A stretch of DNA of 64,000 bases. Source: Proteobacteria bacterium CG1_02_64_396. Its GTDB lineage: Bacteria > Pseudomonadota > MNWR01 > CG1-02-64-396. Positions 1-64,000 of the stretch are shown one piece after another. Each line of letters starts with the position of its first letter. Within the stretch, counting starts at the first letter, position 1. The translations under genes were made by a program, and so were the position numbers. Below the pieces are notes generated by a model, which worked only from the letters and a program-made list of their open reading frames with translations, was not told where the DNA came from and searched no databases. The stretch spans positions 5,673 to 69,672 of the forward strand of contig MNWR01000007.1 in the NCBI GenBank assembly GCA_001872725.1, read 5' to 3'.

Positions 1-1
1 T

Positions 2-781
2 TGGCGCACCGCGATTACCAAAAACGAAGCAGGCGAGATCCACGTCCGCGGCTACGACGTGATGGACTTGGCCGGCAACCTCCGTTTCGGCGAGGCGATC
101 TACCTGATTCTTAAAGGTGAGCTCCCCTCCGCCGGTGAGGCTGCGATGATGGATGCGATCTTCGTCTCCATGATCGATGCCGGTATCGCTCCCCCTTCGG
201 TGGTAGCGGCCCGCACCGTGTTTTCGGGCGGCAACTCCTATAACAGTTCGGTGGCGGCGGGGATTTTGACCCTGGGTGATTACCACGGCGGCGCAATTGA
301 GCAATGCGCCAAAACCTTTGGCGAGGTGGTCGATGCCGCTCCCGAAGGGGCCGACATGAAAGATCTGGCCAAAAAGACCGTGGCGGAATTCGCCGCGATC
401 AAACGCCGTTTCCCTGGGTATGGCCACAAGATCCACAAAGAGGGTGATCCCCGGACCGTACGCCTGCTTGAGGTGGCCAAGAAACACGGTTTCGGCGGTC
501 GCTACATCGACTTTGCGACCGCAGTGGGCGATGAACTTGCGAAGAGCGGCAAACAGTTGCCCTTGAACGTCGATGGCGCCGTCGCGGCGGTTATTTGCGA
601 CATGGGATTCGATTGGCGGATGGGAAAAGCCTTCTTCCTGATTGCTCGTGTCCCTGGTCTATGTGCCCACGTCTTCGAGGAGTGGATGCGCGAAAAGCCA
701 TTTCGTCGTTTGCCATCCGATCAGCACGAGTACGATGGGACCGAAGACCGTTCCCTGCCCGAAGCGTTTGTGCGCGGCTGA
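2..781 (+). CDS. Citrate synthase-fold protein (citryl-CoA lyase / citrate synthase-like), 5'-truncated by window start. The reading frame is open back to base 2.
   Basis: The translation carries a citrate-synthase signature (…RGYDVMDLAGNLRFGEAIYLILKGELP… GDYHGGA). Only about 260 aa remain after this motif, which fits short citryl-CoA lyase-like proteins. There is no stop codon upstream in frame. Confidence 0.5.
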   Translation, partial: WRTAITKNEAGEIHVRGYDVMDLAGNLRFGEAIYLILKGELPSAGEAAMMDAIFVSMIDAGIAPPSVVAARTVFSGGNSYNSSVAAGILTLGDYHGGAIEQCAKTFGEVVDAAPEGADMKDLAKKTVAEFAAIKRRFPGYGHKIHKEGDPRTVRLLEVAKKHGFGGRYIDFATAVGDELAKSGKQLPLNVDGAVAAVICDMGFDWRMGKAFFLIARVPGLCAHVFEEWMREKPFRRLPSDQHEYDGTEDRSLPEAFVRG

Positions 782-920
782 TTTGAATTTCCCAGTGTTT
801 GTCTTGCGTTGACCGAGACCAAGCGGAACCGCATGATAGGTTCGTCCGTTCCGGGTCGCTGTAAAAGGCGCGGAAAATCTTGGTTTTGTCTGTTTCGGTT
901 GAAGATGGGGGTCCACAGGT

Positions 921-1277
921 ATGCTTGAGCTTTACCTGCCGGTATTTCTCTTTGTAATCCTCGCCACCGTGCTTGGTGTGGTGCCGATTGCCCTTTCGTA
1001 CGTCGTGGCGCCGCAAAAGCCCGACCGCGAAAAGCTTTCGCCCTACGAGTGCGGCTTCGAAGCCTTCGAGGACGCGCGGACGAAATTCGATGTGCGGTTC
1101 TATCTGATCGCCATCCTCTTCATCGTCTTCGATCTCGAAACGGCGTTCCTCTTCCCGTGGGCGGTGGTCTTCACCGACATCGGGATCTTCGGCTTCGTCG
1201 AGATGGTGCTCTTCCTGGTGATCTTGATCGTCGGCTACGCCTGGGCCTGGAAGAAGGGGGCTTTGGAATGGGAATAA
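921..1277 (+). CDS. nuoA: NADH-quinone oxidoreductase subunit A
   Basis: A 118-aa membrane protein with the NuoA/ND3 motif (…[13 protein letters not shown]…[12 protein letters not shown]…). It is the first gene of the nuo array. Confidence 0.9.
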
Positions 1278-1750
1278 CTGAAGGGGTGTTTGAGCAGGGC
1301 TTTGTGACCACCACGGTCGACAAAGTCATCAATTGGGGTCGCACCAGCGCCCTTTGGCCGATGACCTTCGGTCTGGCCTGCTGCGCGGTGGAATTCATGC
1401 ACGCTGGCGCCGCTCGGTATGACTTTGATCGGTTCGGCATCATCCCCCGTCCGAGTCCTCGCCAGTCCGATGTGATGCTGGTGGCCGGTACTTTGGTCAA
1501 CAAGATGGCCCCCGCCCTGCGCCGGGTCTACGACCAGATGCCCGAGCCCCGCTGGGTGATCTCTATGGGTTCATGCGCCAACGGCGGCGGCTATTACCAC
1601 TACTCCTATTCGGTCGTTCGTGGTTGCGACCGGGTGGTTCCCGTTGATATCTACGTGCCGGGTTGCCCCCCGACGGCCGAAGCGCTGCTGTACGGTTTTA
1701 TTCAGCTGCAGCGCAAGGTCCGACGTACCGAAACGATCGCGCGCATCTGA
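1268..1750 (+). CDS. nuoB: NADH-quinone oxidoreductase subunit B (20 kDa, Fe-S N2)
   Basis: The true start is the internal ATG at 1268 (MGITEG…), which overlaps the nuoA stop. It has NuoB motifs ([15 protein letters not shown]… [14 protein letters not shown]… GCPP). The ORF-track start at 1049 is an out-of-context extension through nuoA. Confidence 0.9.
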
Positions 1751-1762
1751 GGCGGAGGAGCA

Positions 1763-2314
1763 ATGGCAGATTATCAGGCCTTGGCCAAAGTGATTAAGAA
1801 TCGGTTCGGCGACGCCGTGACCGTTTCGATTCATCGTGGCGATGAACTCAATGTGGAGGTGAGCAAGGAGCAATGGGAGCCCCTTGCCCGCTTCTTGCGC
1901 GACGACCCCAGTTGCCGCTTCGAGATCCTTACCGACCTGTGCGGCGTCGATTTTCCCCAGCGCGAACAGCGCTTCGAGGTGGTCGTTCATCTGCTGTCGA
2001 TCAGCCTGAATCAGCGTATCCGTTTCAAAACCAAGGCTGGCGAATGGGATCCCGTCTCCACCCTGGTCGAGACTTGGAACAACGCCAACTGGTTTGAGCG
2101 CGAAGCCTTCGATCTGTTCGGCATTCTGTTCGAGGGCCATCCCGACTTGCGCCGTCTGCTCACCGATTACGGCTTCGAGGGGCACCCCTTGCGCAAGGAC
2201 TTCCCTCTCTCCGGCGAGGTGGAATGCCACTGGGACGAGCAGCAGCTGCGGATGGTGTACACCCCGGTTCAGATCAAGCCCCGGGAACTTCGCTTCCAGG
2301 ACTATCAGGACTGA
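1763..2314 (+). CDS. nuoC: NADH-quinone oxidoreductase subunit C (30 kDa)
   Basis: 183 aa with a NuoC signature (…ERE(A)FDLFGI…F.GHPDLRR…). It is a separate gene, not fused to nuoD. Confidence 0.9.
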
Positions 2315-2322
2315 GGTAAGCC

Positions 2323-3495
2323 ATGTCCCAGATCAAAAACTACACCCTGAACTTCGGTCCCCAGCATCCTTCGGCCCACGGGGTGCTGCGTTTGGTGCTT
2401 GAGCTCGACGGCGAGGTCGTGGTGCGCGCCGATCCTCATATCGGCTTGCTCCATCGCGGTACCGAAAAGCTCATGGAGCACAAGACCTACCTGCAAAACC
2501 TCCCCTACTTTGATCGCTTTGACTATGTCTCGATGATGGCCAACGAGCATGTCTACTGTTTGGCGGTCGAAAAGATGTTGGGGATTCAGATTCCGGAGCG
2601 GGCCTCTTACATCCGGGTCATCTACTCCGAGATCACCCGTATCCTGAACCACCTGATGTGGGTTGGCGCCCATGCGCTCGATATAGGCGCCATGGCGGTC
2701 TTCCTCTACTGCTTCCGGGAGCGTGAAACCCTGTTCGACTTCTACGAGGCGGTCAGTGGGGCGCGGATGCACGCCGCCTACTTCCGTCCCGGAGGGGTGG
2801 CCAAAGATCTTCCCGAGGGGCTGGCCGAGCGTATTTGGCAGTTCACCGAGGAATTTCCTGGCTATATCGATGAATACGATGGCCTGTTGACTGAGAACCG
2901 CATTTGGAAGCAGCGCACCGTGGGAATCGGTGTGGTTTCTAAGGAGCGGGCTTTGTCGATGGGCTTCACCGGCCCGATGCTGCGCGCTTCCGGGGTGGCT
3001 TGGGATCTGCGCAAGGATCAGCCCTACGAGGTCTACGACCGGCTCGACTTCGACATTCCGGTGACCGAGGGGGGTGACTCCTACGACCGGTACCTGATTC
3101 GCATGGAGGAGATGCGCCAGTCCAACCGCATCATTCGCCAATGCCTGGAGCAGATGAAGCCTGGCCCCGTGAAAATCGACGACCACACCATCGTTCCTCC
3201 GACCCGCGGTCGCATCAAAGAGGACATGGAGGCGCTCATCGAGCACTTCAAGCTCTACACCGAGGGGTATTCGGTGCCGGCCGGGGAGACCTACGCCGCC
3301 GTCGAACATCCCAAAGGTGAGATGGGGGTCTACATTGTGGCCGACGGGAGCAATCGCCCCTATCGGATCAAGGTGCGCAACCCCGACTTCGTCCACCTGA
3401 TGGCGACCGACGAATTGTGCCGGGGCCACATGGTGGCCGACGTAGTCACGGTCATCGGCACCCTGGACGTGGTGTTTGGATCGATCGACCGCTGA
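2323..3495 (+). CDS. nuoD: NADH-quinone oxidoreductase subunit D (49 kDa)
   Basis: 390 aa with NuoD motifs (…[16 protein letters not shown]… RGTEKL…). An RBS-like GAGG sits upstream. Confidence 0.92.
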
Positions 3496-3511
3496 TCGAC
3501 TGAGGAGCGAC

Positions 3512-3985
3512 GTGGGTTCACATCAGCCGAGCCAGCATTGGCAGGGGGAGCGACTCCAACAGGCGCAAACGGTGGTCGCCCGTTTTCCCCGCCCCTCCTC
3601 TGCTGTGATCCCCCTGTTACATGAGGCTCAAGATCGGGACGGCGCCATCGGCGTCGAGGCGGTGGAGTCGATTGCCGCCCTGACCGGGGAGCGCCCCCTT
3701 GATGTGTGGGAGGTGGTGTCGTTCTACACCATGTTCCGAACCGGTGAGGTGCCCAACCATGTGCTTTCGGTTTGCACCAATATCGCCTGCTGGCTGCGCG
3801 GTGGGATCGAGCTGCACGAAGCGTTGAGCCGTGCGGTAGCCGAAGGTGTCTTGGTGGAAGAGGTGGAGTGCCTCGGGGCATGCGGCGGCGCGCCGGTTGT
3901 GGCGGTCAATGGTCGTTACGTCGAGAACGTAGCGCTGCGCGGAAGTGAAGAGGTGATGGCATGGTTGGAAGGGGAGCTCAAGTGA
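3512..3985 (+). CDS. nuoE: NADH-quinone oxidoreductase subunit E (24 kDa, 2Fe-2S)
   Basis: NuoE motifs (…SVCTNIACWLRGG… CLGACGGAPV…). The preferred start is GTG 3512, 5 nt after GAGGAG. The ORF-track TTG at 3476 is an alternative. Confidence 0.85.
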   Translation: MGSHQPSQHWQGERLQQAQTVVARFPRPSSAVIPLLHEAQDRDGAIGVEAVESIAALTGERPLDVWEVVSFYTMFRTGEVPNHVLSVCTNIACWLRGGIELHEALSRAVAEGVLVEEVECLGACGGAPVVAVNGRYVENVALRGSEEVMAWLEGELK

Positions 3986-5262
3986 GCGATCCCCGTCCCC
4001 AACAGGTCAACGGCCTGCTGCTGCGCCATCACCGGCCCGACGTGGCGCCGACCCTGGCTGGATACCGCTCCGATGGCGGCGGGGTAGGACTAGAAAAAGC
4101 CCGCGCCATGGATCCGCGCGATGTCATCAACGAGGTCAAGACCTCGGGGCTGCGCGGTCGCGGCGGTGCTGGGTTTCCCACCGGTTTGAAATGGGGATTC
4201 ATCCCCCGGGATGGTGAAGGTCCCCGCTATGTGGTGTGCAACGCCGACGAGGGGGAGCCTGGAACCTTTAAAGACCGGGATATCCTGCGCTTCGATCCCT
4301 TCCGTTTGCTGGAGGGTCTGGCGATTGCGGGACATGCCATTGGGGCGCAGCTCGGGTTTATCTACATTCGAGGCGAATACCTGTTTGAAGCCCAGGTGGT
4401 CGGGCGAGCCATCGAAGAGGCCCGTGCGGGGGGGATGTTCGGCGAGTGTTTCGACGTGCTGATCTACCGGGGTGCCGGGGCCTACATCTGCGGTGAGGAG
4501 ACAGCGCTGCTCAATTCGTTGGAGGGCAAGAAGGGTCAGCCACGGCTTAAACCCCCCTTCCCCGCGACCAGCGGTTTGTACGGGCGACCGACCCTGGTCA
4601 ACAACGTCGAAACCCTGACCTGTTTGCCCGACATCATGGCTTTCGGGGGCGAGTGGTACGCCGGAATCGGTACTCCCAAGAACAGCGGAACCAAGATTTT
4701 TTCGTTGTCGGGCCATGTGCGTCGGCCCGGTAATTACGAGTTGCCCCTCGGAACCACTCTGCGCACCCTGGTTGAGGACTGCGGCCAGGGGGTGCTCGAC
4801 GGTCGCAACGTTCAGGCGATCATCCCCGGGGGCGGTTCGGCGCCGATGTTGACTGCCGCGCACCTTGACACCCCAATGACCTACGATGACATGACCCGCT
4901 TGGGGACCATGCTCGGGTCGGGCGGTGTGGTGGTGATCTCCGACAGCGCCTGTATTGTCGGGGCGGTGACTCGACTGGCTAAGTTCTACGCCCACGAATC
5001 GTGCGGACAGTGTGTCCCCTGCCGCGAGGGGACCGGTTGGATGGCGCGGTTGCTGGCCCGCATCGAGGCCGGTATGGGGAGCGAGGAAGACCTCGAAAAC
5101 CTAGAGCGTCTCACCGGAATGGTTCCGGGGATCACGATTTGCGCGTTGTCGGATGCGGCGGTGGGACCGGTAAAGTCGGCCCTGACCTACTTTCGTTCCG
5201 CCTTCGAGCGCCATGTGCGGGAGCATAGCTGTCCTCAGCGCCGTGCGGCGGGGGGACGGTAA
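3961..5262 (+). CDS. nuoF: NADH-quinone oxidoreductase subunit F (51 kDa, FMN/NADH binding)
   Basis: NuoF motifs (GRGGAGFPTG…CNADEGEPGTFKDR… ESCGQCVPCREGT). The start may be ATG 3961 or GTG 3982. It overlaps the nuoE stop. Confidence 0.9.
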   Translation: MVGRGAQVSDPRPQQVNGLLLRHHRPDVAPTLAGYRSDGGGVGLEKARAMDPRDVINEVKTSGLRGRGGAGFPTGLKWGFIPRDGEGPRYVVCNADEGEPGTFKDRDILRFDPFRLLEGLAIAGHAIGAQLGFIYIRGEYLFEAQVVGRAIEEARAGGMFGECFDVLIYRGAGAYICGEETALLNSLEGKKGQPRLKPPFPATSGLYGRPTLVNNVETLTCLPDIMAFGGEWYAGIGTPKNSGTKIFSLSGHVRRPGNYELPLGTTLRTLVEDCGQGVLDGRNVQAIIPGGGSAPMLTAAHLDTPMTYDDMTRLGTMLGSGGVVVISDSACIVGAVTRLAKFYAHESCGQCVPCREGTGWMARLLARIEAGMGSEEDLENLERLTGMVPGITICALSDAAVGPVKSALTYFRSAFERHVREHSCPQRRAAGGR

Positions 5263-7367
5263 TGGCCACCATCAGTGTGAATGGCCGCGAGGTCATCGTT
5301 CGCGACGGTTTGCCGTTGATCGAGGCGTGTCGACAGGCGGGGGTGGAGCTGCCCCATTTTTGTCATCACCCCGATCTCAAACCGGCGGGTAATTGCCGGA
5401 TGTGTCTGGTGTCGGTCGACCGCATCCCGCGACCGGTGACCGCATGTTCGTTGCCGGTTTCCGATGGCATGGTGGTGAAAACCTCGACGCCCGAACTTGA
5501 AAACGCTCGGCGTGGGGTGCTGGAGCTGTTGCTCATCCACCATCCGCTCGATTGCCCGGTGTGCGATCAGGCCGGAGCCTGCCGGTTGCAGGATTACGGC
5601 ATGGGGATGGGGCCGCAGCGCACCCGGTATCACGAGGAGCGCCGCCGGGTAGCCGATAAGGATTTTGGGCCTTTGGTGGGGACCGACCTGTCGCGTTGCA
5701 TTTTGTGCGCCCGTTGCGCCCGATTTATGGATGAGATCGCCGAAAGCGACGAACTTGGCATCATCAACCGGGGAGACCGCTCCGAGTTGGTGAAAGAGAG
5801 TCCGGGCGGATTCGACAGCAACCTGTCGGGCAACATCATCGACATCTGCCCGGTGGGCGCCTTAATCGACCGCCCCAGCCGGTTCCGCGCCCTGAGTTAT
5901 CAGCTGCGTGGTCGAGAGAGCCATTGCACCCAATGCTCGTTGGGATGCCGGATCAAACCCGGGGTGTTGGAGGGGGAGATTCTGCGGGTGAGCGCCGTTC
6001 AGGCCCCGGCAATCAACGGTCATTGGATGTGCGACCGTGGGCGGTTTGCCCACCTGGGCATGAATCGGGACCGGGTCCTAACACCAAAGATCCGTGGGCG
6101 GGACGGTTGGCGAGAGACCTCCCTCGAAGAGGCGGCTCTTCATGTCGACCGCGGTCTGCGTGCCCTTGATACGGTTGGGTTGATCGGCGGCGGGCGGATG
6201 GATGTCGGCTCGGCTTGGCTGCTGCAACAGTGGATGCGTCAAGGGCTGGAATCGGGCAATCTCGATTGCCGGATTGGAAGGGGAAGCCATGAGGACGACG
6301 GCGAAGCGATCTCGCTGGGCGACTACGGGTTGCCTCTGGGATTGCCCAAAATCGAACAAGCACCTGCGATTCTGATCGTTGGCTCAGGACTTAGCCGCGA
6401 CCTGCCGATGCTCAATGATCGGGTACGACGGGCACAGAGGGCAGGGGCTTGGGTTGGTTCCTTAAGCGATGCCGCAAGTGAAACGCATATGCTCGCCGGT
6501 TTGATCGGCGCCATGCGTAGTCGGATCGGATCCGAGGCGATGGCACAGTGGGGTGAGCAATCGGGGCATCCGCCCGAGGGGTTGCCCGTCGAAGGGCAGC
6601 TGCTGGTGCTGGTGACCCGCGAGGTCGAAGCCCACCGGCAGGGTGCGTTGATTCGCCGTCTGCTCCGCTCTTGGTCTGACCGCGATGCCCAGTTGTTGGT
6701 GGGGTATCCCCATCCGGCCATGGGCCGCACCGCGGGGGTGCTGGCCGGTTTGCTCCCCTGGATGGGACCGGCAGGTCGGTTGCTGCCACGCAAGGGCAAG
6801 GGGATGGGTTTTGCCGAGATGACCCGACCCGCGCAGGAGGGGGGGGTCGAAGGTCTCGTGTTAGCGGGGGTCGACGGTTTCGGGGATGGTATCGACCCCG
6901 AATCTCTGGTTGCGATGGTGCAGTCCCGCCCGTTCACGGTGGTGTTGGCCTCCCACTGGGAGCCTTGGATGGAGCAGACTCAGGTGGTGTTGCCTTGGGC
7001 CACCCCCGAAGAAAACGGGGGGGACTTTGTCTCCATCGAGGGGCGGGGGCTTCGGCTTGATCCGGTGGTTCCTGCAAAAGGGGCCTCGCGACTCAGGGTA
7101 CTCAACGCCCTGTTCAAGGCGGGCAACCGCAAGGATTGGAGCTTGAGCGAACTGAAGAACGAAACCGAAGGGCTGCTGTTGGGGATTGGAGAGCCCATCG
7201 AGTTGGATGAATGTGCCCCCGGCCTGGGCGAGGCGACCGCCTCAGCTTTGTGGCCGGAGGTTCCAGAAGAGATTGTGGTAGGACTGGGTGGGGCGGCGCC
7301 GCTGCGCAGCCCCGAGATTCGTCGGGTCGATGTGCTGGCCGAGGCGATGCAGCGCGGTTTGATTTGA
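5262..7367 (+). CDS. nuoG: NADH-quinone oxidoreductase subunit G (75 kDa), short ~700-aa form
   Basis: The N-terminus has 2Fe-2S and 4Fe-4S cysteine motifs (…[14 protein letters not shown]… [17 protein letters not shown]… [10 protein letters not shown]…). The C-terminal molybdopterin-like region is divergent. Confidence 0.88.
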
Positions 7368-7443
7368 CGTAGAGCCACCTATCGGCATCTGCCGATGGCA
7401 TGAATCGACAGACGAATCTGTTTCGGGCTTGAAGGAGCTATCG

Positions 7444-8490
7444 ATGTCCTACTCCGAGTTGTTCGGTAACGGCGTGTTGCCCACCATCTGGGCCATTCTG
7501 AAAATCCTCGTCGTGGCCTTGCCGATCATGGGTGTGGTTGCCTATTTGACCTTGGCCGAACGCAAGGTGATCGCCTACATGCACATCCGCTTGGGGCCGA
7601 ATCGAGTGGGGCCCAAGGGGCTGCTGCAACCGATTGCCGACGCCATCAAGCTGATTACCAAAGAGACGATCATTCCGACCTCAGCCAACCGGATCGTGTT
7701 TGTGTTGGCGCCGATCATCGCCTTGATTCCGGCCTTGATGGCTTGGGCGGTTATCCCCTTCACCGAAACCACCCTTTTTGGGTTGTTTCCTGAAAGTCGG
7801 GCCCTTTCGATTACCGATCTGAACGCTGGGGTGCTTTACGTCTTGGCTATCTCGGGGCTGGGGGTCTACGGCCTGATCATCGCCGGTTGGGCGTCAAACT
7901 CGGTGTACGCCATCTTCGGCGCCATGCGTTCGGCCGCGTTGATGATTAGTTACGAAGTTGCGATGGGTTTCACCATCATCCCGGTCATCATGCTGGCCGG
8001 TTCGATGAATCTGGTCGACATTGTCCACGCCCAACAGGGGGGGCTGCTCAATTGGTACTTCATCCCCTTGTTCCCGATGTTCATCGTCTACTTCATCTCG
8101 GTGGTGGCCGAAACCAACCGCGCCCCCTTCGACGTGGCGGAAGGCGAATCGGAGATCGTGGCCGGGTTCCACGTCGAGTACTCCGCCATGATGTTCGGCC
8201 TGTTCTTCTTGGCCGAATACGCCAACATGATCCTGGTGTCGGCGCTGGCGACGTTGCTCTTCCTGGGCGGTTGGATGCCGATCCTCGATGTCGCCCCCTT
8301 CAACCTGATACCTGGCTTCATCTGGTTTGCGTTGAAGACCGCTATGTTCCTGTTCATCTTCCTCTGGCTGCGGGCCACGTTCCCCCGCTACCGGTACGAC
8401 CAGATCATGCGTCTGGGCTGGAAGGTTTTCCTCCCGTGGTCGCTGGCCTGGATTTTCGTGACCGGCGTCGGCATCCACCTGTTCCGTTGA
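7444..8490 (+). CDS. nuoH: NADH-quinone oxidoreductase subunit H
   Basis: A polytopic membrane protein with a NuoH/ND1 signature (…[23 protein letters not shown]…). ATG 7444 is preceded by GAAGGAG. Confidence 0.9.
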
Positions 8491-8503
8491 TTGGAGGACG
8501 CCG

Positions 8504-8992
8504 ATGAGCCTCTTGAACCGTTGGACCAAAACGTTCCTGATGACCGAGCTGCTGCACGGGTTGTCGATCACGGGGCGCTACTTCTTCAAAAAGAAGTTCA
8601 CGATTCAATACCCTGAGGAGCGGACCCCCCTCTCCCCCCGTTTCCGCGGCCTGCATGCCCTGCGCCGCTACGAGGATGGGGAGGAGCGTTGCATCGCCTG
8701 TAAATTGTGCGAGGCGGTCTGTCCGGCGCTGGCGATCTCGATCGAATCCGAGGAGCGGGACGACGGCAGTCGTCGTACCACCCGTTACGACATCGACCTG
8801 AACCTGTGCATCTTCTGCGGCCTGTGTCAGGAGGCCTGTCCAGTCGATGCAGTGGTCGAGACCCAGGATTTCGAATACGCCTGCGATGACCGTAAGAAGC
8901 TCTACTACACCAAGAAGATGCTGCTGGAGGTGGGTGACCGGATGGAGGCCTCCATCGCCCGCAACATCGCCCTGGATGAGCCCTACCGATGA
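8504..8992 (+). CDS. nuoI: NADH-quinone oxidoreductase subunit I (2×[4Fe-4S] ferredoxin)
   Basis: Two CxxCxxCxxxCP motifs ([24 protein letters not shown]). Confidence 0.9.
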
Positions 8993-9054
8993 GTCCAGTC
9001 GTTTCCGGTACCCTTTTGGCCCCTTGTCGTCACAAGGTCCGCTAAGGAGCCTGC

Positions 9055-9657
9055 ATGTTCAGCGAATATTTCTTTTATCTGTTTTCTGCGGTGATGGCCG
9101 TGTCGGGATTCATGGTGATCACCGTGCGCAACACGGTGCATGCCGTGATGTGGCTGATTGTGGTCTTCCTCAACGCAGCGGGGTTGTTCTTCCTGCTCGA
9201 ACAGGAGTTCATCGCCCTGATCCTGATCCTGGTCTACATCGGGGCGGTGGTGGTGCTGCTGCTCTTCGTGGTGATGATGCTCGACGTCAACATTTCGAAG
9301 GTGCGTGAGGGCTTCACCCACTACCTGCCCTTGGCGGTCACCTTGGGCATCTTCCTAGTGGCTGAGGTGGCGTTGGTGGTGGGCGATAGCCTGATCTCCC
9401 CCGAGGCGCTGCCCATTCCGGCCCCCAAGGGAGCCGATTATTCAAATACGACCGAGGTGGGTTTGCAGCTCTATACCACCTACCTGTTCCCCTTCGAGGT
9501 CGCCTCAGTGATCCTCCTGGTCGCCCTGATCGGCGCGGTGGTCTTAACCCACCGTCCCGCCCAAAAAGGTGCGAAGTACCAGAAGATTTCGGAACAGGTT
9601 GCGGCCGGGCCTGCGCGTCTGCGCAAGGTCTCCTCCAAGCAAAAGATCAACGCGTAA
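9055..9657 (+). CDS. nuoJ: NADH-quinone oxidoreductase subunit J
   Basis: A 200-aa hydrophobic protein in the conserved nuoI–nuoK position. Confidence 0.88.
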
Positions 9658-9668
9658 GGGGAGTCATC

Positions 9669-9971
9669 ATGGCGCTGTCCAGCTATTTGTTGGTCGCGGG
9701 GGTGCTCTTCGCCATTGGGGTGATCGGCATCTTCCTGAACCGGAAAAACATCATCGTTTTGCTGATGGCCATCGAGCTGATTCTGCTGGCGGTCAACATC
9801 AATCTTGCCGCCTTCTCCCACTTCCATCAGGACGTAGTGGGCCAGATCTTCGTCTTCTTTGTGTTGGTGGTGGCGGCTGCGGAAGCGGCGATCGGCCTGG
9901 GCATCATCGTGGCGATCTTCCGGACCAAGCAGACCATCGAGATCGAACGCCTTGCCGATCTGAAGGGTTGA
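9669..9971 (+). CDS. nuoK: NADH-quinone oxidoreductase subunit K
   Basis: A 100-aa protein with three TM helices and a NuoK/ND4L-like pattern (…[16 protein letters not shown]…). Confidence 0.9.
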
Positions 9972-9998
9972 TCGGGCAGACCGGGAGCCAATGAGAAC

Positions 9999-11924
9999 AT
10001 GAGCCAGTCCACCCTCTATTTACTGATTCCACTGATTCCGCTGCTTGCGGGGACCATTGTGGGGCTCTTCGGATCCCTCAAGCCGGTTCTGCCTAAGGCG
10101 CTCGCCCACTGGTTGACCTGTGGCGGCATGGGGCTTTCCGCGATCCTGGCTTGGGTTGCCTTCTTCGATATCGTCGGGGGCAATCTCTTCCACGGTGTGG
10201 TCTACACCTGGGCAATCTCAGGTGACCTGCAAATCGATGTCGCCTTCCTCGCCGATCGGCTGACGGCGGTCATGCTGATTACGGTGACCACCCTATCGTT
10301 CTTCATCCACGTCTACACCATCGGCTACATGGAGAAAGACCCGGGGTACGCACGGTTCTTCAGCTACATCTCCCTGTTCACCTTCTTCATGTTGATTCTG
10401 GTGCTGGCGGATAACTTCTTGGTCTTGTTCTTCGGTTGGGAGGGGGTGGGGCTGGTCTCCTACCTGCTGATCGGATTTTGGTACAAGCGCGAAAGCGCCA
10501 ACTACGCAGCGTTTAAGGCCTTCATCGTCAACCGGGTCGGCGACTTTGGTCTGGCCTTGGGGATCATGGCGATCTACCTCTACTTTGGCACCCTGGAGTA
10601 CAGCTTCGTCTTCGAGCACGCGGCGGAGTACATCGGCTCGACGGTCAACATTCCTCTCTTCGGTGAATCCGAAATCATCACCGCAATCTGCCTACTGCTC
10701 TTTGTTGGGGCCATGGGTAAGTCGGCTCAGGTCCCCCTGCATGTTTGGCTGCCCGATTCGATGGAGGGCCCAACCCCCATCTCGGCACTGATTCATGCCG
10801 CCACCATGGTGACCGCCGGTGTGTTTTTGGTCGCCCGCTGTTCCCCGATGTTTGAACTGTCTCAGGTAGCGCTCGACACCGTGGCGGTGATCGGCGCCCT
10901 GACCGCCTTTCTGATGGCGGCCATTGGCCTGGTGCAGAACGACATCAAACGGGTCATCGCCTACTCGACCTGTTCGCAGCTCGGCTACATGTTTTTTGCG
11001 TGCGGCGTGTCGGCTTACGCAGCGGGTATCTTTCACCTGATGGCCCACGGCTTCTTCAAGGCGTTGCTCTTCTTGGGGGCCGGTTCGGTTATCCACGCCA
11101 TGAGCGACGAGCAAGACATGCGCAAGATGGGCGGCCTGCGTAAGTACATGCCATTCACCTTCTACACCTTTGCCATCGCCTCGTTGGCCCTGGCCTTCGC
11201 CCCCTCGAAAGAGGTGATCCTCGCCTCGGCTTTTTCGGCCCACACCGCCGCAGGTCAGTTCGCCTGGACCCTCGGGGTGCTGGCGGCGCTGATGACCGCC
11301 TTCTACACCTTCCGCATGCTTTTCATGACCTTCTGGGGCAGCGAGCGGATGGATGAGGAGACCAAACACCACCTGCACGAGTCACCCAAGGTCATTACCG
11401 TGCCCTTGGTGATCCTGGCGGTGGGGGCGCTCTTGGCTTTCTACTTCGGTCACGGTTTGGTTGAGGCCGACTGGTTCGGCGAGGCGATTGTGGTCGCCGC
11501 TGGTCACGAGGCGCTGGAGCACGGTCATCACCTGGCCTTCGGCTTGACCTACCTGCCCGCCCTCCTCGGGGCGATGGGGATTGCGCTGGCCTACTACATG
11601 TACGTGGTCAACACGGCGCTGCCTGGCGTCATTGCCACGGTAGCCCGTCCAGCCTACGAGCTCCTTCAGAACAAGTACTACTGGGATGAGCTGTACGTGG
11701 CGATGTTTATGGTTCCCTCGCAGCGCCTGGGGTCGTTCTTGGCCCATAAGGTGGATATGGGGGGCATCGACCGCGCGGTGGATGGCATGGCGGCATTCGT
11801 TGGGGTTTGGGCGGCGCGGCAGATGGGCCGCTTCCAAACCGGGCTGCTGTATCAGTACGCCTTCGTAATGATTCTCGGCCTGTTTGTCACCGCCAGTTAC
11901 TTTGTCTTCTTCCACCACGGCTGA
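9999..11924 (+). CDS. nuoL: NADH-quinone oxidoreductase subunit L
   Basis: A 641-aa antiporter-like subunit with the ND5 signature region. Confidence 0.9.
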   Translation: MSQSTLYLLIPLIPLLAGTIVGLFGSLKPVLPKALAHWLTCGGMGLSAILAWVAFFDIVGGNLFHGVVYTWAISGDLQIDVAFLADRLTAVMLITVTTLSFFIHVYTIGYMEKDPGYARFFSYISLFTFFMLILVLADNFLVLFFGWEGVGLVSYLLIGFWYKRESANYAAFKAFIVNRVGDFGLALGIMAIYLYFGTLEYSFVFEHAAEYIGSTVNIPLFGESEIITAICLLLFVGAMGKSAQVPLHVWLPDSMEGPTPISALIHAATMVTAGVFLVARCSPMFELSQVALDTVAVIGALTAFLMAAIGLVQNDIKRVIAYSTCSQLGYMFFACGVSAYAAGIFHLMAHGFFKALLFLGAGSVIHAMSDEQDMRKMGGLRKYMPFTFYTFAIASLALAFAPSKEVILASAFSAHTAAGQFAWTLGVLAALMTAFYTFRMLFMTFWGSERMDEETKHHLHESPKVITVPLVILAVGALLAFYFGHGLVEADWFGEAIVVAAGHEALEHGHHLAFGLTYLPALLGAMGIALAYYMYVVNTALPGVIATVARPAYELLQNKYYWDELYVAMFMVPSQRLGSFLAHKVDMGGIDRAVDGMAAFVGVWAARQMGRFQTGLLYQYAFVMILGLFVTASYFVFFHHG

Positions 11925-11957
11925 TCGGGTCCAACCGGGACGATTCTGGAGAAAACG

Positions 11958-13457
11958 ATGAATAATGCGTTCCAGCTGCCCATCCTGAGCATCTCCATCT
12001 GGTTCCCCATTCTTATGGGGATCCTGCTGATGGCGTTGGTGCGGGGTAACGGGGAGGCGGCCAAACGGAATGCTCGTTGGATGGCGCTGATTATTTCCAT
12101 CTTCGAGTTTCTGATCACCCTGCCACTGGTCTTGAAGTTTGACCGGAGTACCTCGGCCTTTCAGTTTGAGGAGTCCGCTCAGTGGATTCCCGATTACGGG
12201 ATCAACTATGTCCTGGGGGTTGATGGCATCTCGGTGATGTTCATCCTGCTGACCTCGTTCGTGACCATCTTTGCTATCCTGGCCTCGTTAGAGGTTATCC
12301 AGGATCGGGTGAAGGAGTTCATGGTCTCCTTCCTGATTATGGAAGGGTTGATGATCGGGGTTTTTGCCGCCCTCGACGCCGTGATCTTCTACATCTTCTG
12401 GGAGGCGATGCTGATCCCGATGTTCATCATCATCGGGGTCTGGGGTGGGCCGAAGCGTATCTACGCAACGGTGAAGTTCTTCCTCTACACCTTCGCCGGT
12501 TCGGTTTTGATGCTGGTCGCCTTGATGTACATGTACTTCCAGGCGGGTCAGACCATGTCGATTCCCGCCTTGATGGATGTGCCGCTAACCCTGACCGAGC
12601 AATGCTGGTTGTTCGTCGCGCTGCTGATCGCTTTCGCGGTTAAGGTGCCGATGTTCCCGGTCCATACCTGGTTGCCCCATGCCCACGTTCAGGCCCCTAC
12701 CGCCGGTTCGGTAATCCTGGCGGCGATCATGCTGAAGATGGGCGGATACGGCTTCCTGCGGTTCTCGCTGCCGATGTTCCCCGATGCGTCGACCTATCTG
12801 GCTGACGTGGTCATCGTGTTGTCGCTGATCGCTGTCATCTACACCGCTTACGTGGCGATGATGCAGACCGACATGAAGCGGCTGGTGGCCTATTCCTCGA
12901 TTTCGCACATGGGGATCGTCACCCTCGGTTTCTTTGTGTTCACCCAGCAGGGGATCGAGGGTGGGATCATGCAGATGATCTCCCACGGTTTTGTTTCGGC
13001 AGCGCTGTTCTTGATCGTCGGGGTGATGTACGACCGGCTCCACACCCGTGAAATCGGGGCCTACGGTGGCGTGGTCAACTCCATGCCCGCTTTTGCTGCC
13101 CTGGCGATGGTCTTTTTCATGGGTAACGTCGGGCTTCCCGGTACCACCGGGTTCGTCGGCGAAATCATGGTGCTGATCGGCACCTTCCAGGTGAACAAGT
13201 TGGCGGCGGTTCTGGCGACCACGACGTTGGTGCTTTCGGCGATGTATACCCTGTGGTTGTTCAAACGGGTGCTCTTCGGCGACATCGTCCACGAAGGGGT
13301 CCGTACCCTGAAGGATCTCAGCACCCGCGAGTGGTGGGTTTTGGCCCCGCTGGCCGTCGTCACCATCTATTACGGTCTGTTCCCCAACGCCATCTTCGAC
13401 ATCATGCACGTCTCGGTGGAGCACCTGATCGATCAGGTTGCCACCGGCAAAATGTGA
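11958..13457 (+). CDS. nuoM: NADH-quinone oxidoreductase subunit M
   Basis: A 499-aa antiporter-like subunit (ND4 family). Confidence 0.9.
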   Translation: MNNAFQLPILSISIWFPILMGILLMALVRGNGEAAKRNARWMALIISIFEFLITLPLVLKFDRSTSAFQFEESAQWIPDYGINYVLGVDGISVMFILLTSFVTIFAILASLEVIQDRVKEFMVSFLIMEGLMIGVFAALDAVIFYIFWEAMLIPMFIIIGVWGGPKRIYATVKFFLYTFAGSVLMLVALMYMYFQAGQTMSIPALMDVPLTLTEQCWLFVALLIAFAVKVPMFPVHTWLPHAHVQAPTAGSVILAAIMLKMGGYGFLRFSLPMFPDASTYLADVVIVLSLIAVIYTAYVAMMQTDMKRLVAYSSISHMGIVTLGFFVFTQQGIEGGIMQMISHGFVSAALFLIVGVMYDRLHTREIGAYGGVVNSMPAFAALAMVFFMGNVGLPGTTGFVGEIMVLIGTFQVNKLAAVLATTTLVLSAMYTLWLFKRVLFGDIVHEGVRTLKDLSTREWWVLAPLAVVTIYYGLFPNAIFDIMHVSVEHLIDQVATGKM

Positions 13458-13477
13458 TGCGAGAGGAATAAGCTCCG

Positions 13478-14959
13478 ATGCCAAACGATTTTCCGATTCC
13501 GAGTCTTGCCCCCCTCGCCCCCGAGCTCTTTTTGCTGGCCGCGGCGTGCATCCTGCTGCTTGCCGATCTTTGGATCCCCAAGGATCGCAAGGGGATCACC
13601 GGTTACATTGCACTGGGGATCGTGGTCGTCGCTGCCGCCTTGACCCTGCTGCAATTTGGCGACCCGGCGGTGACCACCTTTGCCGCTCGCACCGGTGCAC
13701 AAGGGATGGTGGTGATCGACACCTTCTCCAATGTGTTCAAGATCATCCTCTACGGAGCGACGATCCTGACGATTTTGATCGGCATGGACTTCCTTGAGGC
13801 CGAAAAACAGCATCATGGCGAGTACTATGTGCTCTTGCTGTTCGCCCTGCTCGGCCTGATGTTCATGGTTTCGGCCAACGACCTGTTGGTGGTTTACCTT
13901 GGCCTGGAGCTCTCGGCATTGTCGATTTATGTGCTGGTCGGCTACTTCCGCGAAGAAAAGCGTTCCACCGAGGCCGCCCTGAAGTACTTCGTGCTCGGCT
14001 CGCTGGCATCCGGCTTTGTGCTTTACGGCATGAGCCTGATCTACGGCGCCACTGGGGCGACGATGCTGCCAAGCATTGCGGCGGCCATCGGCGGATTTGA
14101 AGGGCATCACCTCATCCTGAGCTTTGGGCTGGTTTTCTTCCTGGCCGGGTTCCTGTTCAAGATTTCGGCTGCCCCCTTCCACATGTGGACTCCCGATGCC
14201 TTCGAGGGGGCTCCCACTCCGATTACCGCGTTCATGGCGGTCGCCCCCAAGGCGGCAGCATTGGCGGTGATGATGCGGGTGCTGGTCGATGCGCTGCCCA
14301 GCATGTCGGATCAATGGAGCTCGATCTTGATGGTGGTGGCGGTGCTGACCATGTTTGTCGGCAACGTTGCGGCCATTGCCCAGACCTCGGTCAAGCGGAT
14401 GCTGGCCTATTCCTCCATCGCCCACATCGGTTTTGCGCTGTTGGGTTTGGTGGCGGCCAACGAGCTGGGCTATATGTCGGTTGTGCTCTACATGGTGGTC
14501 TACCTGCTGATGAACTTCGGCGCTTTCGGCGGGCTGATTATGCTGCGCCGAGGCCAGATCAGCGGCGAAAAGCTGGACGATTTCAGCGGATTGGCTGCCG
14601 AGCGTCCAGGTGTTGGTCTGATGCTGCTAATTCTCTTCTTCTCGTTGGCGGGGGTACCCCCCACCGTGGGCTTCATCGGCAAGCTCTACCCGATTCTTGC
14701 GGTGGTCCAGGCCGGTCACATCTACGTGGCGGTGCTGGCGGTGCTCGCCTCGGTGATCGGCGCTTTCTTCTACCTGCGGGTGGTGTGGTACATCTACTTC
14801 AACAAGCCCGAGGTGAAGTTCGAGAACGTCAACCTCTCCCCCGCCATGGCCGGTGTGATCGGTCTGTCGGCGGTGACGGTCCTGTGGTTTGGCATCGCGC
14901 CCTCCACCTTGGTCACCTTGTCGACTGCAGCGGTCAATGGCGGTTTGATTTTGCCTTGA
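13478..14959 (+). CDS. nuoN: NADH-quinone oxidoreductase subunit N
   Basis: A 493-aa antiporter-like subunit (ND2 family) and the last gene of the operon. Confidence 0.9.
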   Translation: MPNDFPIPSLAPLAPELFLLAAACILLLADLWIPKDRKGITGYIALGIVVVAAALTLLQFGDPAVTTFAARTGAQGMVVIDTFSNVFKIILYGATILTILIGMDFLEAEKQHHGEYYVLLLFALLGLMFMVSANDLLVVYLGLELSALSIYVLVGYFREEKRSTEAALKYFVLGSLASGFVLYGMSLIYGATGATMLPSIAAAIGGFEGHHLILSFGLVFFLAGFLFKISAAPFHMWTPDAFEGAPTPITAFMAVAPKAAALAVMMRVLVDALPSMSDQWSSILMVVAVLTMFVGNVAAIAQTSVKRMLAYSSIAHIGFALLGLVAANELGYMSVVLYMVVYLLMNFGAFGGLIMLRRGQISGEKLDDFSGLAAERPGVGLMLLILFFSLAGVPPTVGFIGKLYPILAVVQAGHIYVAVLAVLASVIGAFFYLRVVWYIYFNKPEVKFENVNLSPAMAGVIGLSAVTVLWFGIAPSTLVTLSTAAVNGGLILP

Positions 14960-14978
14960 GGCGGATGCAAGCGAGCCA

Positions 14979-15004
14979 AAAGGGGCCTTCGGGCCCCTTT
15001 TTTT
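14979..15004. terminator. Rho-independent terminator after nuoN, probably bidirectional and shared with convergent comM
   Basis: AAAGGGGCC-TTCG-GGCCCCTTTTTTT: a 9-bp GC stem with a 4-nt loop and a T-run on the + strand (A-run on the opposite strand). Confidence 0.6.
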
Positions 15005-15024
15005 ATGACCTCAAGCGGCGGTTG

Positions 15025-16551
15025 TTAGGGATTGGTGATGGAGGCAAGGGAGGCCTTGGGGCGGAATTGCAGCGCCTCGGCGATGTGGGTGGCGGTGATG
15101 CGTTCCTCTCCACTCAGGTCGGCCAGGGTCCAGGCAACTCGGATGAGCCGGTGCAGCGCTCTGCCCGAAAGGTGAAAGCGATGGGCCGCTTGAGTGAGTA
15201 ATCCCTTGGCTTCGGGGGCCAGCGGTTCGGGAAGCAACAGCTCGACCGGAACGGCGGCGTTGTTAAGCCCCGCGCCCCAACGCATTTGTTGACGTGCCCT
15301 GGCTTGGGTGATGAGGGGCAAGGGATCGGGTTCGTCGAGGTTGGCGCTTACCCCATCAAGCAGCTGTTCAGGCGGGATGCGGTTGACGGTGCAGAACAGA
15401 TCGATGCGGTCGAGGAAGGGGCCCGAGAGTCGCTGAGCGTAGCGGTCAACCTCGAAAGGGGCGCAGCGACAAGCGATCTGTTCGTCCCCCAGGTGGCCAC
15501 AGGGGCAGGGATTCATAGCGGCGACCAACTGAAACCGGCTGGGGAAGGTGACCCGCTGCGCCGACCGGGAGATCGTCACCTCCCCCCCCTCCAGCGGCTG
15601 TCGCAGCGCCTCCAAGGTGGAGCGGCGAAACTCCGGTAGCTCGTCCAAAAAAAGAATACCCCGATGTGATAGCGAGACCTCACCGGGTTGAGGGGGGTTG
15701 CCACCTCCGACCAGGGCGATGTCGGAGGCGGTATGGTGGGGGGCACGAAACGGGGGTTGGGTGGCGGTGGCGGGATCCAGCGCTATGCCCGCCGCCGAGC
15801 GGATTGCCAGCGATTCGATCAGCGGCTCGCCGCTCAAAGGGGGAAGCAGGTCGATCAAGGCGCGGGCCAGCAGGGTTTTGCCGGTGCCGGGGGGGCCGGA
15901 GAGCAGCAGGTTATGGCCCCCGGCGGCGGCCAAGGTGAGTGCCCGCTTGGCCATCAACTGCCCCCGGATATGTCCCAGGGGGTTCACCTCACCGAGCTCC
16001 CCTTCCGGAGAGAGGGCCTCTTGTCCAACCTCTTCGGGGGGCTCTCCCCGCACGATGAAGCCGACCGCATCACCCAAACTGCCCACCGGCTCGAAGGGGA
16101 GCCCCGCCACCAGGGAAGCCTCGAAGCGATTGGCCTGGGGCATGATGAGAATGCTACCGCGCCGCTGCGCCATCAAAGCGGCGGGTAGAATGCCCGGCAC
16201 CCCCCGCACCGAACCGTCCAGGGCCAGTTCGCCCGCGATGATCGCCCCCTGCAATCTCTTGGCGGGTAGGTGGCGAATGGCGGCGAGGAGTCCCAGCGCA
16301 ATGGGCAGGTCGAGCTGGCTTCCCTCTTTAACCAGATCGGCGGGGGCTAGATTGATCGTGATGCGCAGCGGCGGCAGGTCGACCCCGGTAGTGGTCAGGG
16401 CGCTGCGCAGTCGCTCGCGCGATTCGCGCACCGCCCGTTCGGCCAGCCCCACAATGGTGATGCCGACGACCCCACGGCTGGCGTGGACCTCGACGGTGAC
16501 CGGAACCGCCTGGGCTCCCTGCACAACGTAAGATTCGAGTTTGGCATACAT
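15025..16551 (-). CDS. comM: Mg-chelatase-related AAA+ protein YifB/ComM
   Basis: An N-terminal Lon-protease-like domain, then Walker A (LLSGPPGTGKTLLA), an AAA+ core and a C-terminal winged helix. 508 aa. Confidence 0.85.
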   Translation of the reverse strand: MYAKLESYVVQGAQAVPVTVEVHASRGVVGITIVGLAERAVRESRERLRSALTTTGVDLPPLRITINLAPADLVKEGSQLDLPIALGLLAAIRHLPAKRLQGAIIAGELALDGSVRGVPGILPAALMAQRRGSILIMPQANRFEASLVAGLPFEPVGSLGDAVGFIVRGEPPEEVGQEALSPEGELGEVNPLGHIRGQLMAKRALTLAAAGGHNLLLSGPPGTGKTLLARALIDLLPPLSGEPLIESLAIRSAAGIALDPATATQPPFRAPHHTASDIALVGGGNPPQPGEVSLSHRGILFLDELPEFRRSTLEALRQPLEGGEVTISRSAQRVTFPSRFQLVAAMNPCPCGHLGDEQIACRCAPFEVDRYAQRLSGPFLDRIDLFCTVNRIPPEQLLDGVSANLDEPDPLPLITQARARQQMRWGAGLNNAAVPVELLLPEPLAPEAKGLLTQAAHRFHLSGRALHRLIRVAWTLADLSGEERITATHIAEALQFRPKASLASITNP

Positions 16552-16581
16552 GGCAAAGTCCCTTTCGCCCTGGTCGGGGGG

Positions 16582-16830
16582 TTACGCCTGAGAACCACCC
16601 TCTTCCAGCGCTTTGAGCCGTTTTTCTAGCTCGGCGATGCGCCGAGTTGCCTGAGCCAACAGCGCCTGCTGCACCTCAAGCTCCTCGCGGGTGACGACAT
16701 CGAATTCCGACAGCTTCAGGGTGACAATCTGGCGAATGCGCCGCTCGATCTCGTCGCGGGTATCACCCAGGCGATCGAAGCCTGCGGCGATTCCCTTGAC
16801 CAGCTCGTCCAGCATGGGATTGGGAATCAT
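16582..16830 (-). CDS. ubiK: UbiK/YqiC (BMFP) family coiled-coil accessory protein
   Basis: An ~82-aa coiled-coil protein (…DELVKGIAAGF…LKLSEFDVVTREELEVQQALLAQATRRIAELEKR…). The start is the internal ATG at 16828–16830 (aa 28 of the listed ORF). Confidence 0.6.
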   Translation of the reverse strand: MIPNPMLDELVKGIAAGFDRLGDTRDEIERRIRQIVTLKLSEFDVVTREELEVQQALLAQATRRIAELEKRLKALEEGGSQA

Positions 16831-16844
16831 GAAAGCCTCTTGAA

Positions 16845-17183
16845 TCAGAAGGTCAGCGGTTTGCCGCCAAGAATATGCAGGTGGAGGTGGAACACGACCT
16901 GCCCCCCCCACTGATTAACGTTAACCACGGTGCGGTACCCCTTTTCGGCGATTCCCTGTTCACGCGCCATGCGGGCGGCGCAGGCCAGCATCGCCCCGAG
17001 CAGGACGGGATCACTGGCCGCCTCGTTGAGGGTCGGATGATGCGCCTTGGGCAGCACGAGCAGGTGGACCGGCGCCTTGGGGGCAATATCTTTGATGACG
17101 ACCAGACGATCATCCTCAAAGACCTTCTCACTGGGGATGGTCCCGGCGATGATACGACAGAAGATACAATCTTGATGGTCCAT
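16845..17183 (-). CDS. HIT-family (histidine triad) nucleotide hydrolase
   Basis: It has the CIFCRII…HxHxHxx motif (HLHLHILGG). The internal ATG at 17181–17183 gives ~112 aa. Confidence 0.8.
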   Translation of the reverse strand: MDHQDCIFCRIIAGTIPSEKVFEDDRLVVIKDIAPKAPVHLLVLPKAHHPTLNEAASDPVLLGAMLACAARMAREQGIAEKGYRTVVNVNQWGGQVVFHLHLHILGGKPLTF

Positions 17184-17256
17184 GGAATTCCTCTTGTGGA
17201 CGCGACCTACGATTCGAGGCGGTGACTGGTGCAAGTTGAGCTGATCGAGCGAGCCG

Positions 17257-18618
17257 ATGGCTGATACCCCGGAACAGATTTGGGATCAAGCCCGCAAGCT
17301 TCTACTCGACCGGATCGACCCCGATCAATTCGAGCGTTGGATCGCCCCAATCCAGCCCGCCATGACGGGCGACGCCCTGGAGCTTGCGGTCCCCAACCCC
17401 TTCTATCTGCGTTGGATCAAGGAGCGTTACCTGCGCCAGATCGAGCGCTGTCTAGAGGAGAGCGGCTGGGCCGGGGTGGTCGGGCTGGTGGTGGGGAGCA
17501 AACCAACCCCTGCGGCGCCCCCCCCAAAAAGGCAGGATAAGCCACCCAAGGCTAGCGAAAGAATGGAGCCGCGGGCCGCCCCCGTCCAGGAGTGGGACAG
17601 TGGCCTGAATCCTCATTTAACCTTCGATCGCTACGTCACCGGCCCCAGCAATTTGCTGGCAACCTCGGCGGCCCGAGCGGTCGCGCAACAGCCCGGTACC
17701 CTTTACAATCCCCTCTTTATTTGCGGCCCGGTCGGGATGGGGAAAACCCACCTGATTTCGGCTCTGGGCAACCAGATCAAGGCCAACTTCCCGACCTTCC
17801 GGGTGCTCTACGTCGGGGCCGAGACCTTTTTCAACGAATTGGTCCAGGCGATCCGCAACAACACCACCTTCGAGTTCAAGCAGAAGTACCGGCAGATGGA
17901 TGTGCTGCTGCTCGACGATGTGCATCTGTTTCCGGGGCGCGAAGGGATGCAGCAGGAGTTTTTTCATACCTTCAATGCCCTGTACGAAGGTAAGAAGCAG
18001 ATCATCATCTCCTCGGATCGTTATCCACAGGAGCTTGATCGTTTAGAAGACCGCATACGCTCCCGGTTTGCTTGGGGGCTGGTGGCCGATGTCAAACCGG
18101 CGGAGTACGAAACCCGGCTGGCGATCTTGACCCGCAAGGTTGATGAAGACCAAGTCGTTATCCCGCTTGAGGTGTTGAAGTTCATCGCGCTGAACATCAA
18201 AAGCAGCGTGCGCGAACTTGAAGGGGCCTACACCCGGGTACACGCCCATATGAAGATTCTCTCGATCACCCCGACGATCGAGGACGCCAAAACCTGGCTT
18301 GAAGACATCTTGCCCCGCGACAGCGATCCGGTTTCGGTGCGGCAGATTCAAAAGGTGGTGGCCGATTATTACCAGGTACGGATGAACGATCTGGTTTCGG
18401 CCTCCCGTAAAAAACGGATTACTCAACCCCGGCAGGTGGCGATGTTCCTGGCCAAGGAGCTGACCCGGGAGTCCTACCCCGACATCGGGCAGGAATTCGG
18501 CGGACGCAACCACGCTACGGTGATTCATTCGATCCGGGTGGTGCAGGGACGCATCAAAGAGGACTCCGCCTTCGGGGCGGAGATCGAACAACTCAGGCAG
18601 ATGATTATCGGCCGTTAA
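17257..18618 (+). CDS. dnaA: Chromosomal replication initiator DnaA
   Basis: Walker A (GPVGMGKTHL), the AAA+ domain and the C-terminal DnaA signature (…RQVAMFLAKELT…SYPDIGQEFGGRNHATV…). Confidence 0.93.
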   Translation: MADTPEQIWDQARKLLLDRIDPDQFERWIAPIQPAMTGDALELAVPNPFYLRWIKERYLRQIERCLEESGWAGVVGLVVGSKPTPAAPPPKRQDKPPKASERMEPRAAPVQEWDSGLNPHLTFDRYVTGPSNLLATSAARAVAQQPGTLYNPLFICGPVGMGKTHLISALGNQIKANFPTFRVLYVGAETFFNELVQAIRNNTTFEFKQKYRQMDVLLLDDVHLFPGREGMQQEFFHTFNALYEGKKQIIISSDRYPQELDRLEDRIRSRFAWGLVADVKPAEYETRLAILTRKVDEDQVVIPLEVLKFIALNIKSSVRELEGAYTRVHAHMKILSITPTIEDAKTWLEDILPRDSDPVSVRQIQKVVADYYQVRMNDLVSASRKKRITQPRQVAMFLAKELTRESYPDIGQEFGGRNHATVIHSIRVVQGRIKEDSAFGAEIEQLRQMIIGR

Positions 18619-18661
18619 GAGCCGACCGACCTGCCACACACACAACTCCATTGGGGGGAAC

Positions 18662-19825
18662 ATGGCGTCGATACTGACAATGACGGCAGGTAGGGAGCAG
18701 CTTCTTCCCTACCTCAATCTACTCAACAAAACTGCCGACATCCGCCATCCCAACCGGCTGCTCGGTTCGGTCTACATTGAGGTCATGGAGGGGGCTAGCC
18801 TGCGTATGACCGCCAGCAACGGCAGTCACAGCCTGCGGGTGGCCACGGTGGTCGAGATGGAAGGTGCCGGTAGCCCTGCCCCCTTCTGCGTCGATGCCGA
18901 CCTGCTCTACCGCCTGTTTTCGGGCATCCCCTCTGGCGCCACCGTGCAGCTTCACCTTGAGGGGGACGAAGCCGGACGGGTGAGCGGTGTCCAGCTGGGA
19001 TGGAGCGGCAACAAGGCCAAATATCGCATCGCCGCGATTTCTGGGGACCAATTCCCCGCCCTGGCTTATCCCGAAGAGGTCTTCGTCCGCGCCATCGAGC
19101 CGGCCGCTTTTGCCCAGATGCTGCGCACCGTCGGTTTTGCCATGATGAAGGATCCCAACCGGGAGGCCTTCCACGGTTCTTTGGTGCAGTTTGCCCAAGG
19201 CGGGGACCGGGTGGTGGCGACCAACATGCACCTGCTGGCGATGTCGCAGCGGGGTTTGGGGTTGAGTGACGAGGCGCAAATCCAATCGATTGTCCCCTAC
19301 AACGCGGTGGGAGAGATCGTCGCGGTGGGGGAGATGGCCAAAGAGGGGAGCGGTCGCGTTACCATGGACCAAGACCATCTGCTCTTTCGGGTCGAGCGGC
19401 AGGGCGACACCGTCGATTTCGTTACCTCGGTGGTCAACAAACCCTTCCCCGAGTTTCAGCACCTCTTCCCGGCGGGGGAGGCTAACCGGCTGCTGCTGTC
19501 ACGCGACGACCTCTACGATGCGGTTAAACGTTTGAAAATCCTCTACTCGGTCGACCACCCTGCCATTACCTTCGAGGCCCAAGGTGACCAATTGAGCATC
19601 CACGCTGTCTCGGCCCAGAACGACGAGGGGCAAGAGGTTCTCTCGTTGCTGGAATCGGCCCCCGAGGTGCGGATCTCGTTCAACGGCGACTATATTGCCC
19701 AGATCGTCGAGCGCATCGACGAGGCGACCGTGGAGCTGCGGTTTGCCTCGGTCACCGGCCCGACCTTGATTCGGGGGGCCGACAACGAAGACCGGCAGTT
19801 CATTTTGCAACCGCTCGAAATCTAA
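18662..19825 (+). CDS. dnaN: DNA polymerase III beta sliding clamp
   Basis: ~387 aa with three-domain clamp architecture, immediately downstream of dnaA. Confidence 0.88.
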   Translation: MASILTMTAGREQLLPYLNLLNKTADIRHPNRLLGSVYIEVMEGASLRMTASNGSHSLRVATVVEMEGAGSPAPFCVDADLLYRLFSGIPSGATVQLHLEGDEAGRVSGVQLGWSGNKAKYRIAAISGDQFPALAYPEEVFVRAIEPAAFAQMLRTVGFAMMKDPNREAFHGSLVQFAQGGDRVVATNMHLLAMSQRGLGLSDEAQIQSIVPYNAVGEIVAVGEMAKEGSGRVTMDQDHLLFRVERQGDTVDFVTSVVNKPFPEFQHLFPAGEANRLLLSRDDLYDAVKRLKILYSVDHPAITFEAQGDQLSIHAVSAQNDEGQEVLSLLESAPEVRISFNGDYIAQIVERIDEATVELRFASVTGPTLIRGADNEDRQFILQPLEI

Positions 19826-19887
19826 TCCCGGTTTTTCACCGCCATGAGGCACTGTCCCCCAGGAGGATTTTGGACCATGCGAGGTAA

Positions 19888-22308
<2,421 letters not shown>

Positions 22309-22312
22309 TCGC

Positions 22313-22342
22313 CCGCGGCGCCGGGATTACTCGGCGCCGCGG
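22313..22342. terminator. GC-rich perfect hairpin between gyrB and murJ (terminator/attenuator-like, no U-tract)
   Basis: CCGCGGCGCCG-GGATTACT-CGGCGCCGCGG: an 11-bp perfect stem with an 8-nt loop. Confidence 0.35.
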
Positions 22343-22348
22343 CCTTGA

Positions 22349-23887
22349 ATGGGGCAATCGGTACATATGGCCAAGGGGATCGGTCTTCGGGCCGTCATCG
22401 TCAGTCTGGGCACCCTGGCCAGTCGGATCCTCGGGTTTGTCCGCGATCTGGTCATCGCCCGCATCTTCGGGGCCGACGCCCTCACCGACGCCTTCTTCGT
22501 CGCCTTCCGCATCCCCAATCTGCTGCGCCGCCTCTTTGCCGAGGGGGCCTTCGCTGGCGCCTGGGTGCCGGTGTTATCGACCACAAAAACCCAGGAGGGG
22601 CTTGATTCCGCCTTCGCCCTGATCCGCAGCACCCTGACCTATCTGGCGCTGATCACCACCGCCATCACCCTGCTTTCTTGGGTCGCCATGCCCTGGGTGA
22701 TTGCCGTTTTTGCCCCCGGATTCGATGACCCCCACCAGTTCGACGAGGCGGTCGCCATGGGGCGGATCGTTTTCCCCTACCTGATCTTCATCGTGTTGGT
22801 CGCCGCCAGCGGCGGCATCCTCAACACCTTCGACCGCTTTGCCGTCCCCGCCTGGACCCCGATTTGGCTCAACGTGGCGATGATCGCCATGAGTTTTTGG
22901 GGTTTGGAGTGGTTTCCCGAACCGATCCACGCCCTGGCCTGGGGGGTGGTGATCGGCGGGTTTTTTCAGTTGGTCTTTCAGATTCGCCCCCTGCTGAAAC
23001 TCGGTTTGTCGCTGCGGCCCACCCTGGTGGTGCATAACGCCATGGGGCGGCTGCTCAAGCTGATGGCCCCCATGGCTTTCGGTGCCGGGGTCTACCAGAT
23101 CAACCTGCTGGTCTCGACCATGCTGGCCTCGCTGGTGGGGGCGGGGGCGATTTCGTGGCTCTACTACGCCGACCGGCTGCTGCAATTCCCGTTGGGGATC
23201 ATCGCCATTGCCATCGGCACGGCGGTGCTGCCCTTGATGAGCCGGGCGGCGGCAACGGGGAGCGAAGAGCTGCTGCGCGATCACTACCGCTCCGGGATGC
23301 ACCTGGTGCAGGTCTGGACCCTTCCCGCTGCGGTGGGTCTGGGGTTGTTGGCCGACCCGATTGTCCGGCTCTTGTTTGGTAGCGGTGCCTTCAATGCCCA
23401 GGCGGTGACCATGACCGCCTGGGCGCTGATCGCCTACGTCCCCGGTTTGGTGGCGTTATCGCTGGTCAAGGTGATGACCCCGGTCTTCTACAGCCACGAG
23501 CAGACCAAGCGCCCCACCGTGATCGGCATCGGAGTGATGATCGCCAACATGGCGATTTCGGTGCCGCTCATGTTGCTCTGGGGCCACATTGGGCTGGCGC
23601 TGGCGACCTCGATCTCGGGCTGGATTCAGGTGGTCTGGCTGTGGTGGGAGATCAACCGCGACTTCCCCCATTTGAAAACCTCCCCCCTGATTTTGATCGG
23701 CCACCTGCGTCCCTGGATCGGAACGGCGCTAATGGGGGCACTGGTACTGGTGGGGATGGGACGGGTGCATCTGGCGATTTTGATCCCGGTTGCCGGACTG
23801 CTTTACCTGGGTACTCTGCTGCTGTTGCGCGATCCCGCCCTCGATCTGCTCAAATCCAAGTTGCTCAAGGGAGCCCCGAGCCGCTAA
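22349..23887 (+). CDS. murJ: Lipid II flippase MurJ (MviN)
   Basis: A 512-aa polytopic protein with a MurJ N-terminal signature (…LGFVRD…IARIFGA…DAFFVAFRIPNLLRRLFAEGAF…). Confidence 0.88.
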   Translation: MGQSVHMAKGIGLRAVIVSLGTLASRILGFVRDLVIARIFGADALTDAFFVAFRIPNLLRRLFAEGAFAGAWVPVLSTTKTQEGLDSAFALIRSTLTYLALITTAITLLSWVAMPWVIAVFAPGFDDPHQFDEAVAMGRIVFPYLIFIVLVAASGGILNTFDRFAVPAWTPIWLNVAMIAMSFWGLEWFPEPIHALAWGVVIGGFFQLVFQIRPLLKLGLSLRPTLVVHNAMGRLLKLMAPMAFGAGVYQINLLVSTMLASLVGAGAISWLYYADRLLQFPLGIIAIAIGTAVLPLMSRAAATGSEELLRDHYRSGMHLVQVWTLPAAVGLGLLADPIVRLLFGSGAFNAQAVTMTAWALIAYVPGLVALSLVKVMTPVFYSHEQTKRPTVIGIGVMIANMAISVPLMLLWGHIGLALATSISGWIQVVWLWWEINRDFPHLKTSPLILIGHLRPWIGTALMGALVLVGMGRVHLAILIPVAGLLYLGTLLLLRDPALDLLKSKLLKGAPSR

Positions 23888-23896
23888 CGATCAGGA

Positions 23897-26800
23897 GTGT
23901 GCATGTCCGACCACCCCGCCGCCGATCTTGAAGCGCTGCTCACCGCCGCCCTGCCGGTGGGCCATCCGGTGTTGGGTGCGATCAGTGCACAAGGACTGCT
24001 CAACTTCATCGCCCCCCCCTTCCCCGAAGACGACCCCTACCCGGTCCGCATCCACCTGGTTCCCCACGGCGAGGGGGCCAGCTACCTGCTGCAAGTTCAC
24101 ACCCCCGACCGCCCCTTTTTGATGGATGTCATCACCGGATTCCTGGCCCGTCAGCACCTCGGCATCAGCGGTATGGTCCACCGGGTGGTCAAGGTGGTGC
24201 GGGGGGAGGAGGGGGTGGCAGTCGAGCCGGGTCCCCAGGTCGAGGGGGGGCGGGGGGAGTTCGTTCTGGCTGCGGTGCTGCATCAAGAACAGCAAGAGGT
24301 GTTGGAGATCGAGGTAACGATCTGCGACCTAAGCGCCACCCTCAAGGCGGTGGCGGCTGCGGTTGACGACCACGGCGCCATGGAGCATCTGCTGCTGCAT
24401 CTGAGCCGCAGCTGGGGTCGCAAGGAGGTGCGTTGGTCCCGTTTTGCCCGCTGGTTGGTCGACGGCAACTACGTCTTTATGGGGGCACGTCGCTACCGTT
24501 GGAACGGACGGCAATGGGTGCCGGGCAAGGGTAAGGAGGATGCCCTGGGGGGATTTACCCCGGCCCTGCCCGAGGGGACGTTGGAGCGGGTGTACCCAGG
24601 GGTGCTGGCGCTGCTCACCGAGTATCTGGCCAAGTGGTGGCCCGTGCGCACAGCCCCGATGCTCCTCGATTTTACCAGGGCAGCCTCTGCGGCCAACTAC
24701 ATCGACGGCTGGATCGATCCGATTTTGCTGGCCGATCCCGACGGCCAATCCTGTTGGCTGCTGCTCGGGCGACTGGCCCGCGCTGCCACCGTCACCCGTC
24801 CCTCTGGGATTCCCCTGCTGGCCGAGCGGATGAACCGGGTGCTGCAAAACGTCGGCGAAAGGGGTGAGACCTACCGGGGCCGCACTTTGCGGGCGCTCTT
24901 CAACCATATGCCGCTGCGCGAGCTGCTCTATTCCAGCGCCGAGGACATACAGCCTCTTCTGGAGGCGGCCATCGCTCTGACCGGCGATGTCGATTTGCGC
25001 CTGCATCTGCGCCGAGGGGGTTGCTGCGACTACGTGGCGTTAACCCTGTTCATCCCCAGGGGGCGCTACTCGGCGGCGTTGGAGCGGCGGCTGCAAAGCC
25101 GGGTGGAGCACGCCTTTGGGCTGAAGGTCGTCCGCACCCAATCGGCCCTGGCCGACACATTCGCCGCATTAACTTGCTTCATGCCCGGTCCCATCGACAC
25201 GGCGCTGCGCGAGGTCGATTTGGAGCGGCTGCGTCTGAGCATGATCGAGGCGGTGAAAACCTGGGGGGACCGTTTCAAAGAGGCGATCTTTGAGCGCTTC
25301 CCTCGGCGCCAGGCGCTGCCGCTGTTGATGCGCTACCTCAACGCTTTTCCCGAGTCGTTTCAGGCCCGTGTCCCCCCCGGTCAGGCAGTCGAAGGGCTGG
25401 CGGGAATCGAGGATTTTCTCATCGACGGCTTCCCCCAGGTGTTGCTGGGGCAGGGGGCCGGTACCGTCTGGGCCCTGAGCGCCATCCTCCCCGAGCGCCG
25501 TCCCCTGGGAGAGGTGATCGCCGCCATCGGTCGGGTCGGATTGACGGTTCAAGAGGAGATCTTCACCAGGCTCGAAATCGAAGGGCGCACCGTCTGTGTG
25601 TGGCGTTTCGAGTTGGTCGACGATCCCGCCCTTGCCTCCCTGGAGGCCAACGGTGCCACGGTCGCCTCGGTGCTGACCGAGGTGTTGGCAGGACGGATGA
25701 TGGACGATCCCCTCAACGCCTTGGCGCTGAATGGTGGATTGACCCCCCGCTGTCTGGTGCGGCTGCGCGGGTTGCTGCGGTTGGTTGCCCAGCTCAACCC
25801 CGCCATTGGGCCCCTCTTTTCCACCGCGATCCTCACCGGCGATCCCGCCCTGGCCCGAGCAGTCCTTGATGGTCTGGCGGCGAGATTCGATCCAGCCCAC
25901 CTCGACGAGCAGGGTTGGGAGGAGGCCAAATCCCGATTTAACGAGGCGCTTGGTCGCATTCGCCTGCTGCGCGAGGACCGGGCGATGCGGGCGCTGTGGC
26001 AGGTGTTGGAGTTGGTGGTGCGCACCGACGCCTTTCATCCCGAGGCGGGGGAGGGGGTCGCCTTCAAATGCTTGGGGGGCGATCTGCCAACCCCTTTCAG
26101 CCCCCATCCCTGGAAGCTGGTCTTCGTCCACGACCAGCGTATGGACGCCGTCCATCTGCGCGGCGGTCCGGTGGCTCGGGGGGGGCTACGCTGGAGCGAC
26201 CGGGGTGATTTCTACGTCGAGGTGCTGGGGCTGATGGCGACCCAGATGGTCAAGAACGCCATCATTGTGCCGGTCGGGGCCAAGGGGGGGTTTTACCTGC
26301 ACGGGGGGCAAAAGGGTGCCAAACAGGTGCGCGAGGCCTACCGTCGCTTCGTTGCTGCCCTGCTGCGCTTGAGCGACAACCGAATTGGGGAGGAGATTGT
26401 TCCCCCCGAGGGGATCGTCCGGCGGGATGATGACGATCCCTACCTGGTGGTGGCGGCCGACAAGGGGACCGCGACCTTCTCGGATCTGGCCAACGAGGTG
26501 GCGCTGGAACGGGGGTTTTGGCTGGGCGACGCCTTCGCCTCGGGGGGCTCCCACGGCTACGACCACAAAGAGATCGGGATTACCGCTCGGGGCGCTTGGG
26601 AATCGGTGCGCCACCTCTTCCGCCTGATCGGGCTCGACCCGCAGGCCGACACCCTGACCGTGGTCGGGATTGGCTCCCCCGCCGGGGATGTCTTCGGTAA
26701 TGGCATGTTGCTGTCGCGCAGCCTCAAGCTGATCGGCGCCTTCACCGGCAAAACCATCTTCATCGACCCCGATCCCGACCCCGAGCGCTCCTGGCTTGAG

Positions 26801-28579
26801 CGCAGGCGGCTCTTCGAAACCTGCCAAAGCTGGGAGGCTTACGACACCCACCAAATCAGCCCCGGCGGCGGCATTTTCGACCGCAGCGCCAAGGCGATCG
26901 ACCTGCCCGAACCCTTCGCCAGATTCCTTGGCATCGAAACCCAGATTTCGGGGGAGGCGCTAATACAGGCGCTGCTCCAGGCGCCGGTCGACCTGCTCTA
27001 CAACGGCGGGATCGGCACCTACATCAAAGCGGCTGCCGAACCCCACGAAGCGGTGATGGACAAGGTGAACGATCCGGTTCGGGTGAACGCCGAGCAGGTG
27101 CGGGCCAGCGTGCTGGTCGAGGGGGGCAATCTAGGGCTGACCATGCGGGCGCGGATCGTCCTGGACCGGCAAGGGGTTTTGCTCAACACCGACGCGCTCG
27201 ACAACTCGGGCGGGGTCAACATGAGCGATCACGAGGTCAATCTAAAGATCTTGGCCATGGATCTGCTCCAGCGCGGGATCTGGCGCAACGTCGAGGAGCG
27301 CAACATCCGGCTGAAAAGCTGGGAGGGGGAGGTGGCGGCCCAGGTTCTGGACGACAACGCCCAAATGGTTCGGGCCATCACCTTGGACGGGCGGCGCAGC
27401 CGCGCCAAGAGGCGGTTCTGGCGCGGCTCTCTGGCCCGCTGGTTCGAACAGGGGGTGCTGGAGGAGGGGGAGGAGGGGATCTCCGAGGGGGCGGTGGGCG
27501 CCTGGCTCGAAGAGGAGCGGGGGATTCCCCGGCCCCTGTTGGCGGTACTGCTGGGCAAGTTGATCCACCACACCGCCGAAATCCTGGGGCGCAATCGGGA
27601 GTGGATCGACCGGGCCAGCCAGCAACCGCTGCTGCTCGATTACTTCCCCAAAGAGGTCGTGCGGCTTTACCCCGAGGCGGTCGAACGCCACCCCCTGGGT
27701 TGGGAGATCACCGCCACCGTGGTGGCCAAACGGATCCATTTTAATGGCGGGGCACGGGCGCTGGAGCGGATCCAGCGCGGGACCGATCTATCGCTGCCCG
27801 ACGCGGTGCGGGCTTGGTTGGTGGCCGAGGCGCTGCTGCCGATTCACGACTACCGAGCCGCTCTGAATGCCCTGGAGGGTCAGGTATCCCCCGACCTGTG
27901 GTTGGAGGCGCGGATGCGGGGCGAGGACGGGGTGGTCCATGTGGCGGCTGCGTTGGCCCGAATCGGCGATCCGCTGCGCATTCAGTTCGATTTGGCCCAC
28001 CACTACCGCCAAGTTGTGAGCGACTACTTCGACACCCTGTTCGAGCGGTTGGTCGCTTTGGGACGCAGCGATCTGCGTGCGGAATGTGACGATCTGGTTG
28101 CGGCGGGGATCCCCGAGGCGGTCGCCTGCCACGCAGTATGTTGGCCCGACATGGAGCGGGTGGGGCGCATCATCCTGATCAAAGAGGATGTCCACCTCCC
28201 CTTCGGCGACGTTGCCGGGCTCTGGCTCCACCTCCATGCCCGTTTTGCCATGGACGACCTCCAACGGTGGGTCGACGCCCTGCAAGCCCGCGATTCGTGG
28301 GGGGAACAGGCCCGTGAGCGCTTGCTCCTGCGCCTGGAGCGACTTCCGGCCCGCTTGCTCGTCAAGGTGCTGGGATTCAAACGCTCCCACGAGAGTATCG
28401 AACACGCTTTGGACGCCTTCTTGGAGGAGCATCGCCCTTTGATCAAACAGTTCGACATCAACCTGACCGCTTTCCGCAGCGATGAGGGGAAGGTGGGCAT
28501 TTTGGGATTGGAGTTGTTGGTGGAGGATTTGGAGGGGTTGGTGGAGCGGAGCCAGGACGTACATGAACTGGGGCGCTAG
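23897..28579 (+). CDS. gdhB: NAD-specific glutamate dehydrogenase, large (~180 kDa) bacterial type
   Basis: 1560 aa. The catalytic core (…GGLRWSDRGDFYVEVLGLMATQMVKNAIIVPVGAKGGFYL…) matches the Bac_GDH family, and the long N- and C-terminal regions are typical of GdhB. Confidence 0.85.
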   Translation: MCMSDHPAADLEALLTAALPVGHPVLGAISAQGLLNFIAPPFPEDDPYPVRIHLVPHGEGASYLLQVHTPDRPFLMDVITGFLARQHLGISGMVHRVVKVVRGEEGVAVEPGPQVEGGRGEFVLAAVLHQEQQEVLEIEVTICDLSATLKAVAAAVDDHGAMEHLLLHLSRSWGRKEVRWSRFARWLVDGNYVFMGARRYRWNGRQWVPGKGKEDALGGFTPALPEGTLERVYPGVLALLTEYLAKWWPVRTAPMLLDFTRAASAANYIDGWIDPILLADPDGQSCWLLLGRLARAATVTRPSGIPLLAERMNRVLQNVGERGETYRGRTLRALFNHMPLRELLYSSAEDIQPLLEAAIALTGDVDLRLHLRRGGCCDYVALTLFIPRGRYSAALERRLQSRVEHAFGLKVVRTQSALADTFAALTCFMPGPIDTALREVDLERLRLSMIEAVKTWGDRFKEAIFERFPRRQALPLLMRYLNAFPESFQARVPPGQAVEGLAGIEDFLIDGFPQVLLGQGAGTVWALSAILPERRPLGEVIAAIGRVGLTVQEEIFTRLEIEGRTVCVWRFELVDDPALASLEANGATVASVLTEVLAGRMMDDPLNALALNGGLTPRCLVRLRGLLRLVAQLNPAIGPLFSTAILTGDPALARAVLDGLAARFDPAHLDEQGWEEAKSRFNEALGRIRLLREDRAMRALWQVLELVVRTDAFHPEAGEGVAFKCLGGDLPTPFSPHPWKLVFVHDQRMDAVHLRGGPVARGGLRWSDRGDFYVEVLGLMATQMVKNAIIVPVGAKGGFYLHGGQKGAKQVREAYRRFVAALLRLSDNRIGEEIVPPEGIVRRDDDDPYLVVAADKGTATFSDLANEVALERGFWLGDAFASGGSHGYDHKEIGITARGAWESVRHLFRLIGLDPQADTLTVVGIGSPAGDVFGNGMLLSRSLKLIGAFTGKTIFIDPDPDPERSWLERRRLFETCQSWEAYDTHQISPGGGIFDRSAKAIDLPEPFARFLGIETQISGEALIQALLQAPVDLLYNGGIGTYIKAAAEPHEAVMDKVNDPVRVNAEQVRASVLVEGGNLGLTMRARIVLDRQGVLLNTDALDNSGGVNMSDHEVNLKILAMDLLQRGIWRNVEERNIRLKSWEGEVAAQVLDDNAQMVRAITLDGRRSRAKRRFWRGSLARWFEQGVLEEGEEGISEGAVGAWLEEERGIPRPLLAVLLGKLIHHTAEILGRNREWIDRASQQPLLLDYFPKEVVRLYPEAVERHPLGWEITATVVAKRIHFNGGARALERIQRGTDLSLPDAVRAWLVAEALLPIHDYRAALNALEGQVSPDLWLEARMRGEDGVVHVAAALARIGDPLRIQFDLAHHYRQVVSDYFDTLFERLVALGRSDLRAECDDLVAAGIPEAVACHAVCWPDMERVGRIILIKEDVHLPFGDVAGLWLHLHARFAMDDLQRWVDALQARDSWGEQARERLLLRLERLPARLLVKVLGFKRSHESIEHALDAFLEEHRPLIKQFDINLTAFRSDEGKVGILGLELLVEDLEGLVERSQDVHELGR

Positions 28580-28744
28580 GAGTCTGTCGGGCTTGAGCGT
28601 CCGTAGCGAGCCGAGTGGGGAATCGAGGCCAAATTTTCACGGTTTTGAGGATCATAGTGGTGGCTATGTGACGAAAAACCGGGGGAATTTGGACCGATTA
28701 CCCGCCGGCGCAGTAGGACGATCTCAAGTCCGACAGACTCCTAG
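28576..28744. repeat. 22-nt near-perfect inverted repeat (21/22) flanking a 125-nt spacer, starting at the gdhB stop codon
   Basis: Arm 1 is CTAGGAGTCTGTCGGGCTTGAG (28576–28597). Arm 2 is CTCAAGTCCGACAGACTCCTAG (28723–28744). This could be a MITE or ncRNA closing stem. Confidence 0.4.
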
Positions 28745-28877
28745 ATGCCAAACGTCGGAATAGCCCTGTGATGGGGATCAACTTTTAAATTGACTCGCTT
28801 ATCGAGAGGTTGAATGGTGCGCCCCTCAAAGTAGGAATGGACGGGTTGTTTTCTCAAGCAACGAACAGGGGTGGAAT

Positions 28878-29870
28878 ATGGAACGGACGACGGGAGTGAA
28901 CAGCTGGGCGAGCGCAATGCTGGTGGTGGGATTATTGACGGTGGCGGGATGCAACAGCGGAGGGGGTTCGAGCAGTTCGACGAGTTCAACCATTACCTAC
29001 TCGGGTTCAACTCAACCTGCGCAGATCGATACCACCAATGCCGGGACGGTGGCAGGGACCAGTGCAGGGGGAGCGGGGGCAGCCTCGGCGGTCGCGGCTG
29101 GGGCGGTTGCGACCCCCTCGTCGTCGGGTTCCGCATCCCACATCGGCCATCTTGTCGCCTCGTTGGCAAAGGAGAGGTACCAAACGTTTCCCCGTGGAAC
29201 GGGTCCGGCAGGGGTGACCTACAACCAGACGATCCCCGGCGCTGTGAGCGGTTCGATGACCGTCTCGGGGAGTGTGAACGCCACCACCCAGGTGGGTACG
29301 GTCACCATCGCATTCAATCAATACAACGATGGAGTTGGGAGCATGGACGGCAGCATGACCGTGCAGGTTGTCGGCTACGACATTGCAAGCGACACCATGA
29401 CCGATGCGACCATTCAGTTCGATCATTTGACCGTAAAGGATTCGGTGGACTGGTTTTCGATGAATGGTTCGATTGTCGATCGCGTCAATTTGACCAGCCA
29501 AACCGAGACCATGACCTCCAATCTCGACATGGTCGATCACTACCTCGGCGAATCGGTACGCTTTCAGAACTTCGTCATTGTTGACGTGTACGATTCTTTC
29601 CTCTTTCCGACCACCTACACCGAGACGGAGAACGGTCGGGTTTACATCTCCTCTTTTGGCTACGTCGACCTCACGACCGCTGCGCCCTTGGTCTACACCG
29701 AGGCGACTCAGGCCAATCCCGATTCGGGGGGGCCGATCACCATGACAGGCGCCAACAACAGTGCGGTTCGGCTTACCCCGGTGGACGCCACCAACGTTTT
29801 CGAAGAGGTTGATGCCAATGGCGACGGGGTCTTTGAGTTCAGCCAGACGGTAGCGTGGTCGAATTTGTGA
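28878..29870 (+). CDS. Hypothetical lipoprotein with an S/G/T/A-rich linker and a beta-rich domain
   Basis: Signal peptide plus lipobox (LLTVAG|C). A low-complexity linker (SGGGSSSSTSST… AGTSAGGAGAASAVAAGAVATPSSSGSAS) precedes a ~230-aa domain of unknown function. Confidence 0.6.
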   Translation: MERTTGVNSWASAMLVVGLLTVAGCNSGGGSSSSTSSTITYSGSTQPAQIDTTNAGTVAGTSAGGAGAASAVAAGAVATPSSSGSASHIGHLVASLAKERYQTFPRGTGPAGVTYNQTIPGAVSGSMTVSGSVNATTQVGTVTIAFNQYNDGVGSMDGSMTVQVVGYDIASDTMTDATIQFDHLTVKDSVDWFSMNGSIVDRVNLTSQTETMTSNLDMVDHYLGESVRFQNFVIVDVYDSFLFPTTYTETENGRVYISSFGYVDLTTAAPLVYTEATQANPDSGGPITMTGANNSAVRLTPVDATNVFEEVDANGDGVFEFSQTVAWSNL

Positions 29871-29901
29871 CGCTGTTGTAGCCAACGATGTGCCGTGCGG
29901 A

Positions 29902-29932
29902 CCGCCTCCGATATTCGGAGGCGGTTTCGTTT
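29902..29932 (+). terminator. Rho-independent terminator after the lipoprotein gene
   Basis: CCGCCTCCG-ATATT-CGGAGGCGG followed by TTTCGTTT. Confidence 0.55.
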
Positions 29933-30269
29933 ATGGGGTCTTGAAGTGGTAATGCTCCCGATCCAGGTGGGCAGCGATGTCGGCCAGATCGGTTTCGGTC
30001 AGGTGTTTGCCCCCCGCGTCGGCGGGGCAGAAGCGTTTGGCGAAGGTGATAACCTCGCTCCGATTCTGGGCCGTCAGGCCGTTGTTGAAGGCCTCGCCTT
30101 GCATGACGTGGCAAACCTGGGCACATGAGGCCTCGAAAAGGGGAGCGCCCCGGTCGGGGTCGGGATCGGCGAAGGCTAGGCCAGGTAGGGTCAGAGCGGT
30201 CAGGGTCAGGGCGGCGAAACGCATGATGGAACCTCCGGTGGGGGTTGCACTCGATGGGGCGGCAACCAT
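29931..30269 (-). CDS. Periplasmic monoheme c-type cytochrome
   Basis: Signal peptide (MRFAALTLTALTLPGLAFA) and a single CxxCH site (CAQVCH). 112 aa. Confidence 0.7.
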   Translation of the reverse strand: MVAAPSSATPTGGSIMRFAALTLTALTLPGLAFADPDPDRGAPLFEASCAQVCHVMQGEAFNNGLTAQNRSEVITFAKRFCPADAGGKHLTETDLADIAAHLDREHYHFKTP

Positions 30270-30330
30270 GATAAGCGCCCCCGGCTGGAAACAACGTTCT
30301 CTTTTTCTTTTTGGCGAATAGGAGTCTTCG

Positions 30331-30453
30331 ATGGCGACTCAAGTCGGTCAAATCTATGTGTGCCCCTATTGCGGCAACGTGGTCGAGGTCAAGAAGGCGG
30401 GCGGCGGCACCCTGGTGTGCTGTGGCGCCCCCATGGCCATGCAGGCGGCTTGA
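30331..30453 (+). CDS. Desulforedoxin-like small metal-binding protein (40 aa), absent from the ORF track (<60 aa)
   Basis: [40 protein letters not shown] carries the desulforedoxin / Dfx N-domain Cys4 pattern (CxxC…GGGTLVCCG). AGGAG sits 7 nt upstream and an intrinsic terminator follows downstream. Confidence 0.6.
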
Positions 30454-30476
30454 TCGTCTTTGCTCCTTGGCCTATT

Positions 30477-30512
30477 CAAAAAAAGCCCGGGAGTGATCCC
30501 GGGCTTTTTTTG
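30477..30512. terminator. Bidirectional intrinsic terminator between the desulforedoxin-like gene and the convergent cupin gene
   Basis: CAAAAAAA-GCCCGGG-AGTGAT-CCCGGGC-TTTTTTTT. Confidence 0.65.
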
Positions 30513-30542
30513 TTGCTGCGTGGGTCGGGTGGAGGCGGTTGA

Positions 30543-30896
30543 TTAGCCGCGTTGCTCCATGCCGGCACCGGCTTTGGTCGCCTGAGCGGCCACCATGGTG
30601 GCGTTACCGGCAACCACCTTGTGCCAGGTCCCCTTGGGGGCCAGGACGACCGAACCGGCCTTCACCGCCACCGATTCCTCGGCGCCGCCCTCTTCTTGCA
30701 AGTAGAAGGTCCCCTCGCCCTGCATGAAGTAGAAAACCTGATCGCCGTTGGGGTGACGGTGCCAATCCAAAACGCTGTTGGCCTCGAAGTAGTACACGTC
30801 AGAGGCCAAATCGTCGGTCATGAGCAGGTTGATCTTGGGCACCGAACCGGGGGTGACGTTGATCGAATCGAGCAAGTTATGGACTTTGAGCGCCAT
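30543..30896 (-). CDS. Cupin-domain protein
   Basis: A 117-aa single cupin barrel with metal-site-like residues (WHRHPNGDQVFYFMQGEG… GTWHKV). Confidence 0.7.
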   Translation of the reverse strand: MALKVHNLLDSINVTPGSVPKINLLMTDDLASDVYYFEANSVLDWHRHPNGDQVFYFMQGEGTFYLQEEGGAEESVAVKAGSVVLAPKGTWHKVVAGNATMVAAQATKAGAGMEQRG

Positions 30897-31125
30897 GGTG
30901 AGCCTCCTGAAAAAAGTGAATGCGGGTCAAAAACTTTGGGATGAGTGAAAAGCGGGCGCAAGGATGTATTATCCGACTTGATCGGTCAACTATTCAGGCG
31001 TGCACCCCGATCCAATGGGTGGTGAACGGCGATAACCCTGAGCAGCCAAAGGATAAAATCCTATTTACAGATGGTTTGAGTTAAACCGCCCCTTTGTCTA
31101 TCCTTCGCCCCTTTTTCTGCAGCCC

Positions 31126-32382
31126 ATGTGCATGGAGTCCGCGCCGCTTATGTCCGACGCCCCTTTTAACCTGAGCTGGCCCCCCCGCCGCGTGGTGGTG
31201 GTGCTCTGTGGTGGGGTGGCGATCATCAAAGCATTGGAGGTCATCCGGCGGTTGCGCGACGAGGGGGTCGCGGTCACGCCGATCATGACCGCCTCGGCCC
31301 AGCGTTTTGTCAGCCCCTTGCTGGTGCAGGCATTGGCCGACGCGTCGGTCGAGCGTGAGCTGTTCGATGCCGCATCGGAACAGCGCATGGGGCACATCCG
31401 GCTGACCCGCGACGCCGCTGCGATTTTGGTTATGCCGACCACCGCCGACATGATGGCGCGACTGGCGCAGGGCCGAGCCGACGATTTGGCCACGGCGGCG
31501 ATTTTGGCGGCGCAGTGTCCGGTGGTGCTGGCTCCGGCGATGAACCCGGCGATGTGGTCGGCCCCACCGACCCGACGCAATGTGACCACCTTGCAACAAG
31601 ACGGACGGATCATCATCCCCCCCGCCAGGGGCATGATGGCCTGCGGCGAAGAGGGGGAGGGGCGGTTCCCCGAAGCGCAAGAGGTGATCGAGGAGCTGCG
31701 CGCAGCCCTAACCCCCAAGGTGCTCCGAGGGCGCAAGGTGGTGGTGACCGCCGGTCCGACGCGGGAGTGGCTCGATCCGGTCCGCTTCATCAGCAACCCC
31801 TCCAGCGGCGCCATGGGGGTGGCGGTGGCGCAGGCGGCTCGGGCCGCAGGGGCCCACGTGGTGTTGATCCACGGGCCACTTACGGTGGCGCTGCCAGCCG
31901 GGATCGAAACGGTGGCAGTTGAATCAGCCCGGGACATGGCCGTGGCGGTTGAGGGTCAAGCACCCGACAGCGACATCGGCATCTTCGTCGCGGCGGTCTC
32001 CGATTTTCGGGTTGCCGACCCGAAAGGGGCCAAGATGGCCCGAAGCGATCATCCCGAGGTACTGGCGTTGGTCGAAAACCCCGACATTCTGGCCATGGCC
32101 GGAAAGAAAAACTGGTTCAAACTGCGCATCGGTTTTGCCGCCCAGACCGAGGATGTGGCCGAAAAGGCGACCGAAAAATGTCGTCGCAAACAGGCCCACT
32201 TGGTGGCGGGCAATCAAGTCGGTGCCGGGCTGGGATTTGGGGTCGGGGCCAATCGGCTCGAAGTGGTCGACCGCGAGGGCACCGTTTCCGCCTGGGGCCC
32301 CGAAGACAAACGGGGGCTTGCCGAGCGTTTGATCGCCTTGGCCGCCCAGCGATTGGAACGGATTGAGGAGGCAGGGGCATGA
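31126..32382 (+). CDS. coaBC: Bifunctional phosphopantothenoylcysteine decarboxylase / phosphopantothenate-cysteine ligase
   Basis: An N-terminal flavoprotein domain (…[17 protein letters not shown]…) and a C-terminal CoaB domain. The start may instead be ATG 31150, which has a better RBS. There is a 4-nt overlap with dut (the classic coaBC-dut pair). Confidence 0.88.
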
Positions 32383-32819
32383 GGGTTCGGGTCGAGGTGA
32401 TCAAGCTGCGAGACGACGCGACGATCCCCGCCCCCGCCACCGAGCATGCGGCGGGTGTCGATCTGACCGCCGCCATGGACGATCTCATCGTTCTTGCCCC
32501 CATGGAGCGGGTGGCTGTTCCGACCGGACTTGCCATCGCCCTTCCGCCGGGGTTCGAGGGTCAGGTTCGTCCCAGGTCGGGACTGGCGCTGAAACATGGG
32601 ATTACGGTGCTCAACGCGCCGGGGACCATCGATGCCGATTACCGCGGCGAGGTGAAGGTCATCCTCGTCAATCTGGGGCAAACGGTTGAAACGATCCGTC
32701 CCGGCGAGCGGATTGCCCAGTTGGTGGTGGCGCCGGTCTCCACACCGAATTGGATCGAGGTTGAGGCACTGTCCGAAACCGTCCGGGGATCGGGCGGATT
32801 TGGTCATACCGGGCGCTGA
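32379..32819 (+). CDS. dut: dUTP diphosphatase
   Basis: 146 aa with dUTPase motifs (…AAGVDL… [28 protein letters not shown]…RIAQLV…). Confidence 0.9.
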
Positions 32820-32849
32820 GCGGCGCCAAATAGGGGGAAGTCGTACGGT

Positions 32850-33284
32850 ATGCAAGCATCGCGAAAACTCATGGCAACCTACACGGTCTTGCTGGAACTC
32901 GCCTATCGCGGCGGTACCGATCCGCGGCGGTTGCGCGATTTGCTCGAGGCCAACAATCTTTCGCCCCGCTACTTAGAGCCGGTGGTCCAGGCGCTGGTCA
33001 AAGAGGGGATTCTTGTCAGTCATCGCGGTCCCAAGGGGGGCTACGCCCTGGCTAAGAGCCGTCAAGAGGTCAACCTGGGTCAGGTTGCCCGTTTGGTGGC
33101 TGGGGTCGACCGGGAGGTCGACGAACAAGAGAGCGATCTGTTTGGGGTGGTGAAGGGGATCGTGCAAGAGGCCGAGGTCAAGGCGATGGTTTATCTGGAC
33201 GGTTTAACGCTGCAGGACCTGTGCAATCTGGCCTACCGCAGCGGCATCCACAACCCGTGGGCTATGGGTGATACGCCGATTTAG
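32850..33284 (+). CDS. Rrf2-family transcriptional regulator (CymR/IscR-like, no obvious Cys cluster)
   Basis: An N-terminal winged helix (…YTVLLELAYRGG… LSPRYLEPVVQALVKEGILVSHRGPKGGYALAK…). It lies immediately upstream of the sulfur-assimilation cluster. Confidence 0.75.
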   Translation: MQASRKLMATYTVLLELAYRGGTDPRRLRDLLEANNLSPRYLEPVVQALVKEGILVSHRGPKGGYALAKSRQEVNLGQVARLVAGVDREVDEQESDLFGVVKGIVQEAEVKAMVYLDGLTLQDLCNLAYRSGIHNPWAMGDTPI

Positions 33285-33338
33285 CTAAAAAATATTGTTG
33301 AATAAAAAAACAACAACATATTTTTTACGCAAAACTTT

Positions 33339-33367
33339 TTGACAAACCCATTTTCAATCCGTTTAAT
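33339..33367 (+). promoter_or_regulatory. Consensus-like sigma70 promoter in the AT-rich island upstream of the thrC-like gene, preceded by an imperfect palindrome that is a candidate Rrf2 operator
   Basis: TTGACA (33339–33344), a 17-nt spacer, then TTTAAT (33362–33367). Upstream lies AATATTGTTG…CAACAACATATT (~33296–33328). The 33285–33427 region is strikingly AT-rich in a 63% GC genome. Confidence 0.45.
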
Positions 33368-33427
33368 TCCATCTCGGACAACGCTTGCGCTGTCGGATGG
33401 CCAACGAACCATGCTGTGGAGTAGCGA

Positions 33428-34657
33428 ATGAGTTCTTTCGTGCGGGGGCTGCGTTGCCGTGAGTGTGGCGCCGAATACCCGGTTAATCCGGTCCATGTCT
33501 GCGAGTTCTGTTTTGGTCCCTTGGAGGTCGTTTACGACTATGAGGGGATGAAAGGGAAGATCAGCCGGGAGTCGATTGAATCCCGGCCTCAGACGATGTG
33601 GCGCTATCGCGAACTGTTGCCGGTCGATCAGGACCCGACCGTGGGTCGTCAGGTCGGCTGGACCCCTCTGGTCCACGCCAAGCGGCTGGGCAAGAAGCTG
33701 GGTCTGAACCACCTCTACATCAAATTCGACGGGATCTGCTATCCGACCCTGTCGTTCAAGGATCGGGTGGTTTCGGTGGCGCTCTCCAAAGCGGTTGAGT
33801 TCGGTTTCGACACCGTCGCCTGCGCCTCAACCGGCAACCTGGCCAACTCGGTGGCGGCCAACGCCGCCGCCTCGGGGCTGAAGTCCTACGTCTTCATCCC
33901 CCACGATCTGGAGCAGGGCAAGGTCCTTGGCTCGGCGATCTACGGCACCAACATGGTTGGAATCAAGGGGAGCTATGACGAGGTGAACCGGTTGTGCTCC
34001 GAGATCGCTGGCAACTACGGCTGGGGTTTCGTGAACATCAACCTGCGCCCCTTCTACGCCGAAGGGAGCAAGTCGCTGGCTTTTGAGTCGTTCGAGCAGT
34101 TGGGGTGGCGGATTCCCGACCACTTCATCGCCCCGATGGCCTCCGGCAGCCTGCTGACCAAGATCTGGAAGGCGCGCGAAGAGATGATTAAGTTGGGGCT
34201 GACTGCCGACACCCCGATGAAGATGCACGGGGCTCAGGCCGACGGTTGCGGCCCCATCGTCCGCGCCGTCGAGGCGGGAACCGAGCTCATCAAACCGGAG
34301 CGGCCAAGCACCATCGCCAAGTCGCTGGCGATTGGCAATCCGGCCGACGGCTTCTACGCCCAGCGCATCATCCGCGAGTCGGGGGGCGATGGTGCCTTGG
34401 TCAACGACGATGAAATCGTCGAGGCGATGCGCCTGGTCGCCGAAACCGAGGGGCTATTCACCGAGACTGCCGGTGGGGTGACCATCGGCACCTTGGTGAA
34501 GCTGGCCGAGCGGGGTCGCTTCAAACCCGACGAGGTGGTGGTTGTGGCGATCACCGGCAACGGCCTCAAGACCCAAGAGGCGATTGCCGACAAGTTGCAA
34601 AAGCCAACCCTGATCGAGCCCAAGTTGGCCGCGTTCGACGCGATCATGCAGGGTTAA
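33428..34657 (+). CDS. Threonine-synthase-family PLP enzyme with an N-terminal zinc-ribbon (ThrC-like)
   Basis: An N-terminal Cx2C…Cx2C (CRECGAEY…CEFCFGP) and the PLP-lysine motif SFKDRV. The glycine-rich region and overall fold belong to the ThrC family. 409 aa. Confidence 0.8.
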   Translation: MSSFVRGLRCRECGAEYPVNPVHVCEFCFGPLEVVYDYEGMKGKISRESIESRPQTMWRYRELLPVDQDPTVGRQVGWTPLVHAKRLGKKLGLNHLYIKFDGICYPTLSFKDRVVSVALSKAVEFGFDTVACASTGNLANSVAANAAASGLKSYVFIPHDLEQGKVLGSAIYGTNMVGIKGSYDEVNRLCSEIAGNYGWGFVNINLRPFYAEGSKSLAFESFEQLGWRIPDHFIAPMASGSLLTKIWKAREEMIKLGLTADTPMKMHGAQADGCGPIVRAVEAGTELIKPERPSTIAKSLAIGNPADGFYAQRIIRESGGDGALVNDDEIVEAMRLVAETEGLFTETAGGVTIGTLVKLAERGRFKPDEVVVVAITGNGLKTQEAIADKLQKPTLIEPKLAAFDAIMQG

Positions 34658-34726
34658 ATCAACCGACTATTCCAGCCCCAAGGGCTGCTCCCATTGACGA
34701 ACCAAGCATCGAGAAGGAGTACAACC

Positions 34727-35005
34727 ATGGCCGTTTCCGTTCGCATTCCCACCCCCTTGCGCAAGCTGACACAAGACGCCGACACCGTGAGCGGCGAGGG
34801 GGCAACCATCGCCGAGGTTCTGGGCGACCTGAACAATCAGTTCCCCGGCCTGAAAGAGCGTTTGTACGATGAGAGCGGGGCGCTGCGTCGCTTCGTCAAC
34901 GTCTACCTCAACGACGAAGACATCCGTTTCCTCAATGGCGATGCCACCGAGGTCAAGGCGGGTGATGAGCTTTCCATCGTTCCGGCCATCGCGGGCGGGT
35001 GTTGA
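34727..35005 (+). CDS. MoaD/ThiS-like ubiquitin-fold sulfur-carrier protein ending in GG-Cys
   Basis: A 92-aa beta-grasp protein (…VNVYLNDEDIRFLNGDATEVKAGDELSIVPAIAGGC*). ATG 34727 lies 7 nt after AAGGAG. The C-terminus is Gly-Gly followed by one extra Cys. Confidence 0.7.
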   Translation: MAVSVRIPTPLRKLTQDADTVSGEGATIAEVLGDLNNQFPGLKERLYDESGALRRFVNVYLNDEDIRFLNGDATEVKAGDELSIVPAIAGGC

Positions 35006-35039
35006 TCACTCCCGGTAGTACCCGAACGAGGGGACTGAG

Positions 35040-35279
35040 ATGAACAAGAAGATCTACCTAACCTTCCCCCCCGAGCAGATCTCGGAGCCGGTCATCTACA
35101 ACATCGGCCACAAATTCGAGGTGGTGACCAACATCCGCACCGCCTCGATCTCCCCCCAGGTTGGGGTGGTGGGGTTGGAGTTGTCGGGGGAGCCTGACCA
35201 AATCGAGGCGGCCATCGCCTACATCGAGTCCCTGGGCATTTTGGTGGAGCCTATCGAACTCGACGTCATCGAAGGCTGA
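35040..35279 (+). CDS. Standalone NIL-domain (MetN-C-terminal-like, ferredoxin-fold) protein
   Basis: 79 aa with a NIL-like pattern (…EPVIYNI…FEV..NI…[32 protein letters not shown]…). Standalone NIL proteins are known to co-occur with sulfur-carrier-protein pathways. Confidence 0.5.
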
Positions 35280-35307
35280 GTCGCTCACGCATTCATCGGA
35301 GTTCGTC

Positions 35308-36240
35308 ATGAGCCAGATTTACGATTCGATCGTCGACACTGTGGGCAACACCCCCTTGATCCGCCTCAACCGGGTGACCGAGGGGTTGGGGGCCACCGTG
35401 CTCGCCAAGGTGGAGTTCTTCAATCCCCTGGCGTCGGTGAAGGATCGCATCGCTCTGGCGATGATCGAGGCGGCTGAGCGCTCCGGCGATCTCAAGCCGG
35501 GCGGGCTGCTGGTGGAGCCGACCTCCGGCAATACCGGGATCGCGCTCGCTTTTGTGGCAGCGGCCAAGGGTTACCGGTTGATCCTGACCATGCCCGAATC
35601 GATGAGCCAGGAGCGGCGCAAGATGCTGGCGCTGTTGGGGGCCGAACTGGTGCTCACCCCCGCCGCTTTGGGGATGAAGGGCGCGGTCGAGAAGGCCAAA
35701 GAGATCACGGCCCAGACTCCGGGGGCGGTGATGCCCCAGCAGTTCGAGAACGCCGCCAACCCCGCAGCCCACGAGCGCACCACCGCCGAAGAGCTGTGGC
35801 GCGACACCGACGGCAACATCGACGCCCTGGTGGCGGGGGTGGGAACCGGCGGCACCATCACCGGGGTGAGCCGGGTGATCAAAACCCGCCGCGAGGGTTT
35901 TCAGGCCATTGCGGTGGAGCCCGCCGATTCGCCGGTGCTCGAAGGGGGTGCTCCGGGGCCGCACAAGATTCAGGGGATCGGCGCCGGATTCGTGCCGGGT
36001 GTGTTGCAGCGCGATCTGATCGACGAGGTCTTGCCGATCACCAACGACGAGGCCTTCGCCATGGCGCGAAGGATGGCGCGTGAGGAGGGTATTCCGTGCG
36101 GAATCTCCAGCGGAGCGGCGGTCGCCGCAGCGCTGAAGGTGGCCGCCCGGGACTCCATGGCGGGCAAAACCATCGTGGTGATTATTCCCAGCTTTGCCGA
36201 ACGGTATCTTTCCACCGACCTCTTCGCAGGCTTGGCCTGA
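35308..36240 (+). CDS. cysK: Cysteine synthase / O-acetylserine sulfhydrylase family (CysK/CysM-like)
   Basis: The PLP-lysine motif (…[22 protein letters not shown]…) and GTGGT (…[13 protein letters not shown]…). The true start is ATG 35308; the ORF-track 35161 is an upstream extension. Confidence 0.88.
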
Positions 36241-36273
36241 CGGTCGGGGCTTCAAACGAAAGTCATAAAAAAA

Positions 36274-37083
36274 ATGAACTTCACCGAAGAGCAAATCGAG
36301 CGCTACTCGCGCCACATCATCCTTCCCGAGATCGGCGGCCACGGTCAGGCCAAGCTGCTGGGGGCCAAGGTTTTCATGATCGGCGCCGGCGGCCTGGGCT
36401 CCCCGGTCGGGCTCTATCTGGCGGCTGCCGGGGTTGGCACCCTGGGAATTGCCGATGCCGACCACGTCGACCTGTCGAACCTGCAACGGCAAATTGCCCA
36501 CCGCACCGACACCGTCGGGGTCGATAAGGTCGAGTCGATCAAGCGGACCATCAACGCCATCAATCCCGATGTGAACGTGGTGACCTACCCCGAACGCATC
36601 ACCGCCGACAACATCCTGTCGATCATCCGCGACTACGACATCGTGGTGGACGGCTGTGACAACTTCCCGACCCGGTTTTTGGTCAACGACGCCTGCTTCT
36701 TCGAAAAGAAGACCCTGGTCTCGGGGGCGATCTTCCGTTGGGATGGTCAGGTGACCACCTTCCGTCCTCACCAGGACGAAAACGGCCCCTGTTACCGCTG
36801 TCTCTACCCTGAGCCCCCCCCTCCTGGGCTGGTCCCCTCGTGTTCGGAGGCTGGGATTTTGGGCGCCATCGCCGGGATCATCGGCACCATCCAGGCGGCC
36901 GAGGTGGTCAAAGAGATTCTTGGGGTTGGCCGCTCGCTGTCGGGCAGCTTGATGATTTACGACGCCTTGGATGCCCACTGGCGCAAGGTGAAGGTCCGCA
37001 AGGATCCCCATTGCCCCCTGTGTGGTCCCAACCCCACGGTGCGTGAGCTCATCACCTACGACCAGGCCTGTACCATCGGTTAA
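36274..37083 (+). CDS. MoeB/ThiF-family E1-like adenylyltransferase
   Basis: The ThiF nucleotide-binding motif (…KVFMIGAGGLGSPVGLYLAAAGVG…) and C-terminal CxxC pairs (CYRC… CPLC). Confidence 0.85.
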   Translation: MNFTEEQIERYSRHIILPEIGGHGQAKLLGAKVFMIGAGGLGSPVGLYLAAAGVGTLGIADADHVDLSNLQRQIAHRTDTVGVDKVESIKRTINAINPDVNVVTYPERITADNILSIIRDYDIVVDGCDNFPTRFLVNDACFFEKKTLVSGAIFRWDGQVTTFRPHQDENGPCYRCLYPEPPPPGLVPSCSEAGILGAIAGIIGTIQAAEVVKEILGVGRSLSGSLMIYDALDAHWRKVKVRKDPHCPLCGPNPTVRELITYDQACTIG

Positions 37084-37171
37084 ACAGTCGAATCCATACC
37101 GCAAAGGCGGGGCGCCTCGTGCGCCCCTCTTTTGTACCCTAGCCATAAGTAAATTTTAGAGGCCAATTAAA

Positions 37172-37975
37172 ATGATCTCTTCAAATAAGCTACACAACGA
37201 CTTCGAGCAGTTCGTCGCCCACCTCAACGCTCAGGAGGGGGAGATCGTCTTCGCCTCCTCCCTGGGGGCCGAGGATGTGGTCATCCACCACCTGCTGGCT
37301 CAGGTGAAACGGCCGGTGCGCATCATCACCCTAGATACCGGGCGGGTCTTCCCCGAGGTCTATTCCCTGATCCCCAAGCTCGAAGAGAAGTACAACCAGA
37401 AGATCGAGATCGTCTTCCCCGAGCGCAGCGATGTGGACGAATTTGTCGGCAAGTACGGCATCAACGGCTTCTACCATTCGGTCGAGGCCCGCAAGGGGTG
37501 CTGCCAGGCTCGCAAAATCAAGCCGCTGCGCCGCGCCCTGGCCGGAGCCGGGGCTTGGATCACCGGGGTGCGTCGGGAGCAGAACGACCACCGCAGCACC
37601 ATCGAGATGAAAGAGGACGACACCGTCTTCGGGCTGACCAAGTTCAACCCGCTCATCAATTGGAGCCAGGACGACGTTTGGGACTTCATTCGCGCTCAAG
37701 GCATCCCCTACAACCCGATGCACGACCGCGGTTTCCCCTCCATCGGCTGCCAGCCCTGCACCCGGGCGGTGGGGGAGGACGAGGATCCCCGCGCCGGGCG
37801 TTGGTGGTGGGAGTGCCGCAATTCGGGCAAGGCCGAGTGCGGTCTGCATTGGAACCCCGAGACCGGCAAGGCGGAGGCGACCTGCAAGGATCGCCCCCAT
37901 GCCGCCGCAGCTAAGAAGGAGGAAAAACCCTCCTTGACCAAGCTGCAACCGGTCCATTTCGGCGCCCATTGGTAA
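37172..37975 (+). CDS. cysH: Adenylylsulfate/phosphoadenylylsulfate reductase, Fe-S type (CysH)
   Basis: A PAPS-reductase fold (…ITLDTGRVFPE…) with a CC pair and a C-terminal CxxC (CCQARKIKP… SIGCQPCT…), which is typical of APS reductases. Confidence 0.85.
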   Translation: MISSNKLHNDFEQFVAHLNAQEGEIVFASSLGAEDVVIHHLLAQVKRPVRIITLDTGRVFPEVYSLIPKLEEKYNQKIEIVFPERSDVDEFVGKYGINGFYHSVEARKGCCQARKIKPLRRALAGAGAWITGVRREQNDHRSTIEMKEDDTVFGLTKFNPLINWSQDDVWDFIRAQGIPYNPMHDRGFPSIGCQPCTRAVGEDEDPRAGRWWWECRNSGKAECGLHWNPETGKAEATCKDRPHAAAAKKEEKPSLTKLQPVHFGAHW

Positions 37976-38045
37976 ACACGGTCGGGGTTTGTGTCTGACA
38001 TGCCCGATGCAGGCCCCCACCGCTTTCCCTCTCCAGGAGGTTGAA

Positions 38046-40289
38046 ATGACAACACCCGTCTGGGTCGATCGCGACGAGATCGACCGACTTGAACATACCC
38101 GCGTTGCTTCTCTGAACGGCAACGTCAGCGACGCGGTTTGGAACACCGAACGTCTGAAGCAGGGGATCTACGGTCAGCGTCAACCCGACGTGCACATGGT
38201 TCGCGCCAAACTGCCGGGGGGATCGATCTCCCCTCGGCAGCTGCGCGGTCTGGCCGATATCGTCGAGGCCGAGGCGATTGATGAGCCGCTGCTCCACGTC
38301 ACCACCCGGCAGGATCTGCAATTCCACTACATCCGCCCCGAACGGCTCGCCCCGGTGCTGCACAAAATGGGCGACTTGGGGCTGATTTCGCGCGAGGCCT
38401 GCGGCCACACGGTGCGCAATGTGACCACCTGCGCCCTGGCGGGGCGTTGCCCCCGTACTCGGGTCGACGGCCACGAGGTGGTCAGCGCCGTCATCCTGCA
38501 TTTTTTGCGGCACCCCCTGGGGCAGAACCTGCCGCGCAAATTCAAGATCGCGGTGGCGGGGTGTGAGTCGGACTGCGCCCTGGCCCCGATCAACGATGTT
38601 GGCCTGACCCCCACCGAGGATGGCTTCTTCCTGGCCGCTGCGGGTGGTTTGGGGCAGGCCCCCAAACCGGCGATCCCGCTGGGAAGCCTGCGCGACGAGG
38701 AGGTCTACCCCGCCATCGAGGCGCTGCTGCGCATTCACCATCGCCACTCCGACCGGGAGCGCCGAGCCCGCGCCCGGCTCAAATTTGTGGTCGAGTCGAT
38801 GGGGAGTGAGGCCTTCCAGGAGCTTTACTGGGAGGAGCGGGAGAACGTCGCCCCCTTCCATAGCGCCCAAGGGGGCGAAAGCTGGGCGCGTCGTACCCCC
38901 GATTTAACTGCGCCGGTCCCAGGTGTCAGCGGTTGGACCAAGCAGATCGACGGCAAGTGGGCTCGCGGCGTGGCGCTGCACAAGGGCGATCTCACACCCG
39001 CCCAGGCGCGGCAACTGGCCGACTTGGTCAGCGGTTTGGGGCTCGACGAGATTGTCCTGACCCAGGCTCAGAATCTGGTGATTGTCGATGTACCCGAAGC
39101 GCACAAAGGGGTGATCGACGAGGGGGTATTCGGCATTGAGGCTTTGATCCCCGCCGACATCGGGGTTTGCCCCGGTGCGGCGACCTGCCGTTTGGGCATC
39201 ACCCGCTCCCGCGATCTGGCCGATTCCGTCGCCGATCTGCCCTTGGGCGATCTCAAGGTGCGGATCTCCGGTTGTGCCAACGGCTGCGGCCACCACGCCA
39301 TCGCCGACTTCGGTCTGCATGGCTTGGCCCGCAAGCGCGACGGCCATTCGATTCCTGCCTACCAGATTCACGTGGGCGGTTCGGCCAGCGGCACCATGGT
39401 TCCGGGTCGCTCCTTGCCCCTGGTGGCGGCGGTTCATGCCCGCGAGGCGCTCAGCCGGTTGGTGGCCGCGTACAACATTGAGCGGCGCGAGGGGGAGTCG
39501 GTGCGGGGTTGGGCCGAACGGATTGGCCCCGAAACCCTTGAAGGTTTGGTGGCCGAGTTCGCCCCCGGCGAGGGGGAGCTCGAAGGGTTGCTCTTCGACT
39601 GGGGCTCCTTCGACCGCTTCTCGACCAAAGAGGTGGGCAAGGGGGAGTGCGCCGCCGCCCTGGTTTCGATGATCGGCGCCCACATGGGCGAGGCGATCTA
39701 CGAGTTGGGCCATGCCCAAACCCTGGCCGCCAAGGGGAGCGTCGCCGCCATCGAATTCGCCCATCGCGGCGTGGTGGCGGCGGTCCGCGCCCTGCTCACC
39801 TTGCGCGGTGAGGAGGAGGGCTCGTGGCAGTTCGGCGAGGAGGAGGCGCTGGCCGCCTTCGAGCGGGGACTGCAAAACACCGAGATGGTGCGCATCCACT
39901 TCACCCAGCTTTATGCCGCGCTGCGCCGCGCCCATCGGGGCGAGGTCGAACCCTTCGTGGCGATTGCCGCCAAGGTGATCGAGACGGTGCGCCGTGCGGT
40001 CGAAAGTCGCGACGGCAGCGACAATCTGCAACCCCCACCGCCCCCCAAGGTGGAGGCGGTCGCCCCCGAGACGGTGCTCGATCTCAAGGGGGTCGGCTGT
40101 CCGATCAACTTCGTTAAAACCAAGCTGCGGCTGGAGATGATGCCGGCCGCCAGCAAACTCACCGTCCTGCTCGACGACGGCCCCCCCATCGAAAACGTCC
40201 CCCTGAGTTTGGAGGGGGAGGGGCACGCCATCGAGGTCAAAGAGCCGTTTGAGGATCGTTGGAAAATCGTGGTGCGTAAGAAGGGGTAA
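38046..40289 (+). CDS. sir: Ferredoxin-dependent sulfite reductase (NirA/Sir hemoprotein family) fused to a C-terminal TusA-like sulfurtransferase domain
   Basis: The siroheme/4Fe-4S cysteine motif (…RISGCANGCGHHAIAD…) and duplicated NIR_SIR ferredoxin-like halves. The last ~75 aa (…LDLKGVGCPINFVKTKLRLEMM…LLDDGPPIENVP…GHAIEV…) match TusA/SirA. ATG 38046 is preceded by AGGAGG. Confidence 0.82.
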   Translation: MTTPVWVDRDEIDRLEHTRVASLNGNVSDAVWNTERLKQGIYGQRQPDVHMVRAKLPGGSISPRQLRGLADIVEAEAIDEPLLHVTTRQDLQFHYIRPERLAPVLHKMGDLGLISREACGHTVRNVTTCALAGRCPRTRVDGHEVVSAVILHFLRHPLGQNLPRKFKIAVAGCESDCALAPINDVGLTPTEDGFFLAAAGGLGQAPKPAIPLGSLRDEEVYPAIEALLRIHHRHSDRERRARARLKFVVESMGSEAFQELYWEERENVAPFHSAQGGESWARRTPDLTAPVPGVSGWTKQIDGKWARGVALHKGDLTPAQARQLADLVSGLGLDEIVLTQAQNLVIVDVPEAHKGVIDEGVFGIEALIPADIGVCPGAATCRLGITRSRDLADSVADLPLGDLKVRISGCANGCGHHAIADFGLHGLARKRDGHSIPAYQIHVGGSASGTMVPGRSLPLVAAVHAREALSRLVAAYNIERREGESVRGWAERIGPETLEGLVAEFAPGEGELEGLLFDWGSFDRFSTKEVGKGECAAALVSMIGAHMGEAIYELGHAQTLAAKGSVAAIEFAHRGVVAAVRALLTLRGEEEGSWQFGEEEALAAFERGLQNTEMVRIHFTQLYAALRRAHRGEVEPFVAIAAKVIETVRRAVESRDGSDNLQPPPPPKVEAVAPETVLDLKGVGCPINFVKTKLRLEMMPAASKLTVLLDDGPPIENVPLSLEGEGHAIEVKEPFEDRWKIVVRKKG

Positions 40290-40400
40290 TTCCGGTCATA
40301 CGGGGGGGCGGGAGCGCCGATCCAGCCTACTCGGTCCCGGAATGACGGCGCCATGTTTGCGACCTAAACGCCTGTATGGCCCAGAAAACAGAGGAACACC

Positions 40401-41570
40401 ATGCAATTGATTCCCCCCCACGGCGGACGCCTGATCAACCGTTGGGCCGACCTTGAAGATGTGCAGGTCCAGGCGATCCTGGGCCGACCCAATCCACTGA
40501 AGATCGAACTCGACGACGTGCGGCTGTGCGATCTGGAGTGTCTGGCCGACGGCGCCCTCTCCCCCCTCGAAGGGTTTATGGGGGAGAAGGAATACCATCA
40601 GGTGCTCGATGTGATGGAGCTGCCCGAGGGGCTGGTTTGGCCCTTCCCCATCGTTTTGCCGGTGACCCAGGCGGTGGCGAAGCAAACCGAGCCGGGGCAG
40701 AAGGTGCTTTTGACCGGCGCCGGGCAAACCCTGGGTTGGATCGAAGTGAGCGGGTACTTCAAACGCAACCCCACCAAGGAGGCCAACCGGATCTACGGCA
40801 CCCTGGAGGAGGATCACCCCGGCGTGAAGCGGGTGATGTCGGAGCCGGAGTACGCCCTGGCGGGATCGGTGACGGTGGTCCGTCTGCCCGAGCGACCCTT
40901 CCCGGAGCAACGACTCACTCCGGTCCAGACGCGGGCCGAGTTCGTCAAGCGGGGCTGGAAAACGGTGGTCGCTTTTCAGACCCGCAATCCGATCCATCGG
41001 GCCCACGAATACATCACCAAGTGCGCCCTTGAGGTGGTCGACGGGTTGCTCATCCACCCACTGGTGGGGACAACCAAAAGCGACGACATCCCGGCCGATG
41101 TGCGCATGAAGTGCTACGAGCGGTTGATGCGCGATTACTACCCAGCCGACCGCACCATGCTCTCGGTTTTTCCGGCGGCGATGCGTTACGCCGGGCCGCG
41201 TGAGGCGCTCTTCCACGCCATCGTGCGCAAGAACTACGGCTGTACCCACTTGATCGTGGGACGCGACCACGCCGGGGTGGGCGACTACTACCATCCGTTT
41301 GCCGCCCATGCGATTTTTGACCGTTTCGAGCCGGGCGACATCGGTATCATCCCGCTGCGTTTCGACGCCACCTTCTATTGCAAGCAGTGTGCAGCGATGG
41401 CGTCGTACAAAACCTGCCCCCACGATGGGGAGCACCATGTCGCCCTGTCGGGGACCAAGGTGCGCAAGATGCTCGGCGAGGGGGTCCACCCCCCGGCGGA
41501 GTTCTCCCGCCCCGAGGTGGCGGCGATTTTGGTCGAGTCCTACCGGCAACGGTTCGATCCCGGGATTTGA
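40401..41570 (+). CDS. sat: Sulfate adenylyltransferase (ATP sulfurylase)
   Basis: The QTRNPIHRAHE motif and the GRDHAG(V)G motif. 389 aa. Confidence 0.88.
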   Translation: MQLIPPHGGRLINRWADLEDVQVQAILGRPNPLKIELDDVRLCDLECLADGALSPLEGFMGEKEYHQVLDVMELPEGLVWPFPIVLPVTQAVAKQTEPGQKVLLTGAGQTLGWIEVSGYFKRNPTKEANRIYGTLEEDHPGVKRVMSEPEYALAGSVTVVRLPERPFPEQRLTPVQTRAEFVKRGWKTVVAFQTRNPIHRAHEYITKCALEVVDGLLIHPLVGTTKSDDIPADVRMKCYERLMRDYYPADRTMLSVFPAAMRYAGPREALFHAIVRKNYGCTHLIVGRDHAGVGDYYHPFAAHAIFDRFEPGDIGIIPLRFDATFYCKQCAAMASYKTCPHDGEHHVALSGTKVRKMLGEGVHPPAEFSRPEVAAILVESYRQRFDPGI

Positions 41571-41596
41571 GGAATTGCTCCTGGTGACGCAGACAA

Positions 41597-41629
41597 GGCC
41601 GGCCGCAAGGTCGGCTTTTTTTTGGGAGA
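41597..41629 (+). terminator. Intrinsic terminator after sat
   Basis: AAGGCCGGCC-GCAA-GGTCGGC followed by TTTTTTTT. Confidence 0.5.
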
Positions 41630-41635
41630 AATGCC

Positions 41636-42910
41636 ATGAGCAAAAATCATGGTTTGTTCATCGCGGCGTTGATCGCCGTCGTCCTCTGGTTCGCCCAGCC
41701 CTGGATCGCTCCGGCCTGGAGCGCAACCTCGTGGCATGCCCTGGTCATCGCCCTGTTCGTCATGGCGTTGTGGGTGGGGCAGTTTTTACCGTTGCCGGTC
41801 ACCGGTCTGCTCGCGGTCACCCTGATCGTGGTGGCCGGGGTTCTCCCCGCCAAGGCCGCCTTTGCCGCGTTTGCCCAGCCGACCCTGTTTTTCATCATCG
41901 GCGCCCTGGCGCTGGCGGTGGGGGTGGAGGAGAGCGGCCTGGGGCGCACCATCGCCTGCAAGGTCTTCCACGCCGCCAAACCGACGGTGGGGGGGGTGCG
42001 GCGCGCCACCCTATGGGGGAGCGCGGCGCTGGCGCTGGTGATTCCCGAACACGCGGTCGCCGCCGTGGTGATCCCCATGGCGACCCAGATCATCCCCAAG
42101 GGGAGCAAACACCCCAGCATCATCCTGGCCGCCGCTCTGGGGGCGGTGATCGGGGGGATCGTCACCTTCCTGGGGGGCGCCCGGAATATTCTGGCGGTGT
42201 CGATCCTTGAGGAATTCCAGGGGACGGGGATCGCCCACGGCACCTGGATCCTCGACGCCCTGCCGGTGGCGGCCTTGATTCTGCTGCTGGCCGATCTGCT
42301 GCTGACCCGTTTGGAACCGGGTTCGACCCCTTTGACCCTTCCCGAACATTGCCCAACGACTGCGCAGGGAAAACGTATGGCTTGGGTCATGGCCGCCGCG
42401 ATTGCCGCCTGGGCTTTTTGGGGCGAAACGGTGGGGCTGGCCCCCATCGCCCTGGCCGCCACGGTGGCGATGGTGGTCTTCAAGGCGGCCAAGTGGGAGG
42501 CGGTTTCTAAGCATCTGCCCTGGGGGGTGGTGCTGATGTTCGGCGGGGCGCTGGCCATGGGGGGGGCGCTGGCCCAAAGCGGGGCGGCGGCCAACATCGC
42601 CGCCTACACCCCCGATTCGGTGGGTCTTGCCGCCGCCATGTCGATGATTTTGACCCAGGGGATCAGCAACGCCGCCGCCGTGGCGACCTTGCTGCCCATC
42701 CTGTTGCCCGGCTCTTCCGATCCCATCGCCACGACCCTGGCCATCGCCCTGGGTGGAGGGCTCGCCTTCGCCCTGCCGATGGGCGCGCCCGCCATTGCCA
42801 TTGCCTGGGCGACCGGGCAGGTGACGATGGGACAACTGGTGCGCATCGGGGTCACCTTGGGGATCGCCTCGTGGTTCATCCTCATGGGGGCAGCCGCTTG
42901 GTGGTGGTGA
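41636..42910 (+). CDS. Anion permease of the ArsB/NhaD/DASS (SLC13-like) superfamily, putative sulfate transporter
   Basis: A 424-aa polytopic protein with a two-repeat topology. Its position right after sat fits sulfate uptake, but this is inference. Confidence 0.65.
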   Translation: MSKNHGLFIAALIAVVLWFAQPWIAPAWSATSWHALVIALFVMALWVGQFLPLPVTGLLAVTLIVVAGVLPAKAAFAAFAQPTLFFIIGALALAVGVEESGLGRTIACKVFHAAKPTVGGVRRATLWGSAALALVIPEHAVAAVVIPMATQIIPKGSKHPSIILAAALGAVIGGIVTFLGGARNILAVSILEEFQGTGIAHGTWILDALPVAALILLLADLLLTRLEPGSTPLTLPEHCPTTAQGKRMAWVMAAAIAAWAFWGETVGLAPIALAATVAMVVFKAAKWEAVSKHLPWGVVLMFGGALAMGGALAQSGAAANIAAYTPDSVGLAAAMSMILTQGISNAAAVATLLPILLPGSSDPIATTLAIALGGGLAFALPMGAPAIAIAWATGQVTMGQLVRIGVTLGIASWFILMGAAAWWW

Positions 42911-42914
42911 GGTA

Positions 42915-42941
42915 GGTCGGACAGGTCGGACCTGTCCGACC
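42915..42941. other. Perfect 11-bp hairpin after the permease gene
   Basis: GGTCGGACAGG-TCGGA-CCTGTCCGACC, with no strong U-tract. Confidence 0.35.
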
Positions 42942-42995
42942 CTCCCCTTTCGAGGTTATCCTGACCCCCCGTCACGGATTCCCCCGGAGCCCACC

Positions 42996-44045
42996 ATGGA
43001 CCTCTACCGTCCCCGCGATACCTCGGGCCTGAAGCCCATCCTCTACTTCCACGCCATGGCCCACCTCGGCATCGAGGGGTTGGTGATCGTCGAACCGAGC
43101 GACCGTTTCGTCAGCGTCGGCTTCTTCGACGACACCGCCAAGATCGTCGATCTCGACCGCTGCCACGCCCTGGGTTTGCCGGTGATGCGCCGCGAGGTGG
43201 GGGGCGGGGCGGTGCTCCTCGGTCCCGGCCAGGTCTTCTACCACCTGGTGATGCAGCGGGGCAGCCACGGCATTCCGGTGCAGGTCGACGAGGCCTACAA
43301 GGTGCTCTCCATCCCCCCCATCGAGACCTATGCCCACTTCGGGGTCGAGGCGCGCTACCGCCCGATCAACGACCTCATCACCCCCGAGGGGCGCAAGATT
43401 TCGGGGCAGGGGGCGGCCGACATCGGCAAATGCTTCGTCTTCGTTGGCTCGATCCTGCGCCATTTCGACGTCGCGACGATGACCCAGGTGCTGCGGGTCC
43501 CCGACGAGAAATTCCGCGACAAAATCTTCAAAACCATGGATGAAAACATGAGCTGGCTGGAGCGGGAGAGTCAGGCCCGCCCCACCTCGCGGGAGGTGGG
43601 CGACGTGCTGGCCGCCTCTTTTGGCCGATTGCTTGGTCCGCTGCATGAAAAGGTGCTCCCCCCCGAGGCGATCACACTGGCCGAGCAACTGGGGGGGGAA
43701 TTCACCAGCGACGAGTTTTTGTTCGAAGAGACCCCCCGCCGCCACGAGGCGATCAAGATTCGGGAGGGGGTCTATCTGCGCCAGGGGATGCACAAGGCGC
43801 GGGGGGGATTGATCTGGGCCGAGGTCGAGGTGGCGGAGGATCGCATCGCGGCGCTCAAGATCGGTGGCGACTTCACCTTCATCCCCAAGGGGGACTTTGC
43901 GCCGCTGCAAGACCACCTGATCGGCGCCCCCTTCGAGGTGGAAACGGTGGCCAGCAGCATCGCCCGTTTCATGGCCGAACGTGCCGTCGAAACGCCGGGG
44001 GTGCTTCCCTGCGATTTTGCCCAAGCGATTGTGGGGCAAGGATGA
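42996..44045 (+). CDS. Lipoate-protein ligase family protein (BPL/LplA/LipB catalytic-domain fold)
   Basis: A mixed LplA/LipB-like core (…RREVGGGAVLLGPGQVFYH…) and an accessory C-terminal domain. 349 aa. Confidence 0.7.
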   Translation: MDLYRPRDTSGLKPILYFHAMAHLGIEGLVIVEPSDRFVSVGFFDDTAKIVDLDRCHALGLPVMRREVGGGAVLLGPGQVFYHLVMQRGSHGIPVQVDEAYKVLSIPPIETYAHFGVEARYRPINDLITPEGRKISGQGAADIGKCFVFVGSILRHFDVATMTQVLRVPDEKFRDKIFKTMDENMSWLERESQARPTSREVGDVLAASFGRLLGPLHEKVLPPEAITLAEQLGGEFTSDEFLFEETPRRHEAIKIREGVYLRQGMHKARGGLIWAEVEVAEDRIAALKIGGDFTFIPKGDFAPLQDHLIGAPFEVETVASSIARFMAERAVETPGVLPCDFAQAIVGQG

Positions 44046-44578
44046 TCGGCAAGCTGATCTTCATCGCGCTGCTGCTGGTGTTTGGGGCGGCGATGTTCAT
44101 GGCGGGGATGTGGGCTCCAGAGACGGTGCGGGGACCGGTCTCGTCGGGACTGAGCAAGGTGTTGCCCGCCACCGCGTTGCCGGGGGCTCGCCCGAGCGGT
44201 CCGAACCTCGTTACCTCAGGCACTCCGAGTGGGCAAGAGGCCACCACCGATCAAGAAACCCCACCCCCTCGCTACGATACCCTGCTCCCTCCGGTGCCAC
44301 CCCCAGAACCCGGAGATTATGTCATCCAGCTGGGGCTCTACGCTTCGGGCGAAGCGGCGGACGCGTTGGCGGCCAAGGCGGCGAGGTTGGGGCTGGAGAC
44401 GGCCCAGGTCGAGGTGGTTGATCGCCACGCAGAGCACTGGATCGTGTTGATCGCCGGTAGCTTCAAGGGCCCTGCCGAGGCTCAGGGGATGCAGGTCGAA
44501 TGGGCCCAGATGCTGAATTTGCCGCCGCCGCTACCGCTCCTGTTGCTCCCTCCTCCACCCCCTCCGGCAGGCTCCTGA
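44042..44578 (+). CDS. SPOR-domain (peptidoglycan-binding) protein with an N-terminal TM helix and a Pro-rich tail
   Basis: A TM helix (MIGKLIFIALLLVFGAAMFMAG) and a SPOR-like region (…YVIQLGLYASGEAADALAAKAARLGL… HWIVLIAGSFKGPAEAQ…). It overlaps the upstream gene by 4 nt. Confidence 0.65.
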   Translation: MIGKLIFIALLLVFGAAMFMAGMWAPETVRGPVSSGLSKVLPATALPGARPSGPNLVTSGTPSGQEATTDQETPPPRYDTLLPPVPPPEPGDYVIQLGLYASGEAADALAAKAARLGLETAQVEVVDRHAEHWIVLIAGSFKGPAEAQGMQVEWAQMLNLPPPLPLLLLPPPPPPAGS

Positions 44579-44594
44579 GCGAGACGGCAACAAA

Positions 44595-45326
44595 TCACTC
44601 CCAATCCATCCCTCCACCCGATTCATCCGAACCACCCTGCGGGGGGGCGGGATCAACGACCCACTGTTGCCACAACTCAGGATGGAGCACCACCCAGACC
44701 CCGCCAATTGCGACCACCAAGGTGAGCAGTGCCACCCACAGAGGGCGCAACTGGGGGGCGGTGGCATGGGGGGGGAGTTGGGCGGCGGTTTTGAAGCCGC
44801 TGATCATGGTGGCGATCAGGTCGTCCCCATGTTTGCGATGGAAGAGCACCGCCGAAACGTGGGTGACAACCACACCGAGGATGCCCCAGTACAGGATCGA
44901 ATGCAGGGTCGTCAGCTGGCCTGAAACGGTGGATGAGACCAAGTGTTTCAAAGGGCCGGAGACGATAACGTCGTCGCTGGCGAAGAGTCCGGCGGTGCAC
45001 TGCGCCAGCAGCAAGGTGAGCAGCAGCAGCACCGACCACCCTCCCACCGGGTTGTGGCCAACACTCAAGGGGGGGTGGCCTGTCAGGGTGGCACGCAGGG
45101 CGGGAAGCACGGTGTGTGGCCCTTGAATCAGCGGCAGCAACCGGGCCGTTTCGCTGCCCCACACCCCCCACATCAGCCGGAAGAACAGCAGCGTCAACAC
45201 CGCAAATCCCCCCCACTGATGCCAGGTCAACATCGTGTCGCCGAAGCGCTGGGTGAACCAGGCCGAGAGGACGAGGGCGACCAAGAGCCAATGGAACAGG
45301 CGGGTGGGGAGATCCCAGATCTTCAT
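44595..45326 (-). CDS. cybB: Cytochrome b561 family (CybB-like) di-heme membrane protein
   Basis: Four TM helices with conserved His (…RLFHWLLV… HQWGGFAVL… HNPVGGWS… HSILYWG…). The start is ATG 45324–45326. Confidence 0.8.
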   Translation of the reverse strand: MKIWDLPTRLFHWLLVALVLSAWFTQRFGDTMLTWHQWGGFAVLTLLFFRLMWGVWGSETARLLPLIQGPHTVLPALRATLTGHPPLSVGHNPVGGWSVLLLLTLLLAQCTAGLFASDDVIVSGPLKHLVSSTVSGQLTTLHSILYWGILGVVVTHVSAVLFHRKHGDDLIATMISGFKTAAQLPPHATAPQLRPLWVALLTLVVAIGGVWVVLHPELWQQWVVDPAPPQGGSDESGGGMDWE

Positions 45327-45365
45327 GGCGGGCCTAACGGGGGTTGAAGCGGAAGACCAAGGCCG

Positions 45366-45472
45366 TCTCACGCGAAGGGCGCGAAGGGTACGAAGAAGAG
45401 CAACACCAAAACAAAAACCGAGGTTTCTTGGTTGACTTCGCGCCCTTCGCGCGAGACGACTTTTTAAGTCGT
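45366..45472. repeat. 21-nt inverted repeat (20/21) with a ~49-nt spacer plus an adjacent 6-bp hairpin, between cytochrome c' and cybB
   Basis: TCTCACGCGAAGGGCGCGAAG (45366–45386) pairs with CTTCGCGCCCTTCGCGCGAGA (45436–45456). ACGACT-TTTTA-AGTCGT follows at 45456–45472. The arms contain tandem CGCGAAGGG units. Confidence 0.4.
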
Positions 45473-45476
45473 TACG

Positions 45477-45917
45477 TCACTTGCTTTTGAAGTCGTCGTG
45501 GCAGGCTTTGCAGCTTCCACCCAGACGTTTGAATGCGTCGATTTGGGCCTGGCGGTCGTCGCCCTGCGCGGCCTGAACCATGGCGTCGGTGGCAGCGGCG
45601 GCATCCTGGCCCGCCTTTTTGAACTTCTCGGGTTGTTCCCAAATGGCGGGGGCCGCCTTGGTTTCGCCGGTTCCGGAGCCGGGGGGGAAGGCGTTGCCAA
45701 GGTGGGCGAAGGCATCCTTGATCCCTTGGGCGTGGAAAAGCACATCCTTGGTGGCGCCGTGGCCGAGGAAGAGGATCGAATGCAGCGCCGTCATGTGGCC
45801 GGAGGCAATCTTAAAGATGCCGTGGCGATGGACGATGTCGGGGTTGGTCTCGCCAGCCCAGGCGGGAGCGGCAAACAAGGCGGTTGCAACGCAGATGGCA
45901 GCGACGAAACGTTTCAA
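45477..45917 (-). CDS. cycP: Cytochrome c' (class II c-type cytochrome)
   Basis: A signal peptide, a four-helix-bundle-like length (146 aa) and a C-terminal CxxCH (CKACH), which is the class II hallmark. Confidence 0.85.
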   Translation of the reverse strand: MKRFVAAICVATALFAAPAWAGETNPDIVHRHGIFKIASGHMTALHSILFLGHGATKDVLFHAQGIKDAFAHLGNAFPPGSGTGETKAAPAIWEQPEKFKKAGQDAAAATDAMVQAAQGDDRQAQIDAFKRLGGSCKACHDDFKSK

Positions 45918-45942
45918 GGGTATTCCTCCTGATGGGTCGAAA

Positions 45943-45963
45943 TTGAAGCCGTCAGGGCTTCAA
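45943..45963. promoter_or_regulatory. Palindrome TTGAAGCC-N5-GGCTTCAA about 26–46 nt upstream of the cytochrome c' start codon (candidate operator)
   Basis: Perfect 8-bp half-sites. It resembles but does not match the FNR/Dnr TTGAT-N4-ATCAA box. Confidence 0.3.
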
Positions 45964-46090
45964 GGCAAGGGGCAACGGGGCCCCGAGAGGGCGATGATCC
46001 CCAAGGTTCTCTCCGAGGATCGGATGGTGGGAATCCCATTCTATGGGGTGGCGATGCGGGGATTCCCGATTGCAGGTCTGGATTTGCACG

Positions 46091-46140
46091 CGCTGTGAAC
46101 GACAAAAGGCATCGAAAGATGCCTTTTGTCGTTCACAGCG
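46091..46140. repeat. Perfect 23-bp palindrome with a GAAA tetraloop (50-nt hairpin) in a 560-nt gene-free gap
   Basis: CGCTGTGAACGACAAAAGGCATC-GAAA-GATGCCTTTTGTCGTTCACAGCG. The symmetry creates mirror-image spurious ORFs on both strands. Confidence 0.5.
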
Positions 46141-46480
46141 TGAAGGGGGTGGGCCCGATCTTTTCTTAAATTTGCCCGAGAGGTCTAAGGAAGCGCTGAT
46201 TGATTGGCGCTTCCGATCGGCCCAGGGATGGGCCGCCAAAATAGCGCAGTCGTAGGAGGCGACCTAAGTCGCCGAAGCTCTGCTGATTTTGCAAGCGAAG
46301 CCAAAACCATCGCCGCCTCATGGCGCCGACTTTTGGTTTTTGCGTCGCGTGCCGATTCAAGGCAGGAGCCTTTCATCAGCGTTTCCCTGAAGGCGGCTAC
46401 GTTCACGCAAACAAAAAATACCGGTGTACGGTGAGAGCCAGCGCGGGGGGGAGGTTTGTTCGGAAGACGGGTCGGGTTGC

Positions 46481-47044
46481 CTAAAACCGAATTCCCAGAT
46501 CGAACGCAGCGGTCACCACCCGGATCTTTCCCCCCGAATTGGGGAAATAGGTGGTTTCGTAACCCTGGGTGGGACGTGCGCCCAAGGCGAGGTTGAGCAC
46601 CACGGTCGATCCTTGATAACCAAAGCCCAGGATCCCCTCGACCCCGCCGGCATTGTAACTGGCCGTGCCGACCACCCCTGAGATGTGGTCGGAATAGCCC
46701 CCCAGACCGATGTAACCGTTCCACCCCTGGCGCCAATTCGTCCCCAGCAAAAGCGACAACTCCCCCCCAGTCATTTTGACGCTGCTTCCCCCCAATGGGC
46801 TGGCTTTGCTGCCACCGCTCCCCTTGAGCATGTAGTAGCGCAACTGAAAGGCGAGGTTGTCGCTGGCGGGAATCAAAGCCTGAAGCCCAGGGCCGTTCAG
46901 CAGGTCGGTGGTGTTGGCGCTGCTGGTGTCGACCACCTGCATCGCCATACCCGAAACCCCAATCGAGGTGGCGGGAATCTCTCGGGCTTGAGCAGTGGCG
47001 GCGCTGCCGAGGATCAGCAGCAAAGCAATGGCGGAGCGGGACAT
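46481..47044 (-). CDS. Outer-membrane beta-barrel protein (small porin/OmpA-like barrel), paralog 1
   Basis: A signal peptide (…AATAQA), an alternating-hydrophobic Gly/Ser/Thr-rich pattern and a C-terminal aromatic (…LGIRF). 187 aa. Confidence 0.65.
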   Translation of the reverse strand: MSRSAIALLLILGSAATAQAREIPATSIGVSGMAMQVVDTSSANTTDLLNGPGLQALIPASDNLAFQLRYYMLKGSGGSKASPLGGSSVKMTGGELSLLLGTNWRQGWNGYIGLGGYSDHISGVVGTASYNAGGVEGILGFGYQGSTVVLNLALGARPTQGYETTYFPNSGGKIRVVTAAFDLGIRF

Positions 47045-47147
47045 GGCGGCACCTGTTCGTCAAAAAGCGTCAAGAATGGGACGGCGCATGAAACGTGGAT
47101 GGGGTGGGTGGGGCAGTGACGATGATTGCAGGGGGATGCTACGGGGT

Positions 47148-47187
47148 ATCTTCAGCCGGGCCAAGGAACCCCGGCCCGGCTGAAGAT
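47148..47187. other. Perfect 15-bp hairpin just 3' of OMP paralog 2
   Basis: ATCTTCAGCCGGGCC-N10-GGCCCGGCTGAAGAT. Confidence 0.35.
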
Positions 47188-47196
47188 CAAGCGGGA

Positions 47197-47766
47197 TCAG
47201 AAGAAGAAGGACAGATCCAAGGAGGCCGATGAGGCAGCCGTATTGCCGGTCCCGAAGAAGATGTCAGTGTCGTATTTGCTGGCGGACCGAATCGCTACAG
47301 AAAAATCGATGGCGAGGAAGCCGCCGTTATAGCCAAGCCCAAGCACCCCCATGCCGCCGGAGAAGGAGTTCGAGCTGGCACCCGAGGTCGAATTGCCGAA
47401 TTTTTCAGAAAATCCACCCGCCCCAACATACAGATTGCCCCCCTGGGCCCAATTCGTGCCGAAGAGAATGGCGAAATCGGCGCCCGTGAGGGTGATGTTA
47501 TTGCTGCTCAGAATGGTCCCTTTGCCGTCCTGAACCCCTTTTAGGGAATAGAAGTGTGCCCGCAGAGCTATGGTTTCATCGAAGGGGAGGGTGCCCACGA
47601 GGGCGCCGCCCGAGAAGGTGTCGGTCGTCGAAATAATGTCGGTGTTGACGATGGCGACGGCATAACTGCCGATACCGATCGAGGCGCGCGGGCCATCCTC
47701 GGCTTGAGCCGAGAGCGGCGCTGCGAGAGCGAGAAGGACTGCGGCGGTCGTGGCGATTCGTTTCAT
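47197..47766 (-). CDS. Outer-membrane beta-barrel protein, paralog 2 (tandem duplicate of 46481..47044)
   Basis: Same architecture and shared blocks (…FGTNW.QG.N.Y.G.GG…, C-terminal FFF). An RBS GGAGAGAG lies upstream. Confidence 0.65.
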   Translation of the reverse strand: MKRIATTAAVLLALAAPLSAQAEDGPRASIGIGSYAVAIVNTDIISTTDTFSGGALVGTLPFDETIALRAHFYSLKGVQDGKGTILSSNNITLTGADFAILFGTNWAQGGNLYVGAGGFSEKFGNSTSGASSNSFSGGMGVLGLGYNGGFLAIDFSVAIRSASKYDTDIFFGTGNTAASSASLDLSFFF

Positions 47767-47938
47767 GATCTCTCTCCTTGTCTATGAACAGCTGTGCATG
47801 GCGCCGACGGCGCTACGTTCAAATGTGAGAAAATCCTAAACACGTTGGGGCCTTGCTGCCAAGGTGGATCCCTTACACCCCCCATCTTGACGCTGCCACC
47901 CCTTCCTGCTTTCATTCGCGCCCTTTTTTGCAGGGCAT

Positions 47939-48014
47939 GGGGCCGTAGCTCAGTTGGTAGAGCGTCTCGTTCGCAATGAGAAGGTCAGGGGTTCGATTCC
48001 CCTCGGCTCCACCA
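47939..48014 (+). tRNA. tRNA-Ala (anticodon CGC)
   Basis: A cloverleaf with the G3:U70 Ala identity pair. The anticodon loop is TTCGCAA, the T-loop GGTTCGATTCC, and the 3' CCA is encoded. Confidence 0.9.
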
Positions 48015-48034
48015 TATTTACAAAATCCCAGAAG

Positions 48035-48062
48035 AGCACCGACATCCCTCGGTGCTTTTTTT
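48035..48062 (+). terminator. Intrinsic terminator after tRNA-Ala
   Basis: AGCACCG-ACATCCCT-CGGTGCT followed by TTTTTTT. Confidence 0.6.
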
Positions 48063-48119
48063 GTTTTCGGCTCCTACAAAACTCGGAGCCACTCCTCGTA
48101 CCGCACAAAGGAGGTCCCC

Positions 48120-48407
48120 GTGGCACTGGACGTCCAACGGGTTGCCCAGGTGGCGACCCTCTCCCGTTTGGCTTTGAGTCAAGAGGAGCAGACCCGCATG
48201 GCGGGGCAGCTCTCCGCCATCCTCGAATACATCGACCACCTGCAAGAGGTCGATACCGACGGGGTCTCCCCCTCCGCCGCCAACATCGACCGGCAGACCC
48301 CCATGCGCGAGGACGTCGTCAGCAACGGAGACATCCGCGACAAGCTGATCGAACGGGCCCCGGCCAGCGTCGAGGGCTGTTTCCTCGTTCCGCCGGTCAT
48401 CGAATAA
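48120..48407 (+). CDS. gatC: Glu-tRNA(Gln)/Asp-tRNA(Asn) amidotransferase subunit C
   Basis: ~95 aa starting at GTG 48120, 5 nt after AAGGAGG (…[39 protein letters not shown]…). Confidence 0.85.
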
Positions 48408-48417
48408 AGGAGCCGCC

Positions 48418-49839
48418 ATGTTCAACTCGATCCAGGCTGCCCTGACCGCTCTGAACAAGGGCGAGCTCTCCAGCCGCGAGCTGACCCAGCATTACCTGGG
48501 CCGCATCGCCGCCCACAACGACCGCCTCAATGCCTACATCACCGTGACCGCCGAATCGGCACTGGCCCAAGCCGATGCCGCCGACGCCGCCCGCAAGGCG
48601 GGGAGCGCCGGGCCGCTGGCCGGGATCCCCATCGCGCAGAAAGACATCTTCGTCACCGAGGGGGTACGAACCACCTGCGGCTCGAAGATGCTGGGCCACT
48701 GGAATCCCCCCTACACCGCCACCGTGGTCGAAAAGCTCAATGCCGCCGGGACCGTGATGCTGGGCAAGGCCAACATGGATGAGTTCGCCATGGGCTCCTC
48801 CAACGAGACCAGCGCCTTCGGCCCGGTGCGCAATCCCCTGGACGAAACCCGCATCCCCGGCGGTTCGTCGGGGGGCTCGGCGGCGGCGGTAGCGGGCGAT
48901 TTGGCCTTGGCCGCCACCGGCACCGACACCGGCGGCTCGATCCGACAGCCCGCCGCCTGCTGCGGCGTGGTGGGGCTCAAGCCGACCTATGGCCGCTCGT
49001 CGCGCTACGGCATGATCGCCTTTGCCTCCTCGCTGGATCAGGCCGGTCCCATCGCCAAGACGGTGGCCGACTGCGGTTTGCTGCTCAATGCCATGGCGGG
49101 GCACGACCCCAAGGATTCGACCTCCATCGACCGCGAGGGTGAGGATTTCACCGCCCTGATTGGCCGCGACATCAAGGGGATGAAGATCGGGCTGCCCAAG
49201 GAGTATTTTGGGGCCGGAGTCGCCCCCGATGTCGCCCGGCAGATTCAGGCGGCCGCCAAGGCTTTGGCCGACCAGGGGGCCGAGATCGTCGAGGTCAGCC
49301 TGCCCCACACCGAGTACGCGGTCCCCGCCTACTACATCATCGCCCCCGCCGAATGCTCTTCGAATTTGGCCCGTTTCGACGGGGTGCGCTTCGGCCATCG
49401 CGCGCAGGGGGCCAAGAACCTGCTGGAGATGTACGTCAAATCGCGCTCCGAGGGTTTCGGCAGCGAGGTCAAGCGGCGGATCATGCTTGGCACCTACGCC
49501 CTGTCTTCGGGTTACTACGACGCCTATTACCTCAAGGCGCAGAAGGTGCGCACCCGCATCCGCGAGGATTTCGAGGCCGCCTTTGCCCAGGTCGATTTGC
49601 TCCTGACCCCCACCGCCCCCACCACCGCCTTCAAGATCGGCGAGAAGGTGGACGACCCGCTGACCATGTACCTGTCGGACATCGCCACGATTCCGGCAAG
49701 TTTGGCCGGGGTGCCGGCCATCGCGGTCCCTTTCGGCAAGGGGATTGATGGGATGCCCATCGGGGCTCAGCTGATTGGCCCCCACTGGGGCGAGGCGAAG
49801 CTGCTTCAGGTGGCGGCCGTGCTTGAGGGGGTGGCGTGA
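48418..49839 (+). CDS. gatA: Glu-tRNA(Gln) amidotransferase subunit A (amidase signature)
   Basis: 473 aa with the amidase signature (…[12 protein letters not shown]…) and the catalytic Ser-cisSer-Lys context. Confidence 0.93.
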
Positions 49840-51290
49840 TGTGGACTTATGAGGGTTACGAGGTCGTGATTGGGCTGGAGGTCCATACCCAGCTTCTGAC
49901 CCACACCAAGATCTTCTGCGGCTGCTCCACCGCCTTCGGGGCGGCCCCCAACACCCAGACCTGCCCGGTCTGCACCGGCCAGCCCGGCGCGCTGCCGGTC
50001 TTCAACAAGGGTGTGGCCGAGATGGCGATCCGGCTGGGTTTGGCCACCGACAGCCAAATCCGGCGCGAGTCGGTTTTCGCCCGCAAGAATTACTTCTACC
50101 CCGATCTGCCCAAGGGCTACCAGATCAGCCAGTACGAGCTCCCCATTTGCGAACACGGCCACCTCGACATCGACTTGGAGGGCGGCGAAAGCAAGCGGAT
50201 CGGCATCACCCGGGCCCACCTTGAAGAGGATGCCGGCAAGTCGCTGCACGAGTTGACCCTTGATGGGACCGCCATCGATCTCAACCGCGCCTGCGTGCCG
50301 CTGATCGAGATCGTCTCCGAGCCGGAGCTGCGCTCCCCCGAGGAGGCGGTCGCCTACTTGAAGAAGCTGCATGCCATCGTGCGTTACATCGGCATCTGCG
50401 ACGGCAACATGCAAGAGGGTTCCTTCCGGGTCGACGCCAACGTTTCGGTGATGCGCATCGGCGCCACCGTCTTCGGCACCCGCTGCGAGCTCAAAAACAT
50501 GAACTCCTTCCGCAACGTGCAGCGGGCCATCGAGTTCGAGGTCGCCCGTCAGGTCGAACTGATCGAGGACGGCGGCAAGGTCATTCAAGAGACCCGCCTC
50601 TACGACGCGGCCAAGAACGAGACCCGTTCGATGCGCGGCAAGGAGGAGGCCCACGATTACCGCTACTTCCCCGATCCCGATTTGATCCCGCTGCGTTTGA
50701 GTCAGGCGATGATCGAGTTTGAGAAAGCCCGCCTGCCCGAGCTGCCCGATGCCAAACGCGACCGCTTCATCGGCGATTATGGGCTGTCCCGCTACGACGC
50801 CGGGGTGCTGACCAGCGAGCAAGCGTTGGCCGACTACTACGAGGCGGTGGTGGCCGGTAAGCGCGACGCCAAGCTCTGCGCCAACTGGGTGACCGGCGAC
50901 CTGCTCGGCAACCTCAACAAGGCGGGGCTCGACATCGCCCAAAGCCCGGTGAGCAGCGCCAACCTCGGTCTGATGATCGACCGGATTGCCGACGCCACCA
51001 TCTCGGGCAAGATCGCCAAAGAGGTCTTCGAGGCGATGATGGCCGGTGAACACGGCGGTAACCCCGACGCCATCATCGAGGCCAAGGGTCTGAAGCAGGT
51101 GACCGACACCGGCCCCATCGACGCCGCCATCGACGAGGCAATGGCCGAGAACCCCGGCCAGCTTGCCGACTACCGCAGTGGCAAGGACAAGCTCTTTGGT
51201 TTCTTCGTTGGTCAGGTGATGAAGAAGATGCGGGGCAAGGGCAATCCGGCGCTGGTCAACGAGCGTTTGAAGGTCAAACTCGACGGTTGA
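49836..51290 (+). CDS. gatB: Glu-tRNA(Gln) amidotransferase subunit B
   Basis: 484 aa, starting (…[12 protein letters not shown]…) with a C-terminal YqeY-like tail. It overlaps gatA by 4 nt. Confidence 0.93.
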
Positions 51291-51310
51291 GGGCGGTTGC
51301 AGGGGTGGTT

Positions 51311-51387
51311 GGTGGATGCGCTTTCGCTTATCCACCCTACCCCATTTTCGGCAATGTGTAGGGCGGATAAACGAAAGCGCATCCACC
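51311..51387. repeat. 30-nt inverted repeat (28/30) with a 17-nt loop between gatB and hisIE
   Basis: GGTGGATGCGCTTTCGCTTATCCACCCTAC pairs with GTAGGGCGGATAAACGAAAGCGCATCCACC. Each arm carries a TTATCC(A/G)CC DnaA-box-like 9-mer. Confidence 0.45.
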
Positions 51388-51426
51388 TCTACCCAGCCCT
51401 CCCGTTATTTCCCAGGCGAGGCCCCC

Positions 51427-52125
51427 ATGAATCTGCCCGAACCCAACGACGTGCTGATCGAATCGCTGGCTTGGCCCGAATCGGGGCTGTTGCCCGCCAT
51501 TGCCCAGGATGCGGCCACCGGGCGGGTGCTGATGCTTGCCTGGGTGGACCGCGAGGCGGTGCGCGAAACCTTGGGGACCGGTTTTGCTTGGTACTTCAGC
51601 CGTTCGCGGGGCAAGCTCTGGCAAAAGGGGGAGTCGAGCGGTCACACCCAGCGCATCATCGAGCTGCGCACCGACTGCGACAAAGACACCCTGCTTTATG
51701 TGGTCGAGCAGGTCGGTCCCGCCTGCCATACGGGGCGTGTCGACTGTTTCTTCGAAGCCCCTACCGCCCAAGGGTGGCAAGCGGTCGAACCGTTGCCCAC
51801 CACCCCCCTGGCCCCCCTGGCCCAGTTGCAGGGGACGATTCACGAGCGCCGGGGCGCCGACCCCGAAACCTCATGGACCGCTACGCTCTTTGCCCAAGGG
51901 CGGGAGAAAATCCTGCAAAAGGTGGGGGAGGAAGCGGTGGAGTTTGTGCTCGCCTCATCGTTGGGAACCCCCGAAAAGGCAGTGAGCGAGGCGGCCGACC
52001 TGATGTACCACCTGATGGTCGCCTTAAGCGAGCAGGGTCAATCGCTCGACGATGTCGCCGCCGAATTGGCCCGGCGCGAGGGGGTCTCGGGGCTGACCGA
52101 GAAGGCCTCCCGCCCTAAGGGTTAA
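51427..52125 (+). CDS. hisIE: Bifunctional phosphoribosyl-AMP cyclohydrolase / phosphoribosyl-ATP pyrophosphatase
   Basis: A HisI domain (…[10 protein letters not shown]…[36 protein letters not shown]…) followed by a HisE domain. The true start is ATG 51427; the ORF track is extended through the repeat. Confidence 0.88.
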
Positions 52126-52130
52126 TCCCC

Positions 52131-52979
52131 ATGGCTCGAACCCTCCACCCCTTGCGGTTGCACCAATCCATCGTTCTACAACCGATCTTCTCGACCTCGG
52201 CCCCGACCCCGCTCGAAATATTGGGGCGCAGTCCCCTGTTTCACCCCCTGAGCGAGCAGCAGCGCACCGAGGCGCTCGACGACAGCAAAACCCGGTGGCT
52301 ACGCGATCGCACCCGGTTGTGGAGCGAGGGAGAGATGGGGCGTTCGGTGGTGCTGGTGCTCGATGGCACCCTTTCGGTCGCCTTCGGGAATACCGTGTTG
52401 GGTCGTCTGGGTCCGGGGGCGTTGATTGGCCTCAACGGCCTGAACAAATCGCTGTTTCGCCAATTCACCGTCGGGGTGCTCGGGGCGGCGCTCCTGATCG
52501 AGCTCCCCTGGTCGCGCCTCAAGACAATCCTGCAACAACAACCCTCGGTCGAAACCGGCCTTCAGGTTTTCGTGCGCAGCCACCGCGCCTGGAAATCGCT
52601 CACCCTCCACCCCCTGTTCGCCCTGCTCGACGAGGGCCAGCGGAGTCAGGCCGCCACCGCCTCACGCTGGCTCGATCTTTCTAAAGGGGAGGTCGTGATC
52701 CGGCAGGGGGAGGTCGACCGCGACCTTTACATTGTGGTTGAGGGGAGCCTGGAGGTGTTCGAGCAGGAGGGAGAACGGGAGTTGATGGTCAACCGACTCG
52801 GACCCGGCGCGGTGGTGGGGGAGTTCGCCTTGATCGACGGCGCCCCTCGGGCCGCCACGGTGCGCACCTTGGAGCCAACCCAGCTGCTTCATGTCCCCGC
52901 CGAGGCGCTGGAGGAGGGGCTGGGGGACGGGGTTTTTCAAGAGGCATTGACTCGGTTGAAACGTCAGAAAACCGAGTAA
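52131..52979 (+). CDS. Tandem cyclic-nucleotide-binding (cNMP/CAP-effector) domain protein with no recognisable output domain
   Basis: Two cNMP-binding beta-barrels (…GEMGRSVVLVLDGTLSV… and …GEVDRDLYIVVEGSLEV…GPGAVVGEFALIDGAPRAATVRT…). Confidence 0.7.
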   Translation: MARTLHPLRLHQSIVLQPIFSTSAPTPLEILGRSPLFHPLSEQQRTEALDDSKTRWLRDRTRLWSEGEMGRSVVLVLDGTLSVAFGNTVLGRLGPGALIGLNGLNKSLFRQFTVGVLGAALLIELPWSRLKTILQQQPSVETGLQVFVRSHRAWKSLTLHPLFALLDEGQRSQAATASRWLDLSKGEVVIRQGEVDRDLYIVVEGSLEVFEQEGERELMVNRLGPGAVVGEFALIDGAPRAATVRTLEPTQLLHVPAEALEEGLGDGVFQEALTRLKRQKTE

Positions 52980-52992
52980 GTTGGAACTTTGC

Positions 52993-53020
52993 TTGACCTG
53001 TGGCAGCGGCTCTTTAGAAT
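52993..53020 (+). promoter_or_regulatory. Sigma70-like promoter upstream of rpmH
   Basis: TTGACC (52993–52998), a 16-nt spacer, then TAGAAT (53015–53020). Confidence 0.45.
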
Positions 53021-53088
53021 GCCGCCCCTTTTGCCGTCCCCCTGCGTTGGGCCCTTTGGCCTGATCGTTGTCGTTTGGAGCATTCAAG

Positions 53089-53235
53089 ATGAAGCGCACC
53101 TACCAGCCCAGCCGTATCAAGCGTGCCCGCACCCACGGTTTCCGTGCCCGCATGGCGACCAAGAATGGCCGCAAGGTTCTCAACAATCGTCGCGCCAAGG
53201 GTCGGCATAGCTTGTCCGTTTCTAGCGACAACTAA
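53089..53235 (+). CDS. rpmH: 50S ribosomal protein L34, absent from the ORF track (48 aa)
   Basis: [44 protein letters not shown]… is the canonical L34 sequence. Confidence 0.9.
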
Positions 53236-53239
53236 GATT

Positions 53240-53710
53240 GTGAGGGCTGGGGCTCCGCAAGGCGCGCCAGGCGCCGCGGAGGCCCCTGTGTCGGTGAACG
53301 GCCCACAATCGGCCATCCCCCTGCCGAACAACCCCCGCGATCTTCCCTTTTCCGGGCAGCAATTCCCTCCGGAATGCCGGATTTTGCGTCGCGGCGAGTT
53401 CCAGGCCATCGCCCGCTTGGGGCGGCGGGAGCACACCCGTAACTTCGTGATCGTCCATCGCCCCTCGGTCGCCTCTTGGGCCCGCTTGGGGGTGACGGTT
53501 TCGAAGAAGGTCGCCAAGCAGGCGGTGCGGCGCAATCGCATCAAGCGGTTGATCCGCGAGGCCTTTCGCACCCTCCCCGAGGATCTGCGCCGTCGCCCCT
53601 TCGATTTGGTGGTGATCGCCCGCGCCTCCAGCGTTGATGTTGCGGGGGGCGCGCTCCTGAGCGAGATGCAAGCGGCGCTAACCCGTCTTCTGACCGGGAG
53701 AACGCGGTGA
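53240..53710 (+). CDS. rnpA: RNase P protein component
   Basis: An RnpA basic motif (…VSKKVAKQAVRRNRIKRLIREAFR…). The start is uncertain: GTG 53240 gives 157 aa, and a later GTG near 53290 is also possible. The ORF-track start at 53123 overlaps rpmH and is rejected. Confidence 0.75.
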   Translation: MRAGAPQGAPGAAEAPVSVNGPQSAIPLPNNPRDLPFSGQQFPPECRILRRGEFQAIARLGRREHTRNFVIVHRPSVASWARLGVTVSKKVAKQAVRRNRIKRLIREAFRTLPEDLRRRPFDLVVIARASSVDVAGGALLSEMQAALTRLLTGRTR

Positions 53711-54024
53711 TTCACTGGTGGCGTACCCTCAGTCGTGTTCCATCTGGGATTCTGATTGGAATCGTCCGGGTGTATCGCTACGCCATCAGCCCCTTTTTCC
53801 CCCCCTCCTGTCGTTACTACCCTAGCTGTTCGGAGTACGCCGTCGGCGCGCTGCGTCATCATGGGGCGATCCGGGGGGGTATCCTTACGGTTTGGCGGAT
53901 CCTGCGTTGTAACCCCTGGTCGTCTGGGGGCGAGGATCCGGTGCCGCGACGGCATGAGCACACTACGTGCGATCATTCCCCATCCAACCTGAATACCGGG
54001 GATTCATCCCCCCGGCTCTCCTAA
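53707..54024 (+). CDS. yidD: Membrane protein insertion efficiency factor YidD
   Basis: A YidD signature (…YRYAISPFFPPSCRYYPSCSEYA…GGILTVWRILRCNPW…). Confidence 0.8.
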   Translation: MIHWWRTLSRVPSGILIGIVRVYRYAISPFFPPSCRYYPSCSEYAVGALRHHGAIRGGILTVWRILRCNPWSSGGEDPVPRRHEHTTCDHSPSNLNTGDSSPRLS

Positions 54025-54042
54025 CCATCCAGGAATCGATTC

Positions 54043-55722
54043 ATGGAAAAGCGGTTGCTCGCGGCTTTTGCCCTTTCCCTGCTGGTGATGGTCGGTTTCC
54101 AGTTCATGTTCACCCCCACGCCCCCCTTGCCGGGGAGCGAGGATCAAACCGCCCAGGTGGAGCAGCAAACCCAGGAGGGGGGTGGTGCAGCGGTCAGTGA
54201 CGCCGCTGTGACTGCCCTGCCAGGCGACGATACCGAGGGGGCGACCCCCCAGGTTGGACGGGGCGTCGGCAGCGAAGCGGGGGCGCAGGGCAGCACCACC
54301 AGCGCCGCCCAGCCCGAAATCGACCTGAGCGGCGCCGTGGTGCTGCACAACCAGCTTCTGCAACTAACCGTGTTGCCGGTGGGTGGTCGCATTGTCGATG
54401 CCGCCTTCCTGAAGTACCCCGTCGCCCCCGGTTCCGAGGAGCGGGTCCACCTGCTGCAGGCCGATGCCGAAAAGCGGGCCTTGATCCGCGAATGGTTCGA
54501 CGGTGACCAAACCCAAGCGCTGCCCCTGCCCACCACCCCCTTTGCGGTAACCGCCCAGAGCGATCAATCGCTCACCCTGACCTGGAGCAACCAGGAGGGG
54601 GTGACCTTCACCCGCACCATCACCATCGACAGCGACAAACCCTACCTCGTGCATTCGAACTGGACGGTCTCGAATGCGGCGGCGGTGGAGGGGGTTCGTT
54701 ATCACTGCGACCTAGTCGCCGTCCCCTTCGTCAAAGAATCGAACATGGTCAACTTCTACGACCATGCCGGACCCCAGGGGTACATCGGCGGGCAATGGAT
54801 GCAGGTTGAATACGACGAGGTGGGGGAGAAGCTCTTCCAGCTCCCCGGCACCCAAGGGTGGATCGGTCAGACCATCCCTTACTTCCTGGCCGCCGTCATG
54901 GCCCCCACCGACCGGGAGAGCATCGGCTACCTCGGTCAAGAGGGGCGGATGGTGGTGACAGGTCTTGCCTACCCCACCGGAGGGGCGAGCTGGAGCCAGG
55001 ATCTGTTCATCGGCCCGAAAGAGGTCGATTTGATGGAGGAGGTGGGTCGCGACCTGCCGCGGGCCATCGATTTTGGCTGGATCACCTTTCTGGGCCGTCC
55101 CCTGCTCGACCTGTTGGTCTTCTTCGAGGGTTATCTGGGCAACTGGGGTCTGGCGATCATCATGCTGACCCTAGCGATCAAGATCGTTCTCTTCCCACTG
55201 GCCAACGCCTCTTACAAGTCGCTCAACGGGATGCGCAAGCTGACCCCGAAGCTGCAAGAGCTCAAAGAGAAGTACAAGGACGACCGGCAGAAGCAGTCGC
55301 AAGAGATGATGGCGCTGTACCAGAAGCACAAGATCAATCCGATGGGGGGCTGCCTGCCCATCCTGATTCAGATTCCGATCTTCTTCGCGCTGTATCGGGT
55401 GTTCGCCAGCGCGGTCGAATTGCGCATGGCCCCCTTCTACGGCTGGATCACCGATATGACCGCCCAGGATCCCTACTACATCCTGCCGGTATTGTTCGGC
55501 ATCTCGATGTTCATTCAGCAGAAGCTCAACCCGGCCCCCGCCGACAAGATGCAGGAGCGGATCCTGTTGCTGCTGCCGGTGATCTTCACCTTCTTCTTCA
55601 TGACCTTCCCCTCGGGGTTGGTGCTCTACTGGTTGGTCAACAACGTGTTGTCGATTGCCCAGCAGGCCTACATCTACAAGAAGTTTTCCGACCCGCTGCC
55701 CGAAAAGGTCAGAAAAAAGTAA
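54043..55722 (+). CDS. yidC: Membrane protein insertase YidC
   Basis: 559 aa with an N-terminal TM helix and a periplasmic domain. The C-terminal 5-TM core has conserved blocks (…MLTLAIKIVLFPL… LQELKEKYKDDRQKQSQEMMALYQKHKINPMGGCLPILIQIPIFFALY…). Confidence 0.92.
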   Translation: MEKRLLAAFALSLLVMVGFQFMFTPTPPLPGSEDQTAQVEQQTQEGGGAAVSDAAVTALPGDDTEGATPQVGRGVGSEAGAQGSTTSAAQPEIDLSGAVVLHNQLLQLTVLPVGGRIVDAAFLKYPVAPGSEERVHLLQADAEKRALIREWFDGDQTQALPLPTTPFAVTAQSDQSLTLTWSNQEGVTFTRTITIDSDKPYLVHSNWTVSNAAAVEGVRYHCDLVAVPFVKESNMVNFYDHAGPQGYIGGQWMQVEYDEVGEKLFQLPGTQGWIGQTIPYFLAAVMAPTDRESIGYLGQEGRMVVTGLAYPTGGASWSQDLFIGPKEVDLMEEVGRDLPRAIDFGWITFLGRPLLDLLVFFEGYLGNWGLAIIMLTLAIKIVLFPLANASYKSLNGMRKLTPKLQELKEKYKDDRQKQSQEMMALYQKHKINPMGGCLPILIQIPIFFALYRVFASAVELRMAPFYGWITDMTAQDPYYILPVLFGISMFIQQKLNPAPADKMQERILLLLPVIFTFFFMTFPSGLVLYWLVNNVLSIAQQAYIYKKFSDPLPEKVRKK

Positions 55723-55819
55723 AGCCGGGTTTGTAAGAATTCAGGATGCACTCCGAAGGGGGGAGAGATTGTTTCTCTCCCCCTTTTTGTTGGGCCTACT
55801 CCGGCCCTGGAGGCGTGTC

Positions 55820-56272
55820 ATGGTGCGTATTTGGAAGATGGCGCTGTTGGGACTAGGTGTTCTGGGGTTCGGTGCGGGCTGGGCCTTGGCCGCCGAGCCG
55901 CCCCCCGTGGCGCCGCAGGTGTTGGCGGTGAAGATGTATGCCGATTGGTGCCCCGGTTGTCAGGCGATGGCCGGGGCCTGGAAACAAACCCAGGAGCGGT
56001 TGGCCGACCAGCCGGTGTTGTTCGTCAAACTCGACAAAACCACCCCGGACCTGGCCAAACAATCGGCGATGTTGGCCGAGCGGCTCGGTTTGGCGCTGCT
56101 TTACAGCGATCATCCCGGCACCGGCTTCGTGCTGCTGGTCGATCCCCAAAGCCACGCCCTGCTCGATACCCTCAATCCGATGATGAACGCCGACCAGATG
56201 GTGCGCCGGATTCAGGCCCATACCGGGTTGAGTGAAACAGGCGCGATGGGGGCGAAACACAGCGCCATGTAA
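55820..56272 (+). CDS. Periplasmic thioredoxin-like (CxxC) protein
   Basis: A signal peptide and a WCPGC active-site motif. ATG 55820 follows GGAGG. ~150 aa. Confidence 0.6.
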   Translation: MVRIWKMALLGLGVLGFGAGWALAAEPPPVAPQVLAVKMYADWCPGCQAMAGAWKQTQERLADQPVLFVKLDKTTPDLAKQSAMLAERLGLALLYSDHPGTGFVLLVDPQSHALLDTLNPMMNADQMVRRIQAHTGLSETGAMGAKHSAM

Positions 56273-57632
56273 TCCCCACAAGGGGGCGATTCTGAGCTCT
56301 TCAGCATTCACCGATACCATCGCCGCCGTCGCTACCCCTCCCGGTTTGGGCGGGGTGGCGATCGTGCGCGTCTCTGGCCCCGAGGTTGCCAGGGTTTTTC
56401 CGCTATTGCCCAAGCTCCCCGATCCTCCTCCCCCCCGCACCGCCTGTTTCACCCCCCTGGTCGATGACGCAGGGGAGGTGCTCGACGAGATCCTCGCCCT
56501 GTATTTTCCGGCGCCCCGCTCTTACACCGGCGAGGATGTGCTGGAGCTGCACCTGCACGGCAATCCCCACCTCTGCGCCGAGGTGCTCAGTTTGCTCGCC
56601 ACCCTCGACATTCGCCCCGCTCAACCGGGCGAATTCACCCGCCGCGCCTTTTTGAATGGCCGTCTCGATCTGACCCAGGCCGAGGCGGTAGAGAAAATCA
56701 TCCACGCCCCGACCCGCGAAGGGCGGCGGGCGGCGGTGCGGCTACTCGATGGGGGATTGGGGGAGGCGATTGGGCCGGTGCGGGAGGCCTTGATCGATCT
56801 GCTGGCTCAGGTCGAGGCCCACATCGATTTCGAGGTCGAGGAGAGCGGCGAGTCGGTCGCCCCCCAGCTTGAGGAGGGGCTCAAAACCCTGCTCCACGCC
56901 CTCGACCCTTGGGTCGCCAGCCGCCGCACCGCCGAGCGGCTCTTCGGCGGGGTGCGGGTGGTGCTGGCCGGGCGGCCCAACGTCGGCAAATCGAGCCTTT
57001 TCAACCGCTTGCTGGGTGAAGAGCGGGCCATCGTCACTGCCATCGCCGGAACGACCCGCGATCTGATCGACCGCGACGTGCATTTGGGCCCCTATCCGGT
57101 ACGGTTGATCGACACCGCCGGATTGCGGCAGACCGAGGATGTGATCGAGGCCGAAGGGGTGGGGCGCAGTCGTCGCAGCGCCGCGCAGGCCGATCTGCTG
57201 CTCTGGGTCAGCGACGACCCCGACGAAGCGCCCCCCGAGGATCTAACCCGCCCCTGCGACGTGCGCATCGACAACAAACGCGACGCCTGGGGGGGAACAT
57301 CGGGTTGGCAGGGGGAGCACCGCTTCGTTTGCGCCGCCAAGAGCGATCCCGACGAGGTGTTCGAGGCGCTGCGGGCCGGTTTGGGCCATCTGCTGGGGGA
57401 TGTGGGGGGCGAGGAGTCTCTCACCGCCACCGCCCGGCAAGGGCAGGCGCTGGCCGAAGCTCGGCAGCACCTGCTGGCGGCCCAAACCCTGCTGCGGGAC
57501 GATCCCGACGATTTGGAGTTGATCGCCGAGGAGCTACACGGCGCCGCCCACCGTCTGGCCGAGCTGCTCGGGGAGATCCACGGCGAGGATGTGCTCGACC
57601 GGGTGTTTTCGAGTTTTTGTATCGGGAAGTAG
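56232..57632 (+). CDS. mnmE: tRNA modification GTPase MnmE (TrmE)
   Basis: An N-terminal domain (…TDTIAAVATPPGLGGVAIVRVSG…), the G-domain (GRPNVGKSSLFNRL… DTAG) and the C-terminal FCIGK. The start is uncertain; ATG 56232 overlaps the upstream gene by 41 nt. Confidence 0.9.
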   Translation: MKQARWGRNTAPCNPHKGAILSSSAFTDTIAAVATPPGLGGVAIVRVSGPEVARVFPLLPKLPDPPPPRTACFTPLVDDAGEVLDEILALYFPAPRSYTGEDVLELHLHGNPHLCAEVLSLLATLDIRPAQPGEFTRRAFLNGRLDLTQAEAVEKIIHAPTREGRRAAVRLLDGGLGEAIGPVREALIDLLAQVEAHIDFEVEESGESVAPQLEEGLKTLLHALDPWVASRRTAERLFGGVRVVLAGRPNVGKSSLFNRLLGEERAIVTAIAGTTRDLIDRDVHLGPYPVRLIDTAGLRQTEDVIEAEGVGRSRRSAAQADLLLWVSDDPDEAPPEDLTRPCDVRIDNKRDAWGGTSGWQGEHRFVCAAKSDPDEVFEALRAGLGHLLGDVGGEESLTATARQGQALAEARQHLLAAQTLLRDDPDDLELIAEELHGAAHRLAELLGEIHGEDVLDRVFSSFCIGK

Positions 57633-57649
57633 GTCAGGGGGAGCGGGCG

Positions 57650-58681
57650 ATGGTGCGCTGGCGGGCAAGGGTGATGGTGCTGGTTGTGCTGGCCGGATGC
57701 GGCTCTTCAGCCTCCACCGGTCCGTCGTCGGGGGGTGACGGCACCGGAGCTTGGTCCCCCGCCGCCAGCGTGGTGGCCGAGATGGTCGGCTACACCAACA
57801 CTCTGGCGGCGACGATGCCGGGCATTGGCAGCCAGGGGTATCTTCCCCCCGATGCTGCCGCCTTAACGCACTGGGAAACTGCGGTGCAGGCCTTGGCCCA
57901 GGGGGATGGGGCGGCGGCGCAAACCGCGCTGGGCAATTTGCCCGGCTACCGCCTGGCCGAACTGAGCGATACCGGCGATGGCAACCGCCGCTACTGGGTG
58001 CTGGAGGAGTCCCCCGCCGTGCAACAGGGTTGGGGTACCCTGATGGTGAACCCCACCCCCCAGCGCGAGTTGCTCGTCGAGGTGCCCCACCCGGTGTTCG
58101 ATACCAACACCGCCGCCGAGGGGGCGCGGATCTTCCGGCAAACCGGCGCCCGCTACCTGCTGATTGCCGGAACCCACCGCTGCGCCAACACCGCCACCTC
58201 GACCTGCGCCGGGACCACCGGGGTTTGCGATGGCGGGGCGCCCTCCCCCTTTCGCACCTCGGACATGGGGCACAACGGCGATACCCCCTTCCAATCGGTC
58301 CATCGTCTGTTGATGACGGCCCACCCCAACCTGGTGGCGATCAGCCTGCACGGCAACGGCCAGGCCGAGTGTGGCGATCTGTTTTTAAGCAGCGGCTCCA
58401 CCACCACGGTCGACCCCCTTGTCGCCACGTTGCAGCAGAACTTCCCGGCCGGCTCCTCCCTGACGGTGTTGACCGTGGCCGACCCTGGGGTGACCTGCAC
58501 CCTGTTCGGCTCGACCAACGTTCAGGGGCGTCAGATCAACGGCAGTCCCTCCCCGTGCAGTCAATCGGCCAGCGCCACCTCGGGGCGTTTCATCCACATC
58601 GAACAAAGCCTGCGGGTGCGCTCTCAGGGGTATGATGCCGAGCTGATTCAAGCGCTGATCGCCACCTTCCCGGTATTGTGA
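57650..58681 (+). CDS. Hypothetical lipoprotein (unknown function)
   Basis: A lipobox (VLAG|C). It contains His/Cys-rich motifs (HPVFD… IAGTHRC… SLHGNGQAEC…). 343 aa. The ORF-track start at 57305 overlaps mnmE and is rejected. Confidence 0.5.
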   Translation: MVRWRARVMVLVVLAGCGSSASTGPSSGGDGTGAWSPAASVVAEMVGYTNTLAATMPGIGSQGYLPPDAAALTHWETAVQALAQGDGAAAQTALGNLPGYRLAELSDTGDGNRRYWVLEESPAVQQGWGTLMVNPTPQRELLVEVPHPVFDTNTAAEGARIFRQTGARYLLIAGTHRCANTATSTCAGTTGVCDGGAPSPFRTSDMGHNGDTPFQSVHRLLMTAHPNLVAISLHGNGQAECGDLFLSSGSTTTVDPLVATLQQNFPAGSSLTVLTVADPGVTCTLFGSTNVQGRQINGSPSPCSQSASATSGRFIHIEQSLRVRSQGYDAELIQALIATFPVL

Positions 58682-58688
58682 GGACGCC

Positions 58689-59408
58689 ATGACCCTAACC
58701 GTGTTGCAACATGTCCCTTTCGAAGGGCCCGCTGCCATCGCCGATTGGGCGCAATCGCGAGGGGTCGAGGTGCAGATTGTGCGTATGGATCAAAACCAAT
58801 CCCTCCCCGACCCCGAGTCGGTCGAGGGGTTGGTGGTCATGGGGGGGCCGATGGGGGTGGGGGATGGCGATCAATACCCCTGGATCGATCCCGAGCGCGA
58901 GTGGATTGGCCGGGTGCTCAAGCGGGGGGTACCGACCTTGGGCATCTGCCTGGGGGGGCAGTTGATGGCCGCCGCCTTAGGGGGGCAGGTCACCCGCAAT
59001 CAAGAAAAAGAGATCGGCTGGTTTCCCATCGAACGGACGCAAGAGGGGCAAGAGGAGGCAGTCGCCCCCTGGAATCCCCTGCTGCCCGAGCGGCTCATCC
59101 CCCTGCACTGGCACGGCGAGACCTTCTCGATCCCCGAGGGGGCAACCCGGCTGTACCAAAGCGCCGGGTGCGACAACCAGGCCTTCGCCTGGGGCGGGTG
59201 CGCCCTGGCGCTGCAATTCCATCTGGAATCGACGCAAGCCTCGGTGGCCGACCTGCTCAAACACGCCAAAGCCGACCTGGCCGAGCCCGGCCCCTTCGTA
59301 GCCTCTGCCCAGGCAATTCTTGAGGAGCGCGTCCAACACGAGCCGGTGAACCTCGCCCTACTCGAACAACTTTGTGACGCCCTGTTTCTTGGAAGCCCCC
59401 CCCCATGA
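58689..59408 (+). CDS. Class I glutamine amidotransferase-like protein (GATase1)
   Basis: A GATase1 nucleophile elbow (…LGICLGGQLMA…) and downstream His/Glu (…IPLHWHGETF…). 239 aa. Confidence 0.75.
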   Translation: MTLTVLQHVPFEGPAAIADWAQSRGVEVQIVRMDQNQSLPDPESVEGLVVMGGPMGVGDGDQYPWIDPEREWIGRVLKRGVPTLGICLGGQLMAAALGGQVTRNQEKEIGWFPIERTQEGQEEAVAPWNPLLPERLIPLHWHGETFSIPEGATRLYQSAGCDNQAFAWGGCALALQFHLESTQASVADLLKHAKADLAEPGPFVASAQAILEERVQHEPVNLALLEQLCDALFLGSPPP

Positions 59409-60223
59409 GTTTGGCCGCCTGGTTTGCCGATCTGACCCCCTTTCAAATGGGGGTGACCGCCAGTTTCATCGCCGGGGGGATCGCCACCCCTCTCGGGGCT
59501 CTCCCGGTCTTTTTGATGAAGACGATCCGCGACCGCACGCGCCACATCCTGCTCGGCTTCGGCGCCGGGGTAATGCTGGCGGCGGTTTCGTTTTCGTTGA
59601 TCGTGCCTGGCCTGCAATCGGTTTTGGCCGGTGGGGGGAGCAAGGTCGAGGGGGCGTTGATTGTCGGGATGGGGATCATCCTGGGGGCGCTCGCCTTCCA
59701 CCTAGCCGACCGCTATGCCCCCCACGAGCATTTCTTCGCCGGTCGCGAGGGGAGTCTTCTGGGGGGGGGCGACGGCGATTGGGTGCGGCGGGTCTGGCTT
59801 TTCGTCATCGCCATCACGATCCACAACTTCCCCGAGGGGCTTTCGGTTGGGGTCGCCTTCGGGGGAGGGGAGAGTCCGACCGCCCTGGCGCTGGCCATCG
59901 GCATCGGCGCTCAGAACATCCCCGAGGGGTTGGTGGTGGCGGTCTCGCTGGTGGCGCTGGGCTACAAACCTGGGCTGGCGCTGGGGGTGGCGTTGCTCTC
60001 GGGGATGGTTGAACCGCTCGGGGCCTTGGTGGGGGCCGGTGCAGTCGCTTTGTCGCTGGTGCTGCTGCCGTGGTTTCTGGGGTTCGCGGCGGGGGCGATG
60101 CTGTTCGTGATTTCGGACGAGATCATCCCCGAGACCCATCGCCTGGGTAAGGAGCGCCCCGCCACCTTCGGGCTGATGATCGGCTTCATCTTGATGATGA
60201 CCCTCGATACCGCGTTGGGGTGA
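59405..60223 (+). CDS. ZIP-family divalent metal (Zn/Fe) transporter, ZupT-like
   Basis: A ZIP signature in two repeats (…HNFPEGLSVGVAF… and …GAQNIPEGLVVAVSL…). It overlaps the upstream gene by 4 nt. Confidence 0.8.
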   Translation: MSLAAWFADLTPFQMGVTASFIAGGIATPLGALPVFLMKTIRDRTRHILLGFGAGVMLAAVSFSLIVPGLQSVLAGGGSKVEGALIVGMGIILGALAFHLADRYAPHEHFFAGREGSLLGGGDGDWVRRVWLFVIAITIHNFPEGLSVGVAFGGGESPTALALAIGIGAQNIPEGLVVAVSLVALGYKPGLALGVALLSGMVEPLGALVGAGAVALSLVLLPWFLGFAAGAMLFVISDEIIPETHRLGKERPATFGLMIGFILMMTLDTALG

Positions 60224-60275
60224 AGCTCACCTTTCCCCCCCCGCCCACCCCCTTTGTACTGGAACAGGAGTCCCC

Positions 60276-63134
60276 ATGCCGCTGCATCCCCCCCGCATCA
60301 CCCCCTACCAAAGCCAGTTTTACGCCTGGCTCCTGACCCGCCGGGCGCCGGGGGGCAGCGTGGAGGCGCTGGCCGCCACCCTGGTTGATGCGCAGGTCGA
60401 CCTCAACCCCCATCAGGTCGAGGCGGCGCTGTTCGCCTGCAAAAATCCCCTTTCCCGTGGGGTGATCCTGGCCGACGAGGTGGGGCTGGGCAAAACCATC
60501 GAAGCGGGGTTGGTGATCTCGCAACGTTGGGCCGAACGGCGGCGGCGCATCCTCATCGTGGTTCCCGCCAACCTGCGCAAACAGTGGCATCAAGAACTGC
60601 AAGACAAGTTCGCCCTGCAAGGGGTGTTGCTGGAGGCCAAAAGTTACAACGCCTTGGTCAAACAGGGGGTGGCCAACCCCTTCGTCCAGGGTGATGGCCC
60701 CGTCATCTGCTCCTACCAGTTTGCCAAAACCAAGGCCGATAACCTGCGCCAGGTGCATTGGGATCTGGTGGTCTTCGACGAGGCCCACCGCCTGCGCAAT
60801 GTTTACAAGCCGGGCAACGTCATCGCCCGCACCCTGTGCGACGCCTTGGCGCACGTTCATGCCAAGGTGCTCCTCACCGCCACCCCTCTGCAAAACTCGC
60901 TGCTGGAGCTGTTCGGCCTGGTCAGCATCATCGACCCCCAGGTTTTTGGCGACGAGGCCAGTTTTCGGGCCCAGTTCACCGGGTCGCAGCAGGCGCTCCC
61001 GGATTTGCGCCGTCGCCTGACCCCCCTTTGCCTGCGCACCCTGCGCCGCGACGTGCAGCAGTACGTGTCGTACACCGCCCGTCGGGCCATCGTGCAGGCG
61101 TTCACCCCAACCGACGAAGAGCAGGCTCTGTCGGAGCAAATCACCGACTACCTGCGCCGCCCCAACCTCAAGGCGCTCCCCGCCGGGCAGCGCCACCTGA
61201 TTTCCATGGTGCTCTGGAAGCTGCTGGCCTCCTCCAGTTATGCCATCGCCGGAGCGCTGGAGACCATGGCCAAACGGTTGGAGGGGGAGCTGGAACAGGG
61301 GTTGGTCGAGGCGCTCGACGCCGATTACGAAGAGTTGAGTGAAACCGCCGACGAGTGGGACGAAGAGGAGCCCCCACCCCCCCCAGCGCCCGACGAACGC
61401 GATGCCATCGCCGCAGAGATCGCCGAACTGCGCCGCTTCAGTCAGCGGGCCGCCACCATCCGCGACAACACCAAGGGGCAGGCGCTGCTGACGGCGCTGG
61501 ACCGGGCTTTTGCCGAGTTGGAGCGGCTGGGGGCGCCGCGTAAGGCGATTGTTTTTACCGAGTCGCGCCGCACCCAGGACTACCTGCTGCGGTTGCTGGA
61601 GACCACCCCCTACGGGCAGGGGATCGTCCTGTTCAACGGCAGCAACAGCGACCCCCGCGCCCAGGCGATTTACCAGGATTGGTTGGGGCGCCACGCTGGC
61701 ACCGACCGCATCACCGGCTCCAAAACCGCCGACACCCGCGCCGCCCTGGTGGAACACTTCCGCGACCGGGGCACGGTGATGATTGCCACCGAGGCGGGGG
61801 CCGAGGGGATCAACCTGCAATTCTGCTCCCTGGTCATCAACTACGACCTGCCCTGGAACCCCCAGCGCATCGAACAACGCATCGGGCGTTGCCACCGCTA
61901 CGGGCAAAAATTCGACGTGGTGGTGGTCAACTTTGTCGACCAAAGCAACGAGGCCGACCAACGGGTCTACGAGTTGCTCGATCAGAAGTTTCAGCTTTTC
62001 GAAGGGGTGTTCGGCGCCAGCGACGAGGTGCTTGGCACCATCGAATCGGGGGTCGATTTCGAGCGGCGCATCGCCGGGATCTACCAGGATTGCCGCACGA
62101 ACGAGGCGATCCGGATCGCTTTCGACCAACTGCGGCGCGATTGCTCCGCCGAGATCGACAAAGCGATGGTTAAAACCCGCAAGGCGCTTCTGGAGCATTT
62201 CGACGAGCAGGTGCAGGAGCGGCTGCGCATCAGCGCCGACGAAAGCCGTAATACCCGCAGCCGTTTTGAGGCGATGTTGCTTGATTTGACCCACGCCGAG
62301 TTGGCAGGCGACGCCGACTTCGACGAGGTCGGTTTTACCCTGCGCCGCCTGCCCGCCGCCGCCCCCGCCGTCATCCCCCTGGGCCGCTACGAACTGCCCC
62401 GGCGCAGCGGCGAGGCCCACCTGTACCGGGTGGGTCACCCCCTGGCCGAATGGGTGCTGGGGCGCGCCAAAGGGCGCCCCCTTCCCCAGGCGCGGCTCAC
62501 CTTCGACTACCAGGCCCATGGGGTCACCGTCAGCACCTTGAAGGGGCTGCGCGGGCAGCGTGGTTGGCTGCGGGTCACCCTGTTGAGCGTGGAGGCGCTG
62601 GGGCAGCGGGAGGAACACCTGATCGTCGCCGCCTGCACCCAGCGCGGTCAGGTGTTGGACGAAGACGACCCCGCCAAGCTGCTGCGTCTGCCGGTCCACG
62701 GCGACCCCGTCCCCTTGGTTCGGGCCGATCCGGCCCCCCCCGAACTGGCGCAAGACGAAGAACAACGCAGGCAACAGGTGCTGCGCCAGGTTAACGAACG
62801 CAACCTGGGGTACTTCGACCAGGAGGTGGCCAAACTCGACGCCTGGGCCGACGACCTCAAACAGGGGTTGGAGCAGCAGATCAAACAGCTCGACCGGGAG
62901 ATCAAAGAGGCCCGTCGCCTTGCCGCCATCGCCCCCACGCTGGAGGAAAAACTGGCCCAGCGAAAGCAGCAGCGCGATCTAGAGGGGCAACGCAACCGGT
63001 TGCGCCGGGAGCAATACGACCGGGAAGACGAGATCGGCATCCAACGCAACGCCCTGATCGACGGCCTGGAGGCGCAATTGCGGCAAAAGGTTGATCAAAC
63101 AGAACTTTTTGCGATTGAATGGGCGCTGGTGTAA
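60276..63134 (+). CDS. SNF2-family (Swi2/Snf2) helicase/ATPase with a ~390-aa C-terminal extension ending in a long coiled coil
   Basis: Motif I (LADEVGLGKTIEAG) at aa ~66–78 and motif II DEAH (VVFDEAHRLRN) at aa ~165. Motif VI (QRIGRCHRYGQ) is at aa ~540. An acidic/Pro-rich insertion (…DEWDEEEPPPPPAPDERD…) lies between the RecA lobes. A heptad-repeat Q/R/E-rich tail follows (…QIKQLDREIKEARRLAAIA…). AGGAG RBS. Confidence 0.85.
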   Translation: MPLHPPRITPYQSQFYAWLLTRRAPGGSVEALAATLVDAQVDLNPHQVEAALFACKNPLSRGVILADEVGLGKTIEAGLVISQRWAERRRRILIVVPANLRKQWHQELQDKFALQGVLLEAKSYNALVKQGVANPFVQGDGPVICSYQFAKTKADNLRQVHWDLVVFDEAHRLRNVYKPGNVIARTLCDALAHVHAKVLLTATPLQNSLLELFGLVSIIDPQVFGDEASFRAQFTGSQQALPDLRRRLTPLCLRTLRRDVQQYVSYTARRAIVQAFTPTDEEQALSEQITDYLRRPNLKALPAGQRHLISMVLWKLLASSSYAIAGALETMAKRLEGELEQGLVEALDADYEELSETADEWDEEEPPPPPAPDERDAIAAEIAELRRFSQRAATIRDNTKGQALLTALDRAFAELERLGAPRKAIVFTESRRTQDYLLRLLETTPYGQGIVLFNGSNSDPRAQAIYQDWLGRHAGTDRITGSKTADTRAALVEHFRDRGTVMIATEAGAEGINLQFCSLVINYDLPWNPQRIEQRIGRCHRYGQKFDVVVVNFVDQSNEADQRVYELLDQKFQLFEGVFGASDEVLGTIESGVDFERRIAGIYQDCRTNEAIRIAFDQLRRDCSAEIDKAMVKTRKALLEHFDEQVQERLRISADESRNTRSRFEAMLLDLTHAELAGDADFDEVGFTLRRLPAAAPAVIPLGRYELPRRSGEAHLYRVGHPLAEWVLGRAKGRPLPQARLTFDYQAHGVTVSTLKGLRGQRGWLRVTLLSVEALGQREEHLIVAACTQRGQVLDEDDPAKLLRLPVHGDPVPLVRADPAPPELAQDEEQRRQQVLRQVNERNLGYFDQEVAKLDAWADDLKQGLEQQIKQLDREIKEARRLAAIAPTLEEKLAQRKQQRDLEGQRNRLRREQYDREDEIGIQRNALIDGLEAQLRQKVDQTELFAIEWALV

Positions 63135-63174
63135 CGGCGCCCTTTGCCCGAACGCACGACGACTGGAGCCCGCG

Positions 63175-64000
63175 ATGTCGGCTACGAATTTCAAGACCGA
63201 AAACAACACCTACCGCAAGCTGATCGGCAACGGCTTGACCTACAGCATCCCCCGGTTTCAGCGCGATTACAGTTGGACCGATGAAGAGTGGGAAGACCTT
63301 TGGTCCGACATCCTAGGCACCATTCAAGAGGGGGGCGAACCGGCTCACTACATGGGCTACCTGGTATTGCAATCCCAAGATGAAAAAAGCTTCGACGTCA
63401 TCGACGGTCAGCAACGCTTGACCACCCTGAGCCTGATCGTGTTGGCGGTGCTCAAAAGCCTGCAACGGCTGGTGGATGATGGGATCGATTCCGACCGCAA
63501 CCGGCAAAGGCTGGAGCAAATCCGCAGCACCTACATCGGTTACCTCGACCCGGTCACCTTGGTCACCCGCAGCAAAATCACCCTAAACCGCAACAACGAC
63601 GCCTACTACCAAACCTACTTGGTGCCGCTGGGCCATTTGCCGGTCCGGGGTTTTCGCGCCTCGGAACATGCCTTGCGCAAAGCCTTTGATTGGTTTGATC
63701 GGCGGATCCAGGGGTACGCCAAAAAGCAGGGGGGCGACGAGGGTGTGGCACTGGCCAGCCTGATCGAAACCATGAGCGACCGGCTCTTCTTCACGGTCAT
63801 CAGCGTCACCGACGAGCTCAACGCCTACAAGGTGTTCGAAACCCTCAACGCCCGTGGGGTGCGCCTCTCCTCGACCGATTTTCTCAAGAACTACCTGTTT
63901 TCGGTGTTGCACAAGCAGGGAGAGCATTTGCACGAGATGGACACCCTTGAAAACCGGTGGGAGTCGATGGTGTCGCGGTTGGGTGCCGAGAGTTTTCCCG
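63175..64000 (+). CDS. DUF262-domain protein (GmrSD/SspE/BrxU-type N-terminal ParB-like NTPase domain), 3'-truncated by the window end
   Basis: This open-ended frame was translated manually. It has DUF262 hallmark motifs (…YSIPRFQRDYSW…), DGQQRLTTL and FETLNARGVRLSSTDFLKNYLF. It sits 40 nt after the SNF2 gene, with GGAG 6 nt upstream of ATG 63175. Confidence 0.8.
   Translation, partial: MSATNFKTENNTYRKLIGNGLTYSIPRFQRDYSWTDEEWEDLWSDILGTIQEGGEPAHYMGYLVLQSQDEKSFDVIDGQQRLTTLSLIVLAVLKSLQRLVDDGIDSDRNRQRLEQIRSTYIGYLDPVTLVTRSKITLNRNNDAYYQTYLVPLGHLPVRGFRASEHALRKAFDWFDRRIQGYAKKQGGDEGVALASLIETMSDRLFFTVISVTDELNAYKVFETLNARGVRLSSTDFLKNYLFSVLHKQGEHLHEMDTLENRWESMVSRLGAESFP

Follow-up and report, generated by a model that had tools for sequence, protein, structure and literature searches.

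The eleven genes at positions 32850-44045 of the window analysed here (the whole 64,000-nucleotide stretch of DNA from Proteobacteria bacterium CG1_02_64_396) raise the question of why a homologue of threonine synthase (ThrC) and a ThiS-like sulfur-carrier protein are encoded beside the enzymes of sulfate reduction. All the genes listed in an earlier sequence-only reading are present and co-oriented on the + strand, with family matches far above chance in Pfam and NCBIfam profile searches, and the analysis supports its view that the ThiS-like, E1, and ThrC-like proteins form a carrier-protein module next to a complete APS-type sulfate reduction set. The gene models match those called in four independent public assemblies, and 22,244 nt of the window are 100% identical to one independent public assembly of the uncultured proteobacterium CG1_02_64_396; the cluster is therefore no assembly artefact. 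Its core order (ThrC-like, ThiS-like, NIL, CysK, ThiF, Sir-TusA) also occurs in Mariprofundus erugo, Mariprofundaceae, and other Zetaproteobacteria. We consider it fairly probable that this is a composite sulfur-assimilation locus, in which a MetM/MetO homocysteine route is combined with sulfate reduction, a TusA relay, and a NIL partner.

The carrier-protein module

The ThrC-like PLP enzyme (33428..34657, +) matches PALP with 225 bits and a zinc-ribbon profile through its N-terminal four-Cys ribbon, CxxC...CxxC. The next gene (34727..35005, +; ATG at 34727; ThiS Pfam match) encodes a carrier of 92 residues ending in ...AIAGG-C, one residue past the GG. Judging from orthologues and gene context, this pair fits the MetM/MetO homocysteine pathway. 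As reported by Hasebe et al. (2024, Appl Environ Microbiol 90:e01247-24), Streptomyces albulus makes homocysteine from O-phospho-L-homoserine with MetM (a ThrC homologue), MetO, Mec, and MoeZ. Its metM is likewise reported to have a SAM riboswitch directly upstream, and GapMind 2026 accepts MetM/MetO/Mec/MoeZ as a pathway. Common to both systems are a ThrC-homologous PLP enzyme adjoining a ThiS/MoaD-like carrier whose C-terminus has GG and extra residue(s), the need for an E1 adenylyltransferase, and SAM riboswitch control of orthologues. A ThiS-like gene is found in 67 of the 73 genome loci encoding a MetM-like orthologue, directly downstream in most, and the orthologue (58-64% identity) is immediately preceded by the SAM riboswitch RF00162 (62-88 bits) in 11 of the 25 loci scanned, those bearing it belonging to Verrucomicrobiota, Planctomycetota, Kiritimatiellae, and Actinomycetota. 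Against the MetM reading, the window holds no SAM riboswitch and, although the carrier ends in GG-C, no JAMM/Mec peptidase. Identity to the window protein is 57-60% among cyanobacterial orthologues, and the study of a Microcystis orthologue, reported to be 51.6% identical to MetM, describes threonine-related activities but no clear MetM activity in vitro, which also counts against this reading.

The ThiF/MoeB-type E1 adenylyltransferase (269 residues; 36274..37083, +; ThiF Pfam, 270 bits) possesses a CxxC...CxxC motif and a crossover-loop Cys. It is devoid of a rhodanese domain, its match with the rhodanese-MoeB model PRK08762 being limited to the E1 part (120-384).

Between the carrier and CysK lies a stand-alone NIL-domain protein of 79 residues without any Cys (35040..35279, +; NIL Pfam, 53 bits). 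That it accompanies the module, as had been proposed, is borne out in both directions and by fusions. The NIL protein is present in 51 of the 73 MetM loci; conversely, starting from NIL homologues, MetO is upstream in 58/62 loci and MetM in 34/39; and MetO-NIL fusion ORFs, accompanied by JAMM peptidases, occur in nine genome loci. The MetM/MetO module includes the NIL protein as its conserved and dedicated third partner. Most likely this is an adaptor or a subunit binding a small ligand, with an ACT-like fold, and not a sulfur carrier. The same Pfam domain forms the NIL (C2) domain of MetN and is found in the NIL-ferredoxin DUF39 proteins (MA1822, DvMF_0262), and both precedents, MetN and the DUF39 homocysteine pathway, tie it to methionine or homocysteine metabolism. 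Unlike these, the window protein stands alone (elsewhere it is a C-terminal fusion to the carrier), without a ferredoxin or ATPase domain, and it resembles MetN C2 only marginally in sequence (E = 0.17).

The sulfate reduction genes and the Sir-TusA fusion

The APS reductase CysH (37172..37975, +; TIGR02055, 249 bits for a cut-off of 235) contains the Fe-S ligand cysteines CC...CxxC and ECGLH. It is followed by a Sir-TusA fusion of 747 residues (38046..40289, +; start at 38046), 100% identical to a deposited protein. The siroheme/[4Fe-4S] sulfite reductase domain (38046..39560, +), of the NirA/SirA-like type, matches NIR_SIR and NIR_SIR_ferr in two stretches each, and M. tuberculosis NirA (1ZJ8) is its best solved relative. 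Each half exhibits a Cx5C...Cx3C motif, and the alignment reveals invariant Cys 129/135/173/177 and 375/381/410/414. The ensuing linker and helical bundle (39561..40067, +) return no Pfam family match; an invariant K-G-E-C(535)-A lies in the linker, and the AlphaFold model shows low confidence for residues 512-537 and helices for 534-657. The TusA domain (40068..40289, +; TusA Pfam, 54 bits) possesses the invariant Cys685 and Pro686.

The fusion is kept in every zetaproteobacterial-type homologue among the 120 matches listed, and the helical-domain linker accompanies it only in zetaproteobacterial-type loci. In other phyla, pairs of small-Sir and TusA genes are inserted between MetM and MetO (loci L013, L024, L091, L107, and L109). 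The Sir-TusA linkage is thus independent and recurrent, as a fusion in the zetaproteobacterial type and as gene pairs elsewhere. The TusA fusion had been called unexplained; it would fill the role predicted in 2006 for SirA beside a rhodanese-less E1 (PMC1779556), and the fusion itself still counts among the unexplained extras. The ATP sulfurylase is of the Sat type (40401..41570, +), with PUA_2 and ATP-sulfurylase Pfam matches of 331 and 148 bits and 531 bits on NF003166 (cut-off 387). The anion permease downstream (41636..42910, +; CitMHS and Na_sulph_symp Pfam matches) scores 168 bits on the DASS model, under the cut-off of 198.6. It is presumed to import sulfate; Mariprofundaceae clusters include the same DASS permease family.

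Regulation, transcription units and the LplA-like neighbour

The first gene (32850..33284, +; Pfam Rrf2, 70 bits) encodes an Rrf2-family regulator of the CymR-like type. It contains a single Cys and therefore does not possess the three-Cys Fe-S ligand set. In Bacillus subtilis, CymR is the Rrf2 regulator of cysteine metabolism and works in complex with CysK. Both proteins combine an Rrf2 fold devoid of the three-Cys cluster ligands with a place beside sulfur amino-acid genes including cysK; however, CymR is only the second-best NCBIfam match (58 bits, cut-off 195). Of the 73 genome loci, five have an Rrf2 match, which in three cases immediately precedes MetM; among metagenome loci, about 10 have Rrf2 in this directly upstream position. 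Overlapping imperfect palindromes (inverted repeats I1-I4) in the AT-rich intergenic region 33286..33340 make it a candidate operator/promoter of the MetM unit, and the cluster is probably regulated by the CymR-like Rrf2 protein.

The genes had been taken for one operon. Their common orientation stands, but terminator-like hairpins follow ThiF (37109..37134, +; GC-rich, then TCTTTTG) and Sat (41595..41625, +; with a T8 run), and a hairpin lies behind the permease (42913-42940), arguing against a single uninterrupted operon; the terminator-like sites are consensus matches whose count is not above that of shuffled sequence, and they suggest three or four transcription units. The last gene (42996..44045, +; LplA-B_cat, 101 bits) encodes a divergent LplA-family protein that scores 87 bits on TIGR00545 (cut-off 280), and a SPOR-domain gene starting at 44042 overlaps its stop. 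In Acidimicrobiales and Aquificae its homologues have unrelated gene neighbourhoods, and it is absent from the Mariprofundaceae clusters. Conservation of the cluster does not extend to this gene, which had been counted as a member and is probably a neighbour by chance.

Alternative functions of the module

The sequence-only reading had the carrier feed two different PLP enzymes, one thiocarboxylate serving the ThrC-like enzyme for homocysteine and the CysK-like enzyme for cysteine, as in CysO/CysM of Mycobacterium. The cysK gene (310 residues; 35308..36240, +; ATG at 35308) does stand between NIL and ThiF in an order conserved across Zetaproteobacteria. The best solved relatives of the carrier are CysO of A. 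orientalis (4N6E_B, 81 bits) and of M. tuberculosis (3DWG_C, 79 bits), the latter as near as any solved protein, and as in the M. tuberculosis CysO-CysM-Mec-MoeZ pathway this carrier adjoins a cysteine-synthase-fold enzyme and an E1. In other lineages, clusters contain a CysM-like enzyme adjoining a JAMM peptidase, an arrangement reminiscent of the mec-cysO-cysM operon. However, the window enzyme scores 456 bits on the cysK equivalog TIGR01139 (cut-off 351) and 401 bits with its best solved relative, M. tuberculosis CysK1 (2Q3B), while it fails both E. coli-type CysM models scored, and M. tuberculosis CysM is absent from its top 60 solved relatives. The substrates of M. tuberculosis CysK1 are sulfide and O-acetylserine, whereas M. 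tuberculosis CysM is carrier-dependent. By its sequence, the window CysK is an ordinary CysK1-type O-acetylserine sulfhydrylase, and with CysM outside the top 60, a carrier feeding two PLP enzymes is therefore unsupported here. Moreover, the window contains no Mec for hydrolysis of a carrier-cysteine adduct, and its E1, unlike that of the M. tuberculosis pathway, lacks the rhodanese domain. We thus regard a shared thiocarboxylate as unlikely at this locus; it may operate in lineages with a CysM-like enzyme and a JAMM peptidase.

Much less likely still, the ThrC-like protein would be a plain threonine synthase and the ThiS-like and ThiF proteins would serve molybdopterin, thiamin, or tRNA thiolation, the clustering reflecting no more than a shared sulfur supply. 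The protein passes the NCBI equivalog model TIGR00260 thrC, which counts against MetM, public annotations call it threonine synthase throughout, its closest solved relatives are threonine synthases, and no second thrC is visible within the 64 kb window. Yet threonine synthase is noted by GapMind as a common misannotation of MetM, orthologues stand under SAM riboswitches, and nearly all of them are paired with a CysO-like carrier. In addition, a ribbon-less canonical ThrC occurs alongside the orthologue in five loci, in the same cluster in three of these, and such copies score 162-222 bits against the window protein as compared with 530-600 bits for orthologues. We find it hardly credible that the E1 and the ThiS-like protein constitute a SAMP/UbaA-like ubiquitin-like conjugation system modifying sulfur enzymes without sulfur carriage. 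The carrier is just above the SAMP1 equivalog cut-off (62.3 vs 60 bits), and the fusions of MetO with NIL or ThiF, accompanied by JAMM peptidases, are reminiscent of how ubiquitin fusions are processed; the E1 reaches 330 bits on the UbaA model but remains under its cut-off of 450, and a metabolic function is indicated by the tight linkage to SAM riboswitches and a PLP enzyme. Archaeal SAMPs double as sulfur carriers, which also counts against pure conjugation.

Proposed pathway and closest known systems

In the preferred MetM/MetO reading, sulfate would be imported by the DASS permease and reduced via APS and sulfite by unit B (APS reductase, Sir-TusA, and ATP sulfurylase). Within unit A (MetM-like, MetO-like, NIL, CysK, and ThiF), the extra C-terminal Cys of the carrier would first be removed by a peptidase encoded elsewhere; ThiF would then adenylate its C-terminal glycine, and the acyl-adenylate would become a thiocarboxylate. 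Since ThiF is devoid of a rhodanese domain, the Sir-fused TusA is the likely sulfur relay: TusA, perhaps with the invariant linker Cys, would take up reduced sulfur at the siroheme site and hand it to the MetO adenylate. The usual load of TusA is persulfide sulfur and the textbook product of Sir is sulfide, which counts against regarding this chemistry as settled. The zinc-ribbon ThrC paralogue would form homocysteine from the MetO thiocarboxylate and O-phosphohomoserine, CysK would produce cysteine by its usual reaction of O-acetylserine with free reduced sulfur, and the NIL protein would serve the carrier module as its dedicated stoichiometric partner.

The HcyS/HcyF/HcyD/MetY proteins of Wolinella succinogenes represent a comparable carrier system. 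Class 4e of Iyer, Burroughs and Aravind 2006 (PMC1779556) associates ThiS/MoaD, JAB, a rhodanese-less E1, SirA/TusA, and sulfate assimilation genes with an O-acetylhomoserine sulfhydrylase. The window shares with both sulfate transport, ATP sulfurylase, (P)APS reductase, and sulfite reductase encoded together, and a ThiS-like carrier, a rhodanese-less E1, and a TusA-type domain, the sulfur being predicted to end on the carrier. In contrast, its acceptor enzyme would be the ThrC paralogue with O-phosphohomoserine instead of MetY, JAB is missing, NIL is present, and it is TusA that is fused to Sir, whereas the fusion partner of Sir noted in PMC1779556, for some actinobacteria, is ThiS. With these neighbourhoods and the MetM/MetO route reported by Hasebe et al. 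(2024), the combination can in principle no longer be called uncharacterised, as it had been; the ThrC link had been credited to the 2006 paper, in which 'ThrC' and 'threonine synthase' appear nowhere. As compared with S. albulus, where MoeZ has a rhodanese domain, the window has the Sir-fused TusA in its stead, no Mec in the neighbourhood, an Rrf2 protein instead of a riboswitch, a NIL partner that is not among the MetM/MetO steps in GapMind, and a module set within a full sulfate-reduction gene set. Most of the cluster is therefore already known, and the NIL partner and the Sir-TusA fusion are its less-known, unexplained conserved extras. The cluster is real and conserved, and it would couple sulfate reduction to the recently described carrier-protein synthesis of homocysteine, the precursor of methionine.

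Gene content and conservation of the cluster

Eleven co-oriented genes with clear Pfam and NCBIfam matches fill the forward-strand segment 32850-44045. The first encodes an Rrf2 regulator, followed by a ThrC-like PLP enzyme of threonine-synthase fold (33428-34657, 409 residues) with an N-terminal CxxC...CxxC ribbon, a ThiS/MoaD-fold carrier (34727-35005, corrected start 34727, 92 residues), a NIL protein (35040-35279, 79 residues), and CysK (corrected start 35308). Downstream are a ThiF/MoeB E1 (269 residues), a Fe-S APS reductase (CysH), a sulfite reductase-TusA fusion (Sir-TusA; 38046-40289, corrected start 38046, 747 residues), a Sat-type ATP sulfurylase, a DASS permease, and an LplA-family protein. 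These models agree with gene calls made independently in four public assemblies, and over 22,244 nt one public assembly shows no difference from the window. The Mariprofundaceae/Zetaproteobacteria supply the nearest relatives both of the ThrC-like protein (~70% identity) and of Sir-TusA (~40% identity). The order ThrC-like, ThiS, NIL, CysK, ThiF, Sir-TusA, then permease and CysH/CysD/CysN, is kept in Mariprofundus erugo and related metagenome contigs; the observation of the gene cluster is therefore real and far beyond chance.

The genes of the assimilatory APS route, for which an APS kinase is not needed, are all present: a Sat-type ATP sulfurylase (NF003166, 531 bits), a Fe-S APS reductase with CC...CxxC and ECGLH motifs (TIGR02055, 249 bits against a cut-off of 235), and a siroheme sulfite reductase whose cysteines align with the cluster ligands of Mycobacterium tuberculosis NirA.

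The related genomic and metagenomic loci compared with this cluster carry L-numbers and differ in several details. The Mariprofundaceae clusters contain a radical-SAM gene between Sir-TusA and the DASS permease (L001 16486-19125; L002 16215-17429; L007 7270 onward), which matches the NCBIfam variant_rSAM model, is MSMEG_0568-like, and has a weak LipS2 match; M. erugo and L007 encode it together with the permease as a single polypeptide of ~880-900 residues. A homologue was sought in the window and none was found. Six Nitrospira-type loci (L031, L035, L043, L053, L061, L084) are arranged CysK-ThiF-MetM-MetO-NIL-ThiF; an E1 paralogue stands on each side of the module, and a JAMM ORF follows in five of the six. 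Thermodesulfovibrio-like loci (L027, L041, L056) carry a canonical thrC directly 3' of NIL.

Assignment of the ThrC-like and ThiS-like pair

In Streptomyces albulus, a ThrC homologue, MetM, was reported in 2024 to use the thiocarboxylate of a ThiS-like carrier, MetO, to turn O-phosphohomoserine into homocysteine, with Mec and MoeZ as helpers; a SAM riboswitch is likewise reported upstream of metM. GapMind now includes this pathway and remarks that MetM frequently carries the wrong annotation of threonine synthase. The ThrC-like enzyme of the window is a ThrC-fold PLP paralogue distinct from canonical threonine synthase, and the adjacent ThiS/MoaD-fold carrier bears a C-terminal Gly-Gly (ending AIAGG-C), its best solved relatives being CysO from Amycolatopsis and CysO from M. 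tuberculosis.

Scanning one genome per species for ThrC-like orthologues identified 80 loci, distributed over many phyla and 55-67% identical; 73 of them have enough downstream sequence and form the base of the neighbour counts. These scans used narrower alignments; the 37-sequence MetM and 11-sequence NIL alignments were too divergent. A ThiS-like gene is present in 67 of the 73 loci, mostly directly downstream of the ThrC-like gene, and 51 have both ThiS-like and NIL genes. Canonical, ribbon-less ThrC coexists in five loci, in three of them right after NIL; compared with the window protein, these copies reach 162-222 bits and the orthologues 530-600 bits. The two ThrC-fold groups also differ in the motif FKDRVVS, which reads FKDRGMT in canonical ThrC. 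The zinc ribbon is found in the window protein and in 57 of 83 relatives.

Rfam scans place a SAM riboswitch (RF00162) immediately 5' of the ThrC-like gene in 11/25 loci (L011, L012, L014, L016, L020, L026, L028, L038, L068, L071, L077), matching the arrangement reported for S. albulus metM. The genes are annotated 'threonine synthase', and such a riboswitch fits a methionine-pathway gene rather than a threonine synthase. The window itself contains no SAM riboswitch and has the Rrf2 gene instead. From family membership and gene context, with an indirect chain through cyanobacterial orthologues as the link to S. albulus, we conclude that the ThrC-like/ThiS-like pair is a putative MetM/MetO-type module. 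By analogy, we infer that the MetM-like enzyme would convert O-phosphohomoserine and the carrier thiocarboxylate to homocysteine. The SAM-I riboswitches directly upstream flag a widespread misannotation of MetM-like enzymes as threonine synthase. Two differences from the S. albulus pathway are apparent: its E1, MoeZ, is an adenylyltransferase fused to a rhodanese, whereas the window E1 lacks the rhodanese, and the Mec helper has no counterpart in the window.

CysK and processing of the carrier

The sequence-only reading had the carrier thiocarboxylate feeding two PLP enzymes, the ThrC-like one and CysK. In this locus the second branch is unsupported, since the CysK protein passes the CysK equivalog (456 bits against 351) but fails two E. 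coli-type CysM models (291-303 bits against 394-413). Its score to M. tuberculosis CysK1 is 401 bits, and its best 60 matches do not include M. tuberculosis CysM; the carrier-accepting enzyme of the M. tuberculosis CysO/CysM pathway is a CysM-type O-phosphoserine sulfhydrylase, unlike the window enzyme. The cysteine-synthase-fold genes associated with such clusters form two classes, one CysK1-like, in Zetaproteobacteria and Nitrospira, and one CysM-like, in loci with JAMM peptidases and MetO-NIL fusions. The two-enzyme idea may apply in lineages with the CysM-like class.

MetO ends in GG-C in the window and in GG-C, GG-R, or GG-EV in relatives; because residues follow the GG, a processing peptidase is needed. 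A search of all six frames of the 64-kb window for a JAMM/Mec motif gave no credible ORF, only two weak pattern matches, one in dnaA and one in an unannotated 111-codon ORF. JAMM ORFs occur in 14 of the 73 related loci, and the peptidase may be encoded elsewhere in the CG1_02_64_396 genome. In nine genome loci and 13 metagenome loci, MetO and NIL share one reading frame, MetO first and the GG internal, and a JAMM-motif ORF lies close to each of the eight complete fusions in genome loci (L008, L009, L010, L013, L021, L037, L045, L054). This arrangement, a carrier fusion with a JAMM-motif ORF in the cluster, resembles ubiquitin-fusion precursors and implies that the fusion would be cleaved after the GG, releasing NIL 1:1 with the carrier. 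MetO-ThiF fusions with internal GG are also seen (L055 11232-12299; L102 7823 onward).

The NIL partner

NIL follows MetO in 51/73 genome loci. In the reverse direction, metagenomes searched with NIL alone gave 62 loci that extend far enough upstream to show MetO, and 58 of them encode it; for the ThrC-like gene the figure is 34/39 loci. No description of this partner was found, and the GapMind steps of the MetM/MetO pathway do not include it. Its only structural relatives, at marginal significance, are the methionine-binding C2 domains of MetN. In the DUF39 route to homocysteine, which is unrelated, there is a genetic requirement for NIL-ferredoxin proteins.

Two roles were considered and rejected. 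The first is that NIL is a second sulfur carrier; the window protein and two aligned Mariprofundaceae orthologues contain no Cys, and the C-terminal residue varies across the wider family (E, G, or S), which makes a carrier role unlikely. The second is that NIL replaces riboswitch control; the riboswitch occurs in 5/15 NIL-containing loci versus 6/10 NIL-lacking ones, a distribution that does not support this role. Our best guess is that NIL acts as a ligand sensor or adaptor.

The sulfite reductase-TusA fusion and proposed sulfur transfer

Of the rhodanese-MoeB model, positions 120-384 alone align with the window ThiF, which comprises the E1 domain and lacks the rhodanese domain found in MoeZ. 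Iyer, Burroughs and Aravind described in 2006 neighbourhoods in which ThiS, JAB, and E1 genes accompany sulfate assimilation genes, the E1 always lacking a rhodanese and SirA (TusA) always being present, and predicted that SirA performs the rhodanese role (PMC1779556). The set of their class 4e is complete in the window for the ThiS-like carrier, rhodanese-less E1, SirA/TusA, sulfate transporter, ATP sulfurylase, (P)APS reductase, and sulfite reductase; neither of its further members, a JAB peptidase and an O-acetylhomoserine sulfhydrylase, was found in the window, and the ThrC paralogue stands where MetY would in class 4e.

Among the 120 matches listed, TusA is fused to Sir in all zetaproteobacterial-type homologues, the exception being a 1002-residue gammaproteobacterial protein without TusA. 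Both halves of the window Sir (38046-39560) keep a complete Cx5C...Cx3C siroheme/[4Fe-4S] motif (residues 129/135/173/177 and 375/381/410/414), whereas M. tuberculosis NirA has it in the C-terminal half only; the eight ligand cysteines are invariant across 35 sequences. The N-terminal half resembles small single-module Sir proteins located beside TusA in other phyla. Also invariant in the Sir-TusA alignment are TusA Cys685-Pro and a linker motif, K-G-E-Cys535-A. The AlphaFold model, whose linkers are of low confidence, predicts disorder for the linker bearing Cys535, followed by a helical bundle without family match. In other phyla, two separate genes stand between MetM and MetO, one for a small Sir of a single module and one for TusA; the Sir-TusA partnership therefore arose or persists apart from the fusion.

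As judged from domain content, the TusA domain on Sir is the presumed substitute for the missing rhodanese, and in the most economical reading it would take over the reduced sulfur at Sir and hand it on to the MetO adenylate. A 2026 study proposes S0, not H2S, as the direct product of assimilatory sulfite reductases and does not mention TusA (PMC13188885). A more elaborate scheme, which we hold to be unlikely, would have the zetaproteobacterial Sir-TusA release no free sulfide: partly reduced, zero-valent sulfur would leave the siroheme as a persulfide on Cys685, with Cys535 as resolving or partner thiol, and pass directly to the ThiF-bound MetO adenylate. NIL would be an indispensable third component, docking or gating the transfer between MetO and MetM. 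Were this scheme true, sulfite would be turned into homocysteine along a closed path without free sulfide, which would be a natural test case for the S0 claim (PMC13188885).

Regulation and flanking genes

The Rrf2 protein has a single Cys and appears to resemble the cluster-less CymR type, scoring 58 bits with the CymR model (cut-off 195). Three genome loci and about ten metagenome loci have an Rrf2 gene immediately 5' of the ThrC-like gene. The AT-rich spacer 33286-33340 contains predicted overlapping palindromes. Hairpin and T-run sites after ThiF (37109-37134) and after Sat (41595-41625), together with a strong hairpin after the permease, all of them consensus matches, suggest that the cluster may be read as several transcripts.

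The LplA-like gene, which had been counted as a member of the cluster, is treated here as a neighbour. Its product fails the family model (TIGR00545, 87 bits against a cut-off of 280), its homologues in Acidimicrobiales and Aquificae have unrelated neighbours and no sulfur genes nearby, it is absent from the Mariprofundaceae clusters, and a distant match occurs in 1/73 MetM loci. Its stop overlaps the start of the downstream SPOR gene. Participation in the system, for example in a lipoate-dependent sulfur pathway, was rejected on this gene context.

Housekeeping DNA around dnaA-dnaN-gyrB makes up the remainder of the window. The presence of dnaA-dnaN-gyrB (17257-22308) places the window near the chromosomal origin, and a 1560-residue NAD-specific glutamate dehydrogenase (23897-28579) is encoded a short way upstream of the sulfur genes. 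On the reverse strand, two neighbouring ORFs of ~188 residues (46481-47044 and 47197-47766) are paralogues of each other and have signal-peptide-like N-termini and no Pfam match in precomputed gene tables; they may be small outer-membrane beta-barrel proteins. A desulforedoxin-like gene of 40 residues, annotated in public assemblies (Desulfoferrod_N; 30331-30453, forward strand, corresponding to 2286-2408 of L087), adjoins a cupin gene on the reverse strand (30543-30896), and a forward-strand gene at 28878-29870 encodes a 330-residue Ser/Thr/Gly-rich putative lipoprotein without Pfam match.

Implications

The observation underlying the sequence-only reading is confirmed and its interpretation is partly right. 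The combination had been regarded as uncharacterised; its core is already known from the MetM/MetO pathway and from the 2006 class of sulfate-assimilation/ThiS neighbourhoods, which the locus combines. What stands of that claim is two conserved, unexplained features, the NIL partner, near-constant and sometimes fused, and the Sir-linker-TusA fusion. The role of NIL, once known, would complete the pathway and may illuminate the NIL-ferredoxin proteins of the DUF39 homocysteine route. The fusion offers an experimental handle on how sulfur exits an assimilatory sulfite reductase, as sulfide or as persulfide. A search for the zinc-ribbon ThrC-like clade returned 1,784 cluster representatives at E <= 1e-30, and thousands of 'threonine synthase' annotations in this clade, across many phyla, probably denote a homocysteine synthase. 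Reconstruction of the methionine pathway would change in Zetaproteobacteria, Nitrospirota, Verrucomicrobiota, Planctomycetota, Chloroflexota, and cyanobacteria.

Follow-up and report, generated by a model that had tools for sequence, protein, structure and literature searches.

In Streptomyces albulus, MetM converts O-phosphohomoserine to homocysteine using the thiocarboxylate of MetO (Hasebe et al. 2024, as relayed by the GapMind 2026 preprint). The preprint describes MetM as homologous to threonine synthase and notes its frequent misannotation as that enzyme (GapMind 2026 preprint). In the same account, MoeZ loads sulfur on MetO, and Mec is needed for maturation of the MetO terminus (Hasebe 2024 via GapMind 2026). 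Mec also hydrolyses the CysO-cysteine adduct (PMC3227635). In the thioquinolobactin and chuangxinmycin systems, the carriers QbsE and CxnE have Cys-Phe and 10 residues, respectively, after their Gly-Gly, and these residues must go before adenylation can occur. The trimming of QbsE by the JAMM protease QbsD is established, and that of CxnE by CxnF is proposed (PMC5925218).

We describe here a carrier of this kind, encoded in a 64-kb stretch of DNA (64,000 nucleotides; hereafter the window) from an uncultured bacterium of groundwater, labelled Alphaproteobacteria. As synthesised, the carrier has a single residue, a cysteine, after Gly-Gly. This ending is a real but ordinary feature, and the protein is another capped sulfur carrier of an already known sort. 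Our preferred reading, which we consider probable, is that the cysteine is a disposable cap, trimmed by a Mec-type hydrolase encoded elsewhere, and that the genes around it form a MetM/MetO-like homocysteine operon.

The carrier gene and its operon

The carrier gene lies in a tightly spaced, operon-like cluster of genes on the same strand, together with genes of sulfate assimilation. The features of the cluster are as follows.

32850..33284, + strand: Rrf2-family (CymR/IscR-like) regulator; Pfam Rrf2 2.5e-19, weak NCBIfam CymR match
33428..34657, + strand: ThrC-like PLP enzyme with an N-terminal zinc ribbon; Pfam PALP 1.6e-66
34727..35005, + strand: sulfur-carrier precursor of the CysO/MetO type; 92 aa, ending Gly90-Gly91-Cys92
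35000..35005, + strand: Cys92 codon TGT and stop TGA; one-residue cap after Gly-Gly
35040..35279, + strand: stand-alone NIL-domain protein; Pfam NIL 2.2e-14, 79 aa, no cysteine
35308..36240, + strand: CysK, canonical O-acetylserine sulfhydrylase; NCBIfam cysK TIGR01139 457 bits (cutoff 351)
36274..37083, + strand: MoeB/ThiF E1-like adenylyltransferase; Pfam ThiF 1.2e-80, 269 aa
37172..37975, + strand: APS/PAPS reductase CysH; Pfam PAPS_reduct 2e-46, NCBIfam APS_reductase 249 bits
37989..40289, + strand: assimilatory sulfite reductase with a C-terminal TusA domain; Pfam NIR_SIR, NIR_SIR_ferr and TusA
40401..41570, + strand: ATP sulfurylase Sat; Pfam ATP-sulfurylase 4.3e-99, PUA_2
41636..42910, + strand: DASS-family anion symporter; Pfam Na_sulph_symp and CitMHS, NCBIfam dass

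The carrier gene starts with an ATG at 34727, and a ribosome-binding site (AGGAG) lies 7 nt upstream. Its product matches Pfam ThiS (PF02597) with E=4.1e-17, residues 5-91 aligning to positions 1-76 of the 76-position profile. NCBIfam models of the SAMP1/MoaD type also match the protein; scoring 62.8 bits where the cutoff is 60, the SAMP1 match is weak and falls far short of that to CysO. Alignment with M. tuberculosis CysO extends over the full length and shows 49% identity. Among solved proteins, the CysO-type chains 4n6e_B (3.7e-22) and 3dwg_C (M. tuberculosis CysO itself, 3.1e-21) are by far the closest. Judged by these features of the sequence, the ORF is a real gene whose product belongs to the ThiS/MoaD beta-grasp sulfur-carrier superfamily as an orthologue of CysO. 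The same protein has been deposited as OIO61331.1 and PJA24002.1. Crystal Geyser groundwater genomes with an identical carrier are those of Alphaproteobacteria bacterium CG_4_10_14_0_2_um_filter_63_37 and Proteobacteria bacterium CG1_02_64_396.

A preliminary description of this DNA had stated that the carrier ends in GG-Cys, and the position of the stop codon is confirmed: direct reading of 34988-35005 (GCC ATC GCG GGC GGG TGT TGA) gives the C-terminus VPAIAGGC*. The encoded protein thus has no free C-terminal Gly-Gly, Gly90-Gly91 being followed by Cys92. By contrast, a bare Gly-Gly terminates both solved CysO-type proteins, 4n6e_B and 3dwg_C. An error at the stop codon, raised in the same description as a way in which its observation could fail, was looked for in four comparison contigs (ENA ERZ17986945, JGI 3300014060, ENA ERZ909570 and JGI 3300008086). 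These come from separate assemblies of different samples, are 99.99-100% identical to the window and have the same stop-codon region base for base. The agreement of four independent assemblies makes an assembly error at the stop very unlikely, and GG-Cys endings turn up again in unrelated lineages. Apart from the general possibility of such errors in metagenome-assembled genomes, nothing favours a sequencing or assembly artefact as the source of the extra cysteine, and we regard its probability as negligible.

Upstream of the carrier, the Rrf2-family protein probably regulates the cluster, and many related loci likewise have an Rrf2 gene ahead of the ThrC-like one. The ThrC-like protein has a NinF-type zinc ribbon at residues 9-33 (Pfam), and solved threonine synthases align to it only from residue ∼54 on. 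Its gene ends 69 nt before the carrier. The carrier is flanked by ThrC-like and NIL genes in most of ∼160 related loci. More specifically, a ThrC-like homolog lies directly 5' of the carrier in 43 of 72 genome loci and a NIL gene directly 3' of it in 39 of 71, and both arrangements are found in many metagenome loci. In several relatives, the NIL domain is fused in frame to the carrier's GG. By its gene context, the NIL protein is a conserved partner of the carrier.

The best solved match of the cluster's cysteine synthase is M. tuberculosis CysK1 (2q3b, 401 bits), and M. tuberculosis CysM is absent from its best 60 solved matches. As assigned from these matches, the enzyme is of the free-sulfide CysK type and not of the carrier-dependent CysM (O-phosphoserine) type. 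The MoeB/ThiF gene lies in the same operon, 1.3 kb downstream of the carrier. Its product aligns to residues 120-384 of the NCBIfam rhodanese-MoeB model, and the confinement of the alignment to these residues indicates that the rhodanese part is missing. This enzyme should activate the carrier's C-terminal glycine. The earlier pairing of a MoaD/ThiS-like carrier with a MoeB/ThiF E1 agrees with the Pfam ThiS and ThiF matches.

The TusA domain occupies residues 696-764 of the sulfite reductase fusion (Pfam, 1.7e-14). Gene callers place the start of the fusion gene at ∼38046, giving 747 aa. At the end of the cluster, the DASS symporter is a probable importer of sulfate. The remainder of the window consists of housekeeping genes, including the nuo operon, dnaA-dnaN-gyrB, murJ, a large glutamate dehydrogenase gene, coaBC, dut, gatCAB, hisIE, rnpA-yidC-mnmE and others.

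Comparison with described systems

The locus resembles MetM/MetO in having a gene for a ThrC-like PLP enzyme beside one for a small ThiS/MoaD-fold carrier, a likeness drawn from gene context and from the published description. As in the MetM/MetO/MoeZ system, there is an E1-type activating enzyme, and the ThrC-like gene is annotated as a threonine synthase. As with MetO, moreover, the carrier would be a precursor with a terminus to mature; in the window it is tailed, and no Mec gene was found locally. The differences from the S. albulus route are several. The window pair is embedded in a full sulfate-reduction operon. Its E1 is without a rhodanese domain, and a TusA domain is present on the sulfite reductase instead. 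A NIL-domain protein occurs as a conserved extra partner. Unlike S. albulus metM, the ThrC-like gene is preceded by the Rrf2 regulator gene instead of a SAM riboswitch, which was looked for upstream of the ThrC-like gene and was not found there. A further difference is that no Mec gene was found in the window.

With the M. tuberculosis CysO/CysM/Mec+/MoeZ system, the locus shares the carrier orthologue, and its encoded Gly-Gly-Cys is equivalent to the CysO-cysteine adduct that is the substrate of Mec+ (PMC3227635). Thermodesulfobacteriota relatives of the window cluster come closer to the M. tuberculosis-type set, with a CysM-like enzyme, a JAMM protein and MoeB all encoded beside the carrier. 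By contrast with M. tuberculosis, where CysO ends in a bare GG, the window carrier is tailed and its neighbouring PLP enzyme is ThrC-like. The window operon also differs in having a cysteine synthase of the CysK rather than the CysM type and no adjacent mec.

Like QbsE and CxnE, the window carrier has residues after Gly-Gly, and the tails of the window carrier and QbsE both begin with Cys. However, the secondary-metabolite clusters that encode QbsE/QbsD and CxnE/CxnF include the JAMM gene, whereas the window cluster belongs to primary sulfur assimilation and is unlinked to one. Another carrier made with one extra residue is HcyS. In Wolinella succinogenes, a HcyS/HcyD/HcyF/MetY system, reportedly described by Krishnamoorthy and Begley in 2011, is said to make homocysteine via a protein thiocarboxylate. 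HcyS reportedly ends in GG-Ala, and the JAMM protease is said to trim it and also to cleave the carrier-homocysteine adduct. The partner enzyme there is MetY, an O-acetylhomoserine sulfhydrylase, and not a ThrC-like protein, and the protease is encoded in the cluster. Finally, the archaeal SAMP1/UbaA/HvJAMM1 system likewise combines a beta-grasp carrier with a Gly-Gly end and a JAMM partner, and the window E1 resembles UbaA. Unlike archaeal SAMP1, the window carrier has a context of sulfur assimilation, without sign of protein conjugation.

Search for a JAMM protease gene

The absence of a visible JAMM protease from the cluster, part of the preliminary description, held in profile, motif and Pfam searches of the window, all of which agree. 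A regular expression for the JAMM motif (HxH...SxxD), applied to the six frames of the window, returned only chance matches in unrelated ORFs. A search of the six-frame window with a profile of 33 JAMM proteins linked to carriers, run with filters off, gave no significant hit (best E, 0.63), and no JAB/Prok-JAB domain occurred in Pfam scans of the other window genes. A JAMM gene was likewise not found when the search followed the 118-kb parent contig upstream for another ∼9 kb, a region that carries genes for ATP-citrate lyase, LpxC and the like. Overall, the 73 kb surveyed around the carrier (the window and the 9 kb upstream) contained no JAMM gene. In related Thermodesulfobacteriota clusters (e.g., L014), a JAMM gene lies between those for the cysteine synthase and MoeB. 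The corresponding position in the window is a 33-nt gap, the CysK gene ending at 36240 and the MoeB gene starting at 36274.

Residues after Gly-Gly among relatives

The preliminary description had treated GG-Cys as an unusual state and had considered two patterns among orthologs, a conserved GGC or a uniform GG with the window carrier as an outlier. Neither was observed. Bare GG ends 44 of the 120 closest homologs (65-80% identity), and the remaining 76 extend beyond it by 1-6 residues. These tails are highly varied (L, R, RR, C, Q, K, S, N, M, RG, RN and others). The same pattern emerged from a filter-free search of 1.8 billion cluster representatives, in which the carrier's GG was in many cases fused in frame to NIL, to an E1 or to a second carrier. 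When these protein matches were pooled with the carriers of 160 genome and metagenome loci, 409 unique carriers were obtained. Bare GG terminates 131 of them (32%), and the other 278 (68%) are tailed.

The most frequent first residues of the 278 tails are A (58), R (53), S (31), C (25), L (20) and V (14). Cys directly follows GG in carriers of at least 15 separate lineages and accounts for ∼9% of the residues at the first tail position, a share considerably larger than Cys generally has in proteins. Conservation of GG-Cys across the clade was considered and rejected as established, the window carrier's nearest relatives by sequence having the tails AG, L, RR and GTGR. The nearest homolog of all, P0002, is 80% identical and ends in GG-AG (GG-Ala-Gly). 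Exchanges at the tail position occur even between very similar carriers: L027 (Cys) and L030 (Ser) are 96% identical to each other, and L107 (Cys-Ala) and L111 (Trp-Ala) are 97% identical. Gln, Asn, Leu, Arg and other residues are found at the ends of close homologs (69-74% identity) that share the ThrC-like-carrier-NIL core. As far as these comparisons reach, the terminal Cys is not conserved across the family, whose tails are hypervariable and essentially unconstrained in sequence.

Part of the tail diversity is a by-product of gene abutment, as tail codons in compact operons overlap the NIL start codon: xxT TGA yields a TTG start and xxG TGA a GTG start. Read-through of stop codons was also considered as the sole origin of the tails and was rejected, as it fits L, R, C, Q, K and S but not A, N, M, V and T. 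Read-through may be a partial contributor, alongside overlap with the downstream start.

The high proportion of tailed carriers, and the recurrence of tails across many lineages, would fit a cap that makes the protein a regulatory pro-form. The carrier would then be inert until released by a protease, with the presence of the cap selected and its identity irrelevant. The benefit would be to avoid wasteful adenylation or ubiquitin-like conjugation to proteins. The idea draws some support from the SAMP1 (protein-modifier) model, whose cutoff the carrier narrowly passes, and from the resemblance of the window E1 to the SAMP-activating UbaA; in addition, JAMM-regulated SAMP1 systems are known (PMC4443979). 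However, a bare GG suffices for a third of the family, among them entire clades that have the same operon. The frequent coincidence of tails with gene overlaps fits a neutral by-product, and conjugation targets are without any evidence. We therefore consider a regulatory pro-form improbable.

Linkage between tails and JAMM genes

The idea that tails go together with JAMM proteases was borne out in the relatives. For this comparison, we used the 85 loci whose flanks reached 3 kb or more on either side and counted JAMM genes within 6 kb of the carrier, the Prok-JAB genes being confirmed by Pfam PF14464. The counts were as follows.

Tailed carriers (51 loci): JAMM gene within 6 kb, 31; none, 20
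GG-ended carriers (34 loci): JAMM gene within 6 kb, 5; none, 29

The association of tails with JAMM genes has an odds ratio of 9 (Fisher p 4e-5), uncorrected for phylogeny. At L027, in Poribacteria, the carrier ends in GG-Cys, and at L091 it ends in GG-Cys-Leu; a JAMM gene directly adjoins each of the two. A JAMM gene is present locally in 31 of the 35 loci with a neighbouring cysteine-synthase gene and in 5 of the 50 loci without one, a co-occurrence in keeping with the known hydrolysis of the CysO-cysteine adduct by Mec (PMC3227635).

The counts also show that it is common for the protease to be encoded away from the carrier, as in 20 of the 51 tailed cases. Close homologs of the window carrier that have no local JAMM gene include P0037 (GG-Gln), P0042 (GG-Asn) and P0006 (GG-Arg-Arg), as well as the GG-Cys homologs P0113 and P0060. 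The E1 is likewise seldom linked, being encoded nearby in only 16 of the 85 loci.

The window's one-residue cap might alternatively be removed by a non-JAMM enzyme, such as a general carboxypeptidase, so that no dedicated protease gene would be needed. Consistent with such trimming, JAMM-unlinked tails are short: 16 of 20 have at most two residues, and 11 have a single residue. By contrast, JAMM-linked tails have a median of four residues and extend to nine, in addition to whole fused domains. This length pattern is not phylogeny-corrected. The absence of a JAMM gene within 73 kb of the window carrier, and near its close homologs P0037, P0042 and P0113, points in the same direction. However, a conserved candidate peptidase was not found in these operons, and a carboxypeptidase would have to halt exactly at Gly-Gly. 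Furthermore, the carrier-NIL fusion L045 has no local JAMM gene, as is also the case for L059, which has a shorter flank. The L045 fusion needs an internal cut, indicating that an unlinked endopeptidase must exist in some genomes. On balance, trimming by a non-JAMM enzyme is unlikely, although it is the strongest of the alternatives that we considered.

A JAMM-less cluster type ending in GG-Cys

Only two other known clusters, L087 and L092, have the gene order ThrC-like, carrier, NIL, CysK and ThiF. Both are likewise without a JAMM gene, and both of their carriers likewise end in GG-Cys. The two loci have ∼67% nucleotide identity to the window. They encode the cysteine with TGC, versus TGT in the window, and they have other stop codons and unrelated downstream DNA. 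The shared GG-Cys of this JAMM-less cluster type, seen in two or three lineages, could reflect selection for the cysteine.

If so, the cysteine of this rare cluster type might join in sulfur loading. It might receive a persulfide from TusA, or the Gly-Cys bond might rearrange by an N-to-S acyl shift, forming a thioester open to attack by sulfide, which would yield the thiocarboxylate. Such a carrier would be chargeable without a dedicated protease. The persistence of GG-Cys in the window, L087 and L092 despite their different Cys codons, stops and downstream DNA is a point in favour of a functional cysteine. The over-representation of Cys directly after GG and the TusA domain on the operon's sulfite reductase are further points on this side. 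Against these stand the GG-AG ending of the nearest carrier, the exchange of Cys with Ser or Trp between orthologs that are 96-97% identical, and the Gln, Asn, Leu, Arg and other ends of close homologs with the same core. In addition, the GG-Cys carrier of L027 and the GG-Cys-Leu carrier of L091 each have an adjacent JAMM gene, and the E1 gene in the operon implies ordinary adenylation of a free glycine. Because the pattern in this cluster type comes from only two or three lineages and P0002 ends in GG-AG, we judge a functional cysteine, and with it selection for a part in sulfur loading in this cluster type, to be very unlikely.

The preliminary description had offered three accounts of the cysteine: a protease encoded elsewhere, a functional residue, and a cysteine adduct. 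The first fits best. The second is at odds with the lack of conservation of the residue and with the hypervariability of the tails. The third stands only insofar as the encoded GG-Cys and the CysO-cysteine adduct cleaved by Mec are chemically one and the same.

Proposed pathway

Under our preferred reading, that of a disposable cap, the 92-aa precursor is made with Cys92 blocking its Gly-Gly end, as seen in the sequence. A Gly-Gly-specific hydrolase would then take off Cys92. This enzyme is most likely a Mec-type JAMM/Prok-JAB metalloprotease whose gene lies outside the 64-kb window. By homology, the adjacent MoeB/ThiF would adenylate Gly91, and the resulting acyl-adenylate would react with reduced sulfur to give the thiocarboxylate. 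The sulfur would be supplied by the operon's sulfite reductase, probably via the fused TusA domain. By analogy with S. albulus MetM/MetO, the ThrC-like enzyme would use the thiocarboxylate and O-phosphohomoserine to form homocysteine. Cysteine would be made separately by the cluster's CysK from free sulfide. Taken together, the ThrC-like/carrier/NIL context and the MetM/MetO literature indicate that the cluster is best read as a homocysteine route joined to sulfate reduction.

In this pathway, the cysteine itself would have no special role and would be one of many interchangeable tails. The identity of the tail would be tolerated because whatever follows Gly-Gly gets cut off. A Mec-type enzyme would readily accept the window precursor, since the encoded Gly-Gly-Cys is the same amide as that of the CysO-cysteine adduct. 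The same likeness may be why Cys and other small residues are over-represented immediately after Gly-Gly.

Implications for annotation

The main value of these observations lies in annotation. The carrier has been deposited as a 'molybdopterin synthase sulfur carrier subunit', its neighbour as a 'threonine synthase' and the NIL protein as an 'FeS-binding protein'. The context points instead to the recently described thiocarboxylate route to homocysteine, here wired to sulfate reduction. For CysO/MetO-type carriers generally, caps are the rule, with a sequence that is essentially unconstrained, and genes for the trimming protease and the E1 usually lie elsewhere. Two partners of these carriers are conserved and unstudied: TusA and the NIL-domain protein, the latter often found fused to the carrier.

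Fusions of the carrier and its junction with the NIL gene

In this carrier family, the Gly-Gly repeatedly runs on into a downstream enzyme or another carrier. Among the homologous proteins, carrier–E1 fusions were found in P0179, P0193, P0202, P0208 and P0253, and tandem carriers in P0125 and P0126. A carrier–ATP sulfurylase fusion is encoded at locus L006 (9986-11425), which also holds a gene for a JAMM protease (9526-9990). The recurrence of these fusions implies that fused carriers would be cut internally at the Gly-Gly. For some of them, a frameshift error in a genome assembled from a metagenome could be the cause. In several genomes, a NIL domain is fused in frame to the carrier Gly-Gly.

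In 39 of 71 loci, the gene next after the carrier encodes a stand-alone NIL-domain protein, as it does in the window:

35040-35279, + strand: stand-alone NIL-domain protein

NIL partners or carrier–NIL fusions occur in L045 (8068-8682), L059, L125, L139, L142, L146 and L171 and among the proteins in P0147, P0148, P0166 and P0201. The window NIL protein contains no cysteine, so its NCBI name, 'FeS-binding protein', is wrong.

At the carrier–NIL junctions of L014, L061, L062, L072, L076, L083 and L086, the TGA stop of the carrier overlaps the NIL start codon, with xxT TGA yielding TTG and xxG TGA yielding GTG. The last tail codon at these junctions is therefore constrained by the NIL start and not by the carrier protein.

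Other carriers possess fixed short tails, either Cys-Ala (L104, L107, L108, L112 and L113) or Phe (L149, L155, L156, L162, L164, L165 and L167). The genes that commonly accompany the carrier (ThrC-like, NIL, CysK, MoeB and JAMM) are all missing within 8 kb of it in both groups.

TusA and its possible role in the supply of sulfur

37989-40289, + strand: assimilatory sulfite reductase with a C-terminal TusA domain (residues 696-764)

This TusA domain contains a GVGCP motif. The MoeB of the operon is without a rhodanese domain, whereas the sulfite reductase of the same operon bears TusA. In Thermodesulfobacteriota relatives, a small sulfite reductase-like ferredoxin protein and a free-standing TusA are encoded immediately 5' of the carrier (L014 8523-9971). 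Together, these arrangements suggest that TusA acts as a relay through which the sulfur produced by sulfite reduction reaches the carrier once it is adenylated.

The ThrC-like enzyme

33428-34657, + strand: ThrC-like protein with an N-terminal zinc ribbon (match to Pfam NinF)

The deposited annotation of this gene is 'threonine synthase'. The ribbon (CxxC...CxxC, ∼50 residues) is absent from solved threonine synthases and is also present in the carrier-linked ThrC-like homologs of L085-L087.

Other features of the window

17257-22308: dnaA-dnaN-gyrB
53123-57632: rnpA-yidC-mnmE

As both clusters lie inside it, the window probably covers the chromosomal replication-origin region. Four ORFs of coding-like composition matched no Pfam family:

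28878-29870, + strand
46481-47044, − strand
47197-47766, − strand
58153-58518, − strand

The window also encodes a very large glutamate dehydrogenase:

23897-28579, + strand: NAD-specific, Bac_GDH type (1560 aa)

Finally, upstream of the nuo operon lie genes that encode subunits of ATP-citrate lyase and a protein resembling citrate synthase (L088/L089 6720-9861, immediately before the window; window 59-781), a hint that this groundwater bacterium runs a reductive TCA cycle.

Follow-up and report, generated by a model that had tools for sequence, protein, structure and literature searches.

A siroheme sulfite reductase joined in one polypeptide to a TusA-type sulfur-carrier domain is encoded in the DNA analysed here, a stretch of 64,000 nucleotides from Proteobacteria bacterium CG1_02_64_396 (the window). 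This protein, Sir-TusA, is a genuine single protein and its design is widespread but uncharacterised; the original prediction knew of no characterised fusion of this kind and we found none in the literature either. We read the C-terminal module as a built-in sulfur relay from the siroheme to acceptor proteins, a reading to which we assign a probability of about one half. Sir-TusA would then probably pass newly reduced sulfur to carrier proteins and not merely release it as free sulfide. The gene has the following features:

38046..40289, + strand: complete Sir-TusA gene (continuous open reading frame, 747 aa plus stop)
38046..39560, + strand: siroheme/[4Fe-4S] sulfite/nitrite-reductase core, aa 1-505 (two NIR_SIR_ferr + NIR_SIR repeats in Pfam)
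38307..38546, + strand: anion-binding basic residues R88, R124, K165 and K167 (motifs TTRQD..., VRN and PRKFK)
39168..39287, + strand: cluster/siroheme ligands C375-x5-C381 ... C410-x3-C414 (conserved in homologue alignments)
39597..39653, + strand: conserved loop after the core, D518-W...F525...G533-E534-C535 (alignment of 62 diverse relatives)
39654..40004, + strand: five-helix bundle, aa 537-653, a putative HEPN-like spacer/docking domain (AF2 helices)
40005..40070, + strand: disordered Pro-rich tether, aa 654-675 (low pLDDT, variable among homologues)
40071..40286, + strand: TusA-family domain, aa 676-747, with the motif C-P-I-N-F-V-K-T-K (Pfam, alignment, fold)
40098-40100, + strand: codon of the candidate sulfur-carrying Cys685 (aligned to E. 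coli TusA Cys19)

The reading frame has no internal stop and its 747 codons translate into 747 aa before the stop, not the 748 given originally. The ATG is preceded at a distance of 8 nt by the ribosome-binding site AGGAGG, and an identical protein is present in NCBI under 'Proteobacteria bacterium CG1_02_64_396'. Pfam finds NIR_SIR (7e-44) and NIR_SIR_ferr (3e-28), each in two stretches, and TusA (PF01206), so that the predicted NirA/Sir core with a C-terminal TusA domain is borne out; the motifs quoted for it (CANGCGHH, the Pro-rich DNLQPPPPPKVEAVAPE, LLDDGPPIENVP and GHAIEV) are all present. Public annotation labels such proteins either 'sulfurtransferase TusA family protein' or 'sulfite reductase'.

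A merger of two genes by a frameshift is ruled out, because homologues have the same three-Pfam architecture: it is found with ~100% query coverage in all of the 119 homologues listed except P0031, an aberrant entry of 1002 aa, and in all 62 diverse representatives at 25-40% identity. Matches to the 243-aa C-terminal module at E<=1e-10 formed 278 clusters (50% identity), and at least 596 species genomes carry it, from Nitrospirota, Nitrospinota, Zetaproteobacteria, the Fibrobacterota-Calditrichota-Bacteroidota group and others. Among the best 150 module matches listed, the match always reaches the C-terminus of the protein and mostly spans the whole module. It is a genuine and common fusion.

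The closest solved relative of the core is M. tuberculosis NirA (1zj8; phmmer 1e-33, Foldseek 1e-31, TMt 0.74), with an identity of only ~25% (Foldseek); 5h8y and 1aop also match the fold. The AF2 model has a pLDDT of 89 overall and mostly >90 in the core. Residues C375, C381, C410 and C414, the last two within C410-ANG-C414-GHH, are invariant in both homologue alignments, one of which comprises the 62 diverse relatives, and the Cx5C...Cx3C motif was found in 75 of 75 full-length copies. Of the basic residues, R124, R164, K165 and K167 show no variation in the same 62 relatives, and R88 hardly any; we take R88, R124, K165 and K167 to be the equivalents of R83, R153, K215 and K217 in E. coli CysI. 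Judged by these ligands and basic residues, and by a modelled fold that matches solved sulfite reductases, the catalytic core is intact. The protein falls in none of the curated NCBIfam equivalogs tested, scoring below the cut-offs of the NirA family (NF007126, 195.5 vs 523), sir (TIGR02042, 100 vs 731) and CysI (TIGR02041, 96 vs 757). From its gene context (CysH, Sat or CysDN, sulfate permease) we infer that the core, of the ferredoxin type, reduces sulfite in an assimilatory role.

The ~170 aa between core and TusA domain, which the original prediction had passed over, are conserved as a module in their own right and contain a second invariant cysteine. Following the core, D518 and C535 are invariant in the 62 diverse relatives, and F525 and E534 nearly so. 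The [GA]EC cysteine and the TusA cysteine are both kept in 82 of 82 copies, with the former 147-184 aa N-terminal to the latter. The Cys535 loop is modelled with low confidence (pLDDT ~59) and is probably flexible. The bundle that follows consists in the AF2 model of helices 537-562, 567-586, 598-609, 613-629 and 634-653. The cut-off of the Pfam HEPN family (PF05168) is passed by 4 of the 62 relatives and by a Nitrospira copy (26.2 bits vs 22), but the family has no match at E<=0.1 in the window protein. The bundle of the latter resembles the HEPN protein 4nqf with a TMt of 0.61-0.63 but a weak E of 0.15 (Foldseek). The tether, with DNLQPPPPPKVEAVAPE as its Pro-rich stretch, has a pLDDT <50 at 657-672 and differs in length and sequence between homologues. 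Since the full-length model reaches a pTM of 0.88 although the core makes up only 68% of the residues, it suggests that bundle and TusA domain dock on the core. A DsrC-type co-substrate has the DsrC fold and two cysteines ~10 residues apart on a C-terminal arm; the module departs from this in the spacing of its cysteines (147-184 residues, in different domains) and in its fold, TusA plus helical bundle.

The TusA domain itself matches Pfam PF01206 at aa 677-745 with 53.8 bits against a gathering cut-off of 28.6, over profile positions 2-70 of 70, and Pfam TusA is matched in 62 of 62 relatives. It contains LDLKGVGC685PINFV, LLDDGPPIENVP and GHAIEV, and in a pairwise alignment Cys685 falls on the persulfide-forming Cys19 of E. 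coli TusA, the cysteine of LRCPEP. In the model it is a two-layer alpha/beta sandwich of the order beta-alpha-beta-alpha-beta-beta, with a TMt of 0.81-0.85 to 1dcj, 3lvj_C and 3lvk_B (Foldseek). Passing the TusA profile, with the cysteine invariant in orthologues and the frame unbroken, the domain withstood the checks by which the original prediction could have failed. It looks functional by sequence and model, and Cys685 is a candidate site of persulfide formation. The canonical CPxP, present in all five solved TusA-family sequences aligned, is missing from Sir-TusA, where C685, P686 and N688 are invariant in the 62 relatives. By this C-P-x-N motif the domain is a distinct TusA subfamily, and since CPxN stands in place of CPxP its chemistry may differ from that of the TusA proteins studied.

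In the window, Sir-TusA lies in a cluster of genes on the same strand:

32850..33284, + strand: Rrf2-family regulator (CymR/IscR-like) at the head of the cluster (Pfam Rrf2; below NCBIfam cut-offs)
33428..34657, + strand: ThrC-like PLP enzyme with N-terminal zinc ribbon, candidate MetM-type homocysteine synthase (Pfam PALP + Zn-ribbon)
34727..35005, + strand: ThiS/MoaD/SAMP-like sulfur carrier with the C-terminus ...AGG-C (Pfam ThiS; C-terminus read directly)
35040..35279, + strand: 79-aa NIL-domain protein (Pfam NIL)
35308..36240, + strand: CysK-type cysteine synthase (NCBIfam cysK, 457 bits vs cut-off 351)
36274..37083, + strand: ThiF/MoeB/UbaA-type E1 adenylyltransferase, 269 aa (Pfam ThiF only; NCBIfam MoeB/UbaA-like)
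37172..37975, + strand: thioredoxin-dependent APS reductase CysH with Fe-S motif and ECGLH (NCBIfam TIGR02055, 249 vs cut-off 235)
40401..41570, + strand: ATP sulfurylase, Sat (Pfam and NCBIfam)
41636..42910, + strand: Na+/sulfate-symporter-like permease (Pfam CitMHS/Na_sulph_symp)

The MoeB/ThiF and ThiS/MoaD-like genes thus lie upstream, as predicted. The E1 has its ThiF domain at aa 11-248 and no rhodanese domain (Pfam), and the carrier, which passes the NCBIfam SAMP1 cut-off (62.7 bits vs 60), has one extra residue, a cysteine, beyond the C-terminal Gly-Gly. The ThrC-like enzyme passes TIGR00260 thrC (267 bits vs 167.1) but stays below other threonine-synthase equivalog cut-offs, for instance NF006050 (282.6 vs 303); given the MetM/MetO pathway as summarised in 10.1101/2024.10.14.618325, we regard it as a candidate thiocarboxylate-dependent MetM-type homocysteine synthase. 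The ThiS/E1 unit may be set apart from cysH-sir-sat by a hairpin at 37109-37127 that resembles a terminator. No thioredoxin, glutaredoxin or cysteine desulfurase gene was identified among the annotated cluster genes, and no JAB protease turned up when two JAB seeds were run with phmmer against the ORFs of all six frames of the 64-kb window.

Sulfate-assimilation genes neighbour Sir-TusA in all 81 related loci. CysH occurs in 63 of them, with CysD/CysN or Sat, and in 51 the gene directly upstream of Sir-TusA is of the Rrf2 family. At least eight lineages have a rhodanese-less E1 next to Sir-TusA, accompanied or not by ThiS, a JAB protease and PLP sulfhydrylases; 16 related loci encode an E1, and in each of them its ORF is ~265-320 aa long and has no room for a rhodanese domain. 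Six Zetaproteobacteria loci show the order MetM-like/ThiS/NIL/CysK/ThiF/Sir-TusA, and in Omnitrophota and Poribacteria these genes surround Sir-TusA in another order. The ThrC-like gene is syntenic with ThiS in all three groups, the NIL gene holds an equal position in the zetaproteobacterial and Omnitrophota clusters, and the sulfate-symporter-like permease is kept downstream in the Zetaproteobacteria loci. JAB genes stand beside Sir-TusA in eight loci other than the window: the order ThiF-JAB-Sir-TusA is found in Fibrobacterota, Calditrichota, Margulisbacteria and Desulfopila, and the Ignavibacteria and L036 loci contain ThiF and JAB as well. Two proteins, P0167 and P0206, are JAB-Sir-bundle-TusA triple fusions. 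In the largest fusion clade, that of the Nitrospirota (~50 loci), neither ThiS nor E1 lies within 8-10 kb; instead, 22 Nitrospirota loci contain a DsrE-like gene, of a family that partners TusA.

The predicted link of the TusA domain between sulfite reduction and a ThiS/MoeB-type carrier is supported by this comparative context, because rhodanese-less E1s are adjacent, JABs intervene and JAB-Sir-TusA fusions exist. ThiS cannot, though, be the sole or universal acceptor, because it and E1 are missing within 8-10 kb at the ~50 Nitrospirota loci. The hand-off to a ThiS/MoeB carrier that was originally proposed therefore keeps its support from at least eight lineages, but not as the only role of the module. 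The accompanying proposal, direct capture of H2S, is chemically incomplete on its own, because a thiol and sulfide give no persulfide without an oxidant or a disulfide.

In the relay as we envisage it, Sat and then the APS reductase CysH would supply sulfite to Sir-TusA as a ferredoxin-type assimilatory sulfite reductase, and Cys685 would accept the sulfur reduced at the siroheme in the form of a persulfide. In chemical terms this loading would be simplest if HS- attacked a disulfide between Cys535 and Cys685. The persulfide on Cys685 would then react with the adenylated C-terminus of the ThiS-like carrier on the rhodanese-less E1 to an acyl-disulfide, which Cys535 would resolve, freeing ThiS-thiocarboxylate and restoring the disulfide. 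ThiS-COSH would supply the ThrC-like (MetM-type) homocysteine synthase, and free sulfide may serve CysK. The TusA domain would thereby stand in for the rhodanese domain of MoeZ/MOCS3-type E1s. In E. coli, sulfur from TusA contributes to the thiocarboxylation of MoaD, for which the E1 is the rhodanese-less MoeB, and Krishnamoorthy and Begley reportedly found in 2011 that the Sir of W. succinogenes supplies sulfide for HcyS-thiocarboxylate. In other lineages the module would give sulfur to other acceptors, such as the DsrE-like proteins of Nitrospirota. Some observations run counter to the relay in the window. Its second PLP enzyme scores as an ordinary CysK (NCBIfam), an enzyme that uses free sulfide; therefore free sulfide is still released or the relay is only partial. 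Further, no JAB was found in the window although its carrier ends in GG-Cys. The terminator-like hairpin ahead of cysH and the CPxN motif of the TusA domain also count against it.

Two invariant cysteines on flexible elements beside a sulfite-reductase core could also act as in DsrC, with a cysteine of the module attacking part-reduced sulfur on the siroheme and a protein persulfide (S0 level, four electrons) as product, without free sulfide. DsrAB/DsrC would be the analogous system, its structures being distant fold relatives of the core (Foldseek ranks 37-44), and persulfide acceptors are encoded close by in the form of E1/ThiS and DsrE-like genes. We consider this interception unlikely: DsrC has its two cysteines ~10 residues apart on one arm, whereas they are ~150 residues apart and in different domains here, the core has the full assimilatory-type residue set, as supports six-electron reduction in CysI and SiR, and the CysK of the cluster implies free sulfide. 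It is more doubtful still that Cys685 and Cys535 replace thioredoxin in resolving the S-sulfocysteine of CysH, so that sulfite is freed at the Sir active site (channelling) and the sulfide product may reopen the resulting disulfide. Such a partnership would account for the two invariant cysteines and for CysH as immediate neighbour in most loci (63/81), across all lineages and including those without ThiS/E1; the window CysH is of the thioredoxin-dependent type with ECGLH, no thioredoxin or glutaredoxin stands among the annotated cluster genes, and plant APS reductases, which have a fused redoxin domain, offer a parallel. But adjacency of cysH and cysI is weak evidence, as it is common in ordinary operons with an unfused Sir, the JAB-Sir-TusA fusions and the E1 linkage are left unexplained, and we know of no TusA protein with a role as disulfide reductant.

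The TusA domain might instead work on the substrate side, binding thiosulfate or thiosulfonate, as do YeeD/TsuB and archaeal TusA, and feeding the sulfite or sulfane moiety to the reductase. Its cysteine is invariant, and YeeD (TsuB) of the YeeE-YeeD thiosulfate-uptake complex is among the top Foldseek matches of the module. These matches, however, reflect the generic TusA fold (E ~3e-3, TMq 0.28), the clusters examined contain sulfate-type transporters and no YeeE-like one, and the E1/JAB linkage again goes unexplained, which makes this reading very unlikely. There is a small chance that the domain has no part in sulfur transfer and is a structural, docking (e.g. for recruitment of ferredoxin or a partner) or regulatory appendage. 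Some TusA-fold proteins do serve non-transfer roles, CPxN replaces CPxP, and the Nitrospirota context lacks ThiS and E1; against this, the TusA active-site cysteine and the second cysteine are absolutely conserved in sequences of 25-40% identity from many phyla, and the module is repeatedly tied to the sulfur-relay partners E1, JAB and DsrE-like genes. That the core is an assimilatory nitrite reductase we find scarcely credible. Its highest NCBIfam scores, none of them near the cut-off, are to models for ferredoxin-nitrite reductase and 'NirA family protein', and the nearest solved protein is named NirA, but this M. tuberculosis protein (1zj8) is itself a sulfite reductase, and all 81 loci have sulfate-assimilation neighbours with no nitrate or nitrite assimilation gene among the neighbours identified.

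Among known systems, M. tuberculosis NirA/SirA (1zj8), maize SiR (5h8v) and E. coli CysI (1aop) have the two-repeat NIR_SIR fold of Sir-TusA and share with it the Cx5C...Cx3C ligands, the anion-binding basic residues and the location in sulfate-assimilation operons. The 240-aa C-terminal module of GEC loop, HEPN-like bundle and TusA is found in no solved or curated sulfite reductase. DsrAB, a distant fold relative of the core (Foldseek), is a siroheme sulfite reductase with a two-cysteine protein partner, DsrC, that takes up substrate-derived sulfur; unlike this pair, Sir-TusA has an assimilatory-type monomeric core, a TusA fold with a bundle and a very different cysteine spacing. In E. coli, sulfur passes from IscS via TusA to TusBCD/DsrEFH. 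E. coli TusA shares with Sir-TusA the fold, the position of the active-site cysteine, and partners of the DsrE family and of E1/MoaD type, but has CPxP where Sir-TusA has the invariant CPxN[FY]VKxK, and is loaded by a cysteine desulfurase whereas the Sir-TusA domain is tethered to a reductase.

The E1s of MoeZ/MOCS3/Uba4 type, with the Streptomyces MetM/MetO/MoeZ/Mec pathway, resemble the proposed relay in that a domain with a cysteine persulfide serves an adenylated ThiS-like carrier; in the MoeZ-type mechanism this persulfide gives its sulfur to the carrier. In Streptomyces the ThrC-like MetM consumes the thiocarboxylate, as we propose for the window enzyme. The persulfide domain of the MoeZ type is a rhodanese on the E1, whereas the window E1 has no such domain, and the TusA fold that may carry the persulfide sits on the sulfide-producing enzyme.

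The idea of a linkage between sulfite reductase and TusA is not new, as Iyer, Burroughs and Aravind (2006, PMC1779556) noted that operons of ThiS, E1, JAB and sulfite reductase 'always contain a SirA' (TusA family), and predicted this separate SirA/TusA as a replacement for the rhodanese that the E1 lacks. Their neighbourhood type 4e comprises ThiS/MoaD, a rhodanese-less E1, JAB, SirA, sulfite reductase, PAPS reductase and ATP sulfurylase, and includes the HcyS/HcyF/HcyD/MetY/Sir pathway of W. succinogenes. The window cluster is alike in its clustered functions, its rhodanese-less E1 and its TusA/SirA-family module, and for both the predicted flow runs from sulfate via sulfite and sulfide to ThiS-thiocarboxylate and a sulfur amino acid. 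The two differ in the JAB gene, which is part of type 4e but was not found in the window, in the PLP partner, which is O-acetylhomoserine sulfhydrylase in type 4e but a ThrC-like (MetM-type) enzyme together with CysK in the window, and in SirA/TusA, described as a separate protein in the former and fused via a bundle with a second cysteine in the latter. Iyer et al. (2006, PMC1779556) further described ThiS fused to Sir in some actinobacteria (Nocardioides, Acidothermus). There, as in Sir-TusA, a sulfur-relay component is placed at the C-terminus of the reductase, but the fused partner is the carrier ThiS, whereas in Sir-TusA it is a TusA-type transferase.

Sir-TusA, the gene at 38046-40289 on the + strand, encodes a sulfite reductase core and a C-terminal TusA domain in a single protein. 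Its single reading frame runs uninterrupted through 747 codons to the stop, and the ribosome-binding site AGGAGG lies 8 nt 5' of its ATG. In Pfam searches, the protein matched NIR_SIR_ferr (E 3e-28) and NIR_SIR (7e-44) in two stretches each, and TusA at residues 677-745, where the score of 53.8 bits clears the gathering cut-off (28.6). The identical protein in NCBI is a hypothetical protein from the metagenome-assembled 'Proteobacteria bacterium CG1_02_64_396'. Every motif quoted in the original prediction is found in the translated sequence, and its description of the protein stands throughout except for the length, 748 residues being one too many. That the fusion is a single gene is borne out by the uninterrupted reading frame and by the same architecture in all of the 62 diverse representatives and all of the 81 related loci, which rules out two separate genes or a frameshift.

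We built an AlphaFold2 model of Sir-TusA on 62 diverse homologues (mean pLDDT 89.2, pTM 0.88). The protein comprises the following parts:

aa 1-505: reductase core; best solved relatives M. tuberculosis NirA (1zj8), maize SiR and E. coli CysI
aa 518-536: conserved loop with the motif D-W...F...G-x-G-E-C535
aa 537-653: five-helix bundle, HEPN-like
aa 654-675: Pro-rich tether, disordered
aa 676-744: TusA fold, TMt 0.81-0.85 to E. coli TusA

In the core, the cluster and siroheme cysteines (C375-x5-C381, C410-x3-C414) and the basic substrate-binding residues R124, R164, K165 and K167 are invariant, and R88 is nearly so. In the tethered TusA-fold domain the active-site cysteine is conserved, Cys685 being the exact alignment partner of the persulfide-carrying Cys19 of E. 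coli TusA. The surrounding signature is C-P-x-N-[FY]-V-K-x-K in the Sir-TusA family and C-P-x-P in all five aligned solved TusA-family proteins. A second cysteine, Cys535, is invariant among 62 sequences with only 25-40% identity to the query; its loop has the lowest model confidence of the protein (pLDDT about 59), as would fit a flexible segment. The bundle scores above the Pfam HEPN cut-off in several relatives, Nitrospira among them, and bears a weak likeness to 4nqf, a HEPN protein (TMt 0.61-0.63, E 0.15); we treat it as a HEPN-like scaffold and not as an established member of HEPN. The full-length pTM is too high to come from the core by itself, which holds 68% of the residues, and this hints at a predicted docking of bundle and TusA domain on the core. 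The window protein is a divergent member of the family, with at most 41% identity to its nearest relatives and a shorter bundle.

Five further cysteines (C119, C129, C135, C173, C177; window 38400-38576) lie in the N-terminal pseudo-repeat of the core. They are invariant in an alignment of the Zetaproteobacteria clade with the window protein, and not in the wider alignment of 62 diverse relatives. The spacing C129-x5-C135 ... C173-x3-C177 is the same as that of the [4Fe-4S] motif in the C-terminal repeat, a sequence pattern hinting at a second cluster in the N-terminal pseudo-repeat of these cores. The alignment partner of C119 in M. tuberculosis NirA is Cys161, the residue of the Tyr-Cys crosslink in that enzyme.

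A profile-free exhaustive search, using only the last 243 residues of Sir-TusA as query and clusters at 50% identity, yielded 278 clusters at E<=1e-10. This query spans the module, i.e. the Cys535 loop, bundle, tether and TusA domain. In the best 150 of the 278, the alignment always reached the C-terminus of the protein and usually covered the whole module. Full-length module-bearing proteins have 730-900 residues, and shorter entries look like fragments; Pfam finds NIR_SIR, NIR_SIR_ferr and TusA together in 62 of 62 full-length representatives. A signature-peptide scan over one genome per species gave at least 600 matches, with at least 596 species genomes confirmed. Commonest among the matches listed were Nitrospira/Nitrospirota, followed by Nitrospinota, Zetaproteobacteria, Bacteroidales, Calditrichota, Fibrobacterota, Ignavibacteria, Omnitrophota, Poribacteria, Desulfobacterota, Spirochaetales and Margulisbacteria. 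The CPxN motif and a [GA]-E-C 147-184 residues upstream of it are both present in all 82 copies (81 loci and the window), and the cluster motif is kept in 75 of 75 full-length ORFs. In Nitrospira, Nitrospina and Zetaproteobacteria, Sir-TusA serves as the standard sulfite reductase. Public annotation already shows this widespread architecture and is itself affected: PGAP calls many of the members of ~780 residues merely 'sulfurtransferase TusA family protein', with others named 'sulfite reductase', and Sir-TusA approached no cut-off of the NCBIfam equivalogs.

A few entries depart from this pattern. P0031 (1002 aa), which places the GEC/CPxN module in a gammaproteobacterial MAG as well, has an internal duplication of ~250 residues of the Sir core and a scrambled TusA end, and looks like an assembly or frameshift artefact. 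P0246 (841 aa) is a porphobilinogen deaminase-Sir-TusA fusion with the first Sir half-domain apparently reduced. Stand-alone TusA-like proteins with the CPxN[FY]VKTK signature (P0232, P0249, P0259, P0262) occur on short contigs, next to genes for a secreted protein of unassigned function, a homocysteine S-methyltransferase, an Fe-S assembly protein and a tetrapyrrole methylase. On two unrelated contigs (L082 3538-4672, L085 2-1091), a stand-alone TusA-like protein of 94-103 residues is encoded 3' of a gene for a secreted protein of ~240 residues without Pfam match.

In the window, Sir-TusA, with its core intact, is by its gene context an assimilatory sulfite reductase of an APS-pathway operon. 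The genes of this sulfur cluster share the + strand and are spaced 25-143 nt apart:

32850-33284, +: Rrf2 regulator
33428-34657, +: ThrC-like PLP enzyme with N-terminal zinc ribbon, MetM-like
34727-35005, +: ThiS/SAMP-like carrier, C-terminus ...AGG-C
35040-35279, +: NIL-domain protein, 79 aa
35308-36240, +: CysK
36274-37083, +: ThiF/MoeB-type adenylyltransferase (E1), 269 aa, without rhodanese domain
37172-37975, +: APS reductase CysH, Fe-S, thioredoxin-dependent type
38046-40289, +: Sir-TusA
40401-41570, +: ATP sulfurylase
41636-42910, +: sulfate-type permease

Because one residue (Cys) follows its Gly-Gly, the carrier would be expected to require trimming at its C-terminus; a search of the whole 64-kb window found no JAB protease. 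Zetaproteobacteria orthologues of the carrier end in GG, GGSR, GGNA or GGAL. In Zetaproteobacteria clusters, the stand-alone NIL protein (also at 1998-2237 of the related locus L001) keeps its place between thiS and cysK, and a NIL-domain protein occurs in the Omnitrophota cluster; elsewhere, NIL domains are found in methionine transport (MetN) and in the DUF39/NIL-ferredoxin homocysteine pathway (PMC5764234).

GC-rich hairpins with T-runs at 37109-37127 and 41595-41618 (+) fall exactly into the thiF-cysH and sat-permease gaps. They may be terminators or attenuators and may split a metM-thiS-NIL-cysK-thiF unit from a cysH-sir-sat unit; across the window, the count of terminator-like hairpins was no higher than chance. 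A promoter scan of the window found nothing, and an Rfam scan of it found no riboswitch, its only match being one tRNA. A tRNA-Ala(CGC) lies at 47939-48014, and genes for an LplA-like lipoate-protein ligase and a SPOR-domain protein follow directly downstream of the cluster (42996-44578). The antisense ORF of 617 residues at 35293-37146 (-), which overlaps cysK and thiF and has no Pfam match, is almost certainly spurious, as is typical of GC-rich DNA.

Three contexts recur around Sir-TusA in the 81 related loci. Type A, in about 50 Nitrospirota loci, begins with Rrf2, Sir-TusA and CysH and ends with CysD and CysNC; in between come an optional DsrE-like gene, present in 22 loci, and then a Glycos_transf_3-family gene, present in 47. 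These loci have no E1 or ThiS within 8-10 kb of Sir-TusA. Type B comprises six Zetaproteobacteria loci with the same order as in the window (MetM-like, ThiS, NIL, CysK, ThiF, Sir-TusA), together with Omnitrophota and Poribacteria, where the order of these genes differs. Type C, in Fibrobacterota, Calditrichota, Margulisbacteria and Desulfopila, has the order (CysM/K), ThiF, JAB protease, Sir-TusA, CysH; ThiS was detected by an HMM from the SAMP1-like type of the window only, which may miss it in ThiF-JAB-type loci. ThiF and JAB are also present, in other arrangements, in an Ignavibacteria locus and the unclassified L036. All 16 E1 ORFs have 265-320 residues, too short for a rhodanese domain.

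The linkage of the module to a rhodanese-less E1, ThiS, JAB or DsrE-like partners is thus repeated, and it is physical as well as genomic. In two proteins, P0167 (902 aa) and P0206 (864 aa), a Prok-JAB protease at the N-terminus is joined to Sir with the bundle and to TusA in a triple fusion. JAB proteases such as Mec+ and HcyD trim ThiS-like carriers and release amino-acid adducts; since JABs of this type act on such carriers, the fusions are a physical link between the reductase module and the carrier system. For TusA, DsrE-family proteins are established partners in sulfur transfer, so the Nitrospirota context also points to a relay, with a different acceptor. The extra Nitrospirota genes between cysH and cysD (e.g. 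L029 11562-13084, Nitrospira sp. DJ) encode a DsrE/DsrF-like protein of 139 residues with a cysteine within S-V-C-K-D-S and a TrpD/nucleoside-phosphorylase-like Glycos_transf_3-family protein, neither of which is expected in sulfate assimilation.

SirA is the old name of the TusA family. Iyer, Burroughs and Aravind reported in 2006 that ThiS/E1/sulfite-reductase neighbourhoods 'always contain a SirA' protein, that their E1 'always lacks' a rhodanese domain and that some actinobacteria have ThiS fused to the sulfite reductase C-terminus, and they predicted that SirA takes the rhodanese role (PMC1779556). The original prediction, that Sir-TusA may directly capture or channel reduced sulfur and perhaps pass it to a MoeB/MoaD-like carrier, is reasonable and has gained comparative support, but it restates the 2006 proposal in fused form, and for an architecture that is common. 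Krishnamoorthy and Begley (2011) reportedly reconstituted the W. succinogenes member of this neighbourhood class in vitro, where Sir-derived sulfide, used in its free form, is said to have turned HcyS-AMP into the thiocarboxylate. Our full-text literature searches turned up no description or characterisation of the Sir-TusA fusion, a mention in that study or in the 2019 TusA review of Tanabe, Leimkuhler and Dahl being possible; a Nitrospinota genomics paper gives Sir and tusA separately and leaves the fusion unremarked. New here are the three-part module (GEC loop, HEPN-like bundle, CPxN-type TusA) with its two invariant cysteines, its place in the standard sulfite reductase of the three lineages, and the JAB-Sir-TusA fusions.

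We infer that the module is a built-in sulfurtransferase. Sulfide alone cannot turn a thiol into a persulfide, and the two invariant cysteines suggest a cycle between Cys535 and Cys685. A disulfide between them would be opened by HS- to give a Cys685 persulfide, which would attack ThiS-CO-AMP on E1; the resulting acyl-disulfide would be resolved by Cys535, releasing ThiS-COS- and re-forming the disulfide, so that the cycle would be redox-neutral. ThiS-COSH would then be used by the MetM-like enzyme, and free sulfide would be open to CysK. The MetM/MetO route starts from O-phosphohomoserine (GapMind preprint, 10.1101/2024.10.14.618325). To this composite of sulfurtransferase, cysteine cycle and the two sulfur sinks we assign a probability of about 0.5.

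The same cysteines can be read otherwise. Sulfite reduction might proceed without free sulfide as end product, the two-cysteine module serving as an assimilatory counterpart of DsrC and as a redoxin at once, a speculative reading that we regard as unlikely. The module would become a disulfide while freeing sulfite from APS reductase, or would intercept siroheme-bound S0, and the TusA persulfide would be handed directly to acceptors: ThiS~AMP/E1 in Zetaproteobacteria, the Fibrobacterota-Calditrichota group and others, and DsrE-like proteins in Nitrospira. If true, sulfur would travel from APS to the sulfur amino acids along a closed, protein-bound route in globally important iron oxidisers and nitrifiers. 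Taken singly, a DsrC-like interception of the S0 intermediate seems quite unlikely, and it is improbable that the module is the dithiol partner of APS reductase and channels sulfite. We are just as doubtful of a structural or regulatory role of the TusA-like domain without sulfur transfer, and more so of a substrate-side carrier of thiosulfate or thiosulfonate. Every gene context argues against a nitrite reductase core, which we consider hardly credible.

By what path sulfur gets to ThiS-type carriers with a rhodanese-less E1 has been a standing question since the 2006 prediction, and the Sir-TusA and JAB-Sir-TusA fusions provide a concrete, purifiable system in which to ask whether it is channelled as protein persulfide. 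For major nitrifiers and iron oxidisers the answer matters to their sulfur economy, the family being the standard sulfite reductase in Nitrospira, Nitrospina and Zetaproteobacteria. In textbook sulfate assimilation, sulfite reductase releases free, toxic sulfide. The cycle that we propose for the built-in sulfurtransferase would parallel rhodanese/E1 and ThiI chemistries. The CPxN motif of its TusA domain departs from the CPxP of the TusA proteins studied so far.

Follow-up and report, generated by a model that had tools for sequence, protein, structure and literature searches.

A DrmD-like SNF2 ATPase gene followed by an interrupted HEC-06 gene: the probable left end of a Type III-associated defence locus in Proteobacteria bacterium CG1_02_64_396

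HEC-06 (Hma-embedded candidate 06) was described as a GmrSD-like single-gene defence: one homologue alone gave phage defence, mutations in its DGQQR motif abolished this activity, and the assayed protein carries an EHICP motif with E471/H472 (10.1101/2024.01.29.577857). According to the same preprint, the similarity of HEC-06 to BrxU is limited to 23.7% identity over 11% coverage, and the embedding hosts analysed were Hma, BREX, DISARM, and Type I R-M (10.1101/2024.01.29.577857). Members of the family are typically embedded, in the same orientation, within a larger methylase-containing defence operon. The Hma system is defined by the SNF2 protein HmaA, the m5C methylase HmaB, and the ATPase HmaC (PMC8565338). 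ARMADA has the same design (a SNF2 helicase, a methylase, and a further ATPase or helicase), represented by ArmA (SNF2), ArmB (PglX-like methylase), and ArmC (YprA helicase), together with ArmD; both systems often host embedded defence genes and are found on mobile elements. In class 1 DISARM, DrmD is encoded by the first gene of the operon and is followed by an adenine methyltransferase and a SF2 helicase-type protein; DISARM components include DrmMI (PF13659), DrmA, DrmB (DUF1998), and DrmC (PLD). Classical Type III R-M systems (EcoP15I type, Mod2Res) consist of two genes and contain no SNF2 gene.

The window, i.e., the whole analysed stretch of 64,000 nucleotides, originates from Proteobacteria bacterium CG1_02_64_396 and was identical in 13,725/13,725 shared bases to contig PFQI01000090.1 of the NCBI assembly GCA_002793495.1. 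The following features were located at its end:

60276..63134, + strand: intact SNF2-family ATPase gene, DrmD-like (ORF, PF00176, PF00271, PADLOC DrmD, synteny)
60483..60497, + strand: helicase motif I (Walker A) GLGKT, aa 70-74, invariant among orthologue alignments
60777..60788, + strand: helicase motif II DEAH, aa 168-171, invariant among orthologue alignments
61875..61907, + strand: helicase motif VI QRIGRCHRYGQ, aa 534-544, invariant among orthologue alignments
62232..63131, + strand: family-specific C-terminal extension of the SNF2 protein, aa 653-952, conserved across phyla, with no Pfam match
63135..63174, no strand: intergenic spacer of 40 nt between the SNF2 and HEC-06 genes, with no terminator-like site
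63175..64000, + strand: first 275 codons of a HEC-06-family gene (GmrSD-like, DUF262 + DUF1524; PF03235, PADLOC HEC-06)
63403..63417, + strand: DGQQR motif of the DUF262 domain, aa 77-81, read in the ORF

The layout agrees with what the earlier note had read here: an ATPase of 952 aa with motifs I, II (DEAH), and VI and a long C-terminal extension, a co-oriented DUF262 ORF 40 nt past its stop codon with DGQQR, FETLNARG, and DFLKNYLF, and GATase and ZIP transporter genes as the upstream neighbours. The two genes are probably co-transcribed. In many relatives, a HTH_17 gene is located 5' of the SNF2 gene; it is absent at the window locus.

In the SNF2 protein, Pfam places two domains, SNF2-rel_dom (aa 11-266, E 2e-33) and Helicase_C (aa 435-543, E 5e-21). 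The PADLOC DrmD model PDLC02619 matches aa 35-656 with E 7.8e-194, and among the named families it is DrmD that fits the ATPase core (aa 35-662) best. PADLOC HmaA gives a far weaker match than DrmD (E 1.7e-55), and an assignment to HmaA was rejected; relatives carry an N6_N4 methylase and ResIII as partners and have neither HmaB nor HmaC. ARMADA was also rejected, since the orthologous loci contain no YprA-family DUF1998 helicase (ArmC) and no PglX-like methylase (ArmB). Orthologues of the SNF2 protein are full-length, show 56-72% identity, and keep the C-terminal extension. Some depositors annotated plasmid homologues of this protein as rapA.

As for the second gene, its ORF starts with ATG at 63175 and runs off the window end at 64000, so that 275 aa are seen. 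For these first 275 aa, Pfam reports PF03235 (GmrSD_N/DUF262) over aa 16-242 (E 4.3e-37), and PADLOC aligns HEC-06 (PDLC04154) over aa 1-275 with profile positions 1-274 of 569 (E 1.4e-123); the PADLOC model Orf5 matches with E 4.6e-124. GmrSD, BrxU, and SspE have the same DUF262 NTPase and DUF1524 His-Me nuclease domains in one polypeptide, but the relationship is only distant: PADLOC gives E 1.4e-17 for SspE and 2.8e-17 for mREase_IV against approximately 1e-123 for HEC-06, and the SspE entry in the PDB matches with E 2.7e-4. The protein shares with HEC-06 the DUF262 domain with DGQQR and the EHxxP motif of DUF1524, which reads EHVLP at aa 475-479 in the window organism and EHICP in the assayed protein; the intact family members have about 570 aa (571 aa in intact relatives). 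The DUF262 protein is a member of HEC-06 by descent, albeit a disrupted one. The region was correctly taken for defence DNA. Its description as an uncharacterised two-gene module belonging to no named system does not hold, since both proteins match PADLOC models (HEC-06 and DrmD). The GC content of the HEC-06 gene is lower (0.57-0.59, versus 0.65 for the SNF2 gene), in agreement with its independence from SNF2.

The sequence beyond the window was followed on the other contigs of the organism. All six independently assembled contigs (ENA, NCBI, and JGI assemblies) end inside the HEC-06 gene, 494-531 codons in. In the alignment with nine intact HEC-06 relatives, homology ends at W486, inside the nuclease domain; residue 486 corresponds to the window-equivalent nucleotide ~64632 on the source contigs, and PF07510 is matched only up to profile position 63 of 138. 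The earlier note had placed a possible nuclease domain just past base 64000. The DUF1524 domain does follow DUF262 there, but it is cut short by a probable IS, which is invisible within the window.

Beyond the end of HEC-06 homology, the six contigs run on with identical sequence for another 50-134 nt, and the minus strand past the break reads NTERPHSALGGKTPEQVHQTHGGTTHRH-stop. This 28-aa peptide matches the C-terminal end of rve_3 (E 2e-4, positions 54-67 of 67) as well as the ends of IS3 (352-369 of 369) and IS481 (267-282 of 284) transposases; the matches are positionally consistent, cover 14-18 residues with weak E-values, and come from the ~134 nt available of one IS end. The interrupting DNA is presumably a complete IS with a DDE (rve) transposase. 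Breaks at HEC-06 in 6/6 assemblies suggest that the IS is multi-copy, which would explain why every assembly stops inside this gene. No further copy of the interrupting sequence was found in the window or in plasmids. With the IS in place, the conserved YRIGNMxLL...GxN segment is lost, so that the nuclease has most likely been inactivated, and the HEC-06 gene of the window organism, truncated after residue 486, is probably a pseudogene, unlike the intact members of the family.

The downstream neighbourhood of the SNF2 gene was analysed in relatives. Of the reference-genome loci, 44 extend for 9 kb or more past SNF2. Same-strand Type III Mod and Res genes were found in 39 of these and Mod in 41; no Mod was present within 10 kb in the other three (L045, L053, and L087). 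The methyltransferase that the earlier note had mentioned as a further partner is thus present in relatives as Type III Mod. In PADLOC, the downstream genes of relatives correspond to MTase_III (E 1.4e-156) and REase_III (E 5.7e-201), which are adjacent and co-oriented as in classical Type III R-M; the methylase of the orthologous loci belongs to PF01555, not to PF13659. The relatives differ from the classical systems by the addition of SNF2 and a cassette slot before mod. The gene order is SNF2, variable cassette, Mod, optional cassette, and Res, all co-oriented, and a bare three-gene version with no cassette occurs in locus L083 and in a Cupriavidus plasmid.

The content of the slot was determined for those 64 SNF2 loci that extend 2.5 kb or more past the gene. 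AIPR is present in 27 of them, and HEC-06 only in a few (HEC-06 cassette loci: L007, L022, L028, L049, L061, and L098). The slot may also contain a SMC-like ATPase plus AIPR, AbiEi/AbiEii, ABC ATPases, SIR2, PLD, YhcG/DUF1016, KwaB, or an m5C methylase with a NgoFVII-type endonuclease. Comparison of these loci points to Type III Mod and Res as the conserved partners of the SNF2 family. No Type III Mod or Res gene occurs anywhere in the 64-kb window; by analogy with the relatives, both would be expected beyond the IS in the window organism. In the literature, no paper describing the trio of SNF2, Type III Mod, and Res was found, nor any experiment linking the SNF2 family to Type III restriction.

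The region makes up the left end of an anti-phage defence locus, a real but ordinary fragment. We consider it probable, at roughly 75%, that this end comprises an intact SNF2 gene heading a Type III operon and a HEC-06 cassette broken by an IS. The DrmD-like SNF2 protein, a dsDNA-translocase ATPase, would be encoded by the first gene of the operon, and HEC-06 would be one of the varied cassettes accepted by the slot between SNF2 and Mod. The IS would have landed in the His-Me nuclease domain of HEC-06 after residue 486 of about 571, with Mod and Res presumably lying beyond it. The HEC-06 copy is embedded and co-oriented as is typical of its family, and its host operon in relatives, and presumably here (SNF2 and Type III R-M), is absent from the hosts analysed in the preprint. 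The SNF2 protein may assist the Type III enzyme as an accessory, ATP-driven translocase; it can tentatively be proposed that it helps the Mod-Res complex to engage or travel along foreign DNA.

Could the two adjacent genes instead form a dedicated unnamed two-gene system, with the helicase delivering the nuclease or activating it? The 40-nt spacing, the shared orientation, the lack of a terminator between the genes, and the recurrence of the SNF2-HEC-06 adjacency in L007, L022, L049, and L061 agree with such a pair. However, HEC-06 by itself gave phage defence (10.1101/2024.01.29.577857), and in L008, L010, and L097 it occurs solo or beside other systems with no SNF2. The similarities of the two proteins to the window copies are decoupled (53% for SNF2 and 83% for HEC-06 in L007; 70% and 66%, respectively, in L022), only a few SNF2 loci carry HEC-06 while others have AIPR or unrelated cassettes, and Type III Mod follows in those SNF2 and HEC-06 loci that have enough downstream sequence (L007, L028, L049, and L061). 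An obligate pair is therefore not what these loci contain; the two-gene reading is largely refuted and hardly tenable, and HEC-06 behaves as a self-sufficient, horizontally mobile single-gene defence. A DISARM locus with the helicase as DrmD is also very improbable. The best PADLOC and NCBIfam matches of the helicase are DrmD models, its position as first gene is that of DrmD in class 1 DISARM, and embedded genes are known in DISARM. Nevertheless, the protein differs in its C-terminal third and was rejected as DrmD at the equivalog level, scoring below both NCBIfam cutoffs (NF038318, 651 vs. 950 bits, profile positions 22-650 of 868; NF038317, 268 vs. 610 bits). Moreover, the orthologous loci L007, L011, L012, and L096 have PF01555/MTase_III and a helicase-nuclease of the REase_III type rather than DrmMI, and they lack the DrmA/DrmB (DUF1998)/DrmC (PLD) core. 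The helicase might also be taken for a RapA/HepA-type RNA-polymerase recycling factor next to an unrelated DUF262 gene, as RapA is its nearest solved structure by sequence and some plasmid homologues bear the name rapA. However, the PDB match is confined to aa 40-232, and NF003426 scores 176.7 bits against a cutoff of 576, with an alignment that begins at profile position 145, which means that the RapA N-terminal domain is absent. In addition, the family is distributed patchily across phyla, on plasmids and ICE-like DNA and inside R-M operons. The RapA/HepA reading is thus refuted, in line with the earlier note, which had pointed to the lack of the RapA N-terminal domain.

Two further explanations concern the state of the locus beyond HEC-06. 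The SNF2 gene could be an orphan remnant if IS activity also deleted or relocated Mod and Res, so that only the helicase is still functional at this locus. The position of the IS is exactly that at which the rest of the operon would be expected, Mod and Res are absent from the window, and the junction with the HEC-06 C-terminus was not found in JGI metagenomes by an inverted-repeat-based pattern; this failure is weak evidence because both IS ends were assumed to be identical over 10 nt. Long-standing decay is difficult to reconcile with a SNF2 gene that is full length and retains every invariant residue, and we regard the orphan state as unlikely, although it deserves more weight than the other alternatives. 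The contig ends could also result from strain-level heterogeneity in a hypervariable defence island rather than from a repeated IS, considering that such islands are variable and that the slot after SNF2 differs between genomes. This is very unlikely, because the six contigs continue with one and the same sequence past the HEC-06 end, and on the opposite strand it encodes a transposase-type C-terminus and a stop codon.

By itself, a left end of a Type III operon with a broken HEC-06 cassette adds little: both genes can be placed in named families, and the nuclease has probably lost its activity. The IS interruption accounts for the same stopping point in every public assembly of the organism, and the tempting view of two neighbouring genes as a novel system is corrected. 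Of broader significance is a widespread SNF2 family that is almost always tied to Type III Mod/Res, with a variable defence cassette wedged before Mod. Possibly, although this is less likely than not, the ~950-aa SNF2 family with its conserved C-terminal extension forms together with Type III Mod and Res a distinct, unnamed three-component defence system with a dedicated landing site for interchangeable cassettes. If so, the SNF2-mod slot would take AIPR, ABC ATPases, SIR2, AbiE, Kiwa-like genes, Type II R-M, and HEC-06, and the system would correspond, for Type III, to the platforms that embed defence genes in Hma, BREX, DISARM, and Type I R-M. The window would then contain the left margin of such a platform, the cassette of which has been disrupted by an IS. 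Should the trio be a functional unit, the question would arise of what a chromatin-remodeller-type translocase adds to a Type III restriction enzyme, and the slot would be another place to mine defence genes by guilt-by-embedding.

As for the C-terminal ~300 aa of the SNF2 protein, no match was found in Pfam and no credible match in the PDB. In the AlphaFold2 model, which as a whole is too poor to add evidence, helices are present at 822-885 and 889-936 (pLDDT 72-87); the extension is predicted to begin with a small alpha/beta region and to end in a long helical hairpin. The alignment shows that the extension (aa 653-952) is conserved across phyla. When it was used as a query, 1653 representative proteins were retrieved at E<=1e-3 and 946 representative clusters at E<=1e-10; in the full-length hits, the match was always located at the C-terminus of proteins of ~940-995 aa.

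The window carries an SNF2-family ATPase gene followed by a closely spaced, co-oriented DUF262 gene, and ORF calls, Pfam matches and motifs bear out this description from the earlier note. Its interpretation, an uncharacterised two-gene defence module, was partly supported: both proteins belong to known kinds, and the nuclease gene is disrupted by an insertion sequence (IS). The features of the window are as follows.

Window ~53000-57632: rpmH-rnpA-yidD-yidC-(thioredoxin)-mnmE cluster, ~2.6 kb upstream of the defence locus
Window ~57650-58681, + strand: 343-aa gene without a Pfam match, between mnmE and the GATase gene, found in all contigs of the same organism
Window 60276-63134, + strand: SNF2-family ATPase ORF (ORF call), 952 aa, with motif I GLGKT at aa 70-74, DEAH at aa 168-171 and motif VI at aa 534-544
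Window 62232-63131, + strand: C-terminal extension of the ATPase, aa 653-952 (~300 aa), conserved across phyla
Window 63175 (ATG) to the window end, co-oriented, 40 nt past the SNF2 gene: DUF262 frame, 275 codons

SNF2 proteins are ATP-driven translocases of double-stranded DNA. Pfam places an SNF2-related domain at aa 11-266 (E 2e-33) of the ATPase and a Helicase_C domain at aa 435-543 (E 5e-21). Its core (aa 35-662) strongly matches DrmD models (PADLOC, E 7.8e-194) and lies under both NCBIfam DrmD cutoffs (651 vs 950 and 268 vs 610). RapA, the nearest solved structure over aa 40-232 only, was rejected as an identity: the RapA model scored 177 against a cutoff of 576, and the RapA N-terminal domain is absent, as the note had stated. 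Many Proteobacteria have full-length orthologues of ~957 aa with ~70% identity. Orthologues with 56-60% identity were found in Verrucomicrobia, Acidobacteria, Planctomycetes, Chloroflexi and Nitrospira, and plasmid-borne ones show 45-51%.

Profile searches with the C-terminal extension gave no match in Pfam and no credible match in the PDB. At E<=1e-3 the extension matches 1653 representative proteins, and in every full-length match it forms the C-terminus of a protein of ~940-995 aa. Its invariant residues include Y-R-x-x-H-P-L and W-A-D-D. The AlphaFold2 model of the ATPase, built on an alignment of 22 sequences of ~70% identity, is poor (mean pLDDT 55.7, pTM 0.33), except for a long helical hairpin predicted at aa 822-936. 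At a guess, the extension may be a docking or dimerisation element.

GmrSD-type enzymes combine a DUF262 NTPase with a DUF1524 His-Me nuclease. The DUF262 frame matches PF03235 (GmrSD_N/DUF262) with E 4e-37, and the motifs DGQQR, FETLNARG and DFLKNYLF are present. In PADLOC, the model labelled 'Orf5' (PDLC02687, E 4.6e-124) ranks marginally above HEC-06 (E 1.4e-123), while SspE and generic Type IV models reach only about 1e-17; a published system behind the label 'Orf5' was not found. HEC-06 is a GmrSD-like protein first spotted embedded within Hma systems, and its phage resistance is abolished by the DGQQR mutants Q79A and R80A and the nuclease-motif mutants E471A and H472A (10.1101/2024.01.29.577857). 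The counterparts of the mutated residues lie at 77-81 (DGQQR) and 475-476 (nuclease motif) in the window copy. Given the PADLOC match and these mutants, the gene is not uncharacterised, as had been proposed, but is a member of a named family for which anti-phage activity has been reported.

The same helicase protein was found in 22 contigs, of which the six displayed ones (ENA, NCBI and JGI assemblies) were examined; the NCBI contig PFQI01000090.1 (GCA_002793495.1) is identical to the window across all 13,725 shared bases. All six stop within the DUF262 gene, after 494-531 codons. For an alternative gene call of 924 aa from a 70.6-kb contig, no record was found. In L001, the longest of the contigs, a DUF1524/GmrSD_C domain follows the DUF262 domain, so that the nuclease domain suggested by the note to lie past base 64000 does exist, but it is incomplete, the Pfam match ending at profile position 63 of 138. 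Intact HEC-06 relatives are uniformly 571 aa long and contain both domains. In the alignment with nine of them, homology stops directly after EHVLPQKPQEGW (residue 486), and the copy of the window organism has no conserved YRIGNMxLL..GxN...WTP...IWRxxQLS tail, which is the remainder of the His-Me nuclease domain. The DNA in place of this tail is identical across all contigs and encodes, on the opposite strand, ...NTERPHSALGGKTPEQVHQTHGGTTHRH-stop, a peptide whose matches fall at the extreme end of the integrase-core model rve_3 (E 2e-4) and of models for IS3 and IS481 transposases.

L001:14361-14494 (window-equivalent ~64633 onward), minus strand: IS end with the transposase C-terminus NTERPHSALGGKTPEQVHQTHGGTTHRH; all six examined assemblies break inside it

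Since the opposite-strand peptide matches the ends of transposase models, we conclude from these sequences that an IS sits in the nuclease domain of HEC-06, the junction lying ~630 nt past the window end; the insertion probably inactivates the gene. That every short-read assembly breaks at this point is probably due to the IS being repeated in the genome. A word search of the protein database with the 28-aa C-terminus padded with X gave no transposase candidate, and a DNA similarity search among plasmids gave no match to the IS. The far junction was sought in JGI metagenomes with a pattern in which an assumed inverted-repeat end was separated by 20-50 nt from degenerate codons for YR[IL]GNM; this pattern, which presumed both IS ends to be identical over 10 nt, returned three chance matches only.

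The two genes had also been taken for a dedicated pair, and the distribution of HEC-06 speaks against this. Relatives 76-84% identical to it have only housekeeping genes as neighbours in Deefgea and in a JGI genome of 3.3 Mb, and in a MAG of the Gallionellaceae another in this range adjoins an MmeI-like enzyme. The similarities of the two proteins to the window copies are decoupled: in Methylophilus, SNF2 is 53% and HEC-06 83% identical, and in Acidithiobacillus the values are 70% and 66%. Judged by these comparisons, HEC-06 is not tied to the SNF2 helicase. Its GC content is 0.57-0.59 (window 63175-64000, L001:12900-14360); SNF2 has 0.65, and the 10 kb upstream have 0.64. In Methylophilus, Deefgea, Methylovulum and Gallionellaceae the members of the family are all 571 aa long and show 75-85% identity, which suggests that the family spread recently, widely and horizontally.

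The more interesting by-product of the analysis is a widespread arrangement of SNF2 with a Type III restriction-modification system and a slot for cassettes, for which a literature search for the trio of SNF2, Type III methyltransferase (Mod) and Type III restriction enzyme (Res) found no paper. In Type III enzymes, Mod methylates, and Res cleaves after ATP-triggered sliding. Synteny was surveyed in 80 reference-genome loci; three annotated loci supplied the reference proteins used as queries. Among the 44 loci with >=9 kb downstream, 41 contain Mod and 39 contain both Mod and Res, always on the same strand; PADLOC labels these genes MTase_III (E 1.4e-156) and REase_III (E 5.7e-201). Mod directly follows SNF2 only in L083 and on the Cupriavidus taiwanensis plasmid NZ_CP016951.1, at 370897-373743 and downstream; in all other loci 0.6-7 kb of intervening genes fill the slot. 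Its content is AIPR in 27 loci and HEC-06 in L007, L022, L028, L049, L061, L098 and the window; other slots hold an SMC-like ATPase with AIPR, AbiEi/AbiEii, an m5C methylase with an NgoFVII-type endonuclease, ABC ATPases of the AAA_15/AAA_21 type, SIR2 proteins, a PLD nuclease, YhcG/DUF1016 or a KwaB-like protein. RhuM frequently lies between Mod and Res, and an HTH_17 gene, absent from the window, heads many loci.

The slot arrangement is a close parallel to what has been reported on embedding in Hma, BREX, DISARM and Type I restriction-modification systems; Type III hosts were outside the analysis of that preprint (10.1101/2024.01.29.577857). Class 1 DISARM was rejected, because no DUF1998 or PLD gene accompanies Mod/Res at the orthologous loci L007, L011, L012 and L096; the DrmD cutoffs were also missed. 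Hma and ARMADA were rejected as well: an m5C methylase together with an ATPase marks Hma, and ARMADA combines a PglX-like methylase with a YprA helicase, whereas the orthologous SNF2 loci carry Type III Mod/Res. SNF2, Mod and Res may tentatively be regarded as a distinct, unnamed three-component defence system with the slot as a landing site for cassettes (probability of about 0.35). The ancestral operon of the window organism probably comprised SNF2, HEC-06, Mod and Res, with HEC-06 as a formerly independent second defence layer that is likely dead now. It is improbable that the IS removed or relocated Mod and Res in this organism. On foreign DNA, SNF2 might assist the Type III enzyme, although this is less likely than not.

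The rpmH-rnpA-yidD-yidC-mnmE cluster is typically close to the replication origin. Scans for promoters, terminators, repeats, tRNA and Rfam families around the defence locus gave nothing informative, and no integrase, tRNA or att-like repeat was found at an island boundary around it; the sole tRNA of the window lies at 47939-48014. One relative's locus adjoins conjugation genes. In Thiohalocapsa sp. PB-PSB1 (L043:389-17541) tandem systems occur, AIPR-Mod-Res lying directly upstream of a second SNF2 that is followed by another Mod. A Gallionella MAG contains a distant GmrSD-like ORF, 24% identical to HEC-06, after Res and outside the SNF2-Mod slot (L018:10567-12240). At another locus (L012:22221-22880), a HATPase_c_3 (MORC-type GHKL ATPase) gene lies directly 3' of Res, reminiscent of the links between MORC and R-M that Iyer and colleagues described in 2008 (PMC2292703).
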